Assembly: GCA_964187785.1 (NCBI GenBank)
Contig: OZ076409.1
Location: 55,864,001-55,928,000 of the forward strand
DNA length: 64,000 nucleotides
Source: Amphiscolops sp. MND2022
Taxonomy: Eukaryota
Direction: 5' to 3'
Position 1 is the stretch's first letter, and every line of letters begins with the position of its first letter. Both the position numbers and the translations under genes were made by a program. This document shows positions 1 through 64,000 of this stretch, one piece after another. The notes beneath the pieces were generated by a model. That model was not told the DNA's origin. It saw only the letters and a program-made list of their open reading frames with translations, and searched no databases.

Positions 1-2
1 TG

Positions 3-1424
3 CCGAATCTTCCCCTAAGTGGAGGATTTGAAAATGTCCTAACAGCAATTGACGTATTCTCTAGATATTTGTTCGCCTATCCTCTTACGGACGCATCGGC
101 GATCAACGTAGCAAAAGCCCTCATTGACATTATGACTAAGCACGCATATTTACCGACAACACTTATTACTGACAAGGGTACTGCATTTACGTCCACGATC
201 ATTGCGGAAATTACGCAAATTTTGGGCATAACACTCAAATGTGCAACAACAAAACACCCACAAACAATTGGGAAACTGGAGCGGACCCATGCCTCGCTGA
301 AAACAAACCTCAAAATGCCATGTGGAGAGTACCGCCGACAATGGCACAAATACTTGCCACTAGCAGTACTAAATCACAACACTAGTTATCATGCCAGCAT
401 CGGTTGTGAGCCGACGAGAGTATTTCATGGAAGAATTCCATATAATATCTTGGATCACAAGCTTGGAAATAATCCAAACGAGCAAGTCAACCCAACAACC
501 GAATTTGCTGAAGAAATCCAAAACCGGACAAAAATCCTGATTGACAAAACAAAGCAGAACATTATGCAGTCGTATATCAAGTAAAAAGAATATTACGACC
601 GCAAAGCAAAAGCTGCTCCATTAAAGGAGAATGATTACTGTTTCGTCTTACAGCCGAAAGCGGATCATCAAGGATCAAGAATCCCATTCCGCGATTATCG
701 TTGAGTTGGACCATTTGTAATCCAAAAAGTCCTGCCTAATGAAAGGTATATCGTACGACGACTTAATACAAACAAAACTCAAATATTGCACTGAATTCGC
801 CTCAAAAAGTTTGTCCCCAAGCAACCGCTTGAGGACAATTTCCGAGAACAGCAATTACAGCCTGATGAAGAGATTGTCATTCTGCAAGATGACTTATATA
901 TCATAACGTGGGAAACAGACTTTGGCGAGCAGCTAATTACACGAGGACACAATCCTATTCCGACTAGCATGCCGAACGGCGAACGGCCGAATGCGGCAGA
1001 ACCGAGTCACAGTGACGTAGACGAGAACGAAGCGGATTACATAATCACGCGAGTAGAATTAAACAACGTCAATGCGACGCACAGCCAGAACGACCGCTTA
1101 AGTGATGACGTCACTAAAAGAAATGAAACTACTACAGTGACAGAAAATGAAGAATCTGATTGGCCGAATCTGGCCGTTTCCCCAAAAAACCAAGAAAAAC
1201 CCTTGCCGAATACCGCAGATAGACCGGAAAACGATGAAATTTTTTCAGAAAGAAACTTGGCGAATGAAAACGATACACAAAATTCTCCAAACAGGGGGGA
1301 TGATATTATCGTGCCCGAAATATCTGAAAACGATGCTAGAAATGAAAGTCTGAGCCCTAAAGGAGGGAGGTATAATCTCAGGCCTAATCCCAACCCAAAC
1401 TACTCAGAAGACTTCAGATACTAA
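3..1424 (+). pseudogene. pol: Gypsy pol C-terminus: integrase catalytic core, GPY/F-like region and acidic tail, interrupted by in-frame stops
   Basis: One frame reads PNLPLSGGFENVLTAIDVFSRYLF...ITDKGTAF...TIGKLERTH...VGPFVIQKVL...RYNLRPNPNPNYSEDFRY*. Stops at 582-584, 702-704 and 792-794. Homologous to ORF 60449..61603. Confidence 0.93.
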
Positions 1425-1650
1425 GAATTGAATTTTCCCGCAAATGGGAGTTCTTTTCTTTATCTTTTGTGTTTTTTTTCGGCCCCTCTGACATCTTCTG
1501 AATAAATAATGGGGCATTCTAAAGGGTCCCTTGCAAAAGAGAATAAATATGGGACCAAGAAACCAAGAAACAAAATAGAAATAAATAAAACAGCAAAGAA
1601 ATTAACAAAGTTTACAGTCAGAGTGTACATATATACATATGTACAAATTA

Positions 1651-4600
1651 CTACTTCGGCGACCCTTGCCTAGAGACACTCTTTACAGAAGAAGACGTGG
1701 ACTTGGTTCCAACACTACCAGAACGCTTTCTCTTCAAGCTACTAGGGATGTCCAAGGCAGGCTGCTTGCTTAAGGCACTGGACGACGCAGTCTCTTCCAC
1801 AGTCCTGACGCTGGCAGAAGGGGCAACAGAAGCAGCCTTGTACGACGATAACAGAGACTTATAAATCCGAGACCGCCCAAACGAATCGACAAAAGTCCAT
1901 GGATCGTAGTCGTTAGCGAAGGCGGCTCGTCCAAAATCCACAGATAAGAGCGAGAACTTTGCCAGGCTATCATCGCTGCTACAGTGGGCAACTGAGTCAG
2001 GCACACCAACCATGTAGCTTTGGGACGGGAGCGCCACATCGGTGAAACGTCCTTTGAAATCCGAAGTGTTAATACCCCCGATAACGACAGCGGATAGTGT
2101 AGGGCTGCTAGATGTAAGACAGAGGCAACAGAGCTTAAACAAATACAGAAGGCGAGGTCGATCATGAAGAAATTCGAGACCTATCAAGAATCCAATCAGA
2201 TCTGGCGATGTCTCAGTGACGTCAAAATTAGAGGGATATGTACCTCGGAGATAATCTAAGAGTTCAAGGTACTCAGTTCGGTAAGTGGTCTCATCGGCGC
2301 TGGTCACCCAGGAACGCAGAAGGAAAGTAGTGTATAGGGTCTCAAAATGACGAAGAGCAACTTCAATTGGCCGCTTATGGAGAATAGAGGGATCAAAGGC
2401 GGCAAGTTCCTTAACAATGTCTGAGTTCAACCCAGACTGACGAAGGATAGTATCAAGTAGGTAGCCAATGTACTGGCATGCACTAGTTGCAAAACTTGTC
2501 TTCACCGTCTCAGTAGTCATTTGAAAAACAGATGGAGAAAAATCGCTCCCAGAGTGAATCCCTTCCGCCTTCTGTTTACTGGCAGTACTGACTTTCTGAG
2601 TGAGCTTCTGCCGGACAAGGAACTAGTCCACACCCATGTATTTTCCTTCCGAGGTTTTGAAGGCAAGAAGGACGAACCAGGCATTCTCGAGTGGTGTAGT
2701 ATCAGGAGTATAACATCGGAAGCACAACTTGTGGATGAAGCGGCATACCTCTCCACACAAATAAAACGATGCATCTCGCCTCTGGCTCAAATTAACGACG
2801 AAGCTGGTCACGTCTGAAAACAGAAGCCTATGTCCAAACTCGGACATACAACCGGGTTTCTAAACAATACGAACCATACTAACAATCACTGACGAGAAGT
2901 CGGAAATCTCCAGCTTAACCACGAAGAATTCGTCGCATATGAGTGACCATTCGAAACTCTGTACCTGTAACAAAATGCGCCGTGAAAGTCCTATAGTAGC
3001 AAACCCAGAGATAAGGAAACTAAATCCTATACAAGGGACTAATGGAAACTTAGTCAGGGAAGATAACCCACCCTGGTATGCACTCCTTGCCCTTCCTGCC
3101 TGGGAGAATACTTCGTCAAGTATTGGGTGATCTGTTTCCAATGGACAACCAGTTCGCGGCAAAGTTCAGGAATTTCCTGCAGGTTTAGTTTGCTGGTAGC
3201 TATAGCCTAAAAAGAACAAACCCTGGTAAACATGAGGCTTAATAGCAACTGGATTACAACTTAACCCCTTCCAGTCCCATAGTCCAATTACATTGTGATC
3301 TACTAACACGGCTGAGGTTGGTGGACTTGAGGGCCCATGGCTCGGCATTTGAGTTCCCAAGGGAGATGACCAGAGCTTGCAGTACAGAGAAGAAATCAAT
3401 CTTCCCGAACACAGAGTAGCTCAGCTTGTGCATCAAAGTGGGAAGGTCCAAGCTGTCGAACCGGAAGCAGGTCTGGATTCCTCGGTTAAAGAAAGATGAC
3501 TGATTGAGAGTCTGAATCAAACCAGTGGGGTCTCCGGAGCAGGCAACAATATCGACACGCGTGGACGTGACAGAAAGCAAACGAGCTAGACACCCCAGCT
3601 CACCAGTCAAGTTTGTGGTCGGCAAGGCACTTCGGCACACGAACACTCGGCACAGATCGCTGCCCTTCCAGATTCGTACTGACATAAATCTGAAGGTCTT
3701 CCTCTTCTCGAACTCCACAGAGAAACACTGCTCGTTAGTGACTTGCTCAGCGATGTCCTCCATCGCCCCATTGAAATAATGCTGGAAGATGACCTGAACA
3801 AAACAGTACATTTAGACGTTAACCAAAGACGCAAGGCTAGAACAAACGGTGTGGATACTTACGGTGAGCCGTTCTGCCCCCCAGTCGAAGTCACACAACG
3901 AAGCCTGGTAGTTGGTGAAGGAACTGACTCGGGCCCACAGATTTCGGAGAAGAGAAAGGTCACCTCGGGTCTTGATAAAGTCAGCCACAATGCAGATCTG
4001 AGTTTTGGACTAAGGAGTGACTAAGGCTGTCGTATGCCCTTTCATGAAATCATCGTAAAAGGAAAACCTTTCCCCTATGTCCACGAGCTCAGCATGGATA
4101 AATTTGGGCAATTCATCGGCAAGCTTTAACATGTTGAGAAGTTTTCCGTCTCGCCCCCTTACTCGGTGTTGCACCTTTCCAGTTATGGGGTCAACTGTTT
4201 TGAGGTGTTCATAACGCCACCTCTGGTCTCGGCGCAGGTGCTTCTCGCTTCTGTGGTGACGCAATATTTCAAGAGTCCTTTTGGTCTTTATGGAGAAATT
4301 CCGTTTGCAAATATGGCACCAGACCATAAGCGGATTATGCAATGGATCGGCAGGTCCTGAGATGAAAGACCTGGTCCAACCGATCTTCCTGAAGAATTCC
4401 TCCCGCATTTAGACTCCTCTACGGGACACCCCCTAGTCTTCTTAGTCTTCTTGGGAGAAGGCTCTTCGTGGGACTTCCCAACTCGGGACTGTTCACGTAT
4501 CTCTGATAGCGTGGCGTCCTGACTAGTGAAGTCACTTGTTCCCACTTCGTCCGAAGAACTGACGTTAGGCCTGGCAGTGCTTGTGGTAGCAGAAGGTCCG

Positions 4601-5750
4601 ACAAGGGCTGGTTTTGCAAACGAAGCGGCTATAAGTGCCATTTCAGTGGCGCCATCACTTTCCTCACAGCTCGTGACATTGTCCGAAATTTGCCCAGAAA
4701 TTGAGTGCCTAGGCAACTCTGAACCTGACTCGGACTCGAAACTGGAATCGTTAGAGTCGCCTCGTGCGGGTGTTTGTGCACGGGTCCTCAGCCTGAAATG
4801 GTCAGTTCGTGGTTGACTAGTGGTCGGTTGTCCCTTCAGAGCGTCCAAAATCATTTTCTCCATCGTAGTGTATGTGAGACTCATGGTCTCGTTGGTGAGG
4901 ATTTTGAGCAAGTGATATATCTGACCCTCTGAGAAGGCTACTGTTGGATGCCCTAGAGGAAGGCGAAATGCTTCCGCAGTCTCAAAATACTCTTTCAGGA
5001 GAGCTCGACTACGTCCTGATAGCTCATGCAGTTTGAAACGAGCTTGGCCAGTAGATGTACTGGGGGCAGCAGCATCAATCTGGTGGGAGCTAGACTCATC
5101 TCCTCCTTCCGTTCCCGACTCAGATCCTTGGGGAATCCCCGAGTATAGAAGAGGCACGGTTGGGTCTTCACTCTCTTCGAACAGTTCCCCCTCACTTGCT
5201 TCAGTGAGGTACCGCACGACGCTCGCCCCGTCAGGCAAGGGAGGGGCGTCATGGAGAGAGGAGGAAGTATCTTCTTCTGACGGTCTCCTTTCTTCTCTTG
5301 ATTCTTCGCCTTCATTATACTGAACTAGGAGTAATTCAGTCAATTGGGTCCTGGATATTGGAGCAATTTCGAGGTTGGCCTCAATGGACGTGAAGCTTGC
5401 AACACCCTGTCTGGTTTGGGGTTTAGGCTCGGGAGTACTAGTACGGTTGCGAATATCAGGTGCAGAGGAATTCTCCCCAGACTCGTAGTTCTTGGGTGGC
5501 TGTTCATCGGCGGGATTAGCAATGATGGTTTCTTCTTGAATAGAAGATTGGACTTTCTCCATAATCCGGACCATCGTCTCAGCGAAAACGTAGACATCGG
5601 TTTCACTATCCACACTCTGAGGGGACACTTGCAGTCCACTTTCAGATGTATGCGGAGCCTGAGTTGTAGGATCGTCGGGAGTTCTAACACTTGTGGGGTC
5701 TGGTGTCTGAAAAATCCATTCTACCGCTTTTGAAATCTTCCGGAAGTGTC
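1651..5750 (-). pseudogene. Antisense intron-containing cargo gene of element A: long disordered N-terminus, C-x2-C-x16-H-x5-H zinc finger, hAT-transposase-like body lacking evident catalytic motifs
   Basis: ZnF WCHICKRNFSIKTKRTLEILRHHRSEKHL in ORF 4010..4408. GT-AG introns at 3862-3794, 3307-3207, 3071-2965 and 2883-2814 join the ORF pieces. Homologous exon by exon to 55366-59700. Carries a few stops and frameshifts; the 5' end is unresolved. Confidence 0.75.
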
Positions 5751-6776
5751 TTGAAAATCAATAGAAACGTGTTAACACGTGGCTCATGATGGAAACAGGA
5801 AGCAAATATGAACAAATTTCGACGTTGATCAAGTTGAGTTAGTTCAAAATGAAAACCAGACAAACCTGTGTTATGAGACATGTGGATGATTCTACGTCGT
5901 TGGGACAGCAATCCTTATGGGATTCTAGAAGATGGGGATAGTGGCCGGGCGCGGCTGCAGTTGAAGAGAAGACACGAAGAAACCCAAATGGGGAGAATCC
6001 AAAAACGGAGTCAGGAGTGAAAGAGGGTTACGGTTGTTAGCAAGGATCCAATTATAAAGAAAGCAGAAATGTAAAGAATTTGAACGGTAAAAGAATCGAA
6101 ATTCTGTAACAATTAGTAAATTGAAAGTTGGAGTTCGTGGCTGAAGAAAATTACCAGAATAATATTATTGAATTATCTACATATTTAAAATGTACATGGA
6201 GTCTGCCAGCGAAATGTACAGAAGACCTTCTTTATATGCAACTTATTCAATTAGTGGCCAAATATGGCTGTTTGTCCCATTTTGTTTTACCGTTTTGTTC
6301 CACTATTCTAGTTCTGTTCAGTTAGAATGTTTGCCATTTTGAATTATTCGAGATTATTATTTTTTGCCATTTTATTATTCATTTTTCAAATTATCGAAGC
6401 TTGGCTCTGACTGGCCGAAGCCATTACGAGAAATTTTGGTGACGCGTGCCGTTAATTGCTTACAAGCGACCCGTTAATTACCCACTTGAGACGGGTGTAG
6501 TTGATATTCATAAGTCGAGCGCCATTTACACCTCTTCTAGTGATGACACTGATGAGGGGTAAACATCAGGTTATCAAAAGAAGCCGACTAATTATGAAAT
6601 TCCATTCAAGAATGTTTGTGACGAATAGGGGCAATCGACCAAAGTTTTAACCGCCAAATTGAAACTTCGGGAAAAAGCCTAACTCGGCTAGATTCTTGGT
6701 TCAGACAAATTCATTCTACCTAAAACTTCATCTCAACTCAGTTGCAAAAGCTTCAAAAATAGTAAAGAAAGTCATC

Positions 6777-7561
6777 ATGAACAAATATAACCTCGCAAGG
6801 AAACTATTTGGTCTGGAAGAATCTGACTCTGATGATTCTGGAAGATCAGTAATATATATATCGAGCAGCGAGGAAGAGTCATCAGATTGGGAGACCGACT
6901 GTTCCACAGACGCGGAGCAGCTTGTTGCGAGAATCGAAAGAGAAGTCACCTCCAGCCCCATGCTAATCGGGGGCCGCATAATGACTACGGAGGAATCTTC
7001 AGAAGACGAACCAGAAGCTGGCCCCAGTTCTTCCCAGAAGCGAACAGACGTGATTCCGAAGTTTGACCACAAGTACTTTGACGAGGAGATGTGTTACGCT
7101 CCCCCAAAGAAAGCAGCTAAATCTCGAATTGAACTTTGCAAAACCCTAATGCCCGTGCCAGAGTCGCCTATGTCACCGCCTGATCACGAAAGAGGGCCGA
7201 GTATGGATACCCCCTGATGCAGCCTGTTATGGGAGGTTTTCATGCCTCCTATCATGTGCAAAGCACCAGGCCCTACGAGAATATTAGCACGAAGTTTTAT
7301 TCAGGATGCATGGTCTGTGGCAGATCTTCAGAGGCAATCAAGAAGGAGAAGGTGGAATGGTACGTCCCGAGGTCCAAGCCTAGAGGGGAACCCGAATACA
7401 TAACAAAGATCAGAAGGGAAGCGTACGAAAATGGACTGAACGCTGGCGCCTTTCTCTTTATAACACCCGCAGTGTCGCAGGCTGCCGCCTGTGACGGTAC
7501 TTTAATAACGACGACAGCGACAAGCCAAGAGACATTGCTCCGAACTTTGCCTACATTTTGA
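6777..7561 (+). CDS. Sense accessory ORF(s) of element A: acidic/Ser-rich N-terminal part plus a CxxCGR domain; split at a TGATG overlap (7215-7219)
   Basis: GCMVCGRS...RREAYENGLNAG...SQAAAC matches GNCHWCGRT...RSRAYL(N/D)GFEAA...QPRAC in ORFs 53187..53540 and 48903..49256. Confidence 0.6.
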
Positions 7562-8479
7562 GCAAGTATATTTTGTATTTCAAAACTTACTTTTAGTAAC
7601 AATATTTGCTCTCAAACCATTACATTTTCCAATACGTTGCAGTTCATATTAGTCTGTTAATATTACGATTTGGGATAGGCCAAATCAGTTTGCTGTTGTA
7701 TTTACTGTAGAATAGAATCAAAATGCCAGATTGATTTGATGCAATAACAAACAACAAGCAAGTTAATTGCGAGAAGGAAACGTGTTCAAGTGCGGAAACG
7801 CCCTTTCTCGGCGACGTAACTTGCTGTACATTGTCAGCCAATCATATCGTTCCTTTTTGAATTATGGGCGCTTTTATTACATAATGGCCGAATAAGGCCT
7901 TTTGACTTAACGCAGTGCACGCCTGCTGGTATTTATGTCAAATGGCCGGTTCTGGCCAATTCATGCATTATAGTATTTTGTTGTCTAATTAAGCAAGTAA
8001 TTACTCGGAGCTAACTTTCCAAGATTTGAAACTAAATTAAAGCATTTGTAACGCTTTAATGTCTGTACAATCTTAACCTAAAAAGATGGACGATTAAGGC
8101 CATCTTACAATGTCTCTTTGAAAGTTGTGTATTTTATGATTTTGGGCCTATTCCGGCCCTAACATGAAAGTGCGTTCTCATATATATTTGGATTGTATTG
8201 AAGCAATATACACGTGATGATGCATTCCACTCTCAATAACTCGTGTCGGCACGTGCCTTTACTACACTCCGCTGTAAGGAATGTGAGCGGAGGCATTTGT
8301 TGACGCTTTGATATGATGTTTCAGTTAATAACTGATTTGATACTTCTGTCTTGATCAAATGACCTTTGAATGCCATTTCCTAAATGTCCCCTAATAATAT
8401 GCAGTTGTCGGGACATTCTCTGTGAAGTAATAAATCACGTGATTCCATTTTTCTTGACTAGTTATGTAAAGTATGTGAA

Positions 8480-9212
8480 TGTCATCCCCTCATGAGTATA
8501 TATACTGATACTCGGCCTGAGTGGGACACAATTCATTTGAGACGCTACTAGTAAAGATTGAACTACAAACGGCTTCGCTGTTATTTTCCGTATTGAATAA
8601 TTCATTGTTAATTCGGAACTGTTTCTATGCCTACTACTAGAAAACAGTCAAGAAAGTCAAGAGGACTCGAAATGCTGTCAGATATCGAGAACGTAGACAT
8701 TATGTTAGGTGAAAATCACTTCAACGCAAGAGAGAGAAAGAGAGAAGGTAGTTTGAACAGTAACTTGCGTAGAAGGTCTAGAAGCTTCGCAAGCAATGAA
8801 TCTGAGAATGAAAATGGAAATGTAGGTAGAAATCAGAGAAATGATCACGCTAGAACAAATACCGAATATGATCAAAATTCAGTTACAGCCAACTCTAGTG
8901 CTGAGATTAACAGGTTGTCAAGTGAATTGAATTCCCGCATTTCACGGGAAATGGACGAGATGATGAATTCTGTGAGTGTTCAGATACAGAGGGCCATAAG
9001 CGACGCGATAAGCACTCAGGTACTTCCTCAAATCCAAAACGTTATTATGGCCGGATCGGGACAAGGGACCAGAAAATGATGGGACGTTCCGGCTGAGAGA
9101 CCGGAACTGCCTTCCGAAGTTCAGCGAAACTTGAATGCGAAAAACAGCTTAAGAAATGAACAAGATGGGAACCAGTCAGACAATGATTTTCCTGGTTTAA
9201 ATGTTCATGACA
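8480..9212 (+). repeat. Putative 3' LTR of element A containing the N-terminus of a gag-like ORF (ATG 8627)
   Basis: Terminal inverted TGTCATC...CATGACA. ORF MPTTRKQSRKSRGLEMLSDIENVDIMLG is homologous to the ORF in 16144-16743. The left boundary is uncertain because no clear PPT is visible. Confidence 0.5.
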
Positions 9213-9948
9213 AGAATAAAAAGTGGAGATTTGGCAACATTTATAAAAAACAACGCATCGCAGATTATGATTTTACTTCCCCTACACAAATAAAATTGTG
9301 TTGGCGGAAAATAATAAAAACTTGTAATGACAAAAAGAATATAAATAATGACGATGATCTCTTACAGGAAAAGCTGAGAAGCCCGACAACATAATCTGAC
9401 GATTCATAAAACCGCCATATACGGACATTAACCAAGAGTACGAAGCCAACCGTAAAACACGAAAATCCGATTGCGTCCGTGAAGGGAAATGTGACATGCA
9501 GATATCAAAAGACAATCAGAAATTATCTGAACTAGTTTAGTACGCAGACAATAGAGAGTTGTAGACTATCATAATCTAAACACGACGTGTCATTTATGTC
9601 GATAGTTTGGTATTGTAGAACATAGAACACATCGTTATGTTAAGAGATTAGTTGAAGTTTACCTAATACCATTGTGCTTTTATCAACGAGATTGAGGATT
9701 TTAACAACTATATTTTGAGTACTTTTCCCCTCTGTTACTGACATTTTCGAAAAGAGCGGAGTTTGAGGTAGACAAAATTAGATTTCTGTTTCCGTTGTTT
9801 TTTGAAACATTGATACTTTTTTAAAAGTTTTCGATGTTAAACGGCGTTCCAAACTTATTCCCAAACAAGGCTCTATTCTTTTATTACCGGACTCGGTGTA
9901 ATATATACTATATATATCATATGATAACACTTTCAAGTCATTTCTAAC

Positions 9949-10225
9949 CCATGATAGCTCTTCCAATGAAGAACATTTCGTAAGAATTAGCATAATAGCA
10001 TAGGGATTGCAAAAGAGATCCAACTAGCAGGAGAACGTTGTTTCCCAGCATGATGCGCTTCCGTCCATATTTTTTGCTTAGAAGGGCTGCCAAGATACAA
10101 CCCAGAGGAGCAAAAAGGGCCCATACTGCCACACATGACGCCCAGAACCATTTGAGACTCGTTTCTGAAAATTTGGATCCAGTTCGTTCAAGCTTTGCTT
10201 CTTGGAAAAAGTCTTTGATGTTGCC
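9949..10225 (-). CDS. SLC2A: SLC2A/GLUT-family transporter gene B, coding exon 2
   Basis: TTTAG|GNIKDFFQEAK...WFWASCVAVWALFAPLG...KYGRKRIML...YEMFFIGRAIMG|GTTAG. 277 nt, the same length and phases as exon 2 of gene A. Confidence 0.9.
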
Positions 10226-10469
10226 CTAAATAGACAATGGTTATAAAAGCAAGACGCCCGCTAAGCACTGGGATATTTTCCTCCCTTTTCGCCTTCACCA
10301 ACTGAGCCATTGCTATTTTGGGAGGGGGAATAGAATCTAGAGATTAAGATCTAAAGATAGTGATTTTAGATCTTACTCCCTTTAGATCTTATTCCCGTCC
10401 TGAAATTTTAGATCTTATTCCCCTTAGATGTTATTCTCTTTTTTACTTTAGATATTATTCCCTCCTCTC

Positions 10470-10506
10470 AGTAGGGAGGCTGAGTAACTTACTCAGCCTC
10501 CCTACT
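10470..10506. repeat. Perfect palindrome (18-bp arms, 1-nt centre) beside degenerate TTAGATCTTATTCCC repeats (about 10340-10460) in intron 1 of GLUT gene B
   Basis: AGTAGGGAGGCTGAGTAA-C-TTACTCAGCCTCCCTACT. Confidence 0.85.
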
Positions 10507-11202
10507 CAGCCTTGAAGGAACTGAGTAAGTTGAGTATGTAGTACAAAGTGGAGTTTTGGCGGAATTTGGAAAAAAAGCAACACAGATGATGATTTTCCTC
10601 CCCCATTGAAAATGCGGGTCGGAAAATAAAAGGTTGGCTCAAATTGCTGTCTCAAGAACGCTACCAGTGAATGTTTTATACTACTACAGATTACTGAGTT
10701 GGTCTACCGATAGAAAAGTGGGTGAAATCTCGCCATTCAAAAACGTGCTTTGTTTTCACATTTTTACACTGAAATGGTGAAATACTATAGAAAACTGAAA
10801 AAAGGAGCTTTTTAAGTGCCAAGGCGGTCTCTTTTGAAACCAAAACAGATTTCGATGAATACATTTTAAAATTATAGAGAAAGTTTTTAATAGTCTTCGT
10901 TTTGAAATTCTCCTCCAGGTCTCAAACTGCTCGCATTTGAATTCAAAGTGATTTTTTCAAAGGAGCAAAAGCATTTTATGAAATGAATGATTGGGCTTGT
11001 AAGGGCGTCCTTATTAGCAATGTCATTGATTTCACAATAAAAAACATTCTGCTGAAATTGAAAAACTTATTTATTTTGTTTATCTTGCGTTTATAGCCAA
11101 AAACTTACTATTCGACAGAAATGTAATGTAATTCACATACTGGAAACGATCAACGTGATTTTTGTCTCCTGTGCAATGTGAGAAATATTTCTATCAACTA
11201 AC

Positions 11203-11361
11203 GGCGGGGTTATTGATCACTCCGGTGGTATACCCAAAAATGAAAGCAGTTCCACACACGGAGCTGAATGCAGACAGAACAAGTTTCCCAGTCACGTGTT
11301 TTGGCTTCCTAACAGCCGTGTACTTGTCCGAAGTCGTAGTTTGAGCTTCCAAAGTCGCCAT
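11203..11361 (-). CDS. SLC2A: SLC2A/GLUT-family transporter gene B, coding exon 1
   Basis: ATG at 11361: MATLEAQTTTSDKYTAVRKPKHVTGKLVLSAFSSVCGTAFIFGYTTGVINNPA|GTTAGT. Contains the GLUT TM1 motif FGYxTGVIN; phase 0. Not in the supplied ORF track. Confidence 0.9.
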
Positions 11362-11869
11362 TGTTTTCTCGCTGGTTTTTAAACAACTTTATGTCAGCTA
11401 AAAAAAACGAAAGAGGCTCGCACGTCATTATGATAACAATTGTGCATAGGTAAACACAAGAAGATGAGCATGCTAACGGTTAAAGAGGACAATTAATTTC
11501 ATAACATTATATTTATCGTGTAAAAAGTCTGAATGACCGATTAAACAGTTGATTCAGTGGACGAAAAACAATGTAGAGAATGTGATCATGACAGCGCATA
11601 ATGTCAAACTTTTCTTTCAAGTTCATGAATTTCGTTTGGCAATTTTCTAAAAAAATCAACTAGTACTCTCATTTCAGCAAATTCAGAAACGTTCTTTACT
11701 GAAACTCAGGGGCATTCCATTAATTACCAGTGATAGTGAATGGGTCGCCAGGGATTGAACTATATAAAAACGACAGTGCTTCCGGGTATCTTTGGTGTAA
11801 AAATGGAACTGCCATTGGCCATCCGTGATTATAGAAGAAATGTCATCCGTGATTTTAGATGAAATGTCA

Positions 11870-13175
11870 AGGACTCCCTGTACGTTGGCCTTCATAATGA
11901 AACCCAGCCTTGGCACTGAGCATAAACGTTTGTTTGATTCTTAGTCGGCACTTTTCCCATGGCTTTTCTGCTACCATGTTTACCATATTTTCTAAATTGG
12001 GCATTTGGTATTTATCGTTATCAAGTGCTTGGTTATCTGCTCTTGCATCACACCCAATTTTTACCAACCGGTCTCTCTTCACCGTTATCACTGTTGGCTG
12101 AATGAAGACGCCAACCTTTATCTTGTTTACTTTCTCAATGTGGCCGTCTTTCAACAGTCTTTTTATTTCCGCGTTCATCGCATTTTGCAATTCAACTGGG
12201 GATTCACCTTCCCCTTTGTTGCGTTATTTTTGCATGCCATTATTTTCACTGGATGATTCTTCACTCTTCCGTTTCTTTCGAATAGTTTTGAAATCTGACT
12301 GACGAAATTCTTAGTTTCAACGCGAAATCATTTATCTTTTTCTACGGACACACGTTCCAAATGGTCTTTTCTGCCACAGTAGTTACACATTGCCTTTGGC
12401 TCTTTGTACACCTTTAGATGGGTTAATGTGAAATTGCCTGCACCGCAGCTCCAACATTCTCTGGTAATTCAATGCTTTCCACTCATCAAACATTCCGGCT
12501 TTTCTTTCACTCACATTTCTTGGTTAATGTACTGGTATGTTCTTTGCCGAGTTGCTGCATTGCTTCGTCTCAAGATTTCCTCTGGCACCGTACACAGCTC
12601 TTCCTGAATTTGCTTGTGAGTCATATCGAGCACAAAAATGTCATACAAACTACAAACGCCGTTCTGTCTGATTGCCGAAGTCACATTTTGCTGCCAATCT
12701 ACTTCGCACGTTCCAGAATTTATGTAAAGACTCCGTTGGATTTTGCCTTCGGGACAGAAATGTGTGGCGGTCGAGGGTTCTGTTTCGACGTAATACTGAC
12801 GCCTGCAATACAATGTTGGCGGATTACTTTTAATTGTATCAGCGAAGTGTTTATTTGAAGGAACTTGTCCATCACCAATTTCCGGCCTGTCTTATCGATG
12901 GAAGTGTACAGTAAATTAGTAACTTTCCTCTTTGCTGTCTCTACTTCTAAGTTACCCCTCAAGCCTGCAATACATGGATTGCTTGCATCTCCGTACTGGA
13001 TTAGTCCAAGAACCGAAATTGAGTGTCTGGCTAGGATCGCGAGTTCGAATAGCTGAATCCATTGTTCTCATTCATACGTGGGGGGTTTATCTGCCTCATG
13101 CCAAAAGTAATTTAGAACTGGAACAGGAGAGTTTGAGTTATCGTCTTCATTTTCTCGCAGCGCCATGTTGACGAG
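11870..13175 (-). mobile_element. Internally deleted, decayed Gypsy fragment (LTR end, PBS, gag with zinc knuckle, start of RT)
   Basis: ...CAACA|TGGCGCTGCGAG (PBS-like, 13165). CNYCGRKDHLERV knuckle near 12350-12390. RT start AEIKRLLKDGHIEKV...QPTVITVKRD...KYQMPNLE. Confidence 0.8.
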
Positions 13176-15096
13176 TAACGTTTGCAAATTTGAAAAAAGA
13201 AAGACTTGCAAGTTTTGATTTGTACATATCGTGATTTATGGCAGTTTGTTTTTGTTTTGTTTAGACAGATTACTTCAGTTTGACAAGTTGTTCAATCTTT
13301 ACGTCATTTAGGCTTCCGCACCATCAACTTTTTCAGGCTTATTCATTGTAGATACATCAGCTCTACCATTTTTAGGATACTTAGGGTTGATACAAAAACA
13401 TTTGAAGCCAAACGATCCTCTTTTTGATTTTTTTCCCGTTTTTGTGAGACATTATTCTTTTTCAACCTAATCGAACAGCTGTTTCATTCTCAATGCTTTA
13501 TCGTACTTTTTTCCGGCTCTGTGCGTGTTTTTCCAAAATTTTCATTTAACCAAAGTGTGCCACCCCGCTTTCATAGCTGATTTTGACTGGAGAAAAACAA
13601 GTTTTGCGAGCTGAAAGTTCCCTTTTCGGCCCTATAAGACTTTTCCGAATTAAATTAATAGTTTTCGAAATTCTGATTTTTTGTGTTTCCAGTCGGAGAA
13701 AATGTGGTTTCTGAGTCTCGTGCGTATTTATGGAATCTTTTTTTATGAAATTTATGGAATACTAAATTCCTCGTGGATTTTATTACTACGTAGATTTTAC
13801 TTTTCTTAGACCTTTGGAAGTTTTAACTAGTAAGAAAATCAAGTGTTTATTCGTATATTCTTGATATATATCAAGAAAATTCCACTGTCAGAACTCAGCC
13901 TCTTTTCAAGACACCGAACTCTGGAAACGAAATCTATTCAATAATCACAAGCCCCAGGCAATTGCAGGTTGTGGCTTTTACTTTTGTGTTCTTTTGAAAA
14001 TTTCGGCATCAAGCGGAATTCCAATCTATTGGATTTGAGTCAACAAAAACGAAAGCTTTGGTACTTTGATGGAACGAGAAATTATCTGAGTTCAAATATA
14101 GTGGGAAAATCTATGGAGTATTAATCATCCAGTTTTATATCTAATTGTTTAGATTGGAGGGTTGCTGTTCAAATTAGTGTTCATGTAAAATACCACAGAA
14201 ACGTCATGCTTTCGAAAAATCTTTTCAAATTTTTTCATGAAGTTTCTTTAGTAATAAAAGAACGTGGTCAAAACCTTTTATAAATCTTTCTTGACGCTAA
14301 GATAGCCCAATTTCTAGCATACTGGAAATGGGTTCAGCTTGCTGCATTTGTGTACAGTTCAAAATTATTAAGCTTACAAAAATGGACAAAAATCACGCTC
14401 TCCTTTTTTCTCAGAAAAAAAATAAAACTTTTAAGCAAACAAATCATTTACCAAACTTTATGGAACAACTAAAGGATGCTAGGAACACGACTGCACCTCA
14501 AGTGAAACCTTTACGAACATACATATGTTGACAAAAATCAGTTGAAAATTCTTTGATGGTTTTTGAAATAATGATAAAGTAACTTGGCAACCTACTAAAA
14601 AGTGGAAAACGTTCGAGCAGTCTCAACAAATGAAAACTCAAACGTTTCACACTCTCTAATGTTTTATTTGAGTTTCAAGTCCTTTTTCTCAAAACTGTTT
14701 GTTTCAAAAATGTTTTTGCTGAAACGCTCAGACTCTTTTGAAAGCTTTTCTGAATGAATCAAACGCGTATCTGTTAAATGGTACACAAAACAAGGATTCA
14801 AGGTTAAAAATCGCAAAAATATACAAATACACGACAGGAAGCTTTGTAATTCTCATAATCAAACGAAAACCATTCTGCCTGTAAGCGGCCACTAATTTGG
14901 CTTGAAATGGTCTGTATATTTGTTATTGTCTGAGTTGTTATAGACAATATTTTTTTGAATTTTTAAAATACTCTCGACAATTGCTGACATGCTGACTGGA
15001 TGTGCATTCCGTTTTTTCGAAAGATGACGAGATGTGGTATTTTAGTAACCAGCTGATTACATTTTTACCTTTCCTTCTTTACCAATTTTGACACCT

Positions 15097-15957
15097 CCCA
15101 GTGTTCGAAGCCATGGAACCCTTGCCGTGTTCATGGTAAATCTTGCTAAATCATGGTTAACCATGGTACCCTTGTCAAGATCATGGCAAATCATGATACA
15201 TGGGACGCTTGTCAAGATCATGGCAAGATCATGGCAAGATCTTAACAAGATAACCATGGTAAGACATGTAAGCTGGTATTAATTGCGCATAATTTATTCT
15301 TTTCGCAATAATTCCTTGTCGTCTGCAATTTCTGAATTAGCCATTGTAATAACTTCGGACATGAAATTAATTCATCGAAAATAGTTTTTTAATTGAAAAT
15401 TATCCAAAATTTGCTCAATAATTTGCTGCACTTATTGACCGAGTTTTGTTAGTTGAGAGCATGGCATTGTTACTACAATCATAAATTATCATACAAAGCA
15501 AACTCCGAATCAAGTTGTTGCAACTATAGGTGTGAAAACCAACTTTTCTAGCTATGATTTGTTTACACTTATGCAAATCATGCTATTACCGTATCTATTG
15601 AGGTAACGGGCTCTAATTACTGAAGTTCGAGAATGCAAAAAATGTCGGAGCAAAAACATTTTTCCTTTAATTTCTTGAGTGTCAGTTTTCTTCTGTTTAA
15701 CCCTATACATGTCCGTTTTTGGTCCGAATAAATTTTTAGATACTAGTTACAATTGGCAAATAAGAGCTCAGAATTTTCCAAAAGTTTCGCTAATGGTACC
15801 ATGGAACCCTTACCAAGATCATGGTTAATCATGGCTAGCCTTTGCACGATCTTGCATTGCCATGGTATCCTTGCCAAGATCATGGCAAGATCTTGGCAAG
15901 GCTAGCAAGGAACTTGCCATGGATCTTGGCAAGGGTACCATGGCTTCGAACACTGGG
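15097..15957. mobile_element. Non-autonomous TIR DNA transposon (CMC/EnSpm-like)
   Basis: About 30-bp TIRs CCCAGTGTTCGAAGCCATGG(A/T)ACCCTTGCC. Subterminal 11-mer CAAGATCATGG repeats at both ends. Flanked by a CT/CT 2-bp duplication. Superfamily assignment is inferred. Confidence 0.8.
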
Positions 15958-16143
15958 CTGTGAGAATACTTTCAAACATTTTTCAGGTTGCCTGAGCCAT
16001 CTCAGTTCTGAGGGGCGCAGAGGAATATATTCAGTTTCATATATCATATTTCCGTTTTTTGTTGCTTTTACTCCATTAGCTGCTCAAGTTTAGATCCGGG
16101 TGACACAATGTGTGGCGTGTCTTGTGTTTCTGATCTTGGTTAC

Positions 16144-17007
16144 TGTCGTAGCCATCATCAATCTCATAAGAGTCAACTGAACTCTCTCTAGGGTGATTAT
16201 TATGATTATTCTTTGCTGAATTCAGTTTGGGAAGATCTACACATGTTTTGCTGTTGAATCCGTTATATTCGCTTTGATGTGGTCCGTTTGACAGAAGGTC
16301 CAATTTTGCAATAGAATTTGCGCTATGCACGTTTAGTGCATTTTGAAAGGTTGGTAATACCTTTTCCTCGCTCACTGAGTTAATCGCTTCAAGTACATGT
16401 GCATTCAGGTCTATTCTGACCTCTCAACTTTTCTAGACATTTGGGAAGAAATTTTTGAAATAATTGCTCGTCTAGTTTCTGCAGTAGTTTCACTATTTTC
16501 TTTTGTATTCGTGATTCGTATTAGTAGTTTCAAAAGTGATCTGAAATTCTCTCCTACTTGGATAGTCTCCCTGTGCAGTCTGTCTGACTCTAAATCAGCC
16601 TCTTACTCTCCGTCTTGTTCTTGTCTTTCAAAATCATTTTCAGAGAAATTCCCTATCATGACATCCAGATTCTCGATATCTGACATTACGTCAGATTGTC
16701 TAGATCGTTTCTCTCTGCACTTCTGCTTTCTGGTTGAAGGAATGGCAAAGAATGAGTCTAGTCGTAAGACTGAATTTCTAACTGAGATTATTAGATATCA
16801 AAACAAACAAAGAAAATCAAATTATCAAGAAATCAAACGAAGCCAGTGGATATTACTGAAACAAGAGTAATACTGTAGGTCAGAGTATGAGATGTTAGTA
16901 TCGCAGCTAAGTTATGATCCCTGAAACGGCGAATTGGACCGTATCGTATTATTCAAAGGAAAAACCTTAAAATGTCGGGGTTGAAAAGTTAGTGTTGTGT
17001 TTCGACA
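16144..17007 (-). mobile_element. Probable solo LTR or LTR fragment related to element A, with a decayed gag-like N-terminal ORF
   Basis: Minus strand from 16743 reads (I)PSTRKQKCREKRSRQSDVMSDIENLDVMIGN, homologous to the 8627 ORF, and ends DDGYD at ...TACGACA. Termini are TGTCGAA/TACGACA. No clean TSD. Confidence 0.6.
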
Positions 17008-19476
17008 GGTTTAATTTGCGGGTTCAGCAGCCGGAATTTTTGCCTTCCCCCACACACACACTTTTCAAGATGATGTTTTTGCAATGAAGAAAACAAACTG
17101 AACATAAAGGATTTTATTTGACTATATCATTCAATATTTCTTCAAATAAATGTTTTCCTTTGTTTTGTTGTCTCCACATGAAAAGTGTAGTGGGAAAGGC
17201 AAAAGAGCACAGCAGCCTCCTGGTCTATGCTTCCCGTGACTGCACACCGGGGTTATAGCTATGGGGTAGTGACAATAACAAGGTCAGGAATTGATTGTAG
17301 TAAAGTTCGGATTGTAACGTCAAGCAAGCAGCGTACATGCTAGAGCTGAGAGGGTGCCTAGGTTGCTTAGACGGGAGACCATAGTCTTACTACAAGCTTA
17401 GAAACTAGTTTTTCTCCCAAAAAGTGTTTCCTGATTGGATGTGTAATACGTCGAGGTTATTCATTTTAGAGCTCCGTGGCGACGTGCCGGCACACTCAAA
17501 GTCCGGACACGTCCCACAAGCCTGTAAAAACGAAATCGAAGGTTCCTGCAACTTCCTGCATGCTTCCGAGGTCCAAAAATGGCAGTTAGCTGAAATACAT
17601 TAAGTTAGGGTAATAAGATCCAAATAGGGATCTACTAGATCATTCATCTCTAAATACCTGAAAATTAGTACAAATATCATAAAAAAACTTCTGCAAAAGC
17701 ACCTGGAACAGTCTCAGCGAATTTTGAGTCTCGTGTACAGTTCGTACAAGAGTCGTGCATTCCATTGAGCTCTCGGGGAAATCCGCATTTTCCTTCTGAA
17801 CTGTCTCTGAACGTTCTCTAGTTAGGTGGCACAACACAGTGTCTTCTGAGGACTGTCTCTCTCTCACCAGGGTATCTTCTCTTTTTTTTAGGGTGTTGGA
17901 GTGGTGCATGTGTGTTCTGCTTCCTTCACCGTCTTCTCGACTGATTTTTAGGTACCTGCTAGGTTGAGCACGTTTTCGTCGACTTTTTCAAATGTTCGAA
18001 CATGTCCACCAGGTTGGTGGACGTTACAGACCTTTGTTGCCAGAGTTCATTTTAGCATCTGAAAATGGTCAAAAACTCACCTGCATTACACCAAGACGCC
18101 CGCGGACCAGCGGGATATTTTCCGCCCCAAATCATTTGAGCAACAAAATTGTTTTAAGTCCAAAAATCTTTACGAATACATATCGCATGGAACTAAATTT
18201 ATGTCAGTTGAATTCTGTGAATGTACTTCTTCATATTACGTAAACAATAATTCTTGGCAAATTTTGTAAAAAAAATCCGTTTGATTTAAATATTTCATTT
18301 CCCATATGAAATATGGGCGGAAAATAATAATACGGACACCTTCAGCTTATGGCACGTTGTTTTCCATATTTTGGAGGACGGTTGAAAGAATGAAAATTGT
18401 TTCAATATTTTACGTCAGTTGAAAATTAAGAAGTTACTTCAGTTGCTCTAAAACCACACAATTCCTTTCCTTTTGGAGCTACGTGCATTTCAACATTTAC
18501 TGCTTTACTCAATTGATTCATTGCTTGCCGGTACCTCACGACTTTTTAAATGTCTTGGGTTCAAATTGTCAGCTAAGTGATTGTAAAAACAAAATAACTT
18601 CATGCTGTGGAAACTCTCGAGCTTGTTCGAATAACAGCTTCAGCTAACTAGAGAAGCTTGGCTCATTCCTGTTCAGTTTCTAGTTTTTATTGACGTTGTG
18701 TTTCGATTCAGTCATATTTCAATTAGTTCAATCGAACATAAAAGCATCAGCTTAAGGAAAACCAATGAAAATTTAACCTCGATATATTATAAATACCATT
18801 TGCCATAATCACAACCCTCTCCCTGAGCCTGAAAAATTGTATTTGGATCATGGAAGCTCTGTTAAGGCTAGCATTCAGTTCTAAAACGTCGTAAAGAACA
18901 TGCTAATGCGAGATTACAAGATAAAAACAATCATAGGTATTTTAAAAAATTCTAATCAAATGCAATAATTACTCACCCTATATTTGTTGCGAAGTCATAA
19001 GCATTTAGTTGTCGTTTGACTTAGTTGGTTTGGTTAAAAGTATACTTTTTAGGCTAATCGAAGGATGGGTTATCTCATGAAAATTCATTTTGGCTTTCAG
19101 CTTTTCGAACAACTCTCACAAAAAAGCCAGGATTGTTTTTTAATTATTATTGAAATATTTTTAACGAGCTTTCTGTAACAAAACAGAAAAATTTTGTCAA
19201 CGAGTTGGTGTTTAAACTGTATTGTTTTTGGGTTGACAAGTTAGTTTGAATGTTTGCAAGAGAAACCCATAGTTACATTTTGAAGTTTTGGATGTTCAGT
19301 ATCGCGGTTGTCTTTGTGGAAGTCACTAAAGCATTAGTCATCGAAATGACGAGTAGAATCAAATTTGATGCTTAACTTAGGTTTCAATGGCATAATGCCA
19401 TTCAGATCAAACCGATTCTCCCACAAATATTTATGACGTTCAGGTTTTCAAGGACTCACGCAAAACCATTGACCAA

Positions 19477-19659
19477 AAATCACCAAGACTGCATACATGT
19501 GATTTTCGTTTGAAAGTCCTCAAAAATATGAATATTCTTGAACCTTACGGACAAAACTGTCAAACGAGTCAAATCACCAAGACTGCTTACATGTGATTTT
19601 CGTTTGAAAGTCCTCAAAAATATGAATATTCTTGAACCTTACGGACAAAACTGTCAAAC
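19477..19659. repeat. Tandem duplication with a 94-bp period (2 copies)
   Basis: AAATCACCAAGACTGC...GGACAAAACTGTCAAAC at 19477 and 19571. Confidence 0.9.
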
Positions 19660-19999
19660 TGTCATCTAGAAAAATTTGGTGGGAAATCCAAAAATTTTAG
19701 GTTAGCATGTAATGATGCGATATCTTTTCAATATCAAAAGAACAAGTTGTTCTAACATATCATAACTGCATGTACAAACTGCAAAGTGAATAGCAAATTT
19801 TAGCATAATATTTGAAACTTTTAGCAACAACAAGCCGAGACTAGTTAGAGTCTCCACAGAGTTAGCGATGACCAAGGCAAGAAACGGACAAGAGACCCCA
19901 ACTCGAATAGTTCAAGTCAGATGTCGCCATTTGATATGGTCAAAAAAGATTTCCCGCAATGTACAACCAGACCGGGCGATGAATTAACACAGTTGCAAC

Positions 20000-22900
20000 T
20001 GTTATACGGTTCAACTTTCAAATACCGGACTAGACATATGACCTCTATCGAGTTTCGGTCGTAGACAATTACCTGCCATATTTACAAACAAGAGACATTT
20101 GATATAAAACTTTATTATATCATTTTATGCTTTCCTACGATGCTATATGTTCGATATAGAAAGAAGCTATTTTTGAAAACTGTTTTATCATACAAGTGTA
20201 GAATACAACATGGCGCAATCAGCTAGTTCTTAACCAAATTAGCATTTCTCAAACCGAAACCATGACAGAGAAAAACATCGTACCGAACTTAGAAGCAAAA
20301 GCATCAGACGGAAACCCAATATTCACACCGAGGCAGTGGCTAGAAAGATTCCGGCAGAAACGGAAACACAAAATCGACATTACACCATTATTGAAAGGAG
20401 AAGATGTTACGGATACCGAATGGCCGGGAAAGAAACAGCAATTCAAGAAGATTTTATTTGGGGAGTGGGACCAGAAGCCCTCTATCAAATAACCAGAGCC
20501 GAATTTGAAACGGAACCGGACAGCACAGAAATAAAAGACCTAATCCGGCTATATACCGAGCACTACCTACCGAAGCGTAACACGTACTACAACCGAGGCG
20601 ATTTCTTTTGGGCCAAACAATCACAAAATGAGACACCGGAAGAGTTCTGGACAAGATTAATCGAAATCGAGAAAGAATGCAACTTTGACATATAAGCCGA
20701 AGAGTTATTGATTTCAATATATATGACGGCGATCACCGATAAAACATCACCGTGACGGGACCAGATGATGAAGGAGGAAAACCTCGAAATGAAAAAAAAA
20801 CAAATGAACTGATAAAACAAAAGAAATATGAGAAGAAGAACAAAAAGAACACAATACCCGAAGCTTTGATTACAACAAAAGAAAAACAACTGATCAGAGA
20901 AGAACCGATACAAAGAATGGAAAAATTCGGTGCTAGACCAAAAACCAAATTTACGGGAACCCAACCTTGCAGATTTTGCAACACCACGGATTGGAACCCA
21001 TTACACTAAAGTCCGGCATCGCAGTCGAATGGTAACAACTGCGGAAAAGGGACACTATGCAAGGGCATGCCGGCAAAGACGAAACAACAACCGAACAGTG
21101 AAAAAACTTACAGAAGAAACAGAGAACGAACCAAATGAATCCCTCAGCAAATCGGATGAAAGTATACACCATTTAGAAGAAATAAAGAACATCGAAGAAA
21201 AAAAAGAAACATTACACAGCGAAAAAAAACGGGGTAAAAAAAGAATTCATAATTGATACCGGGTCACCGGTAGCATTAATGCCTTTTGATTGAACAGATA
21301 GTGAAACAAACCGAAATACAGAAAATAACGACCCGATACCAGGAAAATAATAAAAACGAAGTGAAATTGCGGAGGAAGATACGGGTGAACATAGAATACG
21401 AAAATAACAAACAGAAGATGGACATCCTGATTACCGAAAGAACGTATATAACACCACTCTTGGGAATGTACTGGATGAAAATATTCATATTAACAATCGG
21501 AAGATTTCAAATGGCCGAGAATAACCAATCAAAAATAGAAAGAATATTGATCGAATTTGCGAATTTATTTGGAAACAACCAAACAATAAAAGACACCGAA
21601 ATAAATATACAGCTGAAACCGGGACACTACCCGGTAAAACAAAAAGCCAGACCCGTCCCGCTACACCTACAAGAAGAAGTAGGGAAAGAATTGGAGAAAC
21701 TGATAAAAGCTTGCCACCTCGAAAAGGTAAATAACGTGGATGAGGACTGCTTCGAGTCACCGGTGCTAATAGCGGTGAAAAACGATAAATCGGTGAAAAA
21801 AGCCCCTGATTCCCGAAAATTAAACGATAGCTGTATTAGGCGGAGACAACATATGCCGAACATGGAGTAATTATCGAATCAGATATCGATACAAATTACC
21901 CGAGTCCGAACAGCCTATTTATTCCTTTCCAAAATCGATTCAGACTACTCCCGCCAACTACGGGCAATTGAAATTATCGAAAGAAACAAGCCGACAAAAA
22001 CATGAGAAAAAATTGTTCGATGTGTTAAACAAGTTAGAAAATACTGGCTACCGAGGAAGTGAAAGAAAATCGGAATTCTTCATGAAACAAAGAAAGTGGC
22101 TGGGACACGAACTTGATGAGAACGCAATGAAACCGAATGAAGAAAAAGTGGAAGCAATATTGAAATTGAAGCCGCCGAACTACACAAAACAAAGAAATTG
22201 AATTCATTCCTCGGTGCGATACATTAACCGGCAAAATTTCTACCGAACCTTTCGGAAACGAACAACAGACTCAGAAAATTGTTGAAAAAAATAAACCATG
22301 GAAATGGTAAAAGGATAAAGAAGAAGATTTCACGCAAATAAAACGGATGCTAACCAAAAAACAATACAAGGAACATTACGCGAAAGACAAAGAAAACTTG
22401 CGCAAGTAAAACCGGATTCGGAATTATCTTTTGGCAAAAACAAGACAGTGGAGACATTAAGCCAATTGCATTTGGTAGCAGATATCTGAATGGTACCAAA
22501 AAAAGTTATTTTATCGGTGAATTGGAACCGCTAGCAGTAGTTTGAAGATTAGAAAAAATCCGATTTTACCTTTACGGAAAGAAAGTACACTTTAACACAG
22601 ACCACCTAGCATTATAATCAGTAATAAAACGCAACCGAAGCGATCAACAAAATTGCGCAAGGCTAACCTGGTGGCTGGAAAGATTGGTACATTTTGACAT
22701 CGTAGTTCAACCTTTCGCCTACAGTAAAACAAAATATACCAATTTCTTCAGCAGAAATCCGGTAGGGGGAGCCGCGATAGAAGACAAACACGACGAAGAA
22801 TATGTAATTAACATCCTTACTGAACACGCCTCATTGAACGCAAAACATGGCTCGCTCTTCGACAATCAATCAATCAAATTCAAGAACAGAAGAGACCCAA

Positions 22901-24992
22901 AAGGAACGAAAGCAAAACTGAAATGAAAGTGAGCAAAAGCAGAACCAATCACAAACAAATAGAACATTCCAGAACAAGAACCAAGTGATCGAACTTATCG
23001 CAAAAGAGAATACTACATCCGGGCAGTCCGATATTAGCACCGCGAAAAGCATATCAAATTCAAAAATCGTTTTTACTGAAAACAAAATGAACCGATAAAA
23101 TTTATATCACTGGGGAGCCTCCCGAGAGATAATGGAAATTATTCGAAGAAGAAAAAAGCCCGGTGACCAGGAGACTGGTGGAAAGGAGAGAAACGCTTTC
23201 TAGACCGAGAACCATGCGGAGAAGATATGATCCACAGTCACAAAAGGACTGTATTTGCACCGCCAAGGCCAAACAAGAGAAGCCGGGAAGAGATTGCAGA
23301 AATCGACGCAGAACTTACACATAGAGCGAACCGGATAGGTGGAGCTATCAACCGATAGAAATCATCGAAAAAGAAGGAGAACCGGAATCTCCGGAAAAGG
23401 AAGTGCAAGCTGACAGTGTAATTATGCGAGGTGATAAACTACCGATCGTCGACTTGAGCAAATACCACACTGATAGAAAAGAATCTCACTATATACAAAT
23501 CAATCACATAGTGGACAAATTAATGGAGAACAAGATGTTGACCGGAGACTATCATACAGAAAGCCGAATTGAATTTTTTATGTTGGACTTAAAGATTCTC
23601 ATTTCAAAAACGGTAATTGATCCGGAGATGACAAGAGTCCGAGCAAGGATGCGGAGAGAAGAAACAGACACGGCACCGGAAGGATACAGACCGGTTTTCG
23701 ACAAGCTATCAATCCGGTGGGGTCTAGTCTTTGAGGGCGACCAGTTGCTGTACCAATAGACTTGAGAAGAAGACTGATCAAAATACTACATGCCAGTCAC
23801 TTTGGCACAACAACAGGGCTATCCGACGCCTAAATATTCTGGTGGCCGGGGATGCGGAAAAAAATAGAGCAGAAAGTTAAAGACTGCACTGCATGCTTCG
23901 CCACAGGTAAGAACCCTAAATACCAAATTGCAAATATCAACGCGATAAGGTAGATAAACTAACCGAACCGGGACAAGAAGTACAAATAGATTTTACCGGA
24001 AAATTACACATGAAACATTTAAACGGAGATTCTCGAATACCAATAGCAATAGATCGGCTTAACAAATGGCCAACAGCGCAAATTTTCAAAACAGCCGAAG
24101 AAAAAGAAGTTATAAATTTCCTGACAAATCATTTTAATTTACACGGATTCCCAGACAGAGTAAAATCCGACAAAGGAGAGCATTCATATTGTTCGAGTAC
24201 GAAAAATTTTGTAGGTCTCGGAATATAGACGATCAACACTGCCCAATACGAATGCATATCGGAAACGGTACAGTAGAAAGAGCAAGAGCAATCCAAACTT
24301 TGAAAAAATTACTATTGGCAAACATGGAGGACGGAAGTAATTTAACCGAAAGTGTAAACCGAGCATTAAAAGTAATGCGATTCACAAAACATACGGGACT
24401 GAAAAAAAAGCCATTTGAACTACATCACGGTAGAAAACCGAGAACGGAGTTAACAAATATAATGAAAAACGGAAAGTTTTTCCTATCAGATTGGGTCAGA
24501 ACTGTCAATTTTAGCACCTAACAAGCCAAAAAAAAACCACTATATGTTGGAAGGGACGCTGAAGAAGAAATCATCAATCATGTGGTTATGGCCCGCACGA
24601 AGACCGAAGAACTACAACTGGCTTCGGGGACCAAATCACCGAAGAAGAAAATTCCGGTTAGAGATCCTTTCAATTTTGTTGAAATGAAACGCAACCGAAA
24701 ATCCCTAGAAGGGAGATTTCAGTCAAAACTGCAAACTGCAATAAGCGGGACAGAAAATACCGAAAAACAGATACGGGAAAAACTTTCGGGACCTTTGTTT
24801 CAGAGTGATAAAAGACACCGAAGAGAGACGGTACCAGCAGTATCAGAGGTGATAACCCAAAGAACCGTCATTGCCTGAGAGGACTACACGGCAGATACGG
24901 GGAGTGGGACTATATTACAATATACTGCGCGATATTCTGAAGGGAGAGCTCCGAATCGTCTAGAACAAAAAGCGCACCGAAACAGATTCGGA
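20000..24992 (+). mobile_element. Heavily decayed Gypsy element (5' LTR about 20000-20210, PBS, gag, protease, partially deleted RT, RNase H, integrase); 3' end truncated
   Basis: TGTTATAC...ATACAACA|TGGCGCAATC (PBS-like, 20211). Protease FIIDTGSPV near 21245. RT KQKARPVPLHLQEEV...DSRKLND. RNase H KPIAFGSRYLN. Integrase HASHFG...CTAC, QIDFTG, SDKG. Many stops and frameshifts. Confidence 0.9.
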
Positions 24993-25448
24993 AGAAGTTG
25001 CCGCGGGATGTGTAGAAGTTGCCGCGGGATGTGTAGAAGTTGCCGCGGGAACATCAGCTGCGGGGGAGAGTTGTAGGCCGAGATCTGAGATGGTATTCAG
25101 GTCAAAAGTTGACATTTCAGTTAGTTGTCGGTCGATCATTTTCGAGGTCTCATTCCCCAAAATACCAATTACTGTTGGTTGTAATGTCTCTTCTTCGCTC
25201 ATGGTAATGTATTGGAACAATTATAACCAGAAAACAAGTTTTTGTTCAAATTTTTAGACCGACTGATCAGTAGGAAGCTGTAAGAGAAAATGACACCTGT
25301 CAATAGAATAGTTTAATAAGTGTACACAGCGTCTCTGAAATAGAAAAAGACTCGAAGTTTTCACACCTGCTAATATTATTTGACTCAAAGTAATTATACA
25401 CGTTCGCACGTGCTAGCACTTCCTTTGAAGGGAAAATTAGAAGTAGAC
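24993..25448. repeat. About 440-bp dispersed repeat, copy 1, with an internal 21-bp unit x3; second copy at 27979-28393
   Basis: Near-identical to 27979-28393 (paralogous ORFs 24960..25220 and 27915..28169). AGAAGTTGCCGCGGGATGTGT is triplicated at the junction with the Gypsy. Confidence 0.9.
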
Positions 25449-25755
25449 GCTGAAGAAAAGTTGCGATTTTAGTCGAAAGTGTTGTTGTACAATGAGTCTC
25501 CGATTAGTCCAAAAATATACAAGTAGTCTAGGATTTTCAAAATGTCATTTTTTGAGCTTTGATGGGAACCGCCTGTTTTTTGCTTGTGGAATACTGTTGA
25601 AATTTTTAATTTATTGGCGGGATCAAAAGTAGGGAGTTCGAAAAAAAACATAAGAAATTTTCCGTGAGATTTCTGCTACATGGGGTTTTGGGTGGTTTGG
25701 AGACTCAGTGTACACTCCGGGAAAACTTTAGGACTACGATGGATCTCCGATGATC

Positions 25756-26308
<553 letters not shown>

Positions 26309-26959
26309 CCATTATAGACGCTGTGTATCGGCCCTCGATAATTAGAGATTGTTTTCAGGGGGTCCCCATTTTCAGGTGCTTTTCCCTGGTTTCGTTACAA
26401 AAAATACCAAAAGATTGTCGTTTTTTATGTTCGGTTATTCTAGTCAACTTAATTTTTGACCCACAGACGGAATCTGACGTTGCTACGACGAGTTTTAGGA
26501 GAAATTCGAGAGCCGTTTAAAAAACGGAGTAATCAGCTTGAAAATGTAAAAAATGGAGACTCGGCGTACAAAATTTGTGAAAATGTAGTACTCTGTGTAC
26601 AGCAAGATGAAAATCGGAGACTTCGAGTACGGTGCAAAAATTTGTTGTATTAACAGTCCAACCATGGATTTAAAGTTCGCCTAGGGAACGTATTCGCCAC
26701 GTACAACGTCAGTTTCGAGATACTTTTCGTTTATGGTTTTGAGTTTAAAAAATCGAGACGCTGTGTACCAGCTAGGAAAATTAGAGATCCTGGGTTTACA
26801 ACAAAAAAAAGAGAAACATGGGAATGTTTCTTCAGTTATATCAACAAATACCAAGACTTGAACATTGGAATGGATGCAAAACTATTCCGTAACAATAAAT
26901 GAAAGTTTGAAGAAAGTTTTGATTGGACGGAACTAATAGTTTAAAGGTCCAAATGCTAG

Positions 26960-28393
26960 CAAATGTTATTTTATTGTCAGTACACTTTGGTGAGCACAGC
27001 TTTTTGGTCCTTCAAATTCAGTTTCAATGGCAGCATGAGGTTCCTGATCTCTGATTTGGACAATTGGCCATCTACTTTGCTCAGAAGACCAAAAAAACTA
27101 ATTATGCTTGCATGCAGTGGATCTCATGGCCCCTTGAACATTCGCATTCATCAGTGCAATTCTTCAAAATTGGATTCACTCGAGTTTCTGCTTTGGCAAA
27201 CCTTCCAGGAACTCTTTTTATTCGTGTCCTAGTTTTAACTGAACTGAGGGAAATAGTGCTACAAGTTGACAACTCAGAATTCGAGTTTGTGATAGCACAA
27301 ACACCTCTTTGAGGTGCTGTATCCAAAGTTCCAAGGGTATTCTTGGACGGGTTTGTATTCAAAGGGTCTGTTATATGTGCATCATCATCTTCAATGGTCC
27401 TCGAACATGAGGGCCTGAGACCTTCTAGTTCATGCTGAGGTATTCGTGCATCATTGGTGTCTGGTTATGACCGGGTATTCATATGGTCGTTTTCGGTTTA
27501 AATTTCGGCACTGCACACAGCGTCTCTGATTATCAATGTCTGATAGCAAGTAAGTCCTTTATTGGAAAAATCCTCCTACAATTCAGCCAATTTAGGCCCT
27601 AAATCAAGTCGTTCTGACAACTCCCGTATCTGAGGTAGGGAATCTTCATCTGATTGTTCATTTCTGACCTTCAGGATGATGTGTCGAGGAAAATCATTAT
27701 TGTGTCTCCTGGGATTCGTCATCCTCAAAGGGCAATTAACACACTGTGAAACTGTACCGCGGGCGTTTTTAGTAGAATAGAACGACATCAGGTACTTCCG
27801 GTGCTCTGGTAGAAGGTTTCTATGCACTTTGTCAAGGTGCTGTCCTATTTTTGCGATTTTTTTGTGGCAAATTGTACAATCACGTACTGCTTCCTTCGAT
27901 GTTTTTTTGTGAATTTATCGCCGTTTGGAAGTCAAAATGACCTGCCCATGGGTTGGGTCTTCTAGAGGAACTTCAACTTGTGTAGAAGATGCCGCGGGAA
28001 GGTCAGCGGCGGGGGAAAGTTGTAGACCGAGATCTGAGATGGTATTCAGGTCAAAAGTTGACATTTCAGCTAGTTGTCGGTCGATCCTTTCCGAGGTCTC
28101 ATTCCCCAAAATACAAATGACTGTTGATTGTATTGTCTCTTCTTCGCTCATGGTAATGTATTGGTACAATTATAACCAGAAAACAATTATTCGTTCAAAA
28201 TTCTAGACCGACTGATCAGTAGGAAGCTGTAAGAGAAAATGACACCTGTCAATAATTCAATAAGTGTACACAGCGTCTCTGAAACAAAACAAGACTCAAA
28301 AATTTTTACACCTGCTAATATTAGTTGACTCAAAGTAACTATACACGTTCGCACGTGCTAGCACTTCCTTTGAGGCGAAAATTAGAAGTGGAC
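26960..28393 (-). pseudogene. Decayed coding sequence of an unclassified (probably mobile) element with a C2H2-like finger and a Cys-rich segment; includes copy 2 of the 440-bp repeat
   Basis: Minus strand reads CTICHKKIAKIGQHLDKVH (about 27880-27825), QCVNCP, and CTDECECSRGHEIHCMQA...CPNQ (about 27160-27050). Frameshifted. Confidence 0.35.
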
Positions 28394-29167
28394 AAACTTT
28401 CCAAAATGCAGCGATATTTTAGCGCTGTAAGTAGCATTCTCGAAGGAAAGATCTTTTCACAAGTCGACATCAAATGAACACTGTCAGAAAAATCAGCCGA
28501 TTCAGCACACGAAAATGAACAATGTGGAGTTCGCTTACTCTATTCTATACAATGAAGGCACAATAGATCTGCGGCCAACACTATCGCAATTCATATAATC
28601 AAAGTTAGCAGACTCTGACATGTTACTAAACACCGCACACAGTAATCATCGAAACTGTTTCCTTATTTCCTCAAAGGGGAAACCGCAGTGAAAGAACTTC
28701 GTATCATCTGGTATTTTTAACAAATGAAACGCTTCGAAATCTTTTCTCATATAAGATCGCGAAGACAAAGGGAATCTTCATTAGGTAGCTCACATAGTCT
28801 GTACAGAAAATTGAAGCCTGTAAATCCTATTGTTCCGGAGTGAAATGCGCTCATTTTCAAAACAACGGTGACAAAAATCCATGTTTTTAAATGGGGGAGA
28901 TCATAAAATATAATGGTGATAACTAGCTGTCTTGTTTCTAAACTTTCAGTGCCAATTAATCTAAAACTGTAATTCAGCATTTAAAAATTCATTTAGTATA
29001 GAGTATATCATGAAAAAATTAGATAACAGGGGAAGACGCATTTTGAGAAAATGCGGAAAATGTCACATCGAAGTAACATTTTCTAACTACTGTAAGCAGT
29101 AATAACTTTGAACTAAAATACTTTTAATGCTTAACTAATCAGCTTCAGTAATAAGCAACTACTGTAC

Positions 29168-29936
29168 TTATGTGCTGATAGCTCCGTGACTCCTTGAATT
29201 GGACGAATCCAAATCGGGCTTGGCCACAATGGGACAATCTTCCTCATTTTCAAACAAAGTCTGCTCTCTATCGGCGAACATCTGCACAATCTGGTTGACA
29301 CTCTTTCCGGCAACTTCGGGCAGTCTTATATACAGGTAGGCTATGAAAATACACAAGAGCACGAAGAATATCATGAACACCCAACCGCACAGTACATCAA
29401 TCAAAGGTGAGAATCCGATTGCAATGGCAAAGTTGCAGAGCCAGTTGACAGTGTTTGCAATAGAGAGGGCTTTGGGTCTGGCTCCGGACGTGAACAATTC
29501 GGGTGCAATCAGCCAAGGAATGGCCCCGGGGCCCAGGGAGAAAAAGGCGATGTAGATAAATATGAAGGCAATAGCAACATACAGTCCCCCGTCGTTCACG
29601 TGTATTCCGCTACAAGTTTGGTCATCGTCTGTAGCGAGGTCGCTAAGTAATAGTCCGACCCCTAACGTGCAAACGCACATTCCGAGTAGACCAATCAGAT
29701 GAGACTTTCGTCTTCCCAATTTGTCAATGGTGAAGACGGATATGGTTGTGACTATCATGTTAACCAGTCCGGTTATGGCCACCATGTAGTTTGGCAAGTC
29801 CTCGTCTTTGTTCACAGCATCTTCCGGTAAAGCTGCCTTGAAGATAGGAGACGAGTAATAGTTGATTGCGTTGATGCCAGACAATTGTTGCGACATGGCC
29901 ATGATACACGAAATTATGAGAGGTCGTCGGAGATAG
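29168..29936 (-). CDS. SLC2A: SLC2A/GLUT gene A, distal terminal exon 4b (TM7-TM12 and C-tail)
   Basis: TTTTCAG|C-YLRRPLIISCIMAMSQQLSGINAINYYS...DKLGRR...GPGAIPWLIAPELF...RLPEVAGK. The phase-2 acceptor matches the exon 3 donor, giving a 541-aa product. Confidence 0.9.
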
Positions 29937-30214
29937 CTGAAAACAAATCAATCTAATTGTAAAACAGGGTATTCCAATCAGAGCATTATCAATCAGACTG
30001 GAAACAAATCAATAAGGTATTTGAGAAATCGAAAGAAAATCAAACAGTTATATGAACATTTTTGCTATGGTGGAAAGCAAAGTTCAAAAAAGAGAATTTA
30101 AAGTCAATTGAATTTATGTTCATATAGAAATTACTCTTTCTGCATATAAATTTATAGCAAGAAACAAACGGAACTATTCGACCAGTAGGAAGACGGGAAA
30201 ACCTCATTTTTTAC

Positions 30215-30620
30215 AAACAAGCCGGGAAAAGCCCAAGTCGGCGCCATATCTAAGGTTCAAAAATAGCAAAAGGACTTCAAAGTGTCAAGTATTCTCTTTT
30301 ACAGTACCCGAATGAGGAAAAAAATTTCCAAAAATTTTTTGAAATTTTATTGAAGTCTCCGGTAAGTCGCATAGTGCCGAAAAATGTAAAAGGAGGGACC
30401 TTTTGGGATTTTTTGAACATGCAAAATAGGAAAAAAATTGAAGGGGGACCCTTTGGAGACATTGCAAAAAAATTGCGAAAAAAAGTCTCACAAAGCCGAA
30501 ATAACTTAGTCAAGGGCGAGACTCGAACCCACGTCCTTCTGCTTGGCAAACCTCAAAAAAACTCTAGTTAACCTCTATGTCAAGTGCCAGTAGAAGTAGC
30601 AGTTTAGTGAGTCTATGGAC
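30215..30620. mobile_element. Helentron-associated (HINE/DINE-1-like) non-autonomous repeat, partial copy
   Basis: Starts AAACAAGCCGGGAAAAGCCCAAGTCGGCGCCATATCTAAGG and shares blocks with 38003-38400. The right end is uncertain. Confidence 0.55.
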
Positions 30621-31297
30621 CGCTTGATTTTCAAAACCGATTGATCCTACTATCGAGAAATTATAGATTTCAGAGAGAAAATTTTTTTTAGCACATGGGA
30701 AAAGTTTGTTCTTAAATACCAATGTATTCAATCATCCAAACAGAACAAAAAACGAGCTCAAGCACTTTCTCTAGTCTCTGCTCTAGATCAATTGAAAATG
30801 CTTGTAGATTAATTTTTAAAAATTTTAATGCTTCAACTAAATTTTATTCAAAAATTTCTGAAATTATGATGAAACTATATGTAAAATCGATTTGCCGACA
30901 TTACCATCTCTTACAGAAAGATCTGAGCTTTTTCGAGTCGCAAAATTATCTGCGAAAATGATGCTACTAAAAATACTTTCTCGGGCTGTTATGGCTGAAA
31001 TAATCCTTGCCGTGCTCGGTGCTATAATTAAAATCCAATACTTTAACCTATTTTTGGAGGAAAATGTTTTAATATATTGAGATTGATCATAATGATCTTT
31101 TCTTGGAAATTACCTCATACACCAAATGAAAAAACAAGAGAAAACTTTGAGGATGCTATCAAAAATGAAATGACCAGGTTAATTCAGTGAATTAATGAAT
31201 TCTTCAAATCAACTTGTATAGATAGTTACTTGAAATGCCTTGAAATTAATGTTGTCAACTCATTAGGTTTTCAAGTCCGCTTGATTGACATAAAACT

Positions 31298-32063
31298 TCA
31301 AAATCGGCTGTTTTCCAAGCTAGTTGCTCTATCTGTATTTCGGGCTTCATTTTCGACAATTGGTTGTTTTTCACTGGCCATGAAGCTCTGACTCATCAGA
31401 GCAAACATGAGGACAATTTCGTTCACAGGTTTTCCTTTAACTTCAGGCAATTTGAAGTAGAGGAAGGTGGTGAAGAAACAGAGGAACCCAAAAAAGATCA
31501 TAAACACCCACCCACACAGAGCACCTATGAGTGGGGGGAACCCAAGAGCTATGGAAAAGTTACAAAGCCAGTTGACAGTATTGGCAATGGATAGAGCCTT
31601 TGGTCTGGCCCCGGCTGAAAAAAGTTCCGGGGTAATAAGCCAGGGTATAGGACCCGGACCAATGGACACGGATATGATATAAACAAAGATGAAAACAATT
31701 GCAATGTATATTCCTGTATCGCCTACGCTGATACCATGGCAAACTTGGTCATCGTCAGTTGCCAAGTCACTGAGTAAGATTCCAGTGGATAAAGCAGCGA
31801 CCGCCATTCCGACTAAGCCAATCAGATGAGACGCTCTTCTTCCGATCCAGTCAATAGTAAAGAGAGATATAACAGTAGCCAAAAAGTTCACTACCCCTGT
31901 TAAGGCTACCAGGTAATTGGGCCAGTCAGCATTTTTTTCCAACATGTCAGCCGGGAGAGCGGCCTTGAAAATAGGTGCTGAGTAATAGTTGATTGCGACA
32001 ATGCCAGACAACTGTTGCGACATCGCCATTGCGCAAGAAACGATCAGAGGTCTTCGCAGCTTT
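31298..32063 (-). CDS. SLC2A: SLC2A/GLUT gene A, proximal terminal exon 4a (TM7-TM12 and C-tail)
   Basis: TGTTCAG|A-KLRRPLIVSCAMAMSQQLSGIVAINYYS...DWIGRR...GPGPIPWLITPELF...KLPEVKGK. Phase-2 acceptor; gives a 540-aa product. Confidence 0.9.
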
Positions 32064-33849
32064 CTGAACAGCGAAGAGCAAATTAGAAGCAGAAACATAC
32101 AAAGCAACAAATGGCGATGATCGACGAAGAACATGCACAGATGATCAGCTGCTATGGTCGGGAATCAGGAAACGGTGCAAGTAAAACCAAGAAGCTTTGT
32201 CACGAGCGCTCAACTACCGCAACGTCTGCATCCAAAACACTTTTCTCGACATGCATTCTTTGATATTTTCATGATAATTATGATCTCATCCAATCAAATC
32301 GCATAGCTTCTTCGGAAAGTATTCCTACGCAGAACATTTGGCTAAACTTCCACTTCTGGACAAAAAGAACCCACTGCGACCGTTTTATGATTACCCTTTA
32401 ATGAGTTTTGACGAAATTGATGAGAGTGAAGTTCAATGAAAATCTATATAATATACTTTATAGTGTATGTCGAGCCTAGACCAGTTGACCGAGTAATCGG
32501 TTAAATAAGTGTTAAAACCGGTTTAAAAATTTTATTTCATCAACGAAAAAGCGGCAGAAAGTCGGAATTGAACTACCAGTGGATGCACTTCGTTTTGGTT
32601 ATATGTGATATTAGTTTTGTACAGTTCTACACAGTAATTACATTTACTTGTTACCAGTGCTATTTCGCAAGGAATTTTCAGCACATATGTTTGAATTTGA
32701 AAACCATAATTTTTTTGAATTCGATAGAAATTCGTTCAAATTATAATACAGTTTATTGAAAGACTTTTTTTTCAATGGTAGTTGAGATAATTTTTCGAAT
32801 AACCGATTATTTTAGACGATTGATAGGTTAGGTGACAGTCTGAACTAGTCCAGACTCTGATTGTATGTAAATGTATATATTATACTTTCTACTTCAGAGT
32901 TTTGTACAGAATCCAAGATACTGATTTCAAGTCTCAACCTTTCTTCAACATATCGCTTCAGACCCCAAGGCGGCCTTCGTAAAGAGCTGCTGCTTGTCAC
33001 GCTGCTGCGAGTCATATTACTCACATCCACTTTGCGTCGGTATTTGAGCCAAAAGATGGAAAGGATTGATTATATCGCAGCCGATAAGTCTCCAGCCAAT
33101 AAATGATTGTCATCTCATTGTTCCAGCCATGATGCCTTAAGATGATAGTCAATTGATGATCTCAATTGATGATAGTCGCGTCCTAATTAGACTGATAGAC
33201 TTGTTTTGACATGACGGATGAGAGTGATGCCTCATGAAGAAGACATTGATTTGCTAACCAACCCTATGGGGTTTAGGACATTGTCAGACTTTTCATCGAA
33301 GCGTTTCGTCTCCTTCTAAATGTCTTGCTAATTTCACTTAGCAAGGCACAATTACTAGTCTGGAACGTTTTGCATTTGCATTGTTTTTTTCTGAGTTCTG
33401 CAAATTTAGTTTACTTAAACAGCTTTGATTTTTTCAGAAATAGATCATTGCTCTTTTTGATTTTGGTATTGTTTCAAAATACTTTCAGAAGCTGAATAAA
33501 CCAAATTTGGATCGGAACGAGGACGCAATCATTTCTAGCATTCAATATATGGTCTCGCTGATGTATTGTTTGTTCTTCAAGGTGTTGCCAGTAAATTCTA
33601 AAGTTCAGTTCATCAGCCACCGGGTTCAAAAATGTGAAAAAAATCAATAATTATTGGAGATGTTCCAACGCATAAATCTGATTGTTGGGACATACCGACG
33701 ACGCAGTCATCAGCAATTAAGGGACGTTCGTTTCAAAAAGTGCAATCAACTACAAAACAAAATTTAAACGAGAGAAATGATTTGTCGAAACCTTTGGAAC
33801 ACGCCGAAACAGCCCGAGTCCGTTTGCAGCTCAAAAAGAGCAAAGTCTT

Positions 33850-35150
33850 TCAAACGCGAAGTTGTGAAGAAACGTAAGTTGAAAGCTGCCTGATGGATGA
33901 ATCTAGATCTTGGGGAAGCGTTCGATAGCGTCTGGTATAATCTTCTACTGTTTAAACATTGGATAGCAGGTATTCGCGGACCCTTGTTCATTCTACTCCA
34001 AACTTTCTTCAAGGCAGTGTGCTATCACTCTTATAAATCATCTTTTACATCACAGAATGCTGAAAACACCACGGGTATCAAGTTATAGTATGTAGATGAC
34101 TCGCTTACACTGTTGTGGAAATCTCTCTTCATCGAATTTTTCAAAGAAATCCTAACCTCGTCAAAAGGTGCCGTACATAAAAAATTAGAATAAACGGATC
34201 CAAAACTGAAATAATGTCTACAAATTCTGATGTGGGGACGACTCCCATTTTCACCTGGGAACTGATTCATGCAAAGTTCGAAACAAAACCAAATTTCTGG
34301 ATCGATAGTTGATAATTCCTGTACATTCAAGGATCAGACGAAGTTAGATGGTAGTCCATTGTAAGACCAAATGGAGAGAACTTCAGATTCATTTCACTGC
34401 TGGATGGGGTCTGTGCCGAATCACACTAACTGTCTTGTACGAAACGGTGGTTCTACCAACTCTACTGGACTCTGCTCTTGTATGGTCGAAGCAAAAAGAG
34501 ACAAAACTGCAAAACTTCCAGACTTTTGTCATTCGAAATGTATTCCAAACCAGCTTTAATCTCAGCGCGATGGCTGATGATGCCAAATTGGGCACACCAC
34601 TTAACGACATCGTTTGTCGAAACGAATCCGCGGAATTCTTCATCAAAGTACACTAGCAGACAGACTTTTTGGCCGAATTAGAAAACGAAGGATCTGTAAC
34701 TTTTGTAACTATCCACAGAAACATACTCGAAACTTTTTACAATCAAAAGAACTTGAAACAAACTGACCCATTGAGCTACACTGGTAATATCAGTCGAACC
34801 CACATACTGAGACAATGGAAATCCAGAGGGCAATACCCGGACTTCGAAACTAACCTTTGTAAAATTGTACCTTGTGTATACACAGACCCCGTTTGATAAA
34901 ATTCACTATACAGAAGGAAATCATGAGGAACGCCATCGAGTTACTCTTGGACATCATCCCGTCACTGAAAAACTTAGCTCTCAAAAGAAGCTTGACAGCC
35001 GGTACCATGTCCTCCTGACACAAAAAAGATACTGCCATACTTTTTGTTTTGATTGCCAGAAAGTGGTGACATAAAAGCTGTCCAAGGGAAACTTTACCTT
35101 GTGGGACAAAAACGAATATTGAACTAAACAAAACTAATAAAAAGTAGTGG
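33850..35150 (+). mobile_element. Decayed non-LTR (LINE) retrotransposon RT fragment
   Basis: LDLGEAFDSVWYNLLLFK...GIRGPL (RT LDxxKAFD motif); L*YVDD near 34090; LYETVVLPTLLDSALVWS. Boundaries are approximate. Confidence 0.7.
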
Positions 35151-36294
35151 AGATCTTGAAAACATAAACCAATACTTTTCAACATGTGAATATGCCCGCA
35201 TAAAGGGGCTAAAGTAGAATATATGTATTTTGCAAACTCTAATCAACATTAGAGTTCTGGTAAAAATTTACAGAACCTACCTTGGAGATTCAGCTATTTT
35301 TTTGACTGAAAACATCGCAAAACCAAAATTTGTGGATTTTATTTGAAGCCACAAATTGCCAAAAGGGAAACCTTCAGGCTTGCAAAACACGTTTTTTGAA
35401 AACATCATAAAAACCCAGGGGGATCTTTGATCCCTTTTGATATTTCAAACAAAAGAAGTCAAGCACATCGCGGGATTGGAACCAACGTACTTGCTTACTA
35501 TTACCAATCACCATGCAATGACTCACGCGTTAATCTCCAGGCCTAGTGGAAAGTACTTGGCAGCTTTCCACCAGCATCTAATAGTTTCTGGCCTAATTGT
35601 TGGAATAAAAATAGTGGAATAAACGTTTTAATGAAATTCCTGCTCTAAAACTATGATTTTTGTTAAATATGAAAACAAAACGTACAAAAGTTCAGCGAAA
35701 TTGCGGTACAATTTGTTAGAGAGGCAATCAAATATTTATTATTGAAATCCCTTCGGAGCAGTAATAATAGTAGCGTTTAGTTCCAATAGAGCGCTGATTA
35801 AAAAAATCATTCAAGCTGTCACGATTTGCAATTACCAGTACCCTCTTCCCAGAAATTGCTGAAAAATTCCGTGGTTCCCGAAATGAAAAAATTTAGAACA
35901 CAAACTACAAGAACAAAAACACAGTGAAACAACAAAAAATTGTTTCAATGTTAGGTAAATCCTTTATCCTTTTGTTTAGCAGAAAATAGGAGTTTAGTAA
36001 GCTTTCATGAAGCACGTTCAATAAAACTGCATGACTAGAAAAAAAGGATCTTTTTATTCAAACTTGAAACTCTGCTGAATAGAAATGGATTAAAGCTCTA
36101 AAGCTTGTTTGAAACAAAGACTAAGAAAACATCCTCCACGGAGAAGCTTGGATGAAGTGATTTTTTGAGACGGAATTTATAATTACAGAATGCAGAAATT
36201 ATGCGGTCATGAATTATTGAAAAAACTGCAGAGTTTTTGAAAAGATGAGAATCAGTCTGATTTTGTACGAGGCAAAGCGAAATTGCGAACTAAC

Positions 36295-36706
36295 CCAATT
36301 TTAATGAAGTCGTGGTAGCTAACAGGTGGCTCTGACTTATCCTTGCGATCTTCCTCAATAATTTCCTCCATCTCTTCTTCAATGCTGGCATCTTTGCCCC
36401 TCAGCCTGGACAAAGCCTCTCTGCACCCGTCTCTGTCGCCCTCCTCGATCAACAAGTATCGTGGACTAGAAGGACACATGGGCAGAAATATACACTGGAT
36501 CAACCCAAAGGCCAGAGTCAAGTTGAACAACTGAGGCCAGTAGTCTGGACCTCCGAGGATGGATTGGAATCCGAAGATTTGAGCCACCAGGATCCCGAAC
36601 ACACACGTCAGCTGGAACGTGACTCCGATGCCACCTCTAATTGCTTTAGGAGCTATTTCGGAGAGGTACATAGGACAAACAGCTGTTCCCACTCCGTTGT
36701 TTATTC
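36295..36706 (-). CDS. SLC2A: SLC2A/GLUT gene A, coding exon 3
   Basis: CACAG|GINNGVGTAVCPMYLSEIAPKAIRGGIG...QIFG...MCPSSPRYLLI...DFIKIG|GTTAGT. Phase 1 in, phase 2 out. Confidence 0.93.
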
Positions 36707-37110
36707 CTGTGAAAAAAAAATAATTTTTTGAAAAAAATAATTTTTTGAAAAAAAATTGCTGACAGAAATTTTGGTTGATTTTCATGGAAGCTAAAATATG
36801 AAAGTTTTCTGCAATACCTGGATCTTTCAAGTGAAGAAAACAACATAACTGGATCTGATTTAAACACTTCTCATCTATGGTCACGCTTAACTCATGACCG
36901 TATATCGTTAATTTTACTAATCTTTTCTGTAAAAACGGCACTAAAAGTAGACCCGTTTTGGCGATCAACAAGGCAAAGTTTTGAAGAACGTTGATTTCAA
37001 AGAACTTCCTGATGGCACTGAGAAAGACTTTTGCGCAAAACAAAAATTTAGAAAAACTTTCAAGTCATCTCAAAAATCACAGTTTTTCATGACGAGTCAT
37101 ATTCACCTAC

Positions 37111-37387
37111 CAGTGATAAGACGTCCAATGAGGAACATTTCATAAGAGTCAGCGGGCTTAGAGCATGATTGTAAAAGCGATCCGATTAAGAGAAGAACAT
37201 TGTTGACCAACATGGTCCGTTTCCGGCCAAATTTTTTGGCCAGTGCAGCACCCAGGAAGCAACCAAGGGGGGCTACCAATGCCCATACAGCAACACACAT
37301 GGACCAGTACCACTTAAGGGAGTTGTCTGAGAACTTGGAACCGTGTCGCTTCATTTTGGCCTCGTTGAAAAAATCTTTGATATTGTC
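37111..37387 (-). CDS. SLC2A: SLC2A/GLUT gene A, coding exon 2
   Basis: TTGCAG|DNIKDFFNEAK...KFGRKRTMLVNN...YEMFLIGRLITG|GTAGGT; 277 nt. Confidence 0.93.
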
Positions 37388-38002
37388 CTGCAAAATTGGA
37401 AAACTTTGAACAAAACCAAGTTTTACTTGCTGACTTTTGTAACGAATAGCAAGTCATAAGTTAGCAGGAGTCTGTTATCAAAATACTTAGAACCTCTTCA
37501 AATGTTTTGGAAAAGTATTGATTGTTCCGAATTCTAATGTTCTCTTTAGTCAATGGGCTAAATGTTTCAGTAGACCTTCGTCACCGATTACGTGTCAAAC
37601 AGGAATCTGCTGTTTTGCGCTGCGCTTTCAAATGCAGACTTCAATGTACTGACGAAAGCTTTAGTAATAGTTTTTGAATAATCAGGTTTGAGACAAGAAC
37701 CAGACAACAAGCGGTTAGCTAAGTGCAAAACATGAAATTGTTGAGCGTATGACTCAAGAACAGCATGTCCAAGCAATTGTTTTCTCATACTTTTTGGGCT
37801 TCGCACGGTTTATTCATGAATTTAGATGAGCACTTAGCTACCAAGAGTTGAACTCATGAGCCTTTGAACTCATGCATGAGCCTTTTATACAATTTCTTAC
37901 ATGAATCCACATTAACATTGCAAACAATTCTGTTTCGTTAGTTTCAGTTAACGGCCGATTACCGATTTGGCCCAGATTTCCGAGGGAGACAAAGTAAATT
38001 TT

Positions 38003-38400
38003 AAACAAGCCGGGAACGGCCCAAGTCGGCGCCATATCTAAGGCTCAAAAATAGCAGAAGGACTTCAAAATGTCAAAGTATTGGTGAATTGGGGACCCTT
38101 TTAAGAAAAAACAACAAAAGCTCTCAAAAAACTAAAAATTGAGAAAAAAAACTTTTTGAAATTTTTTTTCGAAGTTTCCGGTAAGTCGCATAGTGCCGAA
38201 AAATGTAAAAGGGGGGACGCTTTTTATCTCACGTTTGACGCTTTGGATGCGTTGAAAATGAAGTACTAAGTACATATGGTAAAAGTTGGTAAATGTGCAT
38301 TAATTGGATTAATGCACAAAAAGTGGACGTACGCGTTGAACTGACGAAAAAAAACTAGCCACTGTAAGAGTCGGGATTTTCTTCAAAAACGCCGACTAAA
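38003..38400. mobile_element. Helentron-associated (HINE/DINE-1-like) non-autonomous element
   Basis: AAACAAG terminus, short hairpin GCCG-GGAA-CGGC, subterminal inverted repeat AGTCGGCG...CGCCGACT and a nearby inverted AGTCGG. Second copy at 30215. Confidence 0.6.
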
Positions 38401-41400
38401 AACAACGTTTTTTGACCCGTATCATAAATCTGGGTCAGTTTGCTTTTGCTGTGATCGGAGTAGCAAAAGAATTTCATCCAATACTACAGATATCTCAAAA
38501 TTTTCAACAGTTTCAAGAAAATGGTCAGCAGTTTTCAGTTTCAAGACACTAGTTTCCATTCATGAATTTTCATTCATGCGAAAGTTGGAAGTCACTTTCA
38601 ACAATTATTTTCCGTCAGAAATTTATATGGAAAAGGAAAATATTTGAATCAGCTGCGATTTTGTTTTCACAAAATGTCCCAAATTTATACGGAGGTTAAA
38701 AAGTTCCACCCATAGAATTCAACGGACGTAAATTAAACTTCGAGCAACATGTATTTGTAAAGCTTTTTGGATTTTTTGGTTGACCCCAAGAACCCAATAT
38801 TGACTCAAAATGACCCCAAAATGTACAAAACTTCAAAAAATGTCTAACGTTTTAATGCAATTTTGAAAGAGGACATAAAATACAATGGTGAGAAGTTCAC
38901 CAAGGCAAAGATTCTTTAAAAACTAAATGAAGTTTACTGAAAGAAAAACCCCTCCAATTGACCCAGAAAATGAAAAGTGTCTAAATTCCAAAATTTCATG
39001 TTTCTGAAGTTTTTATGCAACTTTGGTAAATTTTTCGATACACTTCATCGCGTATAAAGTATAAAATGTTCAAGTAGGAAAACGTTCGTTGTCCAGTGGG
39101 AATTTTGAAAAAATGAACGCAGTTATTCCAGAAAAACATGCCTCAAACTGACATCGAAAATGACGAAAATTCCAATTTTCATGATTTTTCTGCAAAATTT
39201 GTCAAACCTTTGACCAATTTTGTGGATTAAAACGTTTTAAACATTCCACACCAAACGCATGCGTTGTCTTACAGCCTTTTCGCGACGTTGCAACAAAACG
39301 ACCGCAAAAGTAAAAAAAAAAACACAAACTTCACACTTTATGACTTTCCTAACGCAATTGTCGTAACATTTTCAAACATTTCGTGAAATAGAACTTGAAA
39401 ATCGCTGCACAACAATCAAAAGCGATGTCCAGTAGACCGTTTAAAAAGACAAATACACTTTTTAGATTGAAATATACATTACTTTGAAACCAAAATGGCG
39501 AAAAATCTAGAAAGGTCCCGAAAAACTTTAGTCCAATTTATGCAAAACTTTCGAAGTTAGAAGGTTCAAAACGTTGCAAGACGAACAAGCAAGCTATACA
39601 GTATGTTTTTTGCAGAGATGGTTGCAGGGTATTGCATGACCACTTCCATTGTGTAGGAAAATAGAAATTTTGAAATTTCTAAAGGTTTTTTTTACAAATT
39701 TTGTGAACGTCTTGAAACATTTTAGGAGGAACAAGGTAAAAACAATAATTGCAGTTGTTCTCCGGTTGGCGTTTTTGAAGAGATTTTTGCAGATTTGTTT
39801 GGAAAAAGTATCAAAAATTTTTCTTACAAAGTGTAACTTTTTGTGAAATTTTGAAAGATTTTGTCTGTGAGAACTTTGAAACATGAAGTTCATAGTCCAG
39901 CAGGGGTTTGAATAAACTTGATGCAAGGTTTCATTACTATAATGCTTCAAGCAATTTGATCCAAAAGGTCAAAAATTCAGAGTTTTCCTGCAAATGCTGT
40001 TTTTCATGCAATTTCTGTACAATTTTTGTAAAATTTTGTGGCTTAAGAACTTCTAAACATTCAAAAACGAACAATCTAGCTATGTTAAATGCCGATTTGG
40101 AGAGAGAGAGACAGTTGCAAAGTTTTTCTTTAAAAACACTTAAACGTGGCCCCGAAGAAATAAAAAAATCCAACTTCATCAATTTATGCAAATTTTGTGA
40201 CTTTTTTGAAACGTTTCCTCTGTTAGAAGGATTCCAATTCTTAACAGAGAGTAAACCTGATATCCATTAGACTTTTTGAACGTCATTTGCTCTTTCGTAT
40301 TTCAGAAAAGCCTTAAAATGACCCAAAACAGTGAGAAGGAATTCAAATTGGGCAATTTTTTGTGACTTTATGATGGCAGTTTGAAGATTCCGTAATTGAA
40401 AAAATTCTAAAAAGCTCTATATGATATGAATAGGGAAAGTGTTTGTTTTTGAAAAATAAAAATGCAGTTTTGTATGCAAAAACGTACATCAGAATGACCC
40501 AAAGCAATGGGAATATCGAAAAACGAGTTTGGAGCTTTTGATGCACTTTTCTGGAAACCTTTCGAGCAATTTGGTGATTGGAACCGTGTGGGCACTCAAC
40601 AACGACTAAAACCTGTATCCATTAGGTTTTTTGGAAAACTATTTGCAGTAACTTGAAAAAAAACCTCACCTCGGAATGACCACTAAAATGAAACAAAATC
40701 AGTTTCAAATGTTTTGACATGTGAGTATAAAATGTATCTGTATTTCAAAAAAAGAGAAAAACTTGAGTGTTTGAAAACTTCTAACAATTAAATTAGTAAT
40801 GCATTGTTATATTAGCAAGATAAATTGTCAGAATTAGTCTCAAGAGTCTAAAACTCCAAAATGTTTGAGTTGGGAATTATTCCATGCACGTTTTCAGAGA
40901 TTATCGAAAAATTCCAGTAGTCAAATTGTTCGAAGACATAGGAACAAAAATTCCAGAAGTCTTTGTTGAATAGAAAACTGCAGACCACAAAAACACACTA
41001 GAAGCCGAACAATTTCCAAAGGACCACTTCTTGGCAAATTCGCTCGTTTTTGTTCATTCAATGATTTTGCAGAACTTCCACTGACCTGAACATTGAAACA
41101 ATATGCAATTGAAAACGCTATTCTTGAGAGAAAGTTGAATGACGTTCCTGAAGAATATTAACACCCAGTCGAACGTATTCGAATTTTTCAAATTCTGACA
41201 CAATTGTCTCAATTTCGGACACTTTGCGACGCTTTTAAATGAGAAAAATTAGCACACTCAGCAAGTAGCTTTCAGTACAGGTTTCACAACACAAACTGGA
41301 CAAAATTGTCATCGAAAACGCCAAAATATTTTTTGAACCTTTTGGCCTAGAATTATTAAATAGGCTCTTGATGAAAGAACAAGTTATACATTGCTTTAAC

Positions 41401-42291
41401 GTGTGAAATAACGCTTTTTAAAGGAAACGTTTGCAGTCTTCTTGGTAGAAAAACAACTAGACCTATAATCCAAAAGTTTCTGACGTTTTTTTGCACGTTT
41501 TTGAAATTTTTGAGCGATTTTGTGCGTTTGATTGGATTAAACTTTCAACAGCGACTGAACTCGGCATCCAGTAGGCGTTTTCGAAGAAGTATTTGCAATT
41601 TCTTGTTCAAGAAATTCCTCAAAAAAACCCAAAGTTGTTAGAAAATATACCAATTTTTTCACATTTCGACGTTTTATGCAAAATTGAAAAACTTTGTATG
41701 TTAGGTACTGGTATCCAAACAGTTCGACAACAAAACAAATAGGTATTTAGTGTGTTCTTGAAGTAAGTTTCATTTTAAAATTGGGATGGCTTTAATCAAA
41801 ATTGTCGAAATTTTTTATTTCAAATTTCTGTTTGTTTTCATATTACAGTGGCTACTCTTGAGCCTGAAAATTATGCCGTTGCTAGAACAGTTTGGACGCA
41901 AAATATCCTCTGCTGGTCAGCGTGCGTCTTGTCAAAAGCAATCATGACTTCCATACTAATCCATCCATGGCTTCATATTGACTCGTATGGATTTCATGTT
42001 GCTTTCAGCCCGATTCTACCAAAAAAGTTTATTCCTCACAATTGCTTCATTAAAAAAACAATTTAGCGGCAAATTTTCTCAACCATTTAAATTTTAATAT
42101 CAGTGATTAGGCTTAAAACTAATAAAAGAATAGATTTTACATGTTATACATTCAGCATTGGCGAATTATGAACAGCTAAAACAGAAATCTTTCATATTTG
42201 CAATCTGAACTTCAACTTTAGTGTTCTAAGGACGTTTTATTCGAAATCAAAAAAACATCAGGATTATTCTGTGAAGGTTTGTGGCACTAAC

Positions 42292-42459
42292 CGAGGGGTT
42301 ATTGATGACTCCGGTGCAGTACCCAAACACGAGTGAAGTGCCACATACTGCACTGGCCGTGGAGAGGGCAAGAGTGCCAGTAACGATCTTGCCTTGTCTG
42401 GGTTGACCGGACAATGAACTGACTCGACCTTCGTTGTTGAACGTGTCCATGAGCCTCAT
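42292..42459 (-). CDS. SLC2A: SLC2A/GLUT gene A, coding exon 1
   Basis: MRLMDTFNNEGRV...TGTLALSTASAVCGTSLVFGYCTGVINNPS|GTTAGT; phase 0. Confidence 0.9.
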
Positions 42460-43083
42460 ACAGCACTCAACCAGGGCAAAAGATCAAGTCACTGGATACT
42501 TTTCCTCGTTTACTTCTCGCAATAGGAACCCTGCAATAAACTCTATATGGATGGGCAGTGGTACGATTTTGTACCAGTTAGTTTCTGCAAACTTCTGAAG
42601 GCACCAGTTGGCCATGTGGTAAAGAAAACTCTTGAATAAGATTTTCAGACCATTTTACATAGCATTGCACGCCTTTTCGCGGAAAAAATTGAGCGCAGAT
42701 TTTCGGTTTTTCTCGTTTCCGTTTGTGGCCACTTTATCCCACTGGTATCAACATTGAGTCCAAGCGAAACATGCTGAAATGCACTCAAAGACATGAGGTG
42801 TGCAATGTTTTGGCGCAAAGTCCGGAGCGAAGCCCAGCAGTTCGAAAATCAATTTGAAATCCCTGATTGTCTTCTTTCGAACGCTCAATAAATCATTTGT
42901 CGGACTCGAATAGTTTGGAAGATGTTGTGGTTTGAAGTTGAAGCACCAGATTTTTGGTGTATCCGAAAATTCCCCCGTCCATTCAGGGTTAAACATTCAA
43001 TGTTTTATTGCAAAAACAATGTACGATATGATACAGCCGATCATTAGCGCGATTAAGAAAGTCGATATAGTGAGAGTCTTAAT

Positions 43084-43514
43084 CAGGGGCACTGCAAAAT
43101 TAATTGCCATAATATTCCCTAGCTTCCATAAATAATTTTCTTGGATGAAAGCTGTCCATAAATTATTTCCATAATCTCAAAAAAATAAACAATAGCAATT
43201 ATTTTTTGAATTACAAGAAATAATACACAAGACAGAACAAGGAGACAAAAAAGTACATGTACAATTATACTAGCGTAGAAATTAACTCAGCGTCCCAAAA
43301 AAATTGTTGACGATTAGAAAAAGTTCGGCTTCAAGGTGCACGGGCGACAACGTTTGACAACTGACCGCTAACAGCCAGACTGGTGCTGTGAAAATATTGG
43401 CTGCCATAATTATCAGAAATCCTTAAATCATGGCCCTATAGTATATTCTTTTGTTCAAAAATAAATTATTTATGGCCATAATTTCCATAATGAATTATTT
43501 TTGCGGTACCCCTG
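43084..43514. mobile_element. hAT-type MITE (431 bp)
   Basis: Imperfect TIRs CAGGGGCACTGCAAAA / TTTTGCGGTACCCCTG. Perfect 8-bp TSD GTCTTAAT at 43076-43083 and 43515-43522. Confidence 0.85.
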
Positions 43515-43827
43515 GTCTTAATGTGCTGGAATGATGAAACAATCGTCATTTTGATCAAAAACGAAGTTTTTGTCTATGCAAAGATATTGGCAAATTGAAC
43601 CACTGATCAGAATCGCCTTTTTTCAATTTGAACTAGAAGTTTCTAAAAATTGGTACATACCCTTGGTTCTTTTTGGGGAAAAGCTATGAAATAAAAATAA
43701 GCTGTGGCTTCAGTGAAAACGGAGTTATTGTTTTGCACTCATTCTGTAGGAGCATCATTTGTCATGCTATCAATGTAATGGTGTATGCTTTGTGTTTCTG
43801 AACGTGACTGTTGGTATTATACCATAC

Positions 43828-44031
43828 GGAGGTGGTGCAGCAGGCCGACACGCCATCAAACCGACGCGTCAACAATCCGACAGATTATAATAGCTAGTGA
43901 AAACAATTGCACAATCCATTCAAGTTTGCTTGCAATGAACACTTTTGGACCAATCAGATAATTCGTGTCGGCTTCTTGACTCAGTTTTCAATTGTCGGTT
44001 TGATGGCGTGTCGGCTTGCTGCGCGCGTCCC
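43828..44031. mobile_element. MULE-like MITE (204 bp)
   Basis: Inverted arms GCAGCAGGCCGACACGCCATCAAACCGAC / GTCGGTTTGATGGCGTGTCGGCTTGCTGC. 9-bp TSD ATACCATAC at 43819-43827 and 44032-44040. Confidence 0.8.
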
Positions 44032-44275
44032 ATACCATACACTGCTATGAAGCACGGCAATAAAACACTGCAAACGTCATTATTTGCAGAATGTATTTAG
44101 TACGGAGAGATGTGCTTAAATTTGTGCGATGAGAAAAATATGCACAATTTGTAAGGCGAATCGAAGCGCATTTGCATCCAAATGCTTTATATATAGATTC
44201 AAAACACGTCTGCATTTCAATCACTCGGCCGTTGAGTCGTGTAGCTGATTGTCATGTAGCGGCACGTCACTTCGC

Positions 44276-44412
44276 AGCACTGCTTCCTTGGAATTACGAG
44301 TGTCCCGTTAAGTGACAGAGGCGAATAAAATATATATTCATTTTGATGGTATATATATTTTATTCGCCTCTGTCACTTAACGGGACACTCGTAATTCCAA
44401 GGAAGCAGTGCT
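44276..44412. repeat. Perfect inverted repeat, 62-bp arms with a 13-nt loop
   Basis: 44276-44337 is the exact reverse complement of 44351-44412. Confidence 0.95.
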
Positions 44413-47210
44413 ATATAGCACCAAATTAACGATTATTCACGTTTTAATCTGACGAAAATTTAACCTAAACTTTCTACTGTAAGATTTGTGCTATAAAAAT
44501 TTTGACATAGAAAAAATAAAAGTTACCTTCGAAACAAAGATGATAACCCAATCAGAGCAAATGAGCAAAACTCCTCAACGAGCGAGCAACTCAGCTATAT
44601 AATATATTAGAATTGTAAGAGAATTGAGTAAGTTCAGACTTCGTTTCAACAAATAATTGCTGAAGGAATTGAATATGAAAGGAAAATTGATCTGCCAACC
44701 AACTAAACACCTGAGTTTTTCTGCGTCCAATAATTGGTGAATTATCAATGGTTAATGATAAATCTTCATGATGGATCAAATACATTGACCACGTAAAGCA
44801 AAATGATTTTGATAGTTTCACCTTTTCAGGTAGAACCTTTCTTATAAGCGCTTGTATCTAAGTTGAATCTTATGTACTATCTTCAAACTCGTTTGAGAGG
44901 TTATTCATTGTTTGTCCTCGACCAATGAGCCCTTGTTTAGAATGATTTTCTCGAATGAAAATAGTATGAGCAAGAGATCCATTTCATGAGATATTCGATC
45001 AAATTTGTAAATATTTGAAACAACGCTTTTGAAAGAACAATTCGACTCAAAACAATTTCTGCTTTGAAAGACCAATAGAGATGCTCGTACAATCAATCAA
45101 CTTCTTGGACAATCAAACAAAACTTTGAATCTCATATATCGTTTTCAAAAGCTGAGATAGTAGTAAAAATCTTGAAATATGTTGAAATATGTGGCACGGT
45201 TATTGCACTTTCTAACACGGTCATTTCACTGGGAAAGCTCATAAGCTAGACTGAATATGTAAATCCGACAGCAGTTATGGAGATTGTACGGCTCCAATGT
45301 TACGTAGCTAACAGTCAGTGGTGACTACGGTGCATGAATTTTCCTGCTACCGTAGCTGCACCGTGTAAAGGCAGCGTAGCTACGTTGCAAGGAAACGGTT
45401 GCAACAATTGGGAAATGATAAATTAACAGCGCTATTGCTGGAGTCCACGCCTGAGATTGTATTTGTTGGAAAAAATATTACTAAGGGTTGCATTTTGTTA
45501 CAATTGGGCAGCAAAAACTGTTGGTATGACCATTAACGAGCAAGGCGAAATTTCGAGTAACTTCAGCACACATTAAAAAGAAACTGTGAAGTCGCTTTCT
45601 GCACCTATTTACTGCAATTTTACATGAAAATTAGACAGCCAAATCATCAAACTCTCCAATCTCAGTCATTTATCAAAAAATCCTATATCTCTTGTTACCT
45701 GATTTTTTGCATGAATTGTTCTAAATTTTTGGTGAATCAATAGAGCTGCAAAAAACTGAAAATGACTTTTAGTTTTTGAAACGAGAAAATTGAGGGTGCA
45801 TGCATTGAGATTTGGAAAAATCTGAAAACACGTCAATGTGCTTTAAAAAAATCCGTGCAGCCTACAGAATTTTTGAAGAAATATCACGCAATGAATGAAC
45901 AAATTTTCAGGAGAAAATGTTTTAATTTTAACAGAATTCCCTGCAAAAACTACTCAAACAGTTGAAACTTCAAATAAAGCTTAAAAAACTCAAATGAAAA
46001 AGCTGAAATTAAACGATGTCAGAACTACAATCTCATCAACAAAAATTCATCTGATTAAAACCATCAAAAGCATTTTACAACAATAATTAAAACACAATCT
46101 AGCATCCACAAAACGAGAGTCGTTAAACTCTTATGAAGTCCTCGGCAGACAAAACTAGCTTAGCTTCTGAGTATCATCCATGCTGCTTCCATCCAATGTG
46201 AAGAGACAGCAACTCTTCAAGATGACCTGAAACAATCTAAAGACAACCAAAGGAATATCGTAAAGTAAGAACTGTGCCGCAAAAAAGTAAAAAAAAAACG
46301 CTATGCTTATTAATCGTTTGAGAGAGTTGAGAGAGTATGACAGAAACAGAGGAAGATGATCGAAATATACAAAAGAGGGAGAACTACAGGAAAAAGACTG
46401 CGATTACTTTGAAAAACAAGGCGTCTAAAATCCTACCCTCTGGTGAAAAGAAAGATTTTGGAAGCAAAATCCCACAGTGCCGAAACATATATCGGTAGGC
46501 ATCAAACTGACGTCTGCCTGCATGGGAAGCGTGCATCCTAACTACTGGCGACATGAACAAAGTGTGCTGAAAAGTGGACCATTTGCATACCATTCTGTGA
46601 GTAAACGTAAACAAACTAGTCGTTGTAATCGTAGTGCACATAACTCTTCATTCCATGTGATACAGTATTTTAAGCTTTATAACCAATAATTTTTGCTCAA
46701 ACAAATAAGCTCGCAAATGCCTCCAACTCCTTGATGTTGATCTGAAAACGCGCCAAGTTGTAAAGAAATTCTAATAAATACATGAAAAAGCATTGCATCA
46801 GCGGAATATTTAGCGGTATTGTTTTTCTATGCATTTCCCAAAATTATGCCAAAACTGCTTGGTAGCCCATAAAACCATGTAGAAGGTTCAAGCATTTTCA
46901 ACTAGGGTTAGAGCCTACATCAAGTAAATCAATAAGTTTGCATCCTCAGACACTTAAAAAAACAAACGACTGGGCTTAGCAAGGTTTTAGTCATCCCATT
47001 TAGGTGTTTGATGTTGACAACAATTACAACACTGTAACAAGAGGCGCAGTGACACTGCGATATTTCTGGTAAGATATTACAAGACGCCTGCAAAAAATAA
47101 CTCTTTCTAGAGTCATTTCTTGACAAAGTGAAATATATAACCAAAATTTACAAACTGAAAATTTCCCTACACATGTGTAACCTACTTCATACATGTTTGC
47201 TTGGGGTACG

Positions 47211-47326
47211 GAAAACTCAACACATGAAAATCAACACAAGAAAACTCAACGCAGAAAACTCAACACATGAAAACTCAACACAAGAAAACTCAACACAGAA
47301 AACTCAACACAGAAAACTCCACACAA
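47211..47326. repeat. 14-15-bp minisatellite (GAAAACTCAACACA) x8; duplicate at about 51494-51610
   Basis: Direct inspection. It follows GGGGTACG and may be the subterminal region of a DNA transposon into which element B inserted. Confidence 0.85.
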
Positions 47327-47410
47327 CTAATTAATTTCAGTTAACACCTCAATTGAGTCTAATTTCTGGATTAAACAATTCCTTAAATGCCTGCCGTAAA
47401 GAATTGTATA

Positions 47411-47977
47411 TGTGATAATCCTCTTGTGTGCGGTCCTCATTTATGACCACAGAGTCATTTAGATCAATGTTTTGCATGCTCAAAGGTTGTATTGGCGTTC
47501 TAAGTTCGTTTAAATTAGATGGCCTGAAAGGATTATCCCTTATCTCACCTTCTTGATTTTCTGGCTCAGATGCGTTTTCTTCACCGTCGTCATTACTTGC
47601 GTATTTTGAAGTTCCTGCTCTGGGGGTGTTTTGTTCTCGATATCGTCTGTTTGGTACAGATTGTGTTCTTCTGTTTTTTTTCATCTCTTTAAATATTTTC
47701 TCTAGTTTCTCATCCATTTCTTTTCTCAAGTTTGCTACTTCCTTGTTCGTTTTATCTGATATTCTTCGGGTCCAAATTTGCATTTCATTTTCATTCTGTG
47801 TTCCACTGTCTAGAGCTATTTCTTCGTGCCTAACTGAACTAACATTTTCAAAGTTACTTAAAAATTCGATAACAGTTTCATTACCTTGTGATGTTTCTAT
47901 TTCGGATGTGCTCAACTCTCTCTCTCAAGCGAGGGTGATTGTCCTCGTCTAGATCTTCTATTTCTCTTGTTACCCAT
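47411..47977 (-). pseudogene. Duplicated copy of the LTR-embedded gag-like N-terminus of element B
   Basis: Same peptide as 51695-52261. Confidence 0.55.
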
Positions 47978-48902
47978 TTTGTCAGATTAAAATAATGTTT
48001 TGGAGAGAAGAATTTCAATTAGAATGATGAGCAAAGTAAAATTGGGTTGAAATAAAGTTGAAGAAAATATGCATTTTGTCAAGTTATCAAAGTTGGAACA
48101 AAGGTTGTGAGGGTGAAAAGAAAGGTCTGATCAGTCTGAAAGTTTTCTGTTGAATGAATATTGTTGGGTTCCTTACTCTCCTTTTTGGTTCGGGCTAAAT
48201 GTAGCTGCATGACAACCAATTTTTGGAATGTCATGGTTACATCACGGTTATGTAATTACTAAAAATAGTACCCAATCTGATATAAAATTAGGTTTGTAAG
48301 TTACATCGCTTCTATAAATAGATTCCTGCATGACGAATATTTTTCTGCGTTTTGATTGGTCATCACACTAACTGCAACAATCCGTTCATCGTTAATGAAA
48401 AAATGTGGCAACACCTAGCATGACTCAAATGTAATGCAAGTATTAATTTCAACATAGAGTAGCACGTAAGATTAAGTCAACGTAATGAGTCATACATCTA
48501 AAAGATATAGTTGAAGAGTTGAAAAATGCGATGTTGTACTGCAGTATGCTGCAAACTTTGTGCGGCAGAATAATCCAAATATTAAAGTCCTTACGTATTA
48601 ATGCATCATACAAATCATGTATAATTCATTCATTTCACTACAAATTGTGTTGAGCGGTATTATTCATCAAATATGTTAACACCTTGCAACATTTAGTGAA
48701 TTGTTTATGAATGGATATTCAAAAACAAGTATTTCACAAGTATTTCATAAACAAATATTTCACAAGTACAGTTAACTAGAATAGAAAACAAATTCAAATA
48801 ATGCTGGTGTATAAAAGTCATATATGAATACATGTAAAACAAGTTTCAAGAAGTGATGAATTTTCTCCAGTTTGAACTAGTAGCTGGGCGAGTCATTTGC
48901 CT

Positions 48903-50048
48903 CTATCGCTGCTCTACGGGTCCAACACAAGCTCTAGGCTGCGACAGGCCAGCATTTTTGAAGCAAATGAGTGCAGCCTCGAACCCATTTAGATAAGCTC
49001 GTGACCTGATGTTCCGATCTCGCACTGTTTTGCCGGGGAATTCCGTGGCAGTAGCATAGGCTGCCAGCGCATCTAGGGCGACTTCATCGTAAGTCCTGCC
49101 ACACCAATGACAGTTTCCTTGCACGTGTGGCATAACCGGAGTGTTAAGTTGCCTTCGTGGAGGGTTTCTTTGTTGCTGACTAGTGCTGTCACCGTGTACA
49201 GGACCCACATTGGTCGTTTCCAAGTTGCTATGTGTTCCCTGGGTGTCAAGATACAACTGCCCTCGGCGTTATAATAGTAAGCAACAGTTCCAGGCCCATT
49301 GGGTTGTAGTGTTTCTGCATTTAATTTGTATGGGATTTGTGCTATGTCAAGGGTAGCTGGATTTGGTAATTGAAATTGCGCAGCTGGCATATCATACTGG
49401 TTTATTACCGGCGTCTGCAATATTCTTTCCCCATTATACATACGAGCATAATTAGGTTGCGGAATCTCTTGTGGGATTACCACTGGAGCAATGGGTACAG
49501 GTCTTATTGGCCCATTTTTTTGGGTGAAAGCAGGGAGGTTGTTGTTGCCAGTATCAGGTTGTGAAAGCCTTTGCCTCGATAACCTCTCAGCTTTTATAGG
49601 TGGAACAGCTAGTACGGGTCTGCCATAATTGTTCCTAGGGACATTCGCGAAGTTGGCATTTAACAACAGTTCTTCGCTATTGCTTCCGTTTGATTCAAAA
49701 AATGAGATTGGCGAGATATTAGGCAGTTCGGTGTTCTCAGAAATCATACTCAGCATTTCTCTCTATATCGGTCCCTGTTATGTCAATTACAGAATTTTCT
49801 CTAGTTTCGGGCTCACTTACTGCAAATAGTCTGGCAGCGTTTTCATTTACGAATGCAGTCATAGGGTCGTTAATTGGCCCTCCGATTCTGAATCTTAAGT
49901 CTATAGGTTCCGAATTATGTTGTTCAGTCAGAAATTCTTCCCCAGAATCGCTCGAGATGTTTATAAGTCCGGGGGAGTTTGTCGAGACAGATTGCATATC
50001 TTCATCAATTGTGAAGAGGTGAGGATTTTTTGAAGGTCTGTTGTCCAT
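48903..50048 (-). CDS. Duplicated copy of the sense accessory ORF cluster of element B (three overlapping ORFs, last with a CxxCGR domain)
   Basis: ORFs 49737..50048, 49073..49756 and 48903..49256 mirror 54021..54332, 53357..54040 and 53187..53540. Confidence 0.55.
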
Positions 50049-51694
50049 TTAAGATTGAGATTATCAACTGGTCTGTTTCGCGAATATTTGCCGAATAAAA
50101 ATCTCCCACTTCTTTTCAGTCGATGGGCATTTCAACGGGTTTCCCAAATACGGTAGGTAGTTTGTCGAGTCATCTTCTTCTTTGTTTACCATTTTCCCGG
50201 TAATTTTCAGGGTAAGCGTTAGGTTGTGTTTCAACTTTATTTAAATAGCTCCATAACAAAATGAAATTTGTCCTCACAATTTCCATATATGGTAGATAGA
50301 GGTGTTAATTCTTCATTCAAGATCACAGAGACACTATAATCACTTGTAAACAAATCTAAATGAAAATTAGCATGATGAATTTAACAACCAATTTTTATTT
50401 TTTGAATTTTGCATATTTCATGAAATCTTACATGTGATTTTAATTGGAATTAATAACATCAACAGGACTGCTTCCATCCAATGTGAAGAGACAGCAACTC
50501 TTCCAGATGACCTGAAACAATCTAAAGACAACCAAAGGAATATCGTAAAGTAAGAACTGTGCCGCAAAAAGTACCGAAAAAACTATTCTTATTAATCGTT
50601 TGAGAGAGTATGACAGAATCAGAGGGAGAGGAAGAATGATCGAAATATACAAAAGAGGGAGAACTACAGGGAAAAGACTGCCATTACTTTGAAAAACAAG
50701 ACGTCTGAAATCCTACCCTCCGGTGAAAAGAAAGATTTTGAAAGGAAAATCCCAGAGTGCCGAAACATATCTCCGTAGGCATCGAACCGACGTCTGCCTG
50801 CATGGGAAGCGTGCATCCTAACTACTGGCGACATGAACAAAGTGTGCTGAAAAGTGGACCGTTTGCATACCATTCTGTGAGTGAACGTAAACAAACTAGT
50901 CGTTGTAATCGTAGGGCACTTTTCTCTTCATTCCATGTGATACAGTATTTTAAGCATTATAACCAATAGTTTTTGCTCAAACAAATAAGCTCGCAAATGC
51001 CTCCAACACCTTGATGTTGATCTGAAAACGCGCCAAGTTGTAAAGAAATTCTAATAAATACATGAAAAAGCATTGCATCAGCGAAATATTTAGCGGTATT
51101 GTTTTTCTATGCATTTCCCAAAATTATGCCAAAACTGCTTGGTAGCCCATAAAACCATGTAGAAGGTTCAAGCATTTTCAACTAGGGTTAGAGCCTACAT
51201 CAAGTAAATCAATAAATTTGCATCCTCAGACACTTAAAAAAAAAACAAACGACTGGGCTTTGCAAGGTTTTAGTCATCCCATTTAGGTGTTTGATGTTGA
51301 CAACAATTACAACACTGTAACAAGAGGCGCAGTGACACTGCGATATTTCTGGTAAGATATTACAAGACGCCTGCAAAAAATAATTCTTTCTAGAGTCATT
51401 TCTTGACAAAGTGAAATATATAACCAAAATTTACAAACTGAAAATTTCCCTACACATGTGTAACCTACTTCATACATGTTTGCTTGGGGTACGGAAAACT
51501 CAACACATGAAAACTCAACACAAGAAAACTCAACGCAGAAAACTCAACACATGAAAACTCAACACAAGAAAACTCAACACAGAAAACTCAACACAGAAAA
51601 CTCCACACAACTAATTAATTTCAGTTAACACCTCAATTGAGTCTAATTTCTGGATTAAACAATTCCTTAAATGCCTGCCGTAAAGAATTGTATA

Positions 51695-52261
51695 TGTGAT
51701 AATCCTCTTGTGTGCGGTCCTCATTTATGACCACAGAGTCATTTAGAGCAATGTTTTGCATGCTCAAAGGTTGTATTGGCGTTCTAAGTTCGTTTAAATT
51801 AGATGGCCTGAAAGGATTATCCCGTATCTCACCTTCTTGATTTTCTGGCTCAGATGCGTTTTCTTCACCGTCGTCATTACTTGCGTATTTTGAAGTTCCT
51901 GCTCTGGGGGTGTTTTGTTCTCGATATCGTCTGTTTGGTACAGATTGTGTTCTTCTGTTATTTTTCATCTCTTTAAATATTTTCTCTAGTTTCTCATCCA
52001 TTTCTTTTCTCAAGTTTGCTACTTCCTTGTTCGTTTTATCTGATATTCTTCGGGTCCAAATTTGCATTTCATTTTCATTCTGTGTTCCACTGTCTAGAGC
52101 TATTTCTTCGTCCCTAACTGAACTAACATTTTCAAAGTTACTTAAAAATTCGATAACAGTTTCATTACCTTGTGATGTTTCTATTTCGGATGTGCTCAAC
52201 TCTCTCTCTCAAGCGAGGGTGATTGTCCTCGTCTAGATCTTCTATTTCTCTTGTTACCCAT
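51695..52261 (-). pseudogene. gag-like N-terminal ORF inside the putative 3' LTR of element B
   Basis: ATG at 52261: MGNKRNRRSRRGQSPSLERE, then a 2-nt slip in a (GA)n run, then LSTSEIETSQ..., a coiled-coil segment, and EDRTQEDYH ending at the CA terminus. Same position as the 8627 ORF in element A. Confidence 0.55.
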
Positions 52262-53186
52262 TTTGTCAGATTGAAACGCTGTTTTGGAGAAAAGAATTTC
52301 AATTGGAATGATGAGCAAAGTAAAATTGGGTTGAAATAAAGTTGAAGAAAATGTGCATTTTGTCAAGTTATCAAAGTTGGAACAAAGGTTGTGAGGGTGA
52401 AAAGAAAGGTCTGATCAGTCTGAAAGTTTTCTGTTGAATGAATATTGTTGGGTTCCTTACTCTCCTTTTTGGTTCGGGCTAAACTTAGCTGCATGACAAC
52501 CAATTTTTGGAATGTCATGGTTACATCACGGTTATGTAATTACTAAAAAAAGTACCCAATCTGATATAAAAATAGGTTTGTAAGTTACATGGCTTCTATA
52601 AATAGATTCCTGCATGACGAATACTTTCCGTCGTTTTGATTGATCATCACACTAACTGCACCAATCCGTTCATCGTTAATGAGAAAAATGTGGCAACACG
52701 TAGTATGACTCATTGCAATGCAAGTATTAATTTCAACTTAGTGTAGCACGTAAGATTAAGTCAACGTAATGAGTCATACATCTAAAAGATATAGTTGAAG
52801 AGTTGAAAAATGCGATGTTGTACTGCAGTATGCTGCAAACTTAGTGCGGCAGATTAATCCAAATATTAAAGTCCTTACGTATTAATGCATCATACAAATC
52901 ATGTATAATTCATTCATTTCACTACAAATTGTGTTGAGCGGTATTATTCATCAAATATGTTAACACCTTGCAACATTTAGTGAATTGTTTATGAATGGAT
53001 ATTCATAAACAAGTATTTCACAAGTATTTCATAAACAAATATTTCACAAGTACAGTTAACTAGAATAGAAAACAAATTCAAATAATGCTGGTGTATAAAA
53101 GTCATATATGAATACATGTAAAACAAGTTTCAAGAAGTGATGAATTTTCTCCAGTTTGAACTAGTAGATGGGCGAGTCATTTGCCT

Positions 53187-54332
53187 CTATCGCTGCTCTA
53201 CGGGTCCAACACAAGCTCTAGGCTGTGGCAGGCCAGCATTTTTGAAGCAAATGAGTGCAGCCTCGAACCCATCTAGATAAGCTCGTGACCTGATGTTCCG
53301 ATCTCGCACTGTTTCGCCGGGGAATTCCGTGGCAGTAGCATAGGCTGCCAGCGCATCTAGGGCGACTTCATCGTAAGTCCTGCCACACCAATGACAGTTT
53401 CCTTGCACGTGTGGCATAACCGGAGTGTTAAGTTGCCTTCGTGGAGGGTTTCTTTGTTGCTGACTAGTGCTGTCACCGTGTACAGGACCCACATTGGTCG
53501 TTTCCAAGTTGCTATGTGTTCCCTGGGTGTCAAGATACAACTGCCCTCGGCGTTATAATAGTAAGCAACAGTTCCAGGCCCATTGGGTAGTAGTGTTTCT
53601 GCATTTAAGTTGTATGGGATTTGTGCTATGTCAAGGGTAGCTGGATTTGGTAGTTGAAATTGCGCAGCTGGCATATTATACTGGTTTATTACCGGCGTCT
53701 GCAATATTCTTTCCCCATTATACATACGAGCATAATTAGGTTGCGGAATCTCTTGTGGGATTACCACTGGAGCAATGGGTACAGGTCTTATTGGCCCATT
53801 TTTTTGGGTGAAAGCAGGGAGGTTGTTGTTGCCAGTATCAGGTTGTGAAAGCCTTTGCCTCGATAACCTCTCAGCTCTTATAGGTGGAACAGCTAGTACG
53901 GGTCTGCCATAATTGTTCCTAGGGACATTCGCGAAGTTGGCATTTAACAACAGTTCTTCGCTATTGCTTCCGCTTGATTCAAAAAATGAGATTGGCGAGA
54001 TATTAGGCAGTTCGGTGTTCTCAGAAATCATACTCAGCATTTCTCTCTATATCGGTCCCTGTTATGTCAATTACAGAATTTTCTCTAGTTTCGGGCTCAC
54101 TTACTGCAAATAGTCTGGCAGCGTTTTCAATTACGAATGCAATCATAGGGTCGTTAATTGGCCCTCCGATGCTGAATCTTAAGTCTATAGGTTCCGAATT
54201 ATGTTGTTCAGTCAGAAATTCTTCCCCAGAATCGCTCGAGATGTTTATAAGTCCGGGGGAGTTTGTCGAGACAGATTGCATATCTTCATCAATTGTGAAG
54301 AGGTGAGGATTTTTTGAAGGTCTGTTGTCCAT
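53187..54332 (-). CDS. Sense accessory ORF cluster of element B (acidic/Pro-rich ORFs plus a CxxCGR-domain ORF)
   Basis: Three overlapping ORFs; the last is homologous to 7217..7561. Confidence 0.6.
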
Positions 54333-55365
54333 TTAAGTTTGAGATTATCAACTGGTCTGTTTCGCGAATATTTGCCGAATAAAAATCTCCCACTTCTTTT
54401 CAGTCGATGGGCATTTCCCCGGGTTTCCCAAATACGGTAGGTAGTTTGTCGAGTCATCTTCTTCTTTGTTTACCGTTTTCCCGGTAATTTTCAGGGTAAG
54501 CGTTAGGTTGTGTTTCAACTTTATTTAAATAGCTCCATAACAAAATGAAATTTGTCCTCACAATTTCCATATATGGTAGATAGGGGTGTTAATTCTTCAT
54601 TCAAGATCACAGAGACACTATAATCACTTGTAAACAAATCTAAATGAAAATTAGCATGACGAATTTAACAACCAATTTTTATTTTTTGAATTTTGCATAT
54701 TTCATGAGATCTTACATGTGATTTTAATTGGAATTCATAACATCAACAGTACTAATGTCCTGATACAAATACATTTCAGGATACTCATAGACATAAAGTT
54801 TCCAGGAAGGAAACATGTCCACCTCAAGTTTTTCTGCTTCATGTTGTTTATTTCAGCGTCAGTATGCTGTTTCTGGAATATGCAATTATCTCATGGTATC
54901 CAAATGATGCATAGGGTTATGTGATATCATTTGTTTTAGGTCAAACACCGTCTTGCGTTGTACTGTAAGATGCCAGCAGTTTCGTTCATTTCCTCATTTC
55001 GCCACTATGGGGCGGCGCATCATGTGTATGTAAACGCACTAAGTTGTACTGTTCTAAATACCAATCTCGCTGGCAGGCATGATTGGTTTCAAACTATTTC
55101 AGCCAATCAGCATCGAGCATTTGCGCAAATATGCTAATTGTGTTTTAATCAGCCGGAAGCCACGCCATATAAAACTTTGTTTGTTAGTAAAGTTTCGTAG
55201 TCCAAAGTCAATTTCTACAGTTTCACAGTGTTCTCAATCAACATTTCCTTGCTTCCCTCTTTCGTACTTTTGTCTATAACTCATAGTTTTTTGATTTTCA
55301 TTTAACTCATTATTAGTTTCAACTGGTAATTAGTTACGCCTTTCCCATTGTCAATTCTTCCCATC

Positions 55366-58300
55366 ATGGTTCGTTCAAAAAGCACTTCTAATCGGCGTCG
55401 CAAAGCTTCAAAGGAGAAAAGGACAGCTTCGACTTCCCAGGATCAACCATCAACCACTGCAGCTATTTTGACAGGTAAGCTTGAGTTCATTTTCTTTGTG
55501 TATTATTGTTGCTTTCTTGCTTTTTTGAGACGTCCCAGATTTTTAAATACAAGTTGGCCAGACTCGTATTTCATTGACATATCTTTTCGATTTATCAACT
55601 TCCTGTCTTCAAGTTTTTTGAACGGAAACGCTAACTTCTTGTTTTGGTTTCTAGCATATTTCCATTCCGAATTTTATTTCAGGTTCTATCTCAGCTACAC
55701 AAACAAAACGCATTGCCGAGTGTTCTGAGCCGCGGAAATCTGCTAGAATCCAAAGGACTCTGCTTGAATGAGGCTATAATCCCCGATTTTCCCTTGATGA
55801 GGAAGACCTCCCTCCAGCTTTTGTTCCTCAAGTACTACTGGAAGATAATTTTGATGAACTTGTGAACGCCGTTGATTCGCCAGACTGTGTTTCTCTAAGT
55901 GGGAAGCAAGCAGATACAGCTGGGGATATTCAGATTGGAACAGCTGATAAGGACGACACTACTGAAGTAACGGAAAATACTGACGCTCCTATAAGCGGAA
56001 TTCCAGCAAATCCATCGGCACCTCTTGACGCCGCTTCTTCAAAATTCGTGCACTGTAAGGATAAGGACGTTCTGACAACCCAGACTGGGAACACTCCAGT
56101 TTCAGCCAAATGATCCCCTTTTACTAGGTATCTAATTAAAAAGACTGATCCATCTAAGGAACAAGGGAAAAACGACACGTGTGCTGTTACCTCGGAGCAA
56201 AACAGCCCCAAAAATTCTGACCCCCAAGACACTTGGGCAGCTCCTTTCGAGAGACTTTTAGCCGAAGCGGCAGAAGAAGCTGCTATGAAACAGATTCAAC
56301 TCAACTCCAACTTAATGGTTCCGGATTCTGCTCAAACCGATGAGCGCGGCGGGAAAGAAGGGCGCCCCGTGACTGAGGCTATTACCACAACAAATCCACC
56401 AGATGTGGTTGGAGACAATTATCAGCCATCCGATTCAAGTTCAAACAGTAGCACCGATTCCGATCTGGAGATGTCTTCCACTGAAGAGTTTGTCGCTACT
56501 CCAGAGAAGCCTCTCAGGAAGCGCAAGGCAGAGAAGAAAAGTAGTCCAGCCAAAAAACGGGCTGAGCCTCAACATATGCTCGCCGAATGGATGTACGATA
56601 AGTACCCCATCCTCAGGTTCTTTGCCGCTGCACCTTCTGATGCGGCCGGAAATCCAAATAAGTACCGCTGTCGCGTTTGTATGGTAGAACTTTCTCTCAA
56701 AACCAAAGGTCCTTTGGAAATGTTACGGCACTATCGGACTGATGCGCACCTAGTACGGGAACACAGATTCCGTATGGAGACTCCTGGACTTGCACTATTC
56801 GATAAACAGTGCGTAGAATTGACCGGAATGGCCCTAAAGTACGCGAAGGAGAGAGCCAAACGGGAGTACCCGATCGCCCCCAAGCTTGGCGATTATTACC
56901 TCCTAGTTGATCAGCAAGAACTGCCAGAAAAAACGGAACCAGATAACCCGGACAAGGAGACATTGTCACAATTGACCCTACTCAAGTTCGGATTATGGCA
57001 TGGTGGACATTTGGATTCTCTGATCGCCCTCTGGCATGACCTGATCACGGAGACAAGGACTTCAGAATCTGTTTCCACACACGATTGGAGACCACACAGG
57101 ATCTTGGTAAGTTGTTTTGGTAGTCGTTTTTGTCTAAAAACAGTCTAGGTATTTGGAAAAGGTTGTCTTTTTATAGGCGCTCCTAGCCCACATGTTTCGC
57201 GAGCTCCTATCATACAGTGTCACTTCCATTGAGTCCTCGGGCAGTTACTCCCTCCGATTGGCATTCACGGCACAAGAGACGAGGCTCTTCGTGAATTTCT
57301 GGTCCGGAAACTCATTACACAGCATGTGTTCAGCCGTTCTCCCCGGCCGACTTACCAACCAGTCTGCCTTGATTCCAATCATTAGCAGTTTCTTCGCTCT
57401 ATTAGACAAAGAAGTACACCTGCCTTTCTTAGCTGGGTTTTCTCGACGTCTTGCTTGGACTTTTTCCCGAGTCCTACCTCAGCCCAAAAGGATCTGTAGT
57501 ACACCAAAATTCGGTCCTGAGGACTTGGAGGATCTTCTGCTTGTCCCCACAGTCCAAATTTTGACAGGCTCGACTTCAGGAGTGTTCTGGATTTCCTGCT
57601 TCTCCGACTGAAATCTGCTTGTGGAAGCTCCTGGCTGTCATCCCTTCCAAACTTTGAAAAAGTTTACCTTTTATATTTCATTTTCCAAACATTTTGTAGG
57701 AATATCTGCTTGGTGACATAATTTTATTCTCGTGTAAACGTGGCTATTATGGCTCTGGTTCACAGTTCTTTTTCTTGTGAAGGTTCCTTCCCTTTTAGGA
57801 GAAATTAAGTTTCCTTTCGCATAAGACACTTCGCAGATATTTCTTTGTTGCATATCCAAGCTTGCAGCATAATACGGCACAATTGGTCTTCTCAATTAAT
57901 TTTTCAAAAGGTTTTGCTCACGATTACGTAATTTAGTATGTTGTAACGAATGAGTCACTATACGATATTTGTTTCGACTTTCTGCACGTGAATATCTGTG
58001 CTCGACTGTTTCTTTGATTTTGGCACCCGCTCATTTTCACTTCGTGATACGTGGTGTTACGTAATAGAAGTCAAAATTTTTGTGTTGTTACAGCTGGCGT
58101 TCAATCTTGACTATGACCTAATACAAGCTGTTGAGATTCTCGATCAACTGATTCAGAACTGGGAGCACGTCACTTCCCATGTGCGGGACAGCAGGAGAGT
58201 GGCTGCATATCGTTCTCATATCCAAGAGGTTTCTCTTCTTATTTGCTTCCTTAGTGGGTATTCTTCACATGGTTTTTATATAATTTTTGGTTTCCTTTCA

Positions 58301-59700
58301 GCCATCTGGGATGGATGATATCATCACCAAGGATCGTGTGCTGGTTGTACGACTGTTTATCATCCGCAACATTTTGAGTCAATGTTAGTCTTCCTCTTTA
58401 ATTGTTTTACTTCAAGTGTCATTTCCAAAGTAGACTTCAACGTATCGCACAAAATTCCTTCTGTTTTGGTGGTTCCTTATTAGTTTCGTATCAAGCTTCA
58501 TAAGTTTCTTTCTGTTCTAGACAATTCAACCTTCAAGGAAGTAGATGCGAGTGTAGCTGGAGGGTTTCGCAACTACAACCACTTCTGTGTCTTCGTGTAC
58601 ACACAGATGCAAACCATCTTCCCTACGTCCTTCCTTGGGAGCATCAGCAATTGGGACAATTACATGCAATTAAACATGAGTGAAGTTACTTTGCCTATCA
58701 AGACAGTTGATGAATTTCTGCAGGATAAAGACCTCTCCGATTTGTTATATAGGAGCAAGATCCCTACCCCACGGAAATTCGCTGAGCAGGCCATATCATT
58801 CTACCGTTATTTTATCAAACAGTTGCTTTCCTGTGAAATGGCTACGTCTTCATTTGCTCGTGGGCTTTCGTCGTTTGATGAAGCTGTGATATGCGATCGA
58901 GAGGAGGCGCAGTATGAAGACTCTATCCAAACCCTTGCCGGATACTTCGTCCAAAAACGATGGATCTCCCCCCATGTAAAGCCTGTTGTAGTGAGCGAGT
59001 ACTGTTCTCTCGTCACCAAATTCCGTGCAGACAAAGTTTCTAGTTCAAATAAATATGTCAGTTTCATTTCCTGCTACTATGAGCTTCAATGCAGATTGGA
59101 ATTGTCCCGCCTCTTTAAAGTTTGTTGTGAAACGCTCAGAAGCCCTTGTACCCACCTCCAAACTTTGTTGTACCTTTGCCTGGCTTAAAATCTAGTAAAA
59201 TGGAATTCTCTTCTTGCGTGAGGAGCTTTCAGTGTTCCCTCAGTTCCATTCAAAAGGTAGAGAGTCTTTTCTTATCAACAGCTGCACTTCCTCGTGCATA
59301 CGATCTCCTCAACCAAAGGCCTGGGCTACTTCTCAAATGCAAGTTCTCAGTATCGAATCTCCTGAATTCGACTCATTTTTTGAAGATTGGCTTGCTGTCT
59401 ACTTTGGAGTCCTGTTACGCCACGAATGTTGCTGTTGACAGTCGTACTTGAATTACAGCAGGGAAAGAACCCAGCTTTTGCTCTAGCCGTAGTAGTAGTA
59501 GTAATGCTAGTTTCCCTGTAAAGTCTTTTTCAGCAAAATCTTCTCCAGAGAAATCTTCTCCTGAGAAATCGTCTCCAGATAAGACTAAACAGCCAGTTGC
59601 TGCAGATTCCGGTGTTGCCCCAGCTGTTCGTAGTTTGATTGAACTTCCCTTCCTGACTGCTTCAACTTCTGCTGTCTCTCTCTTCCAGTGGTGATAAGAA
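55366..59700 (+). pseudogene. Antisense intron-containing cargo gene of element B: zinc finger plus hAT-transposase-like body
   Basis: Exons 55366-55474, 55683-57106, 57177-57661, 58094-58228, 58302-58383 and 58521-about 59700, with GT-AG introns. ZnF YRCRVCMVELSLKTKGPLEMLRHYRTDAHL. Homologous to 1651-5750. Several stops and frameshifts. Confidence 0.75.
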
Positions 59701-59880
59701 GAAGCAGAAGAAAGGAAAACCAGCTATACATTAGCAAATTGTCGGATTTAGTCAAACTTTGTTTACGCCAATGGCTCAATTTAAGCTACAAATTTTTGCA
59801 ATTTTCATTGCTTCTTTTCTTGACTTTTGTTGATTATTTAACAGGAAGCTAGGTAGTTGAGTTTGTATTACTTTTTGTTT

Positions 59881-62800
59881 TTAATATCGGTAGGAGTCTG
59901 AAAAGTTAGGATTTGGGTTGGGTCGTAGATTGTATTTTTCACCACGTGTATTGGTAGAGGTTTTCTCTTTTTGAACCTCATTATTTTCTTGATTTTCATC
60001 TGTATTCTTTGGGGTTTTTTCTGCATCAATAGTAGGGTTAGGTTGTAAGTCTTGTTGATTATTATTTATATCGATTTCATTTTCTGTATTTTCGGGTAGG
60101 GTTTCTTCTTTAGGAACGGTAGTTTGTTATACGGGGCTCCCCTACTGTTTTTTGAAATTTCGAGGGAGGGTGGGTGGTTTATCGGTACAGATTCTTGTAT
60201 GTCATCTTGTTCGTTATCTGGGAGTTCTATTTCAAATGGATCTGTACCAAAGTTTGTATCCCATGTATGGGCATACAGATCATCGTGTGTAACCATTATG
60301 TTGTCATCTTTTTGCCAATCTGTTTCTCTGACAAAATTATCGGCTAGGTGCGCTAGGTGTAAATTTCCTCAAACGTATTCGGTGTAACAGTTGTGTTTTG
60401 TTTGTCCCTAGCCTTCGTAGAATGTAATTATTGTTTGGTAGGACTTTTTCAACTTTGTAAGGACCTATCCAACGGAATTCTCGGAACGGTGTTTTTGTCG
60501 GCCTTCAGGTTCAGTATGTAGCAATAGTCTGTTGTAGTAAGCGGTGCTGCTTTTGCCTTGCGGTCATAGTATGCTTTATATTTCAAATATGACTGCATGA
60601 TTTTCTTTTTGGTTTGGTCATTGAGTATCTCCATTCTGCGTTGTATTTCTTCTGCAATGTCAGACTGTGGAGTATAACGTGGGTTAGGGTTATAGCCTAG
60701 CTTGTAGTCTAGGATGTTATGTGGTATCCTGCTGTGGAAAACACGGGTGGGTTCACATCCTAAGCTGGCATGATACGTTGTGTTGTGGTTTAATACAGCC
60801 AGTGGTAAGAATTTGTGCCAATTTTTGCGAAATTCACCTGTTGCTGCTTCCAAATTTGTTTTTACTGTAGCATGAGTGCGTTCTAGCATGCCGATTGTTT
60901 GTGCATGTTTTGTCGAAGCATGTTTTAGCTCAACTCCAAGCACTGCTGCTTCTTCGCGGGTGATTTGTGAGTTGAATTGAGTGCCCATGTCAGTTATTAT
61001 GGTCGTTGGTAAATATGTGTGTTTGCACAAAATGTCCATAATGACTCTTGCGACTGTAGGGGCTGTGATTCGAGTTGTTGGATGAGCAAATAAATATCTT
61101 GAGAAGACATCAATTGCTGTTATAATGTTATCAAAACCTCCACTCGGTGGGAGATTAGGTAATATGTCCATCTGAAGAATATCTTCTGGACCGAGGTCCC
61201 ATTCTGGACAATTTAGGAGTTCTGTTTTCAGTAAATCGTTATTGATTCTTTTGTTTTGAATGCATATTTGGCAGTTTTGTACCCAATTTTTGATGTGCTT
61301 TGCCAAGCTTGGGTAACAGTATTTCTGTCGCGCTTCCTGTATCATTTTTGTTATTCCTGGGTGATTTGCATTGTGTCCATGCAATGCTTGTAGGAACTCT
61401 TCGAGAAGCTGTTTCGGAAAGAGTATTTGGTAGTGTGAGATTTGTCCAATATCATTGTAGTATTTTGGTACAAGAATGTCTTGGCGGATTTCGATTCGGG
61501 GTATGTTTTGTAGGTATTGCTGGTAGCGATTGTCTTGTGTGAACGTTGACTCATCAAAAGGCTCACCCTCTATTTTTGCTGAGATTGCAAAGGACTGGGT
61601 CATTATTTTGTTCGAGTCGGATTTTTGCGTTGTCTCGAAATCGTCCTTCTCAATAATCTATTGTTCCGGCAGTTGGTTTATGGAAATTTTGTAATTCAGT
61701 TATTTCATTTTCCGGTTCGTTGTGTGTTTCTGTTTGTGCTTGATTTCTAATATTGTCTTTTTGTTCCCAGAGTGTTTTTTCATAATTTTCATCGTCTGGG
61801 TGGATGTAAGATTGTTCTTCTTCGGCTATGCCGGAGGATTGGATATTAACCTCGATAGCTTTTGTTTGTATGTCGTTGCGTAAATTCATTTCTAGTTTTT
61901 CTGTCGGGTTGATTTCCGTTCGCGGCAAGAAGTCTGCAGCTGTATTCATTGCTCCTGCTACATGTGCTATAACGAAATTGTACTACAGGACGTAGTCGCA
62001 TGAGTTCCATAGTGCTAGGGGGATGATTTTTGTTTGGAAAAATCTAGTGACTGCTCGGTTGTTGGTGAAAACGATTACGGGAAAAGTACTTCCCCACATT
62101 AGGTGTCCAAATTCTGAGAATGCGAAGAAGATGGCTAATAACTCTTTGGCATATATTGATATTTTTAGTTGGGTTGGGTTGAAAGTTTTTGAGCCGAATG
62201 CGATATGGGCGTATGTTTTGCGTTTGGATTGTAGTTTTTGTTGAGGGTCGTCTTCAATCATAATCGCATATCCTGCCGCTGTAAAACTGGCATCGGACAT
62301 GACGATTAGTTGTTTGTCTTTAAGTGGTTGTTTGAGTGCCATTTGGCAAGATTGAAGGAGGAGGTCGTTTAACTGTTCAAAATTGCTTGTGAGTTCGATA
62401 GAAATGTAGAATTTGTTGGTTTCTTTCAGCAGTTTGAAGAAAGGGGTGAGTCGTTCCGAAAAGCGCGGTATATAATTTCTGTAATAGTTCAGAAAACCAA
62501 TATACCTTTGAAGACCTTTTTTGGATTTTGGGAATTTAAGTTTCGCTAAGAAATCTTTGACTTTGTTTACTTGGGGAGAGACTCCTTCAGGTGTAATCGT
62601 TCTTCCTAGGAAGTCGACTTGTTTCACTCCAAAATGGCATTTTGACATTGACAGTTTCAAACCTGCGTTCCGTTTACATTCGAAGACTGCTCGGATGTTT
62701 ATACACAGTTGTGACACTGTGTTTGCTGCGATTCCGATGTCGTCGACGTATTGGGCGCATTGGTCTGCTTTGATGAGGGTGTCTAAGTATTCTCGTATGA

Positions 62801-64000
62801 AACTGGAGAATGCTGATAGTGATCTGCGAAGGCCTTGTGCTAAACGCCGATATGCAAAGGTTCGGCTAGCAAAGTTAAAGGCCAACATCTGAATTGATTC
62901 GTAATCTGCCATCTGAAGGCAGTGGTACGCTTGTGAACAGTCAAGTTTACAGAATAATTTCTTTCTTGCTATGTGTTGGGCTGCATCGGAAAGTTTACTG
63001 ACTGGGTGGTTGTTGTTTACGTAGTCTTCGGAGATGAGATTATTTATTTTGCGCAAGTCGACTAAGAGTCGCAATCGACCATTAGGTTTTCGTTGCGCAA
63101 AAATGGGACTTGCGTATTTAGAGAAAGGTAGAGTTGTTATTATACCATACTTGTGAAGTAGGGCAAGTTCTACCGTGATGTCGTCTTTTAGGTTGATCGG
63201 TGTCGGAAGGCTCTGGCTATATGCTGGTCGGTCATCGTCTGGTGTAAGTTTGACCTTGAATTCTCTATTTGTTCCAATGTCAAACCTGTGTCGGGCGAAA
63301 ATATCGTGAAATTCAACCAGCAGTTCTTCCACTTTTTGTCGTTCAAACAGTGTGAGTGTTGTATCACTCCAGTCAAAATTGTCAAGAAATGTTTTGCGTG
63401 ATCTTTCGTCGTCTTGTGGGTTAAGTGTTTCTAGTGTTAGAAGTTCCACTAGTTCATCAAATATTCGTTTCTGAATTGGTGTGTATGTTGTCGGGTCTCC
63501 AGGTTGTTCCGGTGTTGGAAACCAGTATTGTTCCGTTTTGTCTTCTTTGTTGTTTACTTTTAGGAGTTCGTTTAGGTATACGTCCGTAACTTCAGTATGT
63601 TGATGCATGATGAATGTTAGCATTGAAGGGTTGATTGGTTTGATATATTTTATTTGTTCAGGGGTTAAAACTCAAATGTCGGCTAGATGTGTGTCTGTTG
63701 TGATTGTATAGGGTAGTTCTGAGAAATTACAGATCTGGTATCCAACTGCGTTATTGTTGACTGTGCAGAGGGAAGATACAAGGAAAAGTGTGTCATGATC
63801 CTCAAGGTGCGTAGATGGCGTTACTATGCCCTTGCATCATGATCATTTGAGTGCGGCATTCTGCTTGCAATGAGCATCGTTTCACCCGGTTGCAGTGTGT
63901 ATGTTGTTTCTTCAAGTAGTGGTGTTGATTGTCGTGTTGGAAGATTGTGTTCTGGTTTCAATTGCATTGATAGATGTGGAAAAGTTAATATTCCTTGTCG
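59881..64000 (-). pseudogene. pol: Gypsy pol (dUTPase-like linker, RT, RNase H, integrase, tail) with stops and frameshifts
   Basis: RT LRLLVDLRKIN, KLDCSQAYH, QYVDD. RNase H SDAS...IAFGSKTF. Integrase HGHNANHPG...CQIC, QMDIL, ITDMG, LERTH. Ends KYNLRPNPNPNFSDSYRY* at 59881. Confidence 0.95.

Follow-up and report, generated by a model that had tools for sequence, protein, structure and literature searches.

A fixed two-gene accessory module in a very abundant, recently active clade of animal Ty3/Gypsy retrotransposons

Results

Two elements with the same accessory region

The window, i.e. the whole 64,000-nucleotide stretch of DNA analysed here, contains large parts of two complete ~15.8-kb Ty3/Gypsy elements, A (forward strand) and B (reverse strand), each with paired LTRs, 5-bp TSDs and a tRNA-Leu PBS. 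As the preliminary description had it, and as ORFs, translations and Pfam matches confirm, both elements run in the order pol with its integrase (IN), an antisense gene of ~4 kb, a spacer of ~1 kb, a sense ORF for an acidic protein with a CxxCGR motif, and an LTR with a gag start. The limits proposed there (A 1-9212, B 64000-51695) did not hold, as both elements reach past the window: A starts at OZ076409.1:55857367, 6.6 kb 5' of window base 1, and B at about OZ076409.1:55931414. The features are listed below, in window positions unless the contig is named.

Element A
OZ076409.1:55857367-55859106, + strand: 5' LTR; gag, protease and reverse transcriptase (RT) also lie upstream of the window, in stretch L041
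3..1424, + strand: 3' pol with integrase core (PF00665, E 6e-11), GPF motif and acidic tail; stops break this copy
1651..2813, - strand: predicted exon 5 of the antisense gene, helical region and Ser/Lys-rich tail; AG acceptor, phase 1, stop at 2625
2884..2964, - strand: predicted exon 4, 81 nt here and 82 nt elsewhere, from cross-family alignment
3072..3206, - strand: predicted exon 3, 135 nt, from cross-family alignment
3308..3793, - strand: predicted exon 2, 486 nt, encoding a predicted RNase H-like domain in which no catalytic acid is invariant
3863..5719, - strand: predicted exon 1, long low-complexity N-terminus followed by a C-x2-C...H-x4/5-H finger (about 3863-4414)
5720..6776, no strand: divergent spacer; four families share unchanged non-coding blocks in it (5-copy alignment)
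6777..7561, + strand: sense ORF, frameshift near 7200, 280-286 codons in many A-type copies; SIM-like motif around 6849-6881; CxxC at ~7307-7318; the third of the invariant Cys residues at ~7490, in the LTR
7473..9212, + strand: 3' LTR, 1740 bp, TGTC...GACA, 97.3% identical to its own 5' LTR
8627..9212, + strand: first ~195 codons of gag, within the LTR; from the 5' copy of the LTR the frame runs on through the PBS

Element B
59881..64000, - strand: pol, i.e. protease end, RT, RNase H and integrase (Pfam RVT_1, RT_RNaseH, Integrase_H2C2, rve); 5' LTR and gag lie outside the window, in stretch L042
56555..59720, + strand: core of the antisense gene, from profile matches and splice sites, the N-terminal part 5' of 56555 not being delimited; predicted finger exon ending at 57106, exon 2 at 57177-57661, exon 3 at 58094-58228, exon 4 at 58302-58383, exon 5 from 58521
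53187..54332, - strand: sense ORF, frameshifted, with SIM-like motifs and a CxxCG domain running into the LTR
51695..53230, - strand: 3' LTR, about 1536 bp, gag start inside, 96.6% identical to its own 5' LTR
46183..50465, - strand: tandem duplicate of the B sense ORF, 3' LTR and 1.2 kb of flank (97.6% over 4290 nt)

A spans 15,846 bp and all ten LTR pairs measured delimit elements of 14.3-16.1 kb, in agreement with the large size (>12 kb) first suggested. The TSDs are GGAAT/AGAAT in A (one mismatch) and TATAC/TATAC in B, and the LTRs have diverged by 0.020 (A) and 0.033 (B; K2P distances). Gag is followed by protease-RT-RNase H-integrase, the pol order of Ty3/Gypsy elements, and the best PDB sequence matches to the RT are foamy virus RT and Ty3 RT; between A and B, RT is 71% and IN 64-66% identical. 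The PBS, TGGTGACAGGAG, abuts the B 5' LTR with no spacer and has one mismatch in A; tRNA ends matching it occur 890 times, with 0 for the control, one such gene being tRNA-Leu(CAG). The copies in the window are degraded by stops and frameshifts, the frames being open in many other copies, and in another family of the clade the LTRs are 100% identical over 679 nt, i.e. the clade has inserted very recently.

The segment at the 3' end, initially described as LTR-like with a gag-like start, was rightly seen and is, by comparison with the paired 5' LTRs, the true 3' LTR, within which the gag ORF begins. About 195 gag codons in A and about 170-190 in B lie inside the LTR and the PBS is read as gag, which accounts for the gag-like start noted where the element ends. 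A second, tandem element was rejected as its source, the start being present inside both LTRs. Beside B, a 4.28-kb tandem duplication (46183-50465 and 50468-54749, 97.6%) was also considered as a 4.3-kb LTR and rejected, as the repeat takes in flank. A polypurine tract (PPT) before the 3' LTR is typical of Ty3/Gypsy elements, without being the basis of their classification. None is present at the nine junctions inspected (of 20 nt, 7-11 are purines, in runs no longer than 2-5), the LTR start being set by the paired 5' LTR in three families and by homology in the rest.

The antisense gene has the structure of a spliced gene

Cross-family alignments place five predicted exons, separated by GT-AG introns in identical phases, in both A-type and B-type families. 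Exon 2 measures 486 nt with flanking AG and GT in 12 of 14 copies, both exceptions carrying deletions; exon 3 measures 135 nt in all eight copies where the anchor matched, and exon 4 measures 82 nt in seven of nine, one copy being a base short. These inner exon lengths (486/135/82 nt) are kept at ~20% protein identity. In locus L048, intron 4 is missing exactly, exon 4 continuing into exon 5 at the predicted junction, which is thereby supported. Antisense introns outlast retrotransposition because the genomic RNA is the sense strand. Exon 1 of A is broken by a deletion near 5708 and a further frameshift or stop; it is open from the start codon through the finger in two of four other copies examined. 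The antisense products of A and B are homologous and very diverged, as first described, with 27% identity over 192 aa in the finger exon (E 1e-10), 23% over 127 aa in exon 2 (E 2e-7) and 21% over 287 aa in exon 5 (E 4e-10).

Exon 2 is predicted to encode an RNase H-like fold, placed behind a putative BED-like zinc finger. Fold searches with the exon-2 model returned the RNase H-like class in nearly all top rows; within this class, hATs tie with other RNase H folds. The longest alignments are to hAT and IS256 transposases. The finger, with C-x2-C and two His invariant in all six sequences compared, gave a weak match to ZBED2 in a PDB sequence search (E 1.2), atlas leads to GTF2IRD2/FAM200-type fingers (0.84-0.87) and no zf-BED Pfam match. 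It lies ~150 residues ahead of the RNase H core, and everything past strand 5 is predicted to be helical, a layout of finger, core and helical remainder that we take to be that of hAT/Mutator transposases. The exon-5 model, built for nine sequences, has a mean pLDDT of 50, is helical and confident only at residues 131-232, and gave no clear fold match, its atlas matches being unrelated.

The DDE triad is not kept. With the catalytic columns placed by predicted secondary structure against the Hermes layout, the best strand-1 column holds E in 67 and D in 3 of 120 sequences, the next column D in 40 of 121, and the strand-4 columns at most 8 D of 122. The hAT C-terminal dimerisation domain (PF05699) was found in none of 123 exon-5 sequences at E<=1, the resemblance being by eye only, and profile and profile-profile comparisons of the cargo, i.e. 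the genes of the accessory region, with hATs of the same genome gave no similarity. Likewise, no cargo part had a Pfam match above cut-off, PDB sequence searches with three cargo alignments gave no match under E 0.08, and no longer exon-5 homologue was found among 6257 candidates, which is weak evidence. Public protein sets hold 854 cluster representatives at E<=0.001, the best 150 of which are unnamed exon-sized ORFs, as are the best 120 of each of two further sets of homologues (204 and 303 matches). The homologues listed come almost all from ENA assemblies, with names in 0 of 20 clusters, and of 72 pattern matches in JGI metagenomes none was confirmed.

Based on fold and layout, the antisense gene probably derives from a DDE transposase of hAT/Mutator type that was captured in antisense and lost catalysis. 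Descent from another RNase H-fold protein, such as a copied integrase or RNase H or an intron-bearing host gene, with an unrelated finger, is the less probable origin: integrases align only to model residues ~17-113 (81-86 residues), whereas Hermes and ISCth4 align over the leading helix too (101-105 residues), and the finger-core spacing and predicted helical remainder follow the hAT/Mutator layout.

The sense gene and the divergent spacer

The sense protein is acidic and of low complexity, with a C-terminal domain of ~80 residues kept in all families and three invariant cysteines; towards the N-terminus, A-type and B-type families differ too much to be aligned. The ORF crosses the LTR junction, an invariant Cys lying inside the LTR in 7/7 sequences. 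The protein was rejected as an env, having no env Pfam match and a low-complexity acidic sequence. At residues 25-28, a hydrophobic core is followed by Ser/acidic residues in eight of nine sense segments, and also in L062, a pattern that was written after the data had been seen and that 0.25-1.9% of shuffles match. We take this to resemble a SUMO-interacting motif (SIM).

In the spacer, blocks are identical in 5/5 copies from four families despite saturated synonymous sites in these families. They contain words that are presumably CCAAT-, YY1- and ETS-like, as expected of a bidirectional promoter, and the spacer may thus comprise such a promoter and 5' UTR.

The module is linked to pol, selected and reshuffled

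A first look at the 1.07-Gb assembly gave 7006 candidates with the A exon-5 query, 124 of which were scored as matches, 5435 with the B query and 7045 with the sense domain; these are not copy numbers. We then took 40 cargo loci by cargo similarity alone (the top 30 and the top 10, with the two loci of the window among them), and in 39 the integrase lies tail to tail with the cargo within 1.5 kb. Starting from pol, 46 of 77 RT rows are at least 89% identical to B, and comparison with 57 of 150 cargo rows listed places antisense cargo 2.6-3.1 kb downstream in 41 of the 46, the other five having no cargo among the matches listed. In a more distant RT group (82-84%), both elements inspected contain all three exon profiles. 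The placement of the cargo between IN and the 3' LTR in one orientation, and its retention by copies of the same pol, were thus both borne out in most of the loci covered. We conclude that a fixed two-gene accessory module is present in a very abundant, recently active clade of animal Ty3/Gypsy elements.

Both genes are under purifying selection. Between families, and with pairs below 35% identity left out, the antisense exons have pS of 0.75-0.97, i.e. saturated, and dN of 0.12-0.68, and the sense ORF has pS of 0.66-0.90 and dN of 0.08-0.34 (dN/dS 0.05-0.08 where computable). Divergence is far lower in the neighbouring integrase (dS 0.39-0.99, six pairs). With its fixed position, saturated synonymous sites, low dN and no terminal inverted repeats (TIRs) seen around it, the cargo is old and selected, as had been proposed. 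The view that the cargo is an ordinary active DNA transposon nested by chance, or DNA that hitch-hikes neutrally, could draw on the many hATs of the genome (150 scored of 2215 candidates for PF05699), on the one cargo locus of 40 without IN in its 1.5-kb flank and on the five RT matches without listed cargo. It is nevertheless highly improbable given the identical place and orientation in families 20% identical, the catalytic acids that are not kept and the selection on both genes. Nor were terminal inverted repeats seen at the cargo edges of A or B: of the 25 longest inverted pairs listed for each element, none brackets the cargo in matching positions of the two.

Although old and under selection, the module has not been passed on in a simply vertical way, and in this respect the earlier proposal of vertical inheritance fails. 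In trees of 28 of 30 loci, two being dropped for gaps, the cargo splits into two types with 100/100 support, and the IN tree rejects this split, a group named beforehand (p-AU 0.0003). L016 and L017 share 97-98% identical cargo with L018, with integrases only 83% identical. On the B side, 41 elements have an RT that is 89-95% identical to that of B, and in 32 of them the cargo is just 57-68% identical. The tree conflict and these B-side identities show that the module has been reshuffled among pol lineages. Consistently, in all 15 second-family copies, DNA identity with copy A, 80-90% up to the integrase stop, falls to about 58% over the next ~200 nt, and several elements combine an A-like sense ORF and LTR (89-93%) with divergence toward the antisense gene. 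A rate difference between IN and cargo was rejected as the sole cause of this step, since the topologies conflict. We infer that template switching between co-packaged RNAs is the cause of the reshuffling.

Discussion

We propose, tentatively, that the module encodes a pair of nuclear proteins that regulate the element and counteract its silencing, a reading that we favour over a helper in replication or integration and over self-restraint. A transposase would have been captured in antisense and would have lost catalysis. Its own promoter would allow the antisense gene to be expressed apart from gag-pol, and sharing of a divergent promoter would yield both proteins, which would work for the element inside the nucleus. 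There, the transposase-like protein would serve as a DNA-binding scaffold on element sequences, and the sense protein would bind SUMO and weaken the silencing of transposons that depends on it. In Drosophila, piRNA-guided transposon silencing requires SUMO (10.1101/533091). Template switching would swap whole module alleles across pol lineages, and divergent alleles would be long-lived, as expected for counter-defence genes. The full combination, i.e. a class II transposase domesticated by a retrotransposon together with a SUMO decoy and a bidirectional promoter, forming a counter-silencing cassette whose ancient alleles are traded, in elements with no canonical PPT, is doubtful as a whole.

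Alternatively, the module could help in replication or integration. The transposase-like protein would attach to host chromatin or to the ends of the LTRs and thereby import or target the pre-integration complex, and/or one of the two proteins would compensate for the missing PPT in plus-strand priming. The predicted RNase H-like fold and the DNA-binding-type finger would suit such a helper. The nine junctions without a polypurine tract, the sense ORF that covers exactly where the tract is expected and has its invariant Cys in the LTR, and the near-complete linkage to pol, suggesting that the module may be needed, all agree with this, and such a role has been proposed for plant antisense ORFs too (PMC7264820). 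However, alleles only 57-68% identical work with near-identical pol, a poorer fit to a part matched to RT and IN, and an antisense, separately promoted gene would not be packaged with Gag-Pol by default. We regard the helper as unlikely.

Less likely still is that the module limits the element, with a dead transposase-like repressor, a SIM protein that recruits SUMO-dependent silencing and an antisense transcript that may feed small RNAs, as a self-control of copy number. Both silencing factors and their antagonists contain SIM motifs, and host proteins that derive from hATs, such as those of the GTF2IRD2/ZBED type, act as regulators; both points count for self-restraint. In addition, the antisense transcript would converge tail to tail on pol, and control by antisense dsRNA is discussed for plant elements (PMC7264820). 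Against this stand the thousands of copies and the families with 99-100% identical LTRs, so that any brake must be weak, and the strong protein-level selection, which indicates that RNA alone is not the point.

Animal LTR retrotransposons usually encode gag-pol and at most an env besides. Searches of openly available full texts listed no description of an animal Gypsy element that pairs a spliced, transposase-like antisense gene with a sense ORF in divergent orientation, and the module may be undescribed, as first suggested. The plant Retand antisense ORFs are the known analogue: Retand, maize Grande (gene23) and rice RIRE2 have a long region from pol to the 3' LTR with a conserved, selected antisense ORF (PMC7264820; PMC11963269). 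In Grande, an own antisense promoter has been shown, the function of the ORF being given as unknown with a regulatory role proposed, and the same sources report no similarity of plant antisense ORFs to other transposable elements and state their origin and role as open. The clade described here shares with Retand/Tat a selected antisense ORF between pol and the 3' LTR, and is not Retand/Tat. The latter are plant elements with TRP28 (PF04195), whereas here the host is an animal, as the Wnt genes in the assembly show, the antisense gene has five predicted exons and PF04195 had no Pfam match in the cargo. Here, moreover, the predicted RNase H-like fold and finger point to a transposase origin, a second, sense ORF is arranged head to head, gag begins inside the LTR and no PPT is present. 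Hence, this clade offers a case in which the origin of an antisense ORF may be traceable through its transposase-like fold.

With hAT transposases (Hermes) and with GTF2IRD2, FAM200 and ZBED proteins, the antisense product shares, as predicted, the RNase H-like core with a leading helix and the helical remainder, and it has a putative BED-like finger. It has no detectable sequence similarity to hATs, no TIRs seen at the cargo edges and a long low-complexity N-terminus. In the domesticated hAT-derived host proteins catalysis is lost as well; these are kept by the host, whereas the antisense gene is kept by a retrotransposon in thousands of copies, i.e. one class of mobile element appears to have domesticated a gene of another. 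The functional analogue of the favoured anti-silencing mechanism is VANC of Arabidopsis VANDAL elements, an anti-silencing protein encoded by the element, with family-specific divergence (PMC6719617). VANC belongs to DNA transposons of the Mutator type in plants, its target is DNA methylation, and its function is shown, whereas the present module resides in an animal LTR retrotransposon and its function is a prediction. The sense ORF differs from the env-like ORF3 of errantiviruses in being acidic, low-complexity and Cys-containing with no env Pfam match, and the putative antisense promoter, as judged from the spacer, would lie inside the element and not in the 3' LTR as for HTLV HBZ.

Should the sense protein bind SUMO, the retrotransposon would encode a candidate antagonist of piRNA-type silencing. 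The full counter-silencing cassette, if true, would mean that a retrotransposon encodes its own antagonist of piRNA/SUMO silencing in animals, which would probably be what drove the genome-scale expansion of the clade. In acoels, LTR elements dominate the genome (PMC9911081). The missing PPT and the ~195 gag codons in the LTR question the generality of textbook priming and LTR layout. With thousands of copies, many open frames and some identical LTRs, direct RNA, small-RNA and chromatin tests are possible.

Priming signals and the LTR

In both elements of the window, A on the forward strand and B on the reverse, gag starts inside the LTR, which contains approximately 170-195 codons of it (8627-9212 in the window, and L041:3521-4106 and L042, the stretches beyond the window with the 5' LTR and gag of A and B, respectively). 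A truncated gag ORF is thus present in every solo LTR as well as in every 3' LTR, and the primer-binding site for tRNA-Leu is itself protein-coding. A polypurine tract preceding the 3' LTR was absent at all nine junctions (window positions 7453-7472 and 53231-53250, and the copies L044, L046, L047 and L059-L062). The last 13 bases 5' of the LTR are, in the alignment, invariant across four A-type families, synonymous positions included, which suggests a non-purine plus-strand priming signal within the sense ORF. Pattern search also detected tRNA-Leu-like 3' ends arranged in a large tandem array (G000:C8:35.587-35.637 Mb and beyond); this tRNA type primes the clade to which A and B belong. Judging from the first 100 matches listed, the bulk of the 890 tRNA-Leu 3'-end pattern matches seem to lie within this array.

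Rearranged copies and hAT transposases

In one family, intron 4 of the antisense gene is precisely missing (L048:5339-5460; G000:C13:45.957 Mb), hinting that recombination with cDNA of spliced antisense RNA may have been the source of the loss. The same locus has an approximately 2.1-kb internal tandem duplication of the N-terminal part of the gene. Elsewhere, in two places (G000:C13:16091945-16123246; C3:27465308-27495361), three successive element copies at 15.16-kb and approximately 14.2-kb spacing look like tandem arrays with LTRs in common. Among the hAT transposases of this genome are seemingly intact single ORFs of 597-697 codons and one THAP12/ZMYM-like transposase split over two frames (L051-L055, L057); profile comparison detected no similarity of any of them to the cargo.

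Other sequence in the window

The remaining features are:

9930-10279, 29168-29947, 31298-32164, 36252-37440, - strand: host sugar-transporter (PF00083) coding pieces, between A and B
16591-16746: gag-like remnant, 40% to A gag
20243-28400: decayed, very A-rich stretch
25030/27979: direct repeat, 2.9-kb spacing, in the A-rich stretch
25600-27000: long GAT microsatellite array, in the A-rich stretch
44276-44412: perfect inverted repeat, 62 nt, 13-nt loop
46183-54749: 4.28-kb tandem duplication, 97.6% identity, spanning the B sense ORF, 3' LTR and flank

Profile search found no cargo match in the gag remnant or the A-rich stretch, the latter containing a weak RT-like match near 21532-21828. The 4.28-kb duplication represents either a local duplication or an assembly effect. 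The PF00083 pieces are, at least in part, duplicated paralogues.

Follow-up and report, generated by a model that had tools for sequence, protein, structure and literature searches.

An antisense gene of Ty3/gypsy retrotransposons, probably derived from a hAT transposase and predicted to be catalytically dead

We analysed a 64-kb stretch of a 1.07-Gb eukaryotic assembly (the window, i.e. the whole of this stretch), which begins inside an LTR retrotransposon carrying an antisense gene behind its integrase. This gene, the cargo, is real, conserved and under selection. Structure predictions suggest that its product is probably hAT-derived and catalytically dead. Our main reading, to which we assign a probability of about 0.45, is that the cargo protein is a dead whole hAT scaffold serving as a nuclear, sequence-specific DNA binder that would keep the element's own copies transcribed, as an activator or anti-silencer. 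Own-genome searches were made against the assembly that contains the window.

The carrier, element A, is a Ty3/gypsy element of 15,846 bp in whole; window bases 1–9212 form its 3′ part, and its 5′ LTR, gag and remaining pol lie upstream of the window. Downstream of the integrase lie, in turn, the cargo on the opposite strand, a further ORF in sense orientation (ORF-X) and the 3′ LTR (Table 1). The two LTRs of element A are 97.3% identical, and the target site duplication (TSD) of the window copy is 5 bp long (GGAAT/AGAAT, 4/5 bases agree); 5-bp TSDs were perfect at the ends of 4/5 carriers examined. The carriers thus show the Ty3/gypsy hallmark of TG...CA LTRs with a short TSD, and the pol order RT-RNase H-integrase was found by Pfam on element B, a second carrier in the window, with integrase at the 3′ end in element A. 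In none of five elements inspected does a purine-rich tract precede the 3′ LTR. ORF-X runs divergently from the cargo and terminates within the 3′ LTR. Its siblings encode about 280–320 aa, are acidic and hold a GCMVCG-type CxxC (e.g. L037:1783-2745, minus strand); a Pfam scan of ORF-X gave nothing above cut-off. Counterparts exist in clades C and D and possibly in the intronless clade described below. From the layout, the stretch between the two divergent starts is presumed to be a bidirectional promoter. The gag frame begins within the LTR (in clade A up to ~200 codons before the LTR end) and crosses the primer-binding site, as seen at window 7473–9212 and in L037+L038 and L205+L206.

Table 1. 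Features of the window (positions without prefix) and CCGCAT arrays at other loci (prefixed L); cargo exons are predicted
Feature	Position	Strand	Remark
Element A pol 3′ end (integrase and C-terminal tail)	1..1424	+	PF00665, E 5.9e-11
Cargo exon 5	1651..2813	-	in-frame stop 2623-2625 in window copy
Cargo exon 4	2884..2964	-	AG and GT in 23/24 clade-A loci
Cargo exon 3, 45 codons	3072..3206	-	holds RELVVHWKQITQYL; AG and GT in 20/24 clade-A loci
Cargo exon 2, 162 codons	3308..3793	-	predicted RNase H-like core without catalytic Asp residues
Cargo exon 1	3863..5719	-	two frame breaks and one stop in window copy
Zinc finger C-x2-C-x16-H-x5-H	4238..4318	-	within exon 1
Non-coding stretch separating divergent cargo and ORF-X starts	5720..6662	.	
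ORF-X, second extra ORF	6663..7561	+	runs into 3′ LTR; in two frames here
3′ LTR, TG...CA, ~1.75 kb	7473..9212	+	holds first part of gag frame
Cargo gene of element B (clade B)	55772..59451	+	decayed too
Element B pol (RT, RNase H, integrase)	60207..63830	-	converging on B cargo; Pfam, tblastn
CCGCAT non-coding arrays	L094:4307-4915; L096:4330-4796; L195:2876-3187, 6577-6822; L199:2779-2995, 6320-6605		

The original prediction had placed the cargo at 1651..4408. It is located there, but the gene is larger, with predicted exons reaching 5719; AG stands before exons 2–5 and GT after exons 1–4. Exon 1 encodes, in order, a ~480-aa Ser/Thr/Pro-rich acidic N-terminus, a basic patch, the zinc finger and a helical linker. 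A core of the order b1-b2-b3-a-b4-a-b5 is predicted in exon 2, exon 4 comprises 27 codons plus 1 nt in siblings, and exon 5 holds a helical region with a predicted match to the Hermes insertion and C-terminal region, followed by a basic Ser-rich tail. The window copy is decayed, with frame breaks near 5710–5740, near 4410 and in exon 4 and a stop at 4010–4012 besides that in exon 5. Since it is broken in at least five places, the analysis used relatives. Exon 2 is exactly 162 codons long with AG/GT flanks in 36/36 full frames from clades less than 25% identical (12/48 frames, shorter than 155 aa, are left out of this count), and the GT donor of exon 1 is present in 28/29 loci. A distant intronless clade carries the finger, exon-2 and exon-5 homology within a single frame of 880 aa; the LTRs of the element concerned are identical across the 1581 bp compared. 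This natural single-frame relative therefore confirms the order of the parts without any joining. Natural loss of intron 1 is seen in other genomes, where two ENA proteins (P0075, P0133) read through the exon 1–2 junction, and intron 1 of L097 and L117 keeps the frame and has no stop. In L047, L116 and L203 the cargo cassette is partly duplicated in tandem within a single element. A conserved island of ~70 aa, ELSGR...FxLPxGHxTVAFxExQxYHLL, lies inside the disordered N-terminus of L037:3576-5012 and of clade A and D relatives.

The finger pattern had been claimed for both cargo copies of the window, and it is present in both, in copy B within the ORF 56114–57148 (plus strand). The blocks described as shared by A and B, namely FSVEFE...SVRIWKG / YSLRLA...VNFWSG, RELVVHWKQITQYL / DQLIQNWEHVTSHV, LAAFDP / LSSFDE and LFKLCC / LFKVCC, were likewise found in their places. 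Identity between A and B cargo is 22–29% by tblastn in dozens of loci and was elsewhere scored at about 20–25%; the two clades can be aligned over their whole length. Conservation within the cargo is highest in the finger, with 84% identity vs 56–69% elsewhere (59 pairs of clade-A cargo types). Against Pfam zf-BED its best E-value is 0.18, reached in 2/57 sequences and short of the cut-off, so only pattern and position speak for the proposed BED/TTF label.

Each of three clade queries gave at least 150 scored matches in the own genome (first-look candidates, which are not copy numbers, amounted to 6376, 4982 and 5032), and the cargo is spread over at least five clades. In 81/81 fetched loci the last cargo exon is antisense to the integrase gene and converges on it, the layout of an antisense accessory ORF (aORF-3R), with additional support from dN/dS. 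As these loci were picked by cargo similarity, the count says that a cargo standing on its own was never encountered; it does not say that each element carries one. Median dN/dS is 0.03–0.06 in clade A and 0.11–0.13 in clade B, with 0.04 for integrase (pairs with dS 0.15–1.5; 1–10 pairs per cargo class), which shows purifying selection on the cargo. Cargo and integrase distances are correlated overall (Mantel rho 0.83, 0/2000 permutations) and within B (0.81), and uncoupled within clade A (rho -0.12). There, integrase is at least 98% identical while exon 5 is less than 70% identical in 12/120 pairs; the cargo of these pairs is 51–60% identical vs 98–100% for integrase. The gag-pol DNA of L043 and L049 is 93–99% identical and their cargo just 39–60%; L037 and L047 share LTR and gag at 91–98%, and their breakpoints lie where pol ends and upstream of where the cargo begins. 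The cargo gene and its upstream region behave as an exchangeable cassette. A protein library yielded 1040 cargo relatives at E 0.001 or better, and the 20 that were looked up are all unnamed ENA records. Two relatives have best identities of 41–50% and 31% in this assembly, i.e. no close copy, so the family is likely to occur in other genomes, as judged from sequence; a metagenome scan found no relative.

These data bear on two other roles for the protein. Many divergent, selected cargo types on one backbone resemble specificity or incompatibility alleles, and genuine hATs are present in the same genome; the cargo could thus be a repressor or competitor, which would hold down the copy number of its own element or act as a dominant-negative subunit against rival elements or active hATs. 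We consider this rather unlikely, as the family is very abundant and mixed oligomers with resident hATs are improbable given the very low similarity to them. Alternatively, the same dead scaffold might anchor the pre-integration complex at selected places on chromatin or DNA. The retained, putatively DNA-binding finger and the joint travel of cargo and integrase at deep levels would fit such targeting, but the clade A pairs with near-identical integrases and dissimilar cargos speak against it, as does the lack of an evident common target sequence on inspection of five flanks, and we regard it as unlikely.

The origin of the scaffold was addressed by structure and profile comparisons. With a model of the N-half, Foldseek ranks 1–5 were all Hermes, and Hermes was also VIA rank 1 (model 9–339 vs Hermes 23–425; the alignment extends to Hermes residue 23, in the finger region, at an rmsd of 21.9). 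A structure search with the C-half placed Hermes second, as the sole top row covering the whole model; Foldseek and its VIA second look gave no match for the C-half, and Hermes was absent among the 50 rows listed. Structural identity to Hermes-type hATs is 5–14%. Named ESM Atlas neighbours at 0.89–0.93 belong to Dimer_Tnp_hAT, DUF4371, FAM200/ZBED5, GTF2IRD2 and C17orf113 clusters, and the N-half alone gave no usable match there. The predicted order of finger, linker, RNase H-like core, helical insertion and C-terminal region agrees with the hAT order that had been proposed, and the landmarks are spaced by 57 and 365 aa in the cargo vs 63–68 aa (D-D) and 297–358 aa (D-E) in five hATs of the same genome. 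Within this order the hAT dimerisation region (PF05699) at the C-terminus is a tentative assignment. The expected hAT/RNase H-fold similarity was thus recovered at the level of structure for both halves, with modest scores, but not at the level of profiles. No sequence or profile homology of the cargo to hAT transposases was detected: Pfam scans of the window frames and of alignments A1, A4 and A7 gave nothing above cut-off, PDB sequence-profile searches gave no real match, cargo HMMs reached a best E of 0.04–0.07 against the hAT frames of this genome, and hhalign gave a probability of 0.1% against a shallow hAT alignment (19 rows, mostly of Ac/hobo type). The DUF4371-like hAT type was found at only 2 loci of the own genome, too few for a profile. 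A search for longer homologous proteins with exon 5 or the finger region found none, which is weak evidence. The invariant Trp153 of exon 2, taken by eye for the hAT TRW, was dropped; the start of exon 3 fits the spacing equally, and neither keeps RW. A different source would be some DDE superfamily other than hAT that likewise has a helical insertion (Mutator/IS256, P, Transib), or a host gene descended from such a superfamily. The Hermes ranks, the hAT-type ESM Atlas neighbours and, by eye, an FDP-like motif and a helix before the Glu position in hAT order make this quite unlikely; P-element, Transib and RAG1 structures were not among the VIA matches listed, and origins of that kind keep a small probability.

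The features used for comparison with hATs are drawn from PMC10368747, PMC2533014 and PMC3942097. The DDE triad of Hermes is D180, D248 and E572 (PMC2533014), and active hAT transposons have TIRs of 10–25 bp and an 8-bp TSD (PMC3942097). We mapped the catalytic columns by predicted strand ends and by the spacing from the helix preceding Glu in the genome's hATs; the counts refer to 74/111 and 62/106 sequences after removal of those more than 90% alike. At the beta1 end Asp is found in 0/74 and Glu in 25/74 sequences, with Asp in 14/74 one column on, and at the beta4 end Asp is again found in 0/74. At these mapped columns the catalytic Asp is missing as originally predicted, although clade A retains Glu in strand beta1 (25/74 and 29/74 at two columns). 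The predicted Glu position is acidic (D or E) in 0/62, and no column within strands beta1–beta5 is acidic in 60% of rows; the single near-invariant Asp (72/74) lies directly before a helix after beta5. TRW occurs in 0/74, 0/62 and 0/27 members of the cargo sets and E[RS]x[FW]S in 0/62 and 0/27, in line with the reported lack of ERxFS. The DDE motifs are present in 5/5 genuine hATs of the same genome (L151-L155), which have intact D, D, TRW and E and include some near-identical copies. Around the cargo of 4 elements we found no exact inverted repeat of at least 14 bp and one of 12 bp; degenerate old TIRs may persist. Hence neither an intact DDE triad nor TIRs with an 8-bp TSD, which would have marked a functional transposon, turned up, and on these predictions the cargo is very probably catalytically dead. 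Given the missing acidic residues at the predicted cutting sites, reuse as a DNA-binding regulator of the element's copies is likely.

Candidate targets for such a regulator are tandem arrays that sit within introns of the cargo and in the DNA upstream of it, found in 8/9 loci of clade B2 and 9/9 of clade C. The array units are 39–40 bp in one of these clades and 32–33 bp in the other, and CCGCAT is common to both. CCGCAT clustering is stronger than in any of 15 shuffles at 8/8 B2 and 9/9 C loci, at one of them marginally; 16/17 loci have 5–14 copies per 600 bp, the shuffles at most 4. Smaller CCGCAT clusters are located in the LTRs of L195 and L199. None was found in clades A, B1 and D or in the intronless clade, and a GCCATT cluster in the divergent region of the window (4 in 600 bp) did not clearly exceed shuffles. 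By analogy with VANC target arrays and Hermes subterminal repeats, which they resemble, the CCGCAT arrays are candidate targets of the cargo finger; a host factor could also be their binder. Under the activator reading, a hAT would have inserted antisense behind pol in an ancestral element and then lost its ends and catalysis. The cargo would be expressed from the internal divergent promoter, and its antisense orientation would let its introns survive reverse transcription. The finger may bind short repeated motifs in LTR, promoter and intron, as the Hermes BED domain binds subterminal repeats, and the acidic N-terminus may recruit host transcription or chromatin machinery. A more far-reaching version, in which an ancestral LTR retrotransposon domesticated a whole hAT as anti-silencer or trans-activator, and cassette-swapped specificity types co-evolve with motif arrays and drive expansion to thousands of copies, appears doubtful to us. 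A role on RNA comparable to that of retroviral Rev, be it in export, in packaging or in protection against silencing by small RNAs, is very unlikely: an RNase H fold would suit it and antisense accessory genes of plant elements have been likened to Tat and Rev (PMC7264820), but the whole transposase architecture is retained and the motif arrays lie partly in the intron and upstream region, although both are in genomic RNA and thus compatible with RNA binding. A passive nested hAT insertion or a still-active transposase riding in the element is largely refuted, common as nested insertions are (PMC7264820), by a position and strand that stay the same in 81/81 loci from clades 20–60% identical, dN/dS of 0.03–0.13, the absence of DDE and the lack of inverted repeats noted above.

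The predicted domain order and spacing of the cargo resemble those of Hermes (PDB 8edg, 4d1q, 2bw3) and of FAM200/ZBED5/GTF2IRD2/C17orf113 proteins. Unlike Hermes and other hATs, the cargo is without D, D, E, TRW, ERxFS, TIRs and 8-bp TSD, has a long acidic N-terminus and resides in an LTR element. ZBED, FAM200 and GTF2IRD2 are host-domesticated hAT proteins whose scaffold has been kept under selection, and the plant mobile domain is common to Mutator and gypsy elements. Like the former, the cargo would be a hAT scaffold under selection outside a mobile hAT; its owner, however, is a multi-copy mobile class I element and not a single host locus. The comparison class among retrotransposons comprises the antisense ORFs of plant Ty3/gypsy elements (Retand TRP28/PF04195, Grande gene23, RIRE2) and fungal Boty. 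The plant ORFs sit between pol and the 3′ LTR, and the same two sources describe both their origin and their function as unknown and report no similarity to other TEs, although the Retand domain is named Transposase_28 (PMC7264820, PMC11963269). In contrast to them, the cargo is spliced, and a full-length DDE-transposase fold is predicted for it; PF04195 had no match in Pfam scans of the cargo. VANC (VANDAL) and TnpA (Spm) are accessory proteins for their own families, a likeness to the proposed role. VANC targets form tandem repeats in non-coding DNA (PMC5735166), and the DNA-binding domain of TnpA has been traced to a transposase (10.64898/2026.08.24.746577). Both stay within DNA transposons and their activity has been shown, whereas the function of the cargo is proposed from sequence. 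According to preprint 10.64898/2026.08.24.746577, in whose text ‘LTR’ and ‘retrotransposon’ occur 0 times, transposases can serve as activators with sequence specificity, and those that have been domesticated lose DDE. As a partial precedent, DUF4371 proteins are stated to occur in DNA transposons and retroelements (PMC3985635); further context is found in PMC13547354 and PMC6431247. In the literature searched, which included few subscription papers or Repbase reports, LTR elements with a dead hAT cargo are not described; a prior annotation is possible. The family would give antisense extra ORFs a traceable origin in a class II transposase, so that the enzyme of one class of transposon would have been domesticated by another class. 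Natural single-frame versions, several finger types and a candidate target motif in two clades make the question of function testable. If the cargo is an anti-silencer, the VANC/TnpA principle, so far one of plant DNA transposons, would also apply to retrotransposons, in a host that is probably an animal, as GLUT-like transporter genes nearby, judged by eye, suggest.

Element B (55.8–64 kb) has the same layout as element A on the opposite strand. Adjoining the start of its cargo, positions 46183–54753 hold a tandem duplication of 4.29 kb (97.6%) that contains gag-like frames and may include the LTR of element B. Decayed pieces of another gypsy-like element with gag and RT-like frames lie at 20243–24878 (plus strand). 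The window further contains a long tandem array of 9-bp period (25608–26400), a perfect 62-bp inverted repeat with a 13-bp loop (44276–44412) and, at 29168–32164 and 36252–37064 on the minus strand, sugar-transporter-like coding exons (GLUT-type by eye) of at least two paralogues.

Follow-up and report, generated by a model that had tools for sequence, protein, structure and literature searches.

Can one GLUT gene exchange the sugar-binding half of its product by choosing between 2 last exons? The question is raised by a locus on the minus strand of the window, that is, the whole 64,000-nt stretch of Amphiscolops sp. DNA that was analyzed, where 1 front half (exons 1 to 3) is followed by 2 intact, same-phase copies of the back-half exon, 4a and 4b. 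Structures of GLUTs suggest that the N-bundle serves as a platform and that sugar binding and gating fall to the C-bundle (PMC8154325, PMC7462842), and 2 C-bundles kept on 1 N-bundle through silent-site saturation would be a natural test of this division of labour between bundles. The gene probably uses 4a and 4b as alternative last exons, a C-terminal swap derived from tandem exon duplication, the likely outcome being 2 predicted 12-helix transporters with a common front half and different sugar-binding halves. The predicted isoforms have identical front halves and back halves that are 29% different, including residues of TM7b and TM10.

Locus layout, splice sites, and protein family

Table 1. 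Features of the GLUT locus and of the neighbouring paralogue, gene 2 (positions in the 64,000-nt window)
Feature	Positions	Strand	Remarks
Exon 1, coding (N-terminus and TM1)	42292..42459	-	ATG at 42459 or 42450; phase-0 donor GTTAGT
Exon 2 (E2), common front half	37111..37387	-	Frame analysis and Pfam
Exon 3 (E3), remaining front half and cytoplasmic linker	36295..36706	-	Single phase-2 donor TGG/GTTAGT at 36294
Intron 3, short form (to 4a)	32064..36294	-	Without GLUT exon
Terminal exon 4a, derived copy	31298..32063	-	TM7-TM12 and tail, 254 codons, stop TGA
GTC codon (Val) at the TM7b Asn position (GLUT1 N288), in 4a	31997..31999	-	AAC in 4b
TM10 Ser-Val in 4a	31667..31672	-	Ancestral Phe-Phe (GLUT1 F378-F379)
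Spacer 4a-4b (4a 3' UTR / part of long intron 3)	29937..31297	-	1,361 nt
Candidate proximal poly(A) signals AATAAA and ATTAAA (30848/30829)	30824..30848	-	450-470 nt past the 4a stop; hexamers common in AT-rich DNA
Terminal exon 4b, ancestral-type copy	29168..29936	-	TM7-TM12 and tail, 255 codons, stop TAA
Candidate distal poly(A) signal ATTAAA	29123..29128	-	40 nt past the 4b stop
Gene 2 (neighbouring tandem GLUT paralogue), exon 1	11203..11361	-	
Gene 2, exon 2	9949..10225	-	

Exon 1 has 2 in-frame ATGs, and the joins of exon 3 to 4a and to 4b are both open, giving 537 and 538 aa from ATG 42450 (E1 = 42450-42292) and 540 (4a) and 541 aa (4b) from ATG 42459. The 2 terminal exons have the same phase, each continuing the frame of the upstream exon to a stop of its own, and each is preceded by a CAG acceptor, so that both joins combine canonical sites with an unbroken frame. 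With a matrix trained on 30 donors of paralogues, the donor at 36294 ranked 2nd among 428 GT sites. Among 370 AG sites, the acceptor of 4b ranked 10th (score 7.3) and that of 4a 31st (5.1) by an acceptor matrix, which does not single out either site and which gave a median of 7.0 (range 1.3-13.6) in leave-one-out scoring of real sites. The sequence-only reading had described a single exon 3 splicing in frame to either of 2 intact, paralogous exons with frames of 540 and 541 aa and with N-terminal GLUT exons absent between them. These points were borne out by the open frames, by the 69% DNA identity of the exons, and by a search of the spacer, where no front-half exon or remnant was found. Database searches for longer proteins spanning the junctions gave only relatives at 48-68% identity, the 90% protein clusters of 4a, 4b, and E2 contained genomic fragments only and no full-length protein, and exact look-up of 7 front-half ORF forms matched 1 (E2, genomic).

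Pfam Sugar_tr was found above its curated cut-off in all 4 exon translations scanned (171.8, 183.8, 104.5, and 57.3 bits vs 22.3), with 4a and 4b each spanning positions 252-452 of 452 and each aligning to GLUT1 residues 269-468, which correspond to TM7-TM12. Hydropathy gave 10 and 11 peaks of the 12 expected. The AlphaFold model of 4b alone comprised 6 long helices and a tail helix, with a mean pLDDT of 59.8 and an rmsd of ~9 A to GLUT3, too poor to carry weight.

The sequence-only reading had placed most sugar contacts in the C-domain, and PMC8154325 and PMC7462842 agree in locating the sugar contacts and gates of GLUTs in the C-bundle. Using the sugar-contact residue list of PMC7462842, we identified Q282, Q283, N288, and N317 in 4b, plus W388, N411, W412, and N415; apart from N288, all of these are kept in 4a as well, which further alters N288, F378, and F379 (GLUT1 numbering). 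The Asn-to-Val change in TM7b (AAC to GTC, 2 substitutions) is confined to the Amphiscolops copy, the 4a orthologue of a related species (P0013) having Asn, while the Ser-Val change in TM10 is common to the 4a of both species. In terms of these residues, 4b retains the ancestral binding site, and TM10 is remodelled in the 4a of both species. The 2 exons resemble human GLUT1/3/4 (class I) in belonging to the Sugar_tr family and in most contact residues but differ in having Ser for E380 and AMS for the QLS motif, as do the named acoel relatives, and thus lie outside vertebrate class I GLUTs in the strict sense.

Divergence, selection, and relatives

Between exons 4a and 4b, DNA identity is 69% across 671 nt, and the encoded proteins match at 71% of their first 221 residues. 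The homology of the 2 exons begins ~5 nt before the acceptor, and the flanks had no meaningful alignment above shuffled controls (score/shuffle maximum 34/31, 31/31, 34/36, 25/24, and 20/26). By NG86 on 221 codons, pS was 0.73 and dS was close to saturation at ~2.9 (lower bootstrap bound 1.48), with 24 of 68 four-fold sites identical. For the same codons, dN was 0.22 and dN/dS, a check that had been proposed with the sequence-only reading, was 0.076 (95% 0-0.154), pointing to purifying selection on both exons. A neutral frame, simulated 1000 times per distance, remained free of stops once at d=0.5 and never at d=0.75. GC3 of 4a (0.48) and 4b (0.57) resembles that of E2 (0.53) and E3 (0.57), the GC content of spacer and intron being 0.33-0.37. 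On these codon measures, both terminal exons are under long purifying selection. Derived fixed changes numbered 15 in the 4a lineage versus 6, an excess that is not significant (p=0.078), and the stem branch of 4a is longer than that of 4b.

We identified 1 orthologue per copy in a related species, both ENA gene calls: P0013, 86.9% identical to 4a, and P0014, 86.7% identical to 4b, and this equal similarity (~87%) indicates equal constraint on both exons. P0013 and 4a both have L-F-R-K spanning the acceptor position but do not match further upstream. Both calls apparently lie on a single 61,533-nt contig; judging solely from the shared 61,533-nt size, adjacency, order, and the lack of a front half between them may be assumed. 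P0013 joined 4a with support of 100/99, and P0014 joined 4b with 98/95 in a 35-row tree and 94/90 in a second tree of 17 of these rows, with long branches left out. In the 17-row tree, terminal branches were nearly equal for 4a (0.098) and its orthologue (0.095), and 4a, 4b, and gene 2 formed one starred clade (98/97). A clade of 4a and 4b was not recovered, 4b grouping weakly with gene 2 (86/74), and was not rejected either (p-AU 0.196); nor did a tree of the front halves settle which step came first. Either duplication of the exon or a gene duplication in which 1 front half was lost may have produced the 4a/4b pair. As a separate matter, 4a and 4b were considered as orthologues of the 2 separate genes of S. 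roscoffensis/Convolutriloba, and the pairing of 4a with the B genes was rejected (p-AU 0.013).

The same intron precedes the back half in acoel GLUT1-like genes (XP_063713719-22, XP_063715628, XP_075238810-14, and XP_075239886), whose annotated isoforms (XP_075238813 left out) differ at the N-terminus only (X1/X2), unlike a C-terminal swap. Matching exon-sized gene calls were found for S. roscoffensis and Convolutriloba genes (P0007, P0039, and P0017-19), and a scan of metagenome contigs (11 loci, 5 aligned) identified the 4-exon layout in an acoel-like contig, L030, which ends inside its last exon. Since a single exon after a phase-2 intron already encoded the back half in related acoels, a 2.1-kb tandem copy would be splice-compatible at once; on the gene structures compared, the single-exon back half is established as the enabling step in the acoel clade. 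Intron-poor back halves would thus let half a membrane protein duplicate and splice in one step. A closer relative was not found in the 50% representative library. P0046 (944 aa) was rejected as an example of the layout, its single gene call containing 2 whole GLUT-like units.

One front half and the rival readings

Among the 1929 contigs of the genome, no second front half was found, and the E2-E3 DNA matched once only. The 142 kb around the locus contain 2 front halves, 3 back halves, and no N, and the other GLUT genes examined have 1 back half each (15 of 15). E2, 4a, 4b, and 1 exon of gene 2 occur together on an 826,891-nt ENA contig; E2 and 4a are each present on 2 ENA contigs, and an allele of 4b lies on a second contig.

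It is improbable that 1 exon only is joined to exon 3 and that the other, a relic of a separate gene without its front half, is expressed by its own promoter, by trans-splicing, or, starting at the internal Met of MAMSQQ, as a half-transporter. The weak grouping of 4b with gene 2 would fit 3 tandem genes of which 1 lost its front half, and an in-frame Met lies near the start of both exons; however, both keep the CAG acceptor at the ancestral phase-2 position as well as conserved residues upstream of the internal Met ([KY]LRRPLI), the spacer is without a front-half remnant, and even after a gene duplication exon 3 would be the nearest compatible donor.

We give little credence to 4a being a decaying copy, with loss of the TM7b Asn as the onset of death and isoform B alone mattering. 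This Asn is described as strictly conserved (PMC8154325), its change required 2 substitutions, and 4a has a weaker acceptor and lower GC3 than 4b, but 4 other paralogues of the same genome (L003, L004, L006, and L007) likewise replace it, the frame of 4a is intact, its identity to its orthologue is the same as for 4b, and its end branch equals that of the orthologue.

The sequence-only reading had itself raised the prospect of 4b belonging to a separate gene collapsed in the assembly. Such an artefact, with the front half of a second gene collapsed or dropped, is very unlikely on the contig and divergence evidence: the ENA contig may stem from the same reads as the assembly, but it holds E2, 4a, and 4b together, there is no N nearby, no other copy occurs among the assembled contigs, 2 exons only 69% alike are not haplotypes, and a near-identical second front half would be needed alongside back halves whose silent sites are saturated. 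Hardly credible is the inclusion of both exons in 1 mRNA, as a longer protein with most of 2 back halves, by way of a cryptic donor of phase 2 within 4a (TGG/GTGGGT at 31511, score 8.2, rank 5 of 428), as the form GTGG occurs in 0 of 30 training donors, the site falls in a coding motif (LCGWVF) common to 4b and all relatives, and 4a retains a TM12, a tail, and a stop of its own, which are conserved in P0013.

Predicted isoforms and known systems

Under the alternative-last-exon reading, isoform A would arise when the transcript is cleaved at a poly(A) site past 4a, and isoform B when transcription reads through and 36294 is spliced to 29936, skipping 4a. Isoform B would be the ancestral-type hexose carrier, and isoform A might differ in affinity, gating, or substrate, as suggested by its longer stem branch and by the changes in TM10 and, in Amphiscolops only, TM7b. 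Of the swap proposed by the sequence-only reading, the alternative last exons are favored by anatomy, by selection, by the presence of both exons in a second species, and by the single front half; a difference in substrate or kinetics is suggested by the residue changes, against which stand the confinement of the Asn-to-Val change to Amphiscolops and the finding that single-site losses in GLUT1 are not always costly for function (PMC7462842). More tentatively, and with considerable doubt, 4b could be a hexose carrier and 4a a carrier of another substrate or, without the TM7b coupling Asn, a non-transporting sugar sensor, both on 1 N-terminal scaffold bundle with a poly(A)/splice switch that feeding or algal symbiosis might control. 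Should the animal, like its named relatives, be photosymbiotic, as we presume, the choice of isoform would be a candidate control point for algal sugar uptake.

At the UGT1A locus, variable first exons with alternative promoters are joined to constant remaining exons. In the clustered protocadherins, as outlined in PMC8373072, variable homologous exons likewise give specificity and constant exons the rest, the variable ones being first exons with alternative promoters. The GLUT locus is the mirror image of both, with its 2 last exons variable. C-terminal substitutions derived from tandem exon duplication are a known class, with 77 human cases in the catalogue material cited here (PMC8373072, PMC9741552), whose supplement lists 11 SLC events in 10 genes and none in SLC2A, SLC22A, SLC16A, or MFSD. 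According to the same material, the swapped SLC stretches comprise 32-91 residues in 5 of the 11 events, and swapped regions tend to avoid ligand-binding residues. The GLUT locus resembles this class in having 2 homologous tandem 3' coding exons in 1 gene, both conserved across species (P0013 and P0014, 87% each). In contrast to those transcript-backed human cases, this locus, known from genomic sequence, would exchange a whole six-helix MFS bundle with nearly the entire binding site and both gates. MASP1/MASP-3, as described in PMC7432537, similarly joins an N-terminal part to 1 of 2 homologous catalytic domains via alternative 3' exons, with the MASP-3 domain in 1 exon, but it is a soluble protease with an autonomous domain, and its 2 domains differ in exon structure, whereas the GLUT locus has 2 like single exons encoding half a membrane protein that packs against a common half. 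No precedent for a GLUT/MFS half-swap was found in the literature searched, in which coverage of subscription journals was thin. The mechanism would belong to a known class of alternative splicing, and the size of the swapped part, a six-helix MFS bundle, would set this locus apart.

In the 27-47 kb part of the window, no tRNA gene was found, and none of the 37 short inverted-repeat pairs counted was prominent as a pairing element for exon choice. A short dispersed repeat lies in the 4a-4b spacer at 30215-30404. Exons 1 and 2 of gene 2 (11361-9949), unmentioned in the sequence-only reading, lie inside the window, and its remaining 6 exons lie to the left of it (G000:C1:55851882-55831480).

Structure of the GLUT-type gene and its two terminal exons

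Three exons (E1 to E3) encode the front half of the GLUT-type gene, and 2 terminal-exon copies, 4a and 4b, encode the back half. Both in-frame joins proposed by the sequence-only reading were recovered, with predicted products of 537 aa (via 4a) and 538 aa (via 4b) from ATG 42450 and of 540 and 541 aa, respectively, from the upstream ATG. As that reading also held, 4a and 4b are intact and paralogous, with 69% DNA identity, starts 2,127 nt apart, and no alignable homology remaining in their flanks. Both span Sugar_tr positions 252-452 of 452 and align with GLUT1 269-468, and therefore encode TM7-TM12 plus the tail. A putative untranslated first exon further upstream is suggested by an acceptor-like site (ttttattgcag, window 42531) that precedes the start codon by 80 nt.

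Exons of the GLUT-type gene and of its tandem paralogue, gene 2 (window coordinates)
Feature	Position	Strand	Remarks
Exon 1	42450-42292	minus	GLUT-type gene; second ATG 42459
Exon 2	37387-37111	minus	GLUT-type gene
Exon 3	36706-36295	minus	donor TGG/GTTAGT, breaks after two bases of Gly codon
Exon 4a	32063-31298	minus	CAG acceptor, Gly codon completed, open to own stop
Exon 4b	29936-29168	minus	CAG acceptor, Gly codon completed, open to own stop
Gene 2 exons 1-2	11361-9949	minus

The E2-E3 DNA has a single match across the 1.07-Gb genome, and the exon-3 protein has 1 match at 100% among 24. The 142 kb around the locus, free of N, hold 2 front halves and 3 back halves, owned by the gene with 4a and 4b and by gene 2, whose own back half sits 24-32 kb left of the window; the stretch between 4a and 4b is free of N-terminal GLUT exons, as in the sequence-only reading. 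One back half per front half was found in 15/15 other GLUT genes examined, a count that leaves out three weaker or duplicate loci (C1 13.5 Mb, C7 42.3 Mb, and C1560). Gene calls for E2, 4a, 4b, and one gene-2 exon all lie on one 826,891-nt ENA contig, which may share reads with the assembly and so tells against a mistake by the assembler without amounting to an independent sample. E2 and 4a are each present on two ENA contigs, and a 4b allele differing by one residue lies on a 198,227-nt ENA contig.

Conservation and origin of the pair

The dN/dS between 4a and 4b, a check put forward with the sequence-only reading, was 0.076 over 221 codons (bootstrap 0-0.154; dN 0.22, pS 0.73, dS about 2.9, near saturation), with 24 of 68 four-fold sites unchanged. 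Third-position GC is coding-like in both copies, and neutral simulation kept an open frame in 1/1000 runs at d=0.5. Gene calls from a related species, P0013 and P0014, are orthologues of 4a (86.9% identity, tree support 100/99) and 4b (86.7%, 98/95), and the pair is therefore older than a species split; the near-equal identities indicate that the two copies have been under equal constraint from then on. Each call is on one ENA contig of 61,533 nt, and from this shared length we infer that they are neighbors with no front half between them. The paired terminal exons are genuine and of long standing, and they have been conserved.

Among named relatives, GLUT1-like proteins of Symsagittifera roscoffensis and Convolutriloba come closest, at 59-68% over the back half; the animal is therefore probably an acoel, though a different one from these two. 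The four-exon plan, with the entire back half in one exon behind a phase-2 intron, also occurs in L030, an acoel-like metagenome contig, and the exon-sized gene calls P0007, P0039, and P0017-P0019 fit it. 4a, 4b, and gene 2 form a clade separate from the two named gene pairs, A and B (98/97), within which 4b leans toward gene 2 (86/74), and a 4a+4b grouping survives the topology test (p-AU 0.196). The pair may stem from a duplication of the exon or from a gene duplication after which one front half was lost, and either route gives the same layout. Grouping 4a with the B genes was rejected (p-AU 0.013).

Gene 2 (window 11361-9949 plus G000:C1:55851882-55831480) has eight exons, the four-exon plan with four extra introns, its second intron being 22 kb long with retroelement-like sequence inside. 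At least 15 further GLUT genes were identified (C13 20.64-20.75, 22.08-22.22, and 45.11-45.19 Mb; C2 5.07 Mb; C7 14.34 and 48.54 Mb), with extra introns at many differing positions and an intronless-looking gene at C7 14.34 Mb; the scattered positions and this gene suggest repeated intron gain in the GLUT expansion.

Sugar-binding positions

The GLUT N-bundle is described as supplying only one sugar contact, in line with the sequence-only reading, which placed most contacts in the C-domain; C-bundle TM7b and TM10b drive binding and gating, and Asn288 moves in to hold the glucose 3- and 4-OH (PMC8154325, PMC7462842). Of the 22 positions tabulated, 4b shares 21-22 with the A genes of the named acoels. 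In the 4a lineage of both species, Ser-Val replaces Phe378-Phe379 and Pro replaces Ala at 385; Asn288 is Val in 4a of this species only (AAC to GTC), P0013 being without it, and the Glu380 position is Ser in both copies. Loss of a single contact is reported not always to abolish GLUT1 transport (PMC7462842). The stem branch is 0.38 for 4a vs 0.11 for 4b and later rates even out, branch lengths that may record a burst in 4a followed by constraint; derived fixed changes (15 vs 6) do not differ significantly (p=0.078). The tails are wholly different, which could alter trafficking too. Nine paralogues of this genome (L003-L007, L009-L012) all carry Arg at the N317 position, a replaced Q282, and Asn or Asp for G384; with so rebuilt a binding site, they likely carry something other than glucose.

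Probable terminal exon choice and neighboring elements

Donor 36294 scores strongly, ranking 2 of 428, and the acceptors of 4b (7.3) and 4a (5.1) fall within the range of real sites (median 7.0), with 9/370 and 30/370 AG sites, respectively, scoring above them, on matrices built from 38 acceptors and 30 donors placed by homology. Poly(A)-type hexamers are present 3' of both stops in an uncontrolled motif scan. Judged from the sequence, 4a and 4b are quite probably in alternative use as last exons, and a choice between alternative poly(A) sites or last exons would pick one or the other, the mechanism given in PMC8373072 for tandem exon substitutions at the C-terminus. The layout would work like the tandem exon duplication-derived C-terminal substitutions of the human catalogue, which make up 77 of its 236 events and reach slightly more than 250 residues; SLC2A, SLC22A, SLC16A, and MFSD are absent among the 11 SLC events in its supplement (PMC8373072, PMC9741552). 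Among exchanges of an entire functional domain via last exons, MASP-1/MASP-3 comes nearest (PMC7432537), and no GLUT or MFS gene exchanging a whole bundle was found in the parts of the literature searched. A known splicing mechanism would act, at unusual scale, on the operative half of an MFS transporter. Host GLUTs in photosymbioses are described as candidate, unvalidated carriers of algal sugar (PMC12138185).

Elsewhere in the window, we identified a pure (GAT)n microsatellite of about 560 nt (25.7-26.3 kb), a near-perfect 137-nt palindrome (44276-44412, 93%), and an element holding several short ORFs, which occurs twice in tandem immediately upstream of the gene (46.2-54.3 kb), the copies being near-identical and about 4,284 nt apart. 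Minus-strand frames at 60.4-63.7 kb encode what we take, by motifs, to be a Gypsy-like reverse transcriptase and integrase.

Follow-up and report, generated by a model that had tools for sequence, protein, structure and literature searches.

A multi-intron antisense gene of probable hAT transposase descent in Ty3/Gypsy retrotransposons of Amphiscolops sp.

Antisense genes in mobile elements

The closest precedent for the gene described here is the group of antisense Transposase_28 ORFs of plant Retand/Tat elements. In these Gypsy elements, antisense ORFs lie between pol and the 3' LTR, many of them are labelled Transposase_28, and the antisense product of Grande is a nuclear protein expressed from an internal promoter (excerpts of PMC7264820, PMC11963269 and PMC4408406). 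The excerpts of PMC7264820 and PMC11963269 do not mention introns and call the origin of these ORFs unknown. As far as these excerpts describe Retand/Tat elements, including maize Grande with its gene23, the family studied here shares with them the position of an antisense ORF, its family-wide presence and a transposase-related label. It differs from them by five introns, a near full-length hAT-like scaffold, exchange as a unit and the absence of a Transposase_28 match.

Transposase-derived accessory factors are known from DNA transposons. TnpA of Spm is itself transposase-derived, and dead transposases have regulatory roles (excerpts of 10.64898/2026.08.24.746577 and PMC5735166); retrotransposons are not mentioned in the former. 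By analogy with TnpA and with VANC of VANDAL, as portrayed in such excerpts, the antisense gene may encode a fast-evolving accessory factor. TnpA and VANC belong to plant DNA transposons, however, and their roles were shown experimentally, whereas the role of the antisense gene is one that we infer. HTLV-1 HBZ and related antisense retroviral genes, in the partial accounts used here, offer a second analogy, namely a nuclear regulator encoded in antisense near the 3' end. The hbz transcript is spliced. HBZ is unrelated in sequence and is driven from the 3' LTR, whereas the promoter-like block of the antisense gene lies inside the element, some 1.8 kb away from the LTR. The mirror case is Ty1his3-AI, where a single cycle removes an intron that has the same orientation as the element (excerpt of PMC8074290); this construct is engineered, and its intron and gene are opposite in direction.

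The excerpts of PMC6431247, PMC5408684, PMC13547354, PMC12477816 and PMC4402516 describe no antisense gene with introns in an LTR element. Our literature search, mainly of openly available papers, turned up no account of an antisense gene that combines hAT derivation with several introns. As such, antisense extra ORFs are known from LTR elements; the combination of multiple introns, probable hAT derivation and exchange as a unit appears to be new.

Layout of elements A and B

The window is the whole analysed stretch of 64,000 nt from Amphiscolops sp. MND2022 (GCA_964187785.1, OZ076409.1:55864001-55928000), and all coordinates are counted from its first letter. It covers parts of two Ty3/Gypsy LTR retrotransposons, elements A and B, of about 15.8 kb each and both decayed copies of one large family, with LTR pairs that are 97.3% (A) and 96.6% (B) identical. 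In the sense of the element, the layout is LTR, gag, pol, antisense gene, a third sense ORF (ORF X) and LTR. The Ty3/Gypsy order of gag followed by protease, RT, RNase H and integrase is present, and Ty3_capsid and a zinc knuckle are weak in gag. The LTRs of the family measure 1.5-1.9 kb and have TG...CA ends. An exact 5-bp target duplication was found for element B (TATAC) and for eight others among 26 elements examined. TGGTGACAGGA follows the 5' LTR as a candidate primer-binding site, and in most clades no clear polypurine tract precedes the 3' LTR. Gag begins with an ATG some 550-600 nt within the 5' LTR, in a frame that crosses the LTR end and the primer-binding site in all seven copies with a mapped LTR end.

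Element A lies on the plus strand with its integrase and pol C-terminus at 1..1424, the remaining pol, gag and 5' LTR preceding the window. Its broken antisense gene (1651..5881, minus strand) is followed by a broken ORF X (6663..7561, plus strand) and the 3' LTR (7473..9212, plus strand). Element B lies on the minus strand with its 3' LTR at 51695..53229 (TG...CA ends), a broken ORF X at 53187..54332 that ends inside this LTR, and a decayed pol (RT, RNase H and integrase) at 59877..64000; gag lies further on, past the window, as does the 5' LTR (about 65881-67413). ORF X encodes about 260-390 aa, is acidic and Pro-rich with a C-terminal CxxC plus helix, and occurs in all four clades of the family, where it is directed away from the antisense gene and terminates within the 3' LTR. 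It had no Pfam match, and an env of the errantivirus-like kind was not found, this third sense ORF being without a transmembrane segment (no hydrophobic or transmembrane stretch in any of four relatives tested). Three further observations concern the surroundings: a 4.28-kb tandem duplication of 97.6% identity (46183-54750) repeats the 3' LTR, ORF X and flanking DNA of element B; at least three pieces of sugar-transporter (MFS) genes cluster between the two elements (29168-37453, minus strand); and a long tandem array of a 9-bp unit occupies 25608-26500.

The antisense gene has six exons, separated by the four introns of the earlier note, here numbered 1 to 4, and by one further 5' intron. In element B it lies on the plus strand. 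Exon 1 (55366..55474) opens with an ATG and ends at a phase-1 donor, G/GTAAGC, after which the 5' intron (55475-55682, phase 1) leads to exon 2 (55683..57106), with a long acidic low-complexity stretch, a basic cluster, a C2H2 BED-like zinc finger and a helical domain. Exon 3 (57177..57661) would encode a predicted five-strand RNase H fold without the catalytic Asp, exon 4 (58094..58228, 135 nt) carries an invariant Trp, and exon 5 (58302..58383, 82 nt) ends in phase 1. Exon 6 (58521..59734, stop codon at 59732-59734) is broken in this copy; a helical insertion or dimerisation-like region, a Ser-rich tail and a basic C-terminus are predicted for it. In element A, the same four introns are accompanied by a phase-1 5' intron (5865-5740), which comes after a coding exon of 16 nt. 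The 5' intron carries conserved motifs (TTGATCAGG in three clades and repeated ACTTCCGG/ACTTCCTG), unlike the coding sequence on its two sides, which is unalignable.

On re-reading, the coordinates and the intron and exon lengths of the earlier note all proved correct, and both splice junctions that it quoted were found in the sequence. The introns of B (plus strand) lie at 57107-57176 (70 nt), 57662-58093 (432 nt), 58229-58301 (73 nt) and 58384-58520 (137 nt), those of A (minus strand) at 3862-3794 (69 nt), 3307-3207 (101 nt), 3071-2965 (107 nt) and 2883-2814 (70 nt), and all eight are GT..AG. The internal exons measure 485, 135 and 82 nt in B and 486, 135 and 81 nt in A; the 1-nt differences, which according to the earlier note coincide with frameshifts, are private deletions near 57560 in B and near 2906 in A, relatives having 486 and 82 nt. 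Copy B also carries stops at 55769 and 56111, both in exon 2, another stop late in exon 6, and three frameshifts in all. Neither A nor B can produce the protein, and since both are broken, the question concerns the family rather than these two copies.

A promoter-like block (55002..55166, plus strand) common to B-clade copies precedes exon 1, with CCACTAKGGGGCGG at 55002, ATTGG/CCAAT at 55082 and 55103, ATTTGCGCAAAT at 55119 and CCGGAAGCCACGCC at 55153. Each of the four clades has motifs of the CCAAT, GGAA and GCCACG types upstream of exon 1, as well as a first exon with an ATG and a phase-1 donor. Transcription would start at this internal block, with the antisense 5' end just after the GCCACGCC block. 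The earlier note had the gene expressed from its own promoter, and the promoter-like block together with the preserved splice sites is consistent with this. No conserved AATAAA-type signal was found after the stop codon. CCACTAKGGGGCGG (55002-55015), which B-clade copies conserve in the interval from ORF X to the promoter block, resembles a CTCF site.

Introns, selection and exchange across the family

Zinc-finger exon searches of the 1.07-Gb host genome were scored for 150 matches each of the B and A types, drawn from 6,934 (B type) and 7,576 (A type) first-look candidates, which are not copy numbers. A spliced aligner was used to annotate 64 copies, which had been chosen by hand from throughout the ranked lists in a way that favoured long open frames; in 28 of them the frame is unbroken from the zinc finger to the end. 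The antisense orientation reported earlier holds beyond A and B, where pol is on the opposite strand: in 61/64 copies the pol C-terminus is encoded on the other strand, at a distance of 139-301 nt beyond the aligned end of the gene. When 64 copies were chosen by their integrase instead, 57 had a listed zinc-finger exon on the opposite strand at a distance of 3.9-6.5 kb, and the other seven were without a listed partner.

The four internal introns interrupt identical codon positions throughout the 64 annotated copies, in phases 0, 0, 0 and 1. The earlier note had proposed aligning many copies to check GT/AG conservation; with the main aligner, which favours GT-AG, 233 of 244 called introns have these ends (63/63 for intron 1, 59/63 for intron 2, 55/58 for intron 3 and 56/60 for intron 4), and intron 1 of the 64th copy was seen by eye. 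A control rerun without splice-site preference on 32 lineage representatives gave the same picture, GT..AG being placeable within 6 nt in 113 of 125 gaps versus a background mean of 6.2 over the 256 dinucleotide pairs. Features of U2 spliceosomal introns are present: besides the GT-AG ends, 111 introns from 29 lineages yield a donor consensus GT(A/T)AGT and a pyrimidine-rich YAG acceptor, with a weak branch-point motif (46/111 introns versus 31 on the other strand). Intron lengths range from 63 to 1106 nt, and remainders of 0, 1 and 2 on division by three are all represented among them. When 1.84 billion protein representatives were searched with a profile, 619 matches were obtained, from which 173 proteins were retrieved. 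The end of exon 2 is reached by 98 of these, and 75 of the 98 go on with 'VS' (Val-Ser), the read-through translation of GTNAGT at intron 1; in three database proteins without intron 1, exon 2 runs straight into exon 3.

Selection was assessed in 19 pairs. The three pairs with measurable dS gave dN/dS of 0.14, 0.04 and 0.03, and dS was saturated in the other 16, with dN of 0.17-0.33; by these comparisons the exons are under purifying selection. The introns can persist because of the antisense orientation, and the splice signals are kept because of purifying selection. Judging from these signals, the antisense transcript would be spliced, and we have little doubt that the family carries a functional spliced gene.

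The shielding of antisense introns from loss, which the earlier note took as established, fits the persistence of the introns in most copies but is not complete, as introns 3 and 4 have been precisely lost in 8 of 63 copies. Five copies lack intron 3, which amounts to three changes on the tree, and three lack intron 4, each time with the exons fused in frame. Intron 2, at 66-1106 nt, was never lost in the 63 covered copies, and copy L126, a candidate for loss of intron 1, was ruled out, the intron being present and in frame. The ends of intron 4 show no microhomology, and its loss points to a spliced template, since there is no terminal repeat for slippage; template slippage at AG/GT repeats could explain the loss of intron 3 in the A clade but not that of intron 4. 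Introns 3 and 4, 82 nt apart, were only ever lost singly, which speaks against a fully spliced template, as such a template would favour another outcome.

Trees were built with FastTree. Four pol clades match four gene clades with strong support, and the gene was therefore gained once, long ago; between A and B, identity has fallen to 61% in pol and to 20% in the antisense gene. Within clades, the pairs L067/L070 and L080/L083 share 95-100% identity across LTR and ORF X and 99% and 96% identity in pol, but only 50-65% over the antisense gene; versions of the gene that are 62-73% identical are found on backbones whose LTRs are 95-100% identical. The breakpoints fall at the pol stop and the promoter block, so that from these alignments the exchanged unit is the antisense transcription unit, swapped within clades between near-identical backbones. 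Strict LTR-specific co-evolution is weakened by this, since divergent gene versions sit on near-identical LTRs. Nine of the 26 copies examined at full length have an unbroken RT-integrase region as well as an unbroken conserved part of the gene, and this, together with LTRs that are 100% identical in some copies, indicates that the family moved recently. Head-to-tail arrays of whole elements were also seen (L035-L036 and L039-L041, spaced at 14.2 and 15.2 kb and more than 99.6% identical).

Descent and role of the encoded protein

A structure model of P0160, a natural relative without intron 1 (pLDDT 74), contains a zinc finger, helices and an RNase H fold of five strands. In Foldseek, the ten top-ranked rows are all hAT transposase Hermes (best E 4.5e-4, prob 1.00). 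With VIA, residues 14-353 of the model align with Hermes 23-567 (Z 6.6; 137 residues, rmsd 3.8 against 2bw3); these Z-scores are middling, and Hermes is tied with actin-like and integrase RNase H folds, but it has the longest coverage. The last exon, for which the model is weak (pLDDT 55), aligns with Hermes 243-565 in VIA (Z 5.6, rank 4 of 48,161), and Foldseek returned nothing for it at E 0.001. Atlas leads, to be read as leads only, are hAT families with scores of 0.76-0.88. The predicted models thus place a helical insertion after the RNase H core, as in the hAT fold. The zinc finger aligns to the Hermes N-terminus and keeps its ligands in 61-62 of 63 copies, with one weak Pfam zf-BED match (E 0.028, in 1 of 26). 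The Trp is invariant (63/63 copies), and the spacing between strand 1, strand 4, this Trp and the last helix resembles that of five hAT transposases of the same genome. For the PF05699 dimerisation region there is no Pfam match and weak structural and Atlas support.

At the level of sequence the relationship is silent. Pfam scans of three exon alignments gave no hAT-level match and no Transposase_28 or plant mobile domain, sequence searches of solved structures gave no link to hAT, and neither did HMM and hhalign comparisons with 21 and 10 hAT ORFs of the same genome. DUF4371 had no match in the genome, where the control was equally silent, and a metagenome scan gave 275 pattern matches, none confirmed. 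The search for terminal inverted repeats flanking the gene found only low-complexity 10-11-mers in 4/7 elements. The predicted catalytic positions, which were placed by predicted strands and motif spacing rather than by superposition, carry Asp at neither in any of 63 copies and Glu at the first in 22/63, and the ERxFS motif is likewise found in 0/63. In these models the protein shares with Hermes and with the domesticated hATs (ZBED, ZMYM1, FAM200 and GTF2IRD2) the zinc finger, RNase H core, helical insertion, Trp and spacing; it differs from them in having no predicted DDE triad, no detectable sequence match to them and no inverted repeats, and in being moved by a retrotransposon. We consider it likely, from the predicted fold, that the protein descends from the transposase of a hAT-type DNA transposon, and, given this descent, very likely that it is a dead enzyme.

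The donor could instead have been an already domesticated host gene of the ZBED, ZMYM or FAM200 kind, taken up with its introns by DNA recombination. The five introns, the inactive catalytic site and the long acidic N-terminal region are reminiscent of such host factors, FAM200/GTF2IRD2-like clusters appear among the Atlas rows, and remnants of inverted repeats are missing, but the best genome matches all lie in elements (61/64 adjoin pol), with no stand-alone copy among the matches listed, and a transposon can insert itself whereas a host gene cannot. We regard this donor as unlikely.

We favour, as the more probable course of events overall, that a hAT-type transposon inserted backwards and now serves as a dead DNA-binding accessory that helps the element to stay expressed. 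A hAT-type DNA transposon would have inserted backwards between pol and the 3' LTR, its gene arriving with introns because it was inserted as DNA. The introns would have survived because it is the opposite strand that is packaged as genomic RNA, and the splice signals are not seen in it. The earlier note had spoken of antisense capture; the persistence of an antisense, multi-exon gene stands, but its source was probably a hAT-type transposase gene arriving as DNA and not a captured cellular mRNA. The transposon ends and catalysis would have decayed, DNA binding and nuclear signals would have been kept, and the rare intron losses would have arisen when a copy made from spliced antisense mRNA recombined with the element.

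The role of the protein is less certain than its descent. It may act as a transactivator or anti-silencing factor for the element, and divergent versions may be maintained by conflict with host silencing. By analogy with TnpA and VANC, we put regulation of the element's own expression, among the possible roles, at slightly less than an even chance. Somewhat more tentative is the full version, in which a dead five-intron hAT transposase gene forms an exchangeable anti-silencing or targeting module of which dozens of deeply diverged versions persist on near-identical backbones through host conflict, and in which antisense splicing is recorded as precise intron losses.

A gene of the same origin might also act at integration, binding cDNA or integrase and a chromosomal target, so that a swap of versions shifts target choice. 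The dead transposase scaffold, the DNA-binding finger and the basic, nuclear-type signals (predicted) would suit such a role, and free exchange between backbones fits a specificity module; however, divergent versions pair with identical integrases, and an antisense transcript need not be co-packaged, which makes this role improbable. A little less probable again is a gene that limits its own family, through copy-number control, exclusion of relatives or antisense RNA feeding small-RNA silencing, with diversity due to frequency-dependent selection. Convergent antisense transcription would end beside the pol stop, deep versions are kept on near-identical backbones, and a dsRNA function of antisense ORFs is raised in the excerpt of PMC7264820; yet RNA alone is insufficient, because selection acts on amino acids over 800 codons, and a pure repressor should often vanish, whereas the gene is present in 57/64 integrase-defined copies. 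That the gene is a neutral passenger, a nested DNA transposon without benefit, or that its splice sites are false, is largely refuted and hardly credible: copies A and B are broken and nested insertions are common, but purifying selection, the 28/64 unbroken frames, retention of the gene while protein and pol diverged so far, and the precise in-frame intron losses all stand against it.

The reviews consulted call the origin and role of antisense extra ORFs unresolved. With a regulatory accessory of hAT descent as the preferred reading, this family would supply a traceable origin, namely a class II transposase inside a class I element. It indicates that a gene with several introns can be carried through reverse transcription over a very long period. 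It also offers natural experiments, as many gene versions occur per backbone, and its dated, precise intron losses bear on the mechanism of intron loss.
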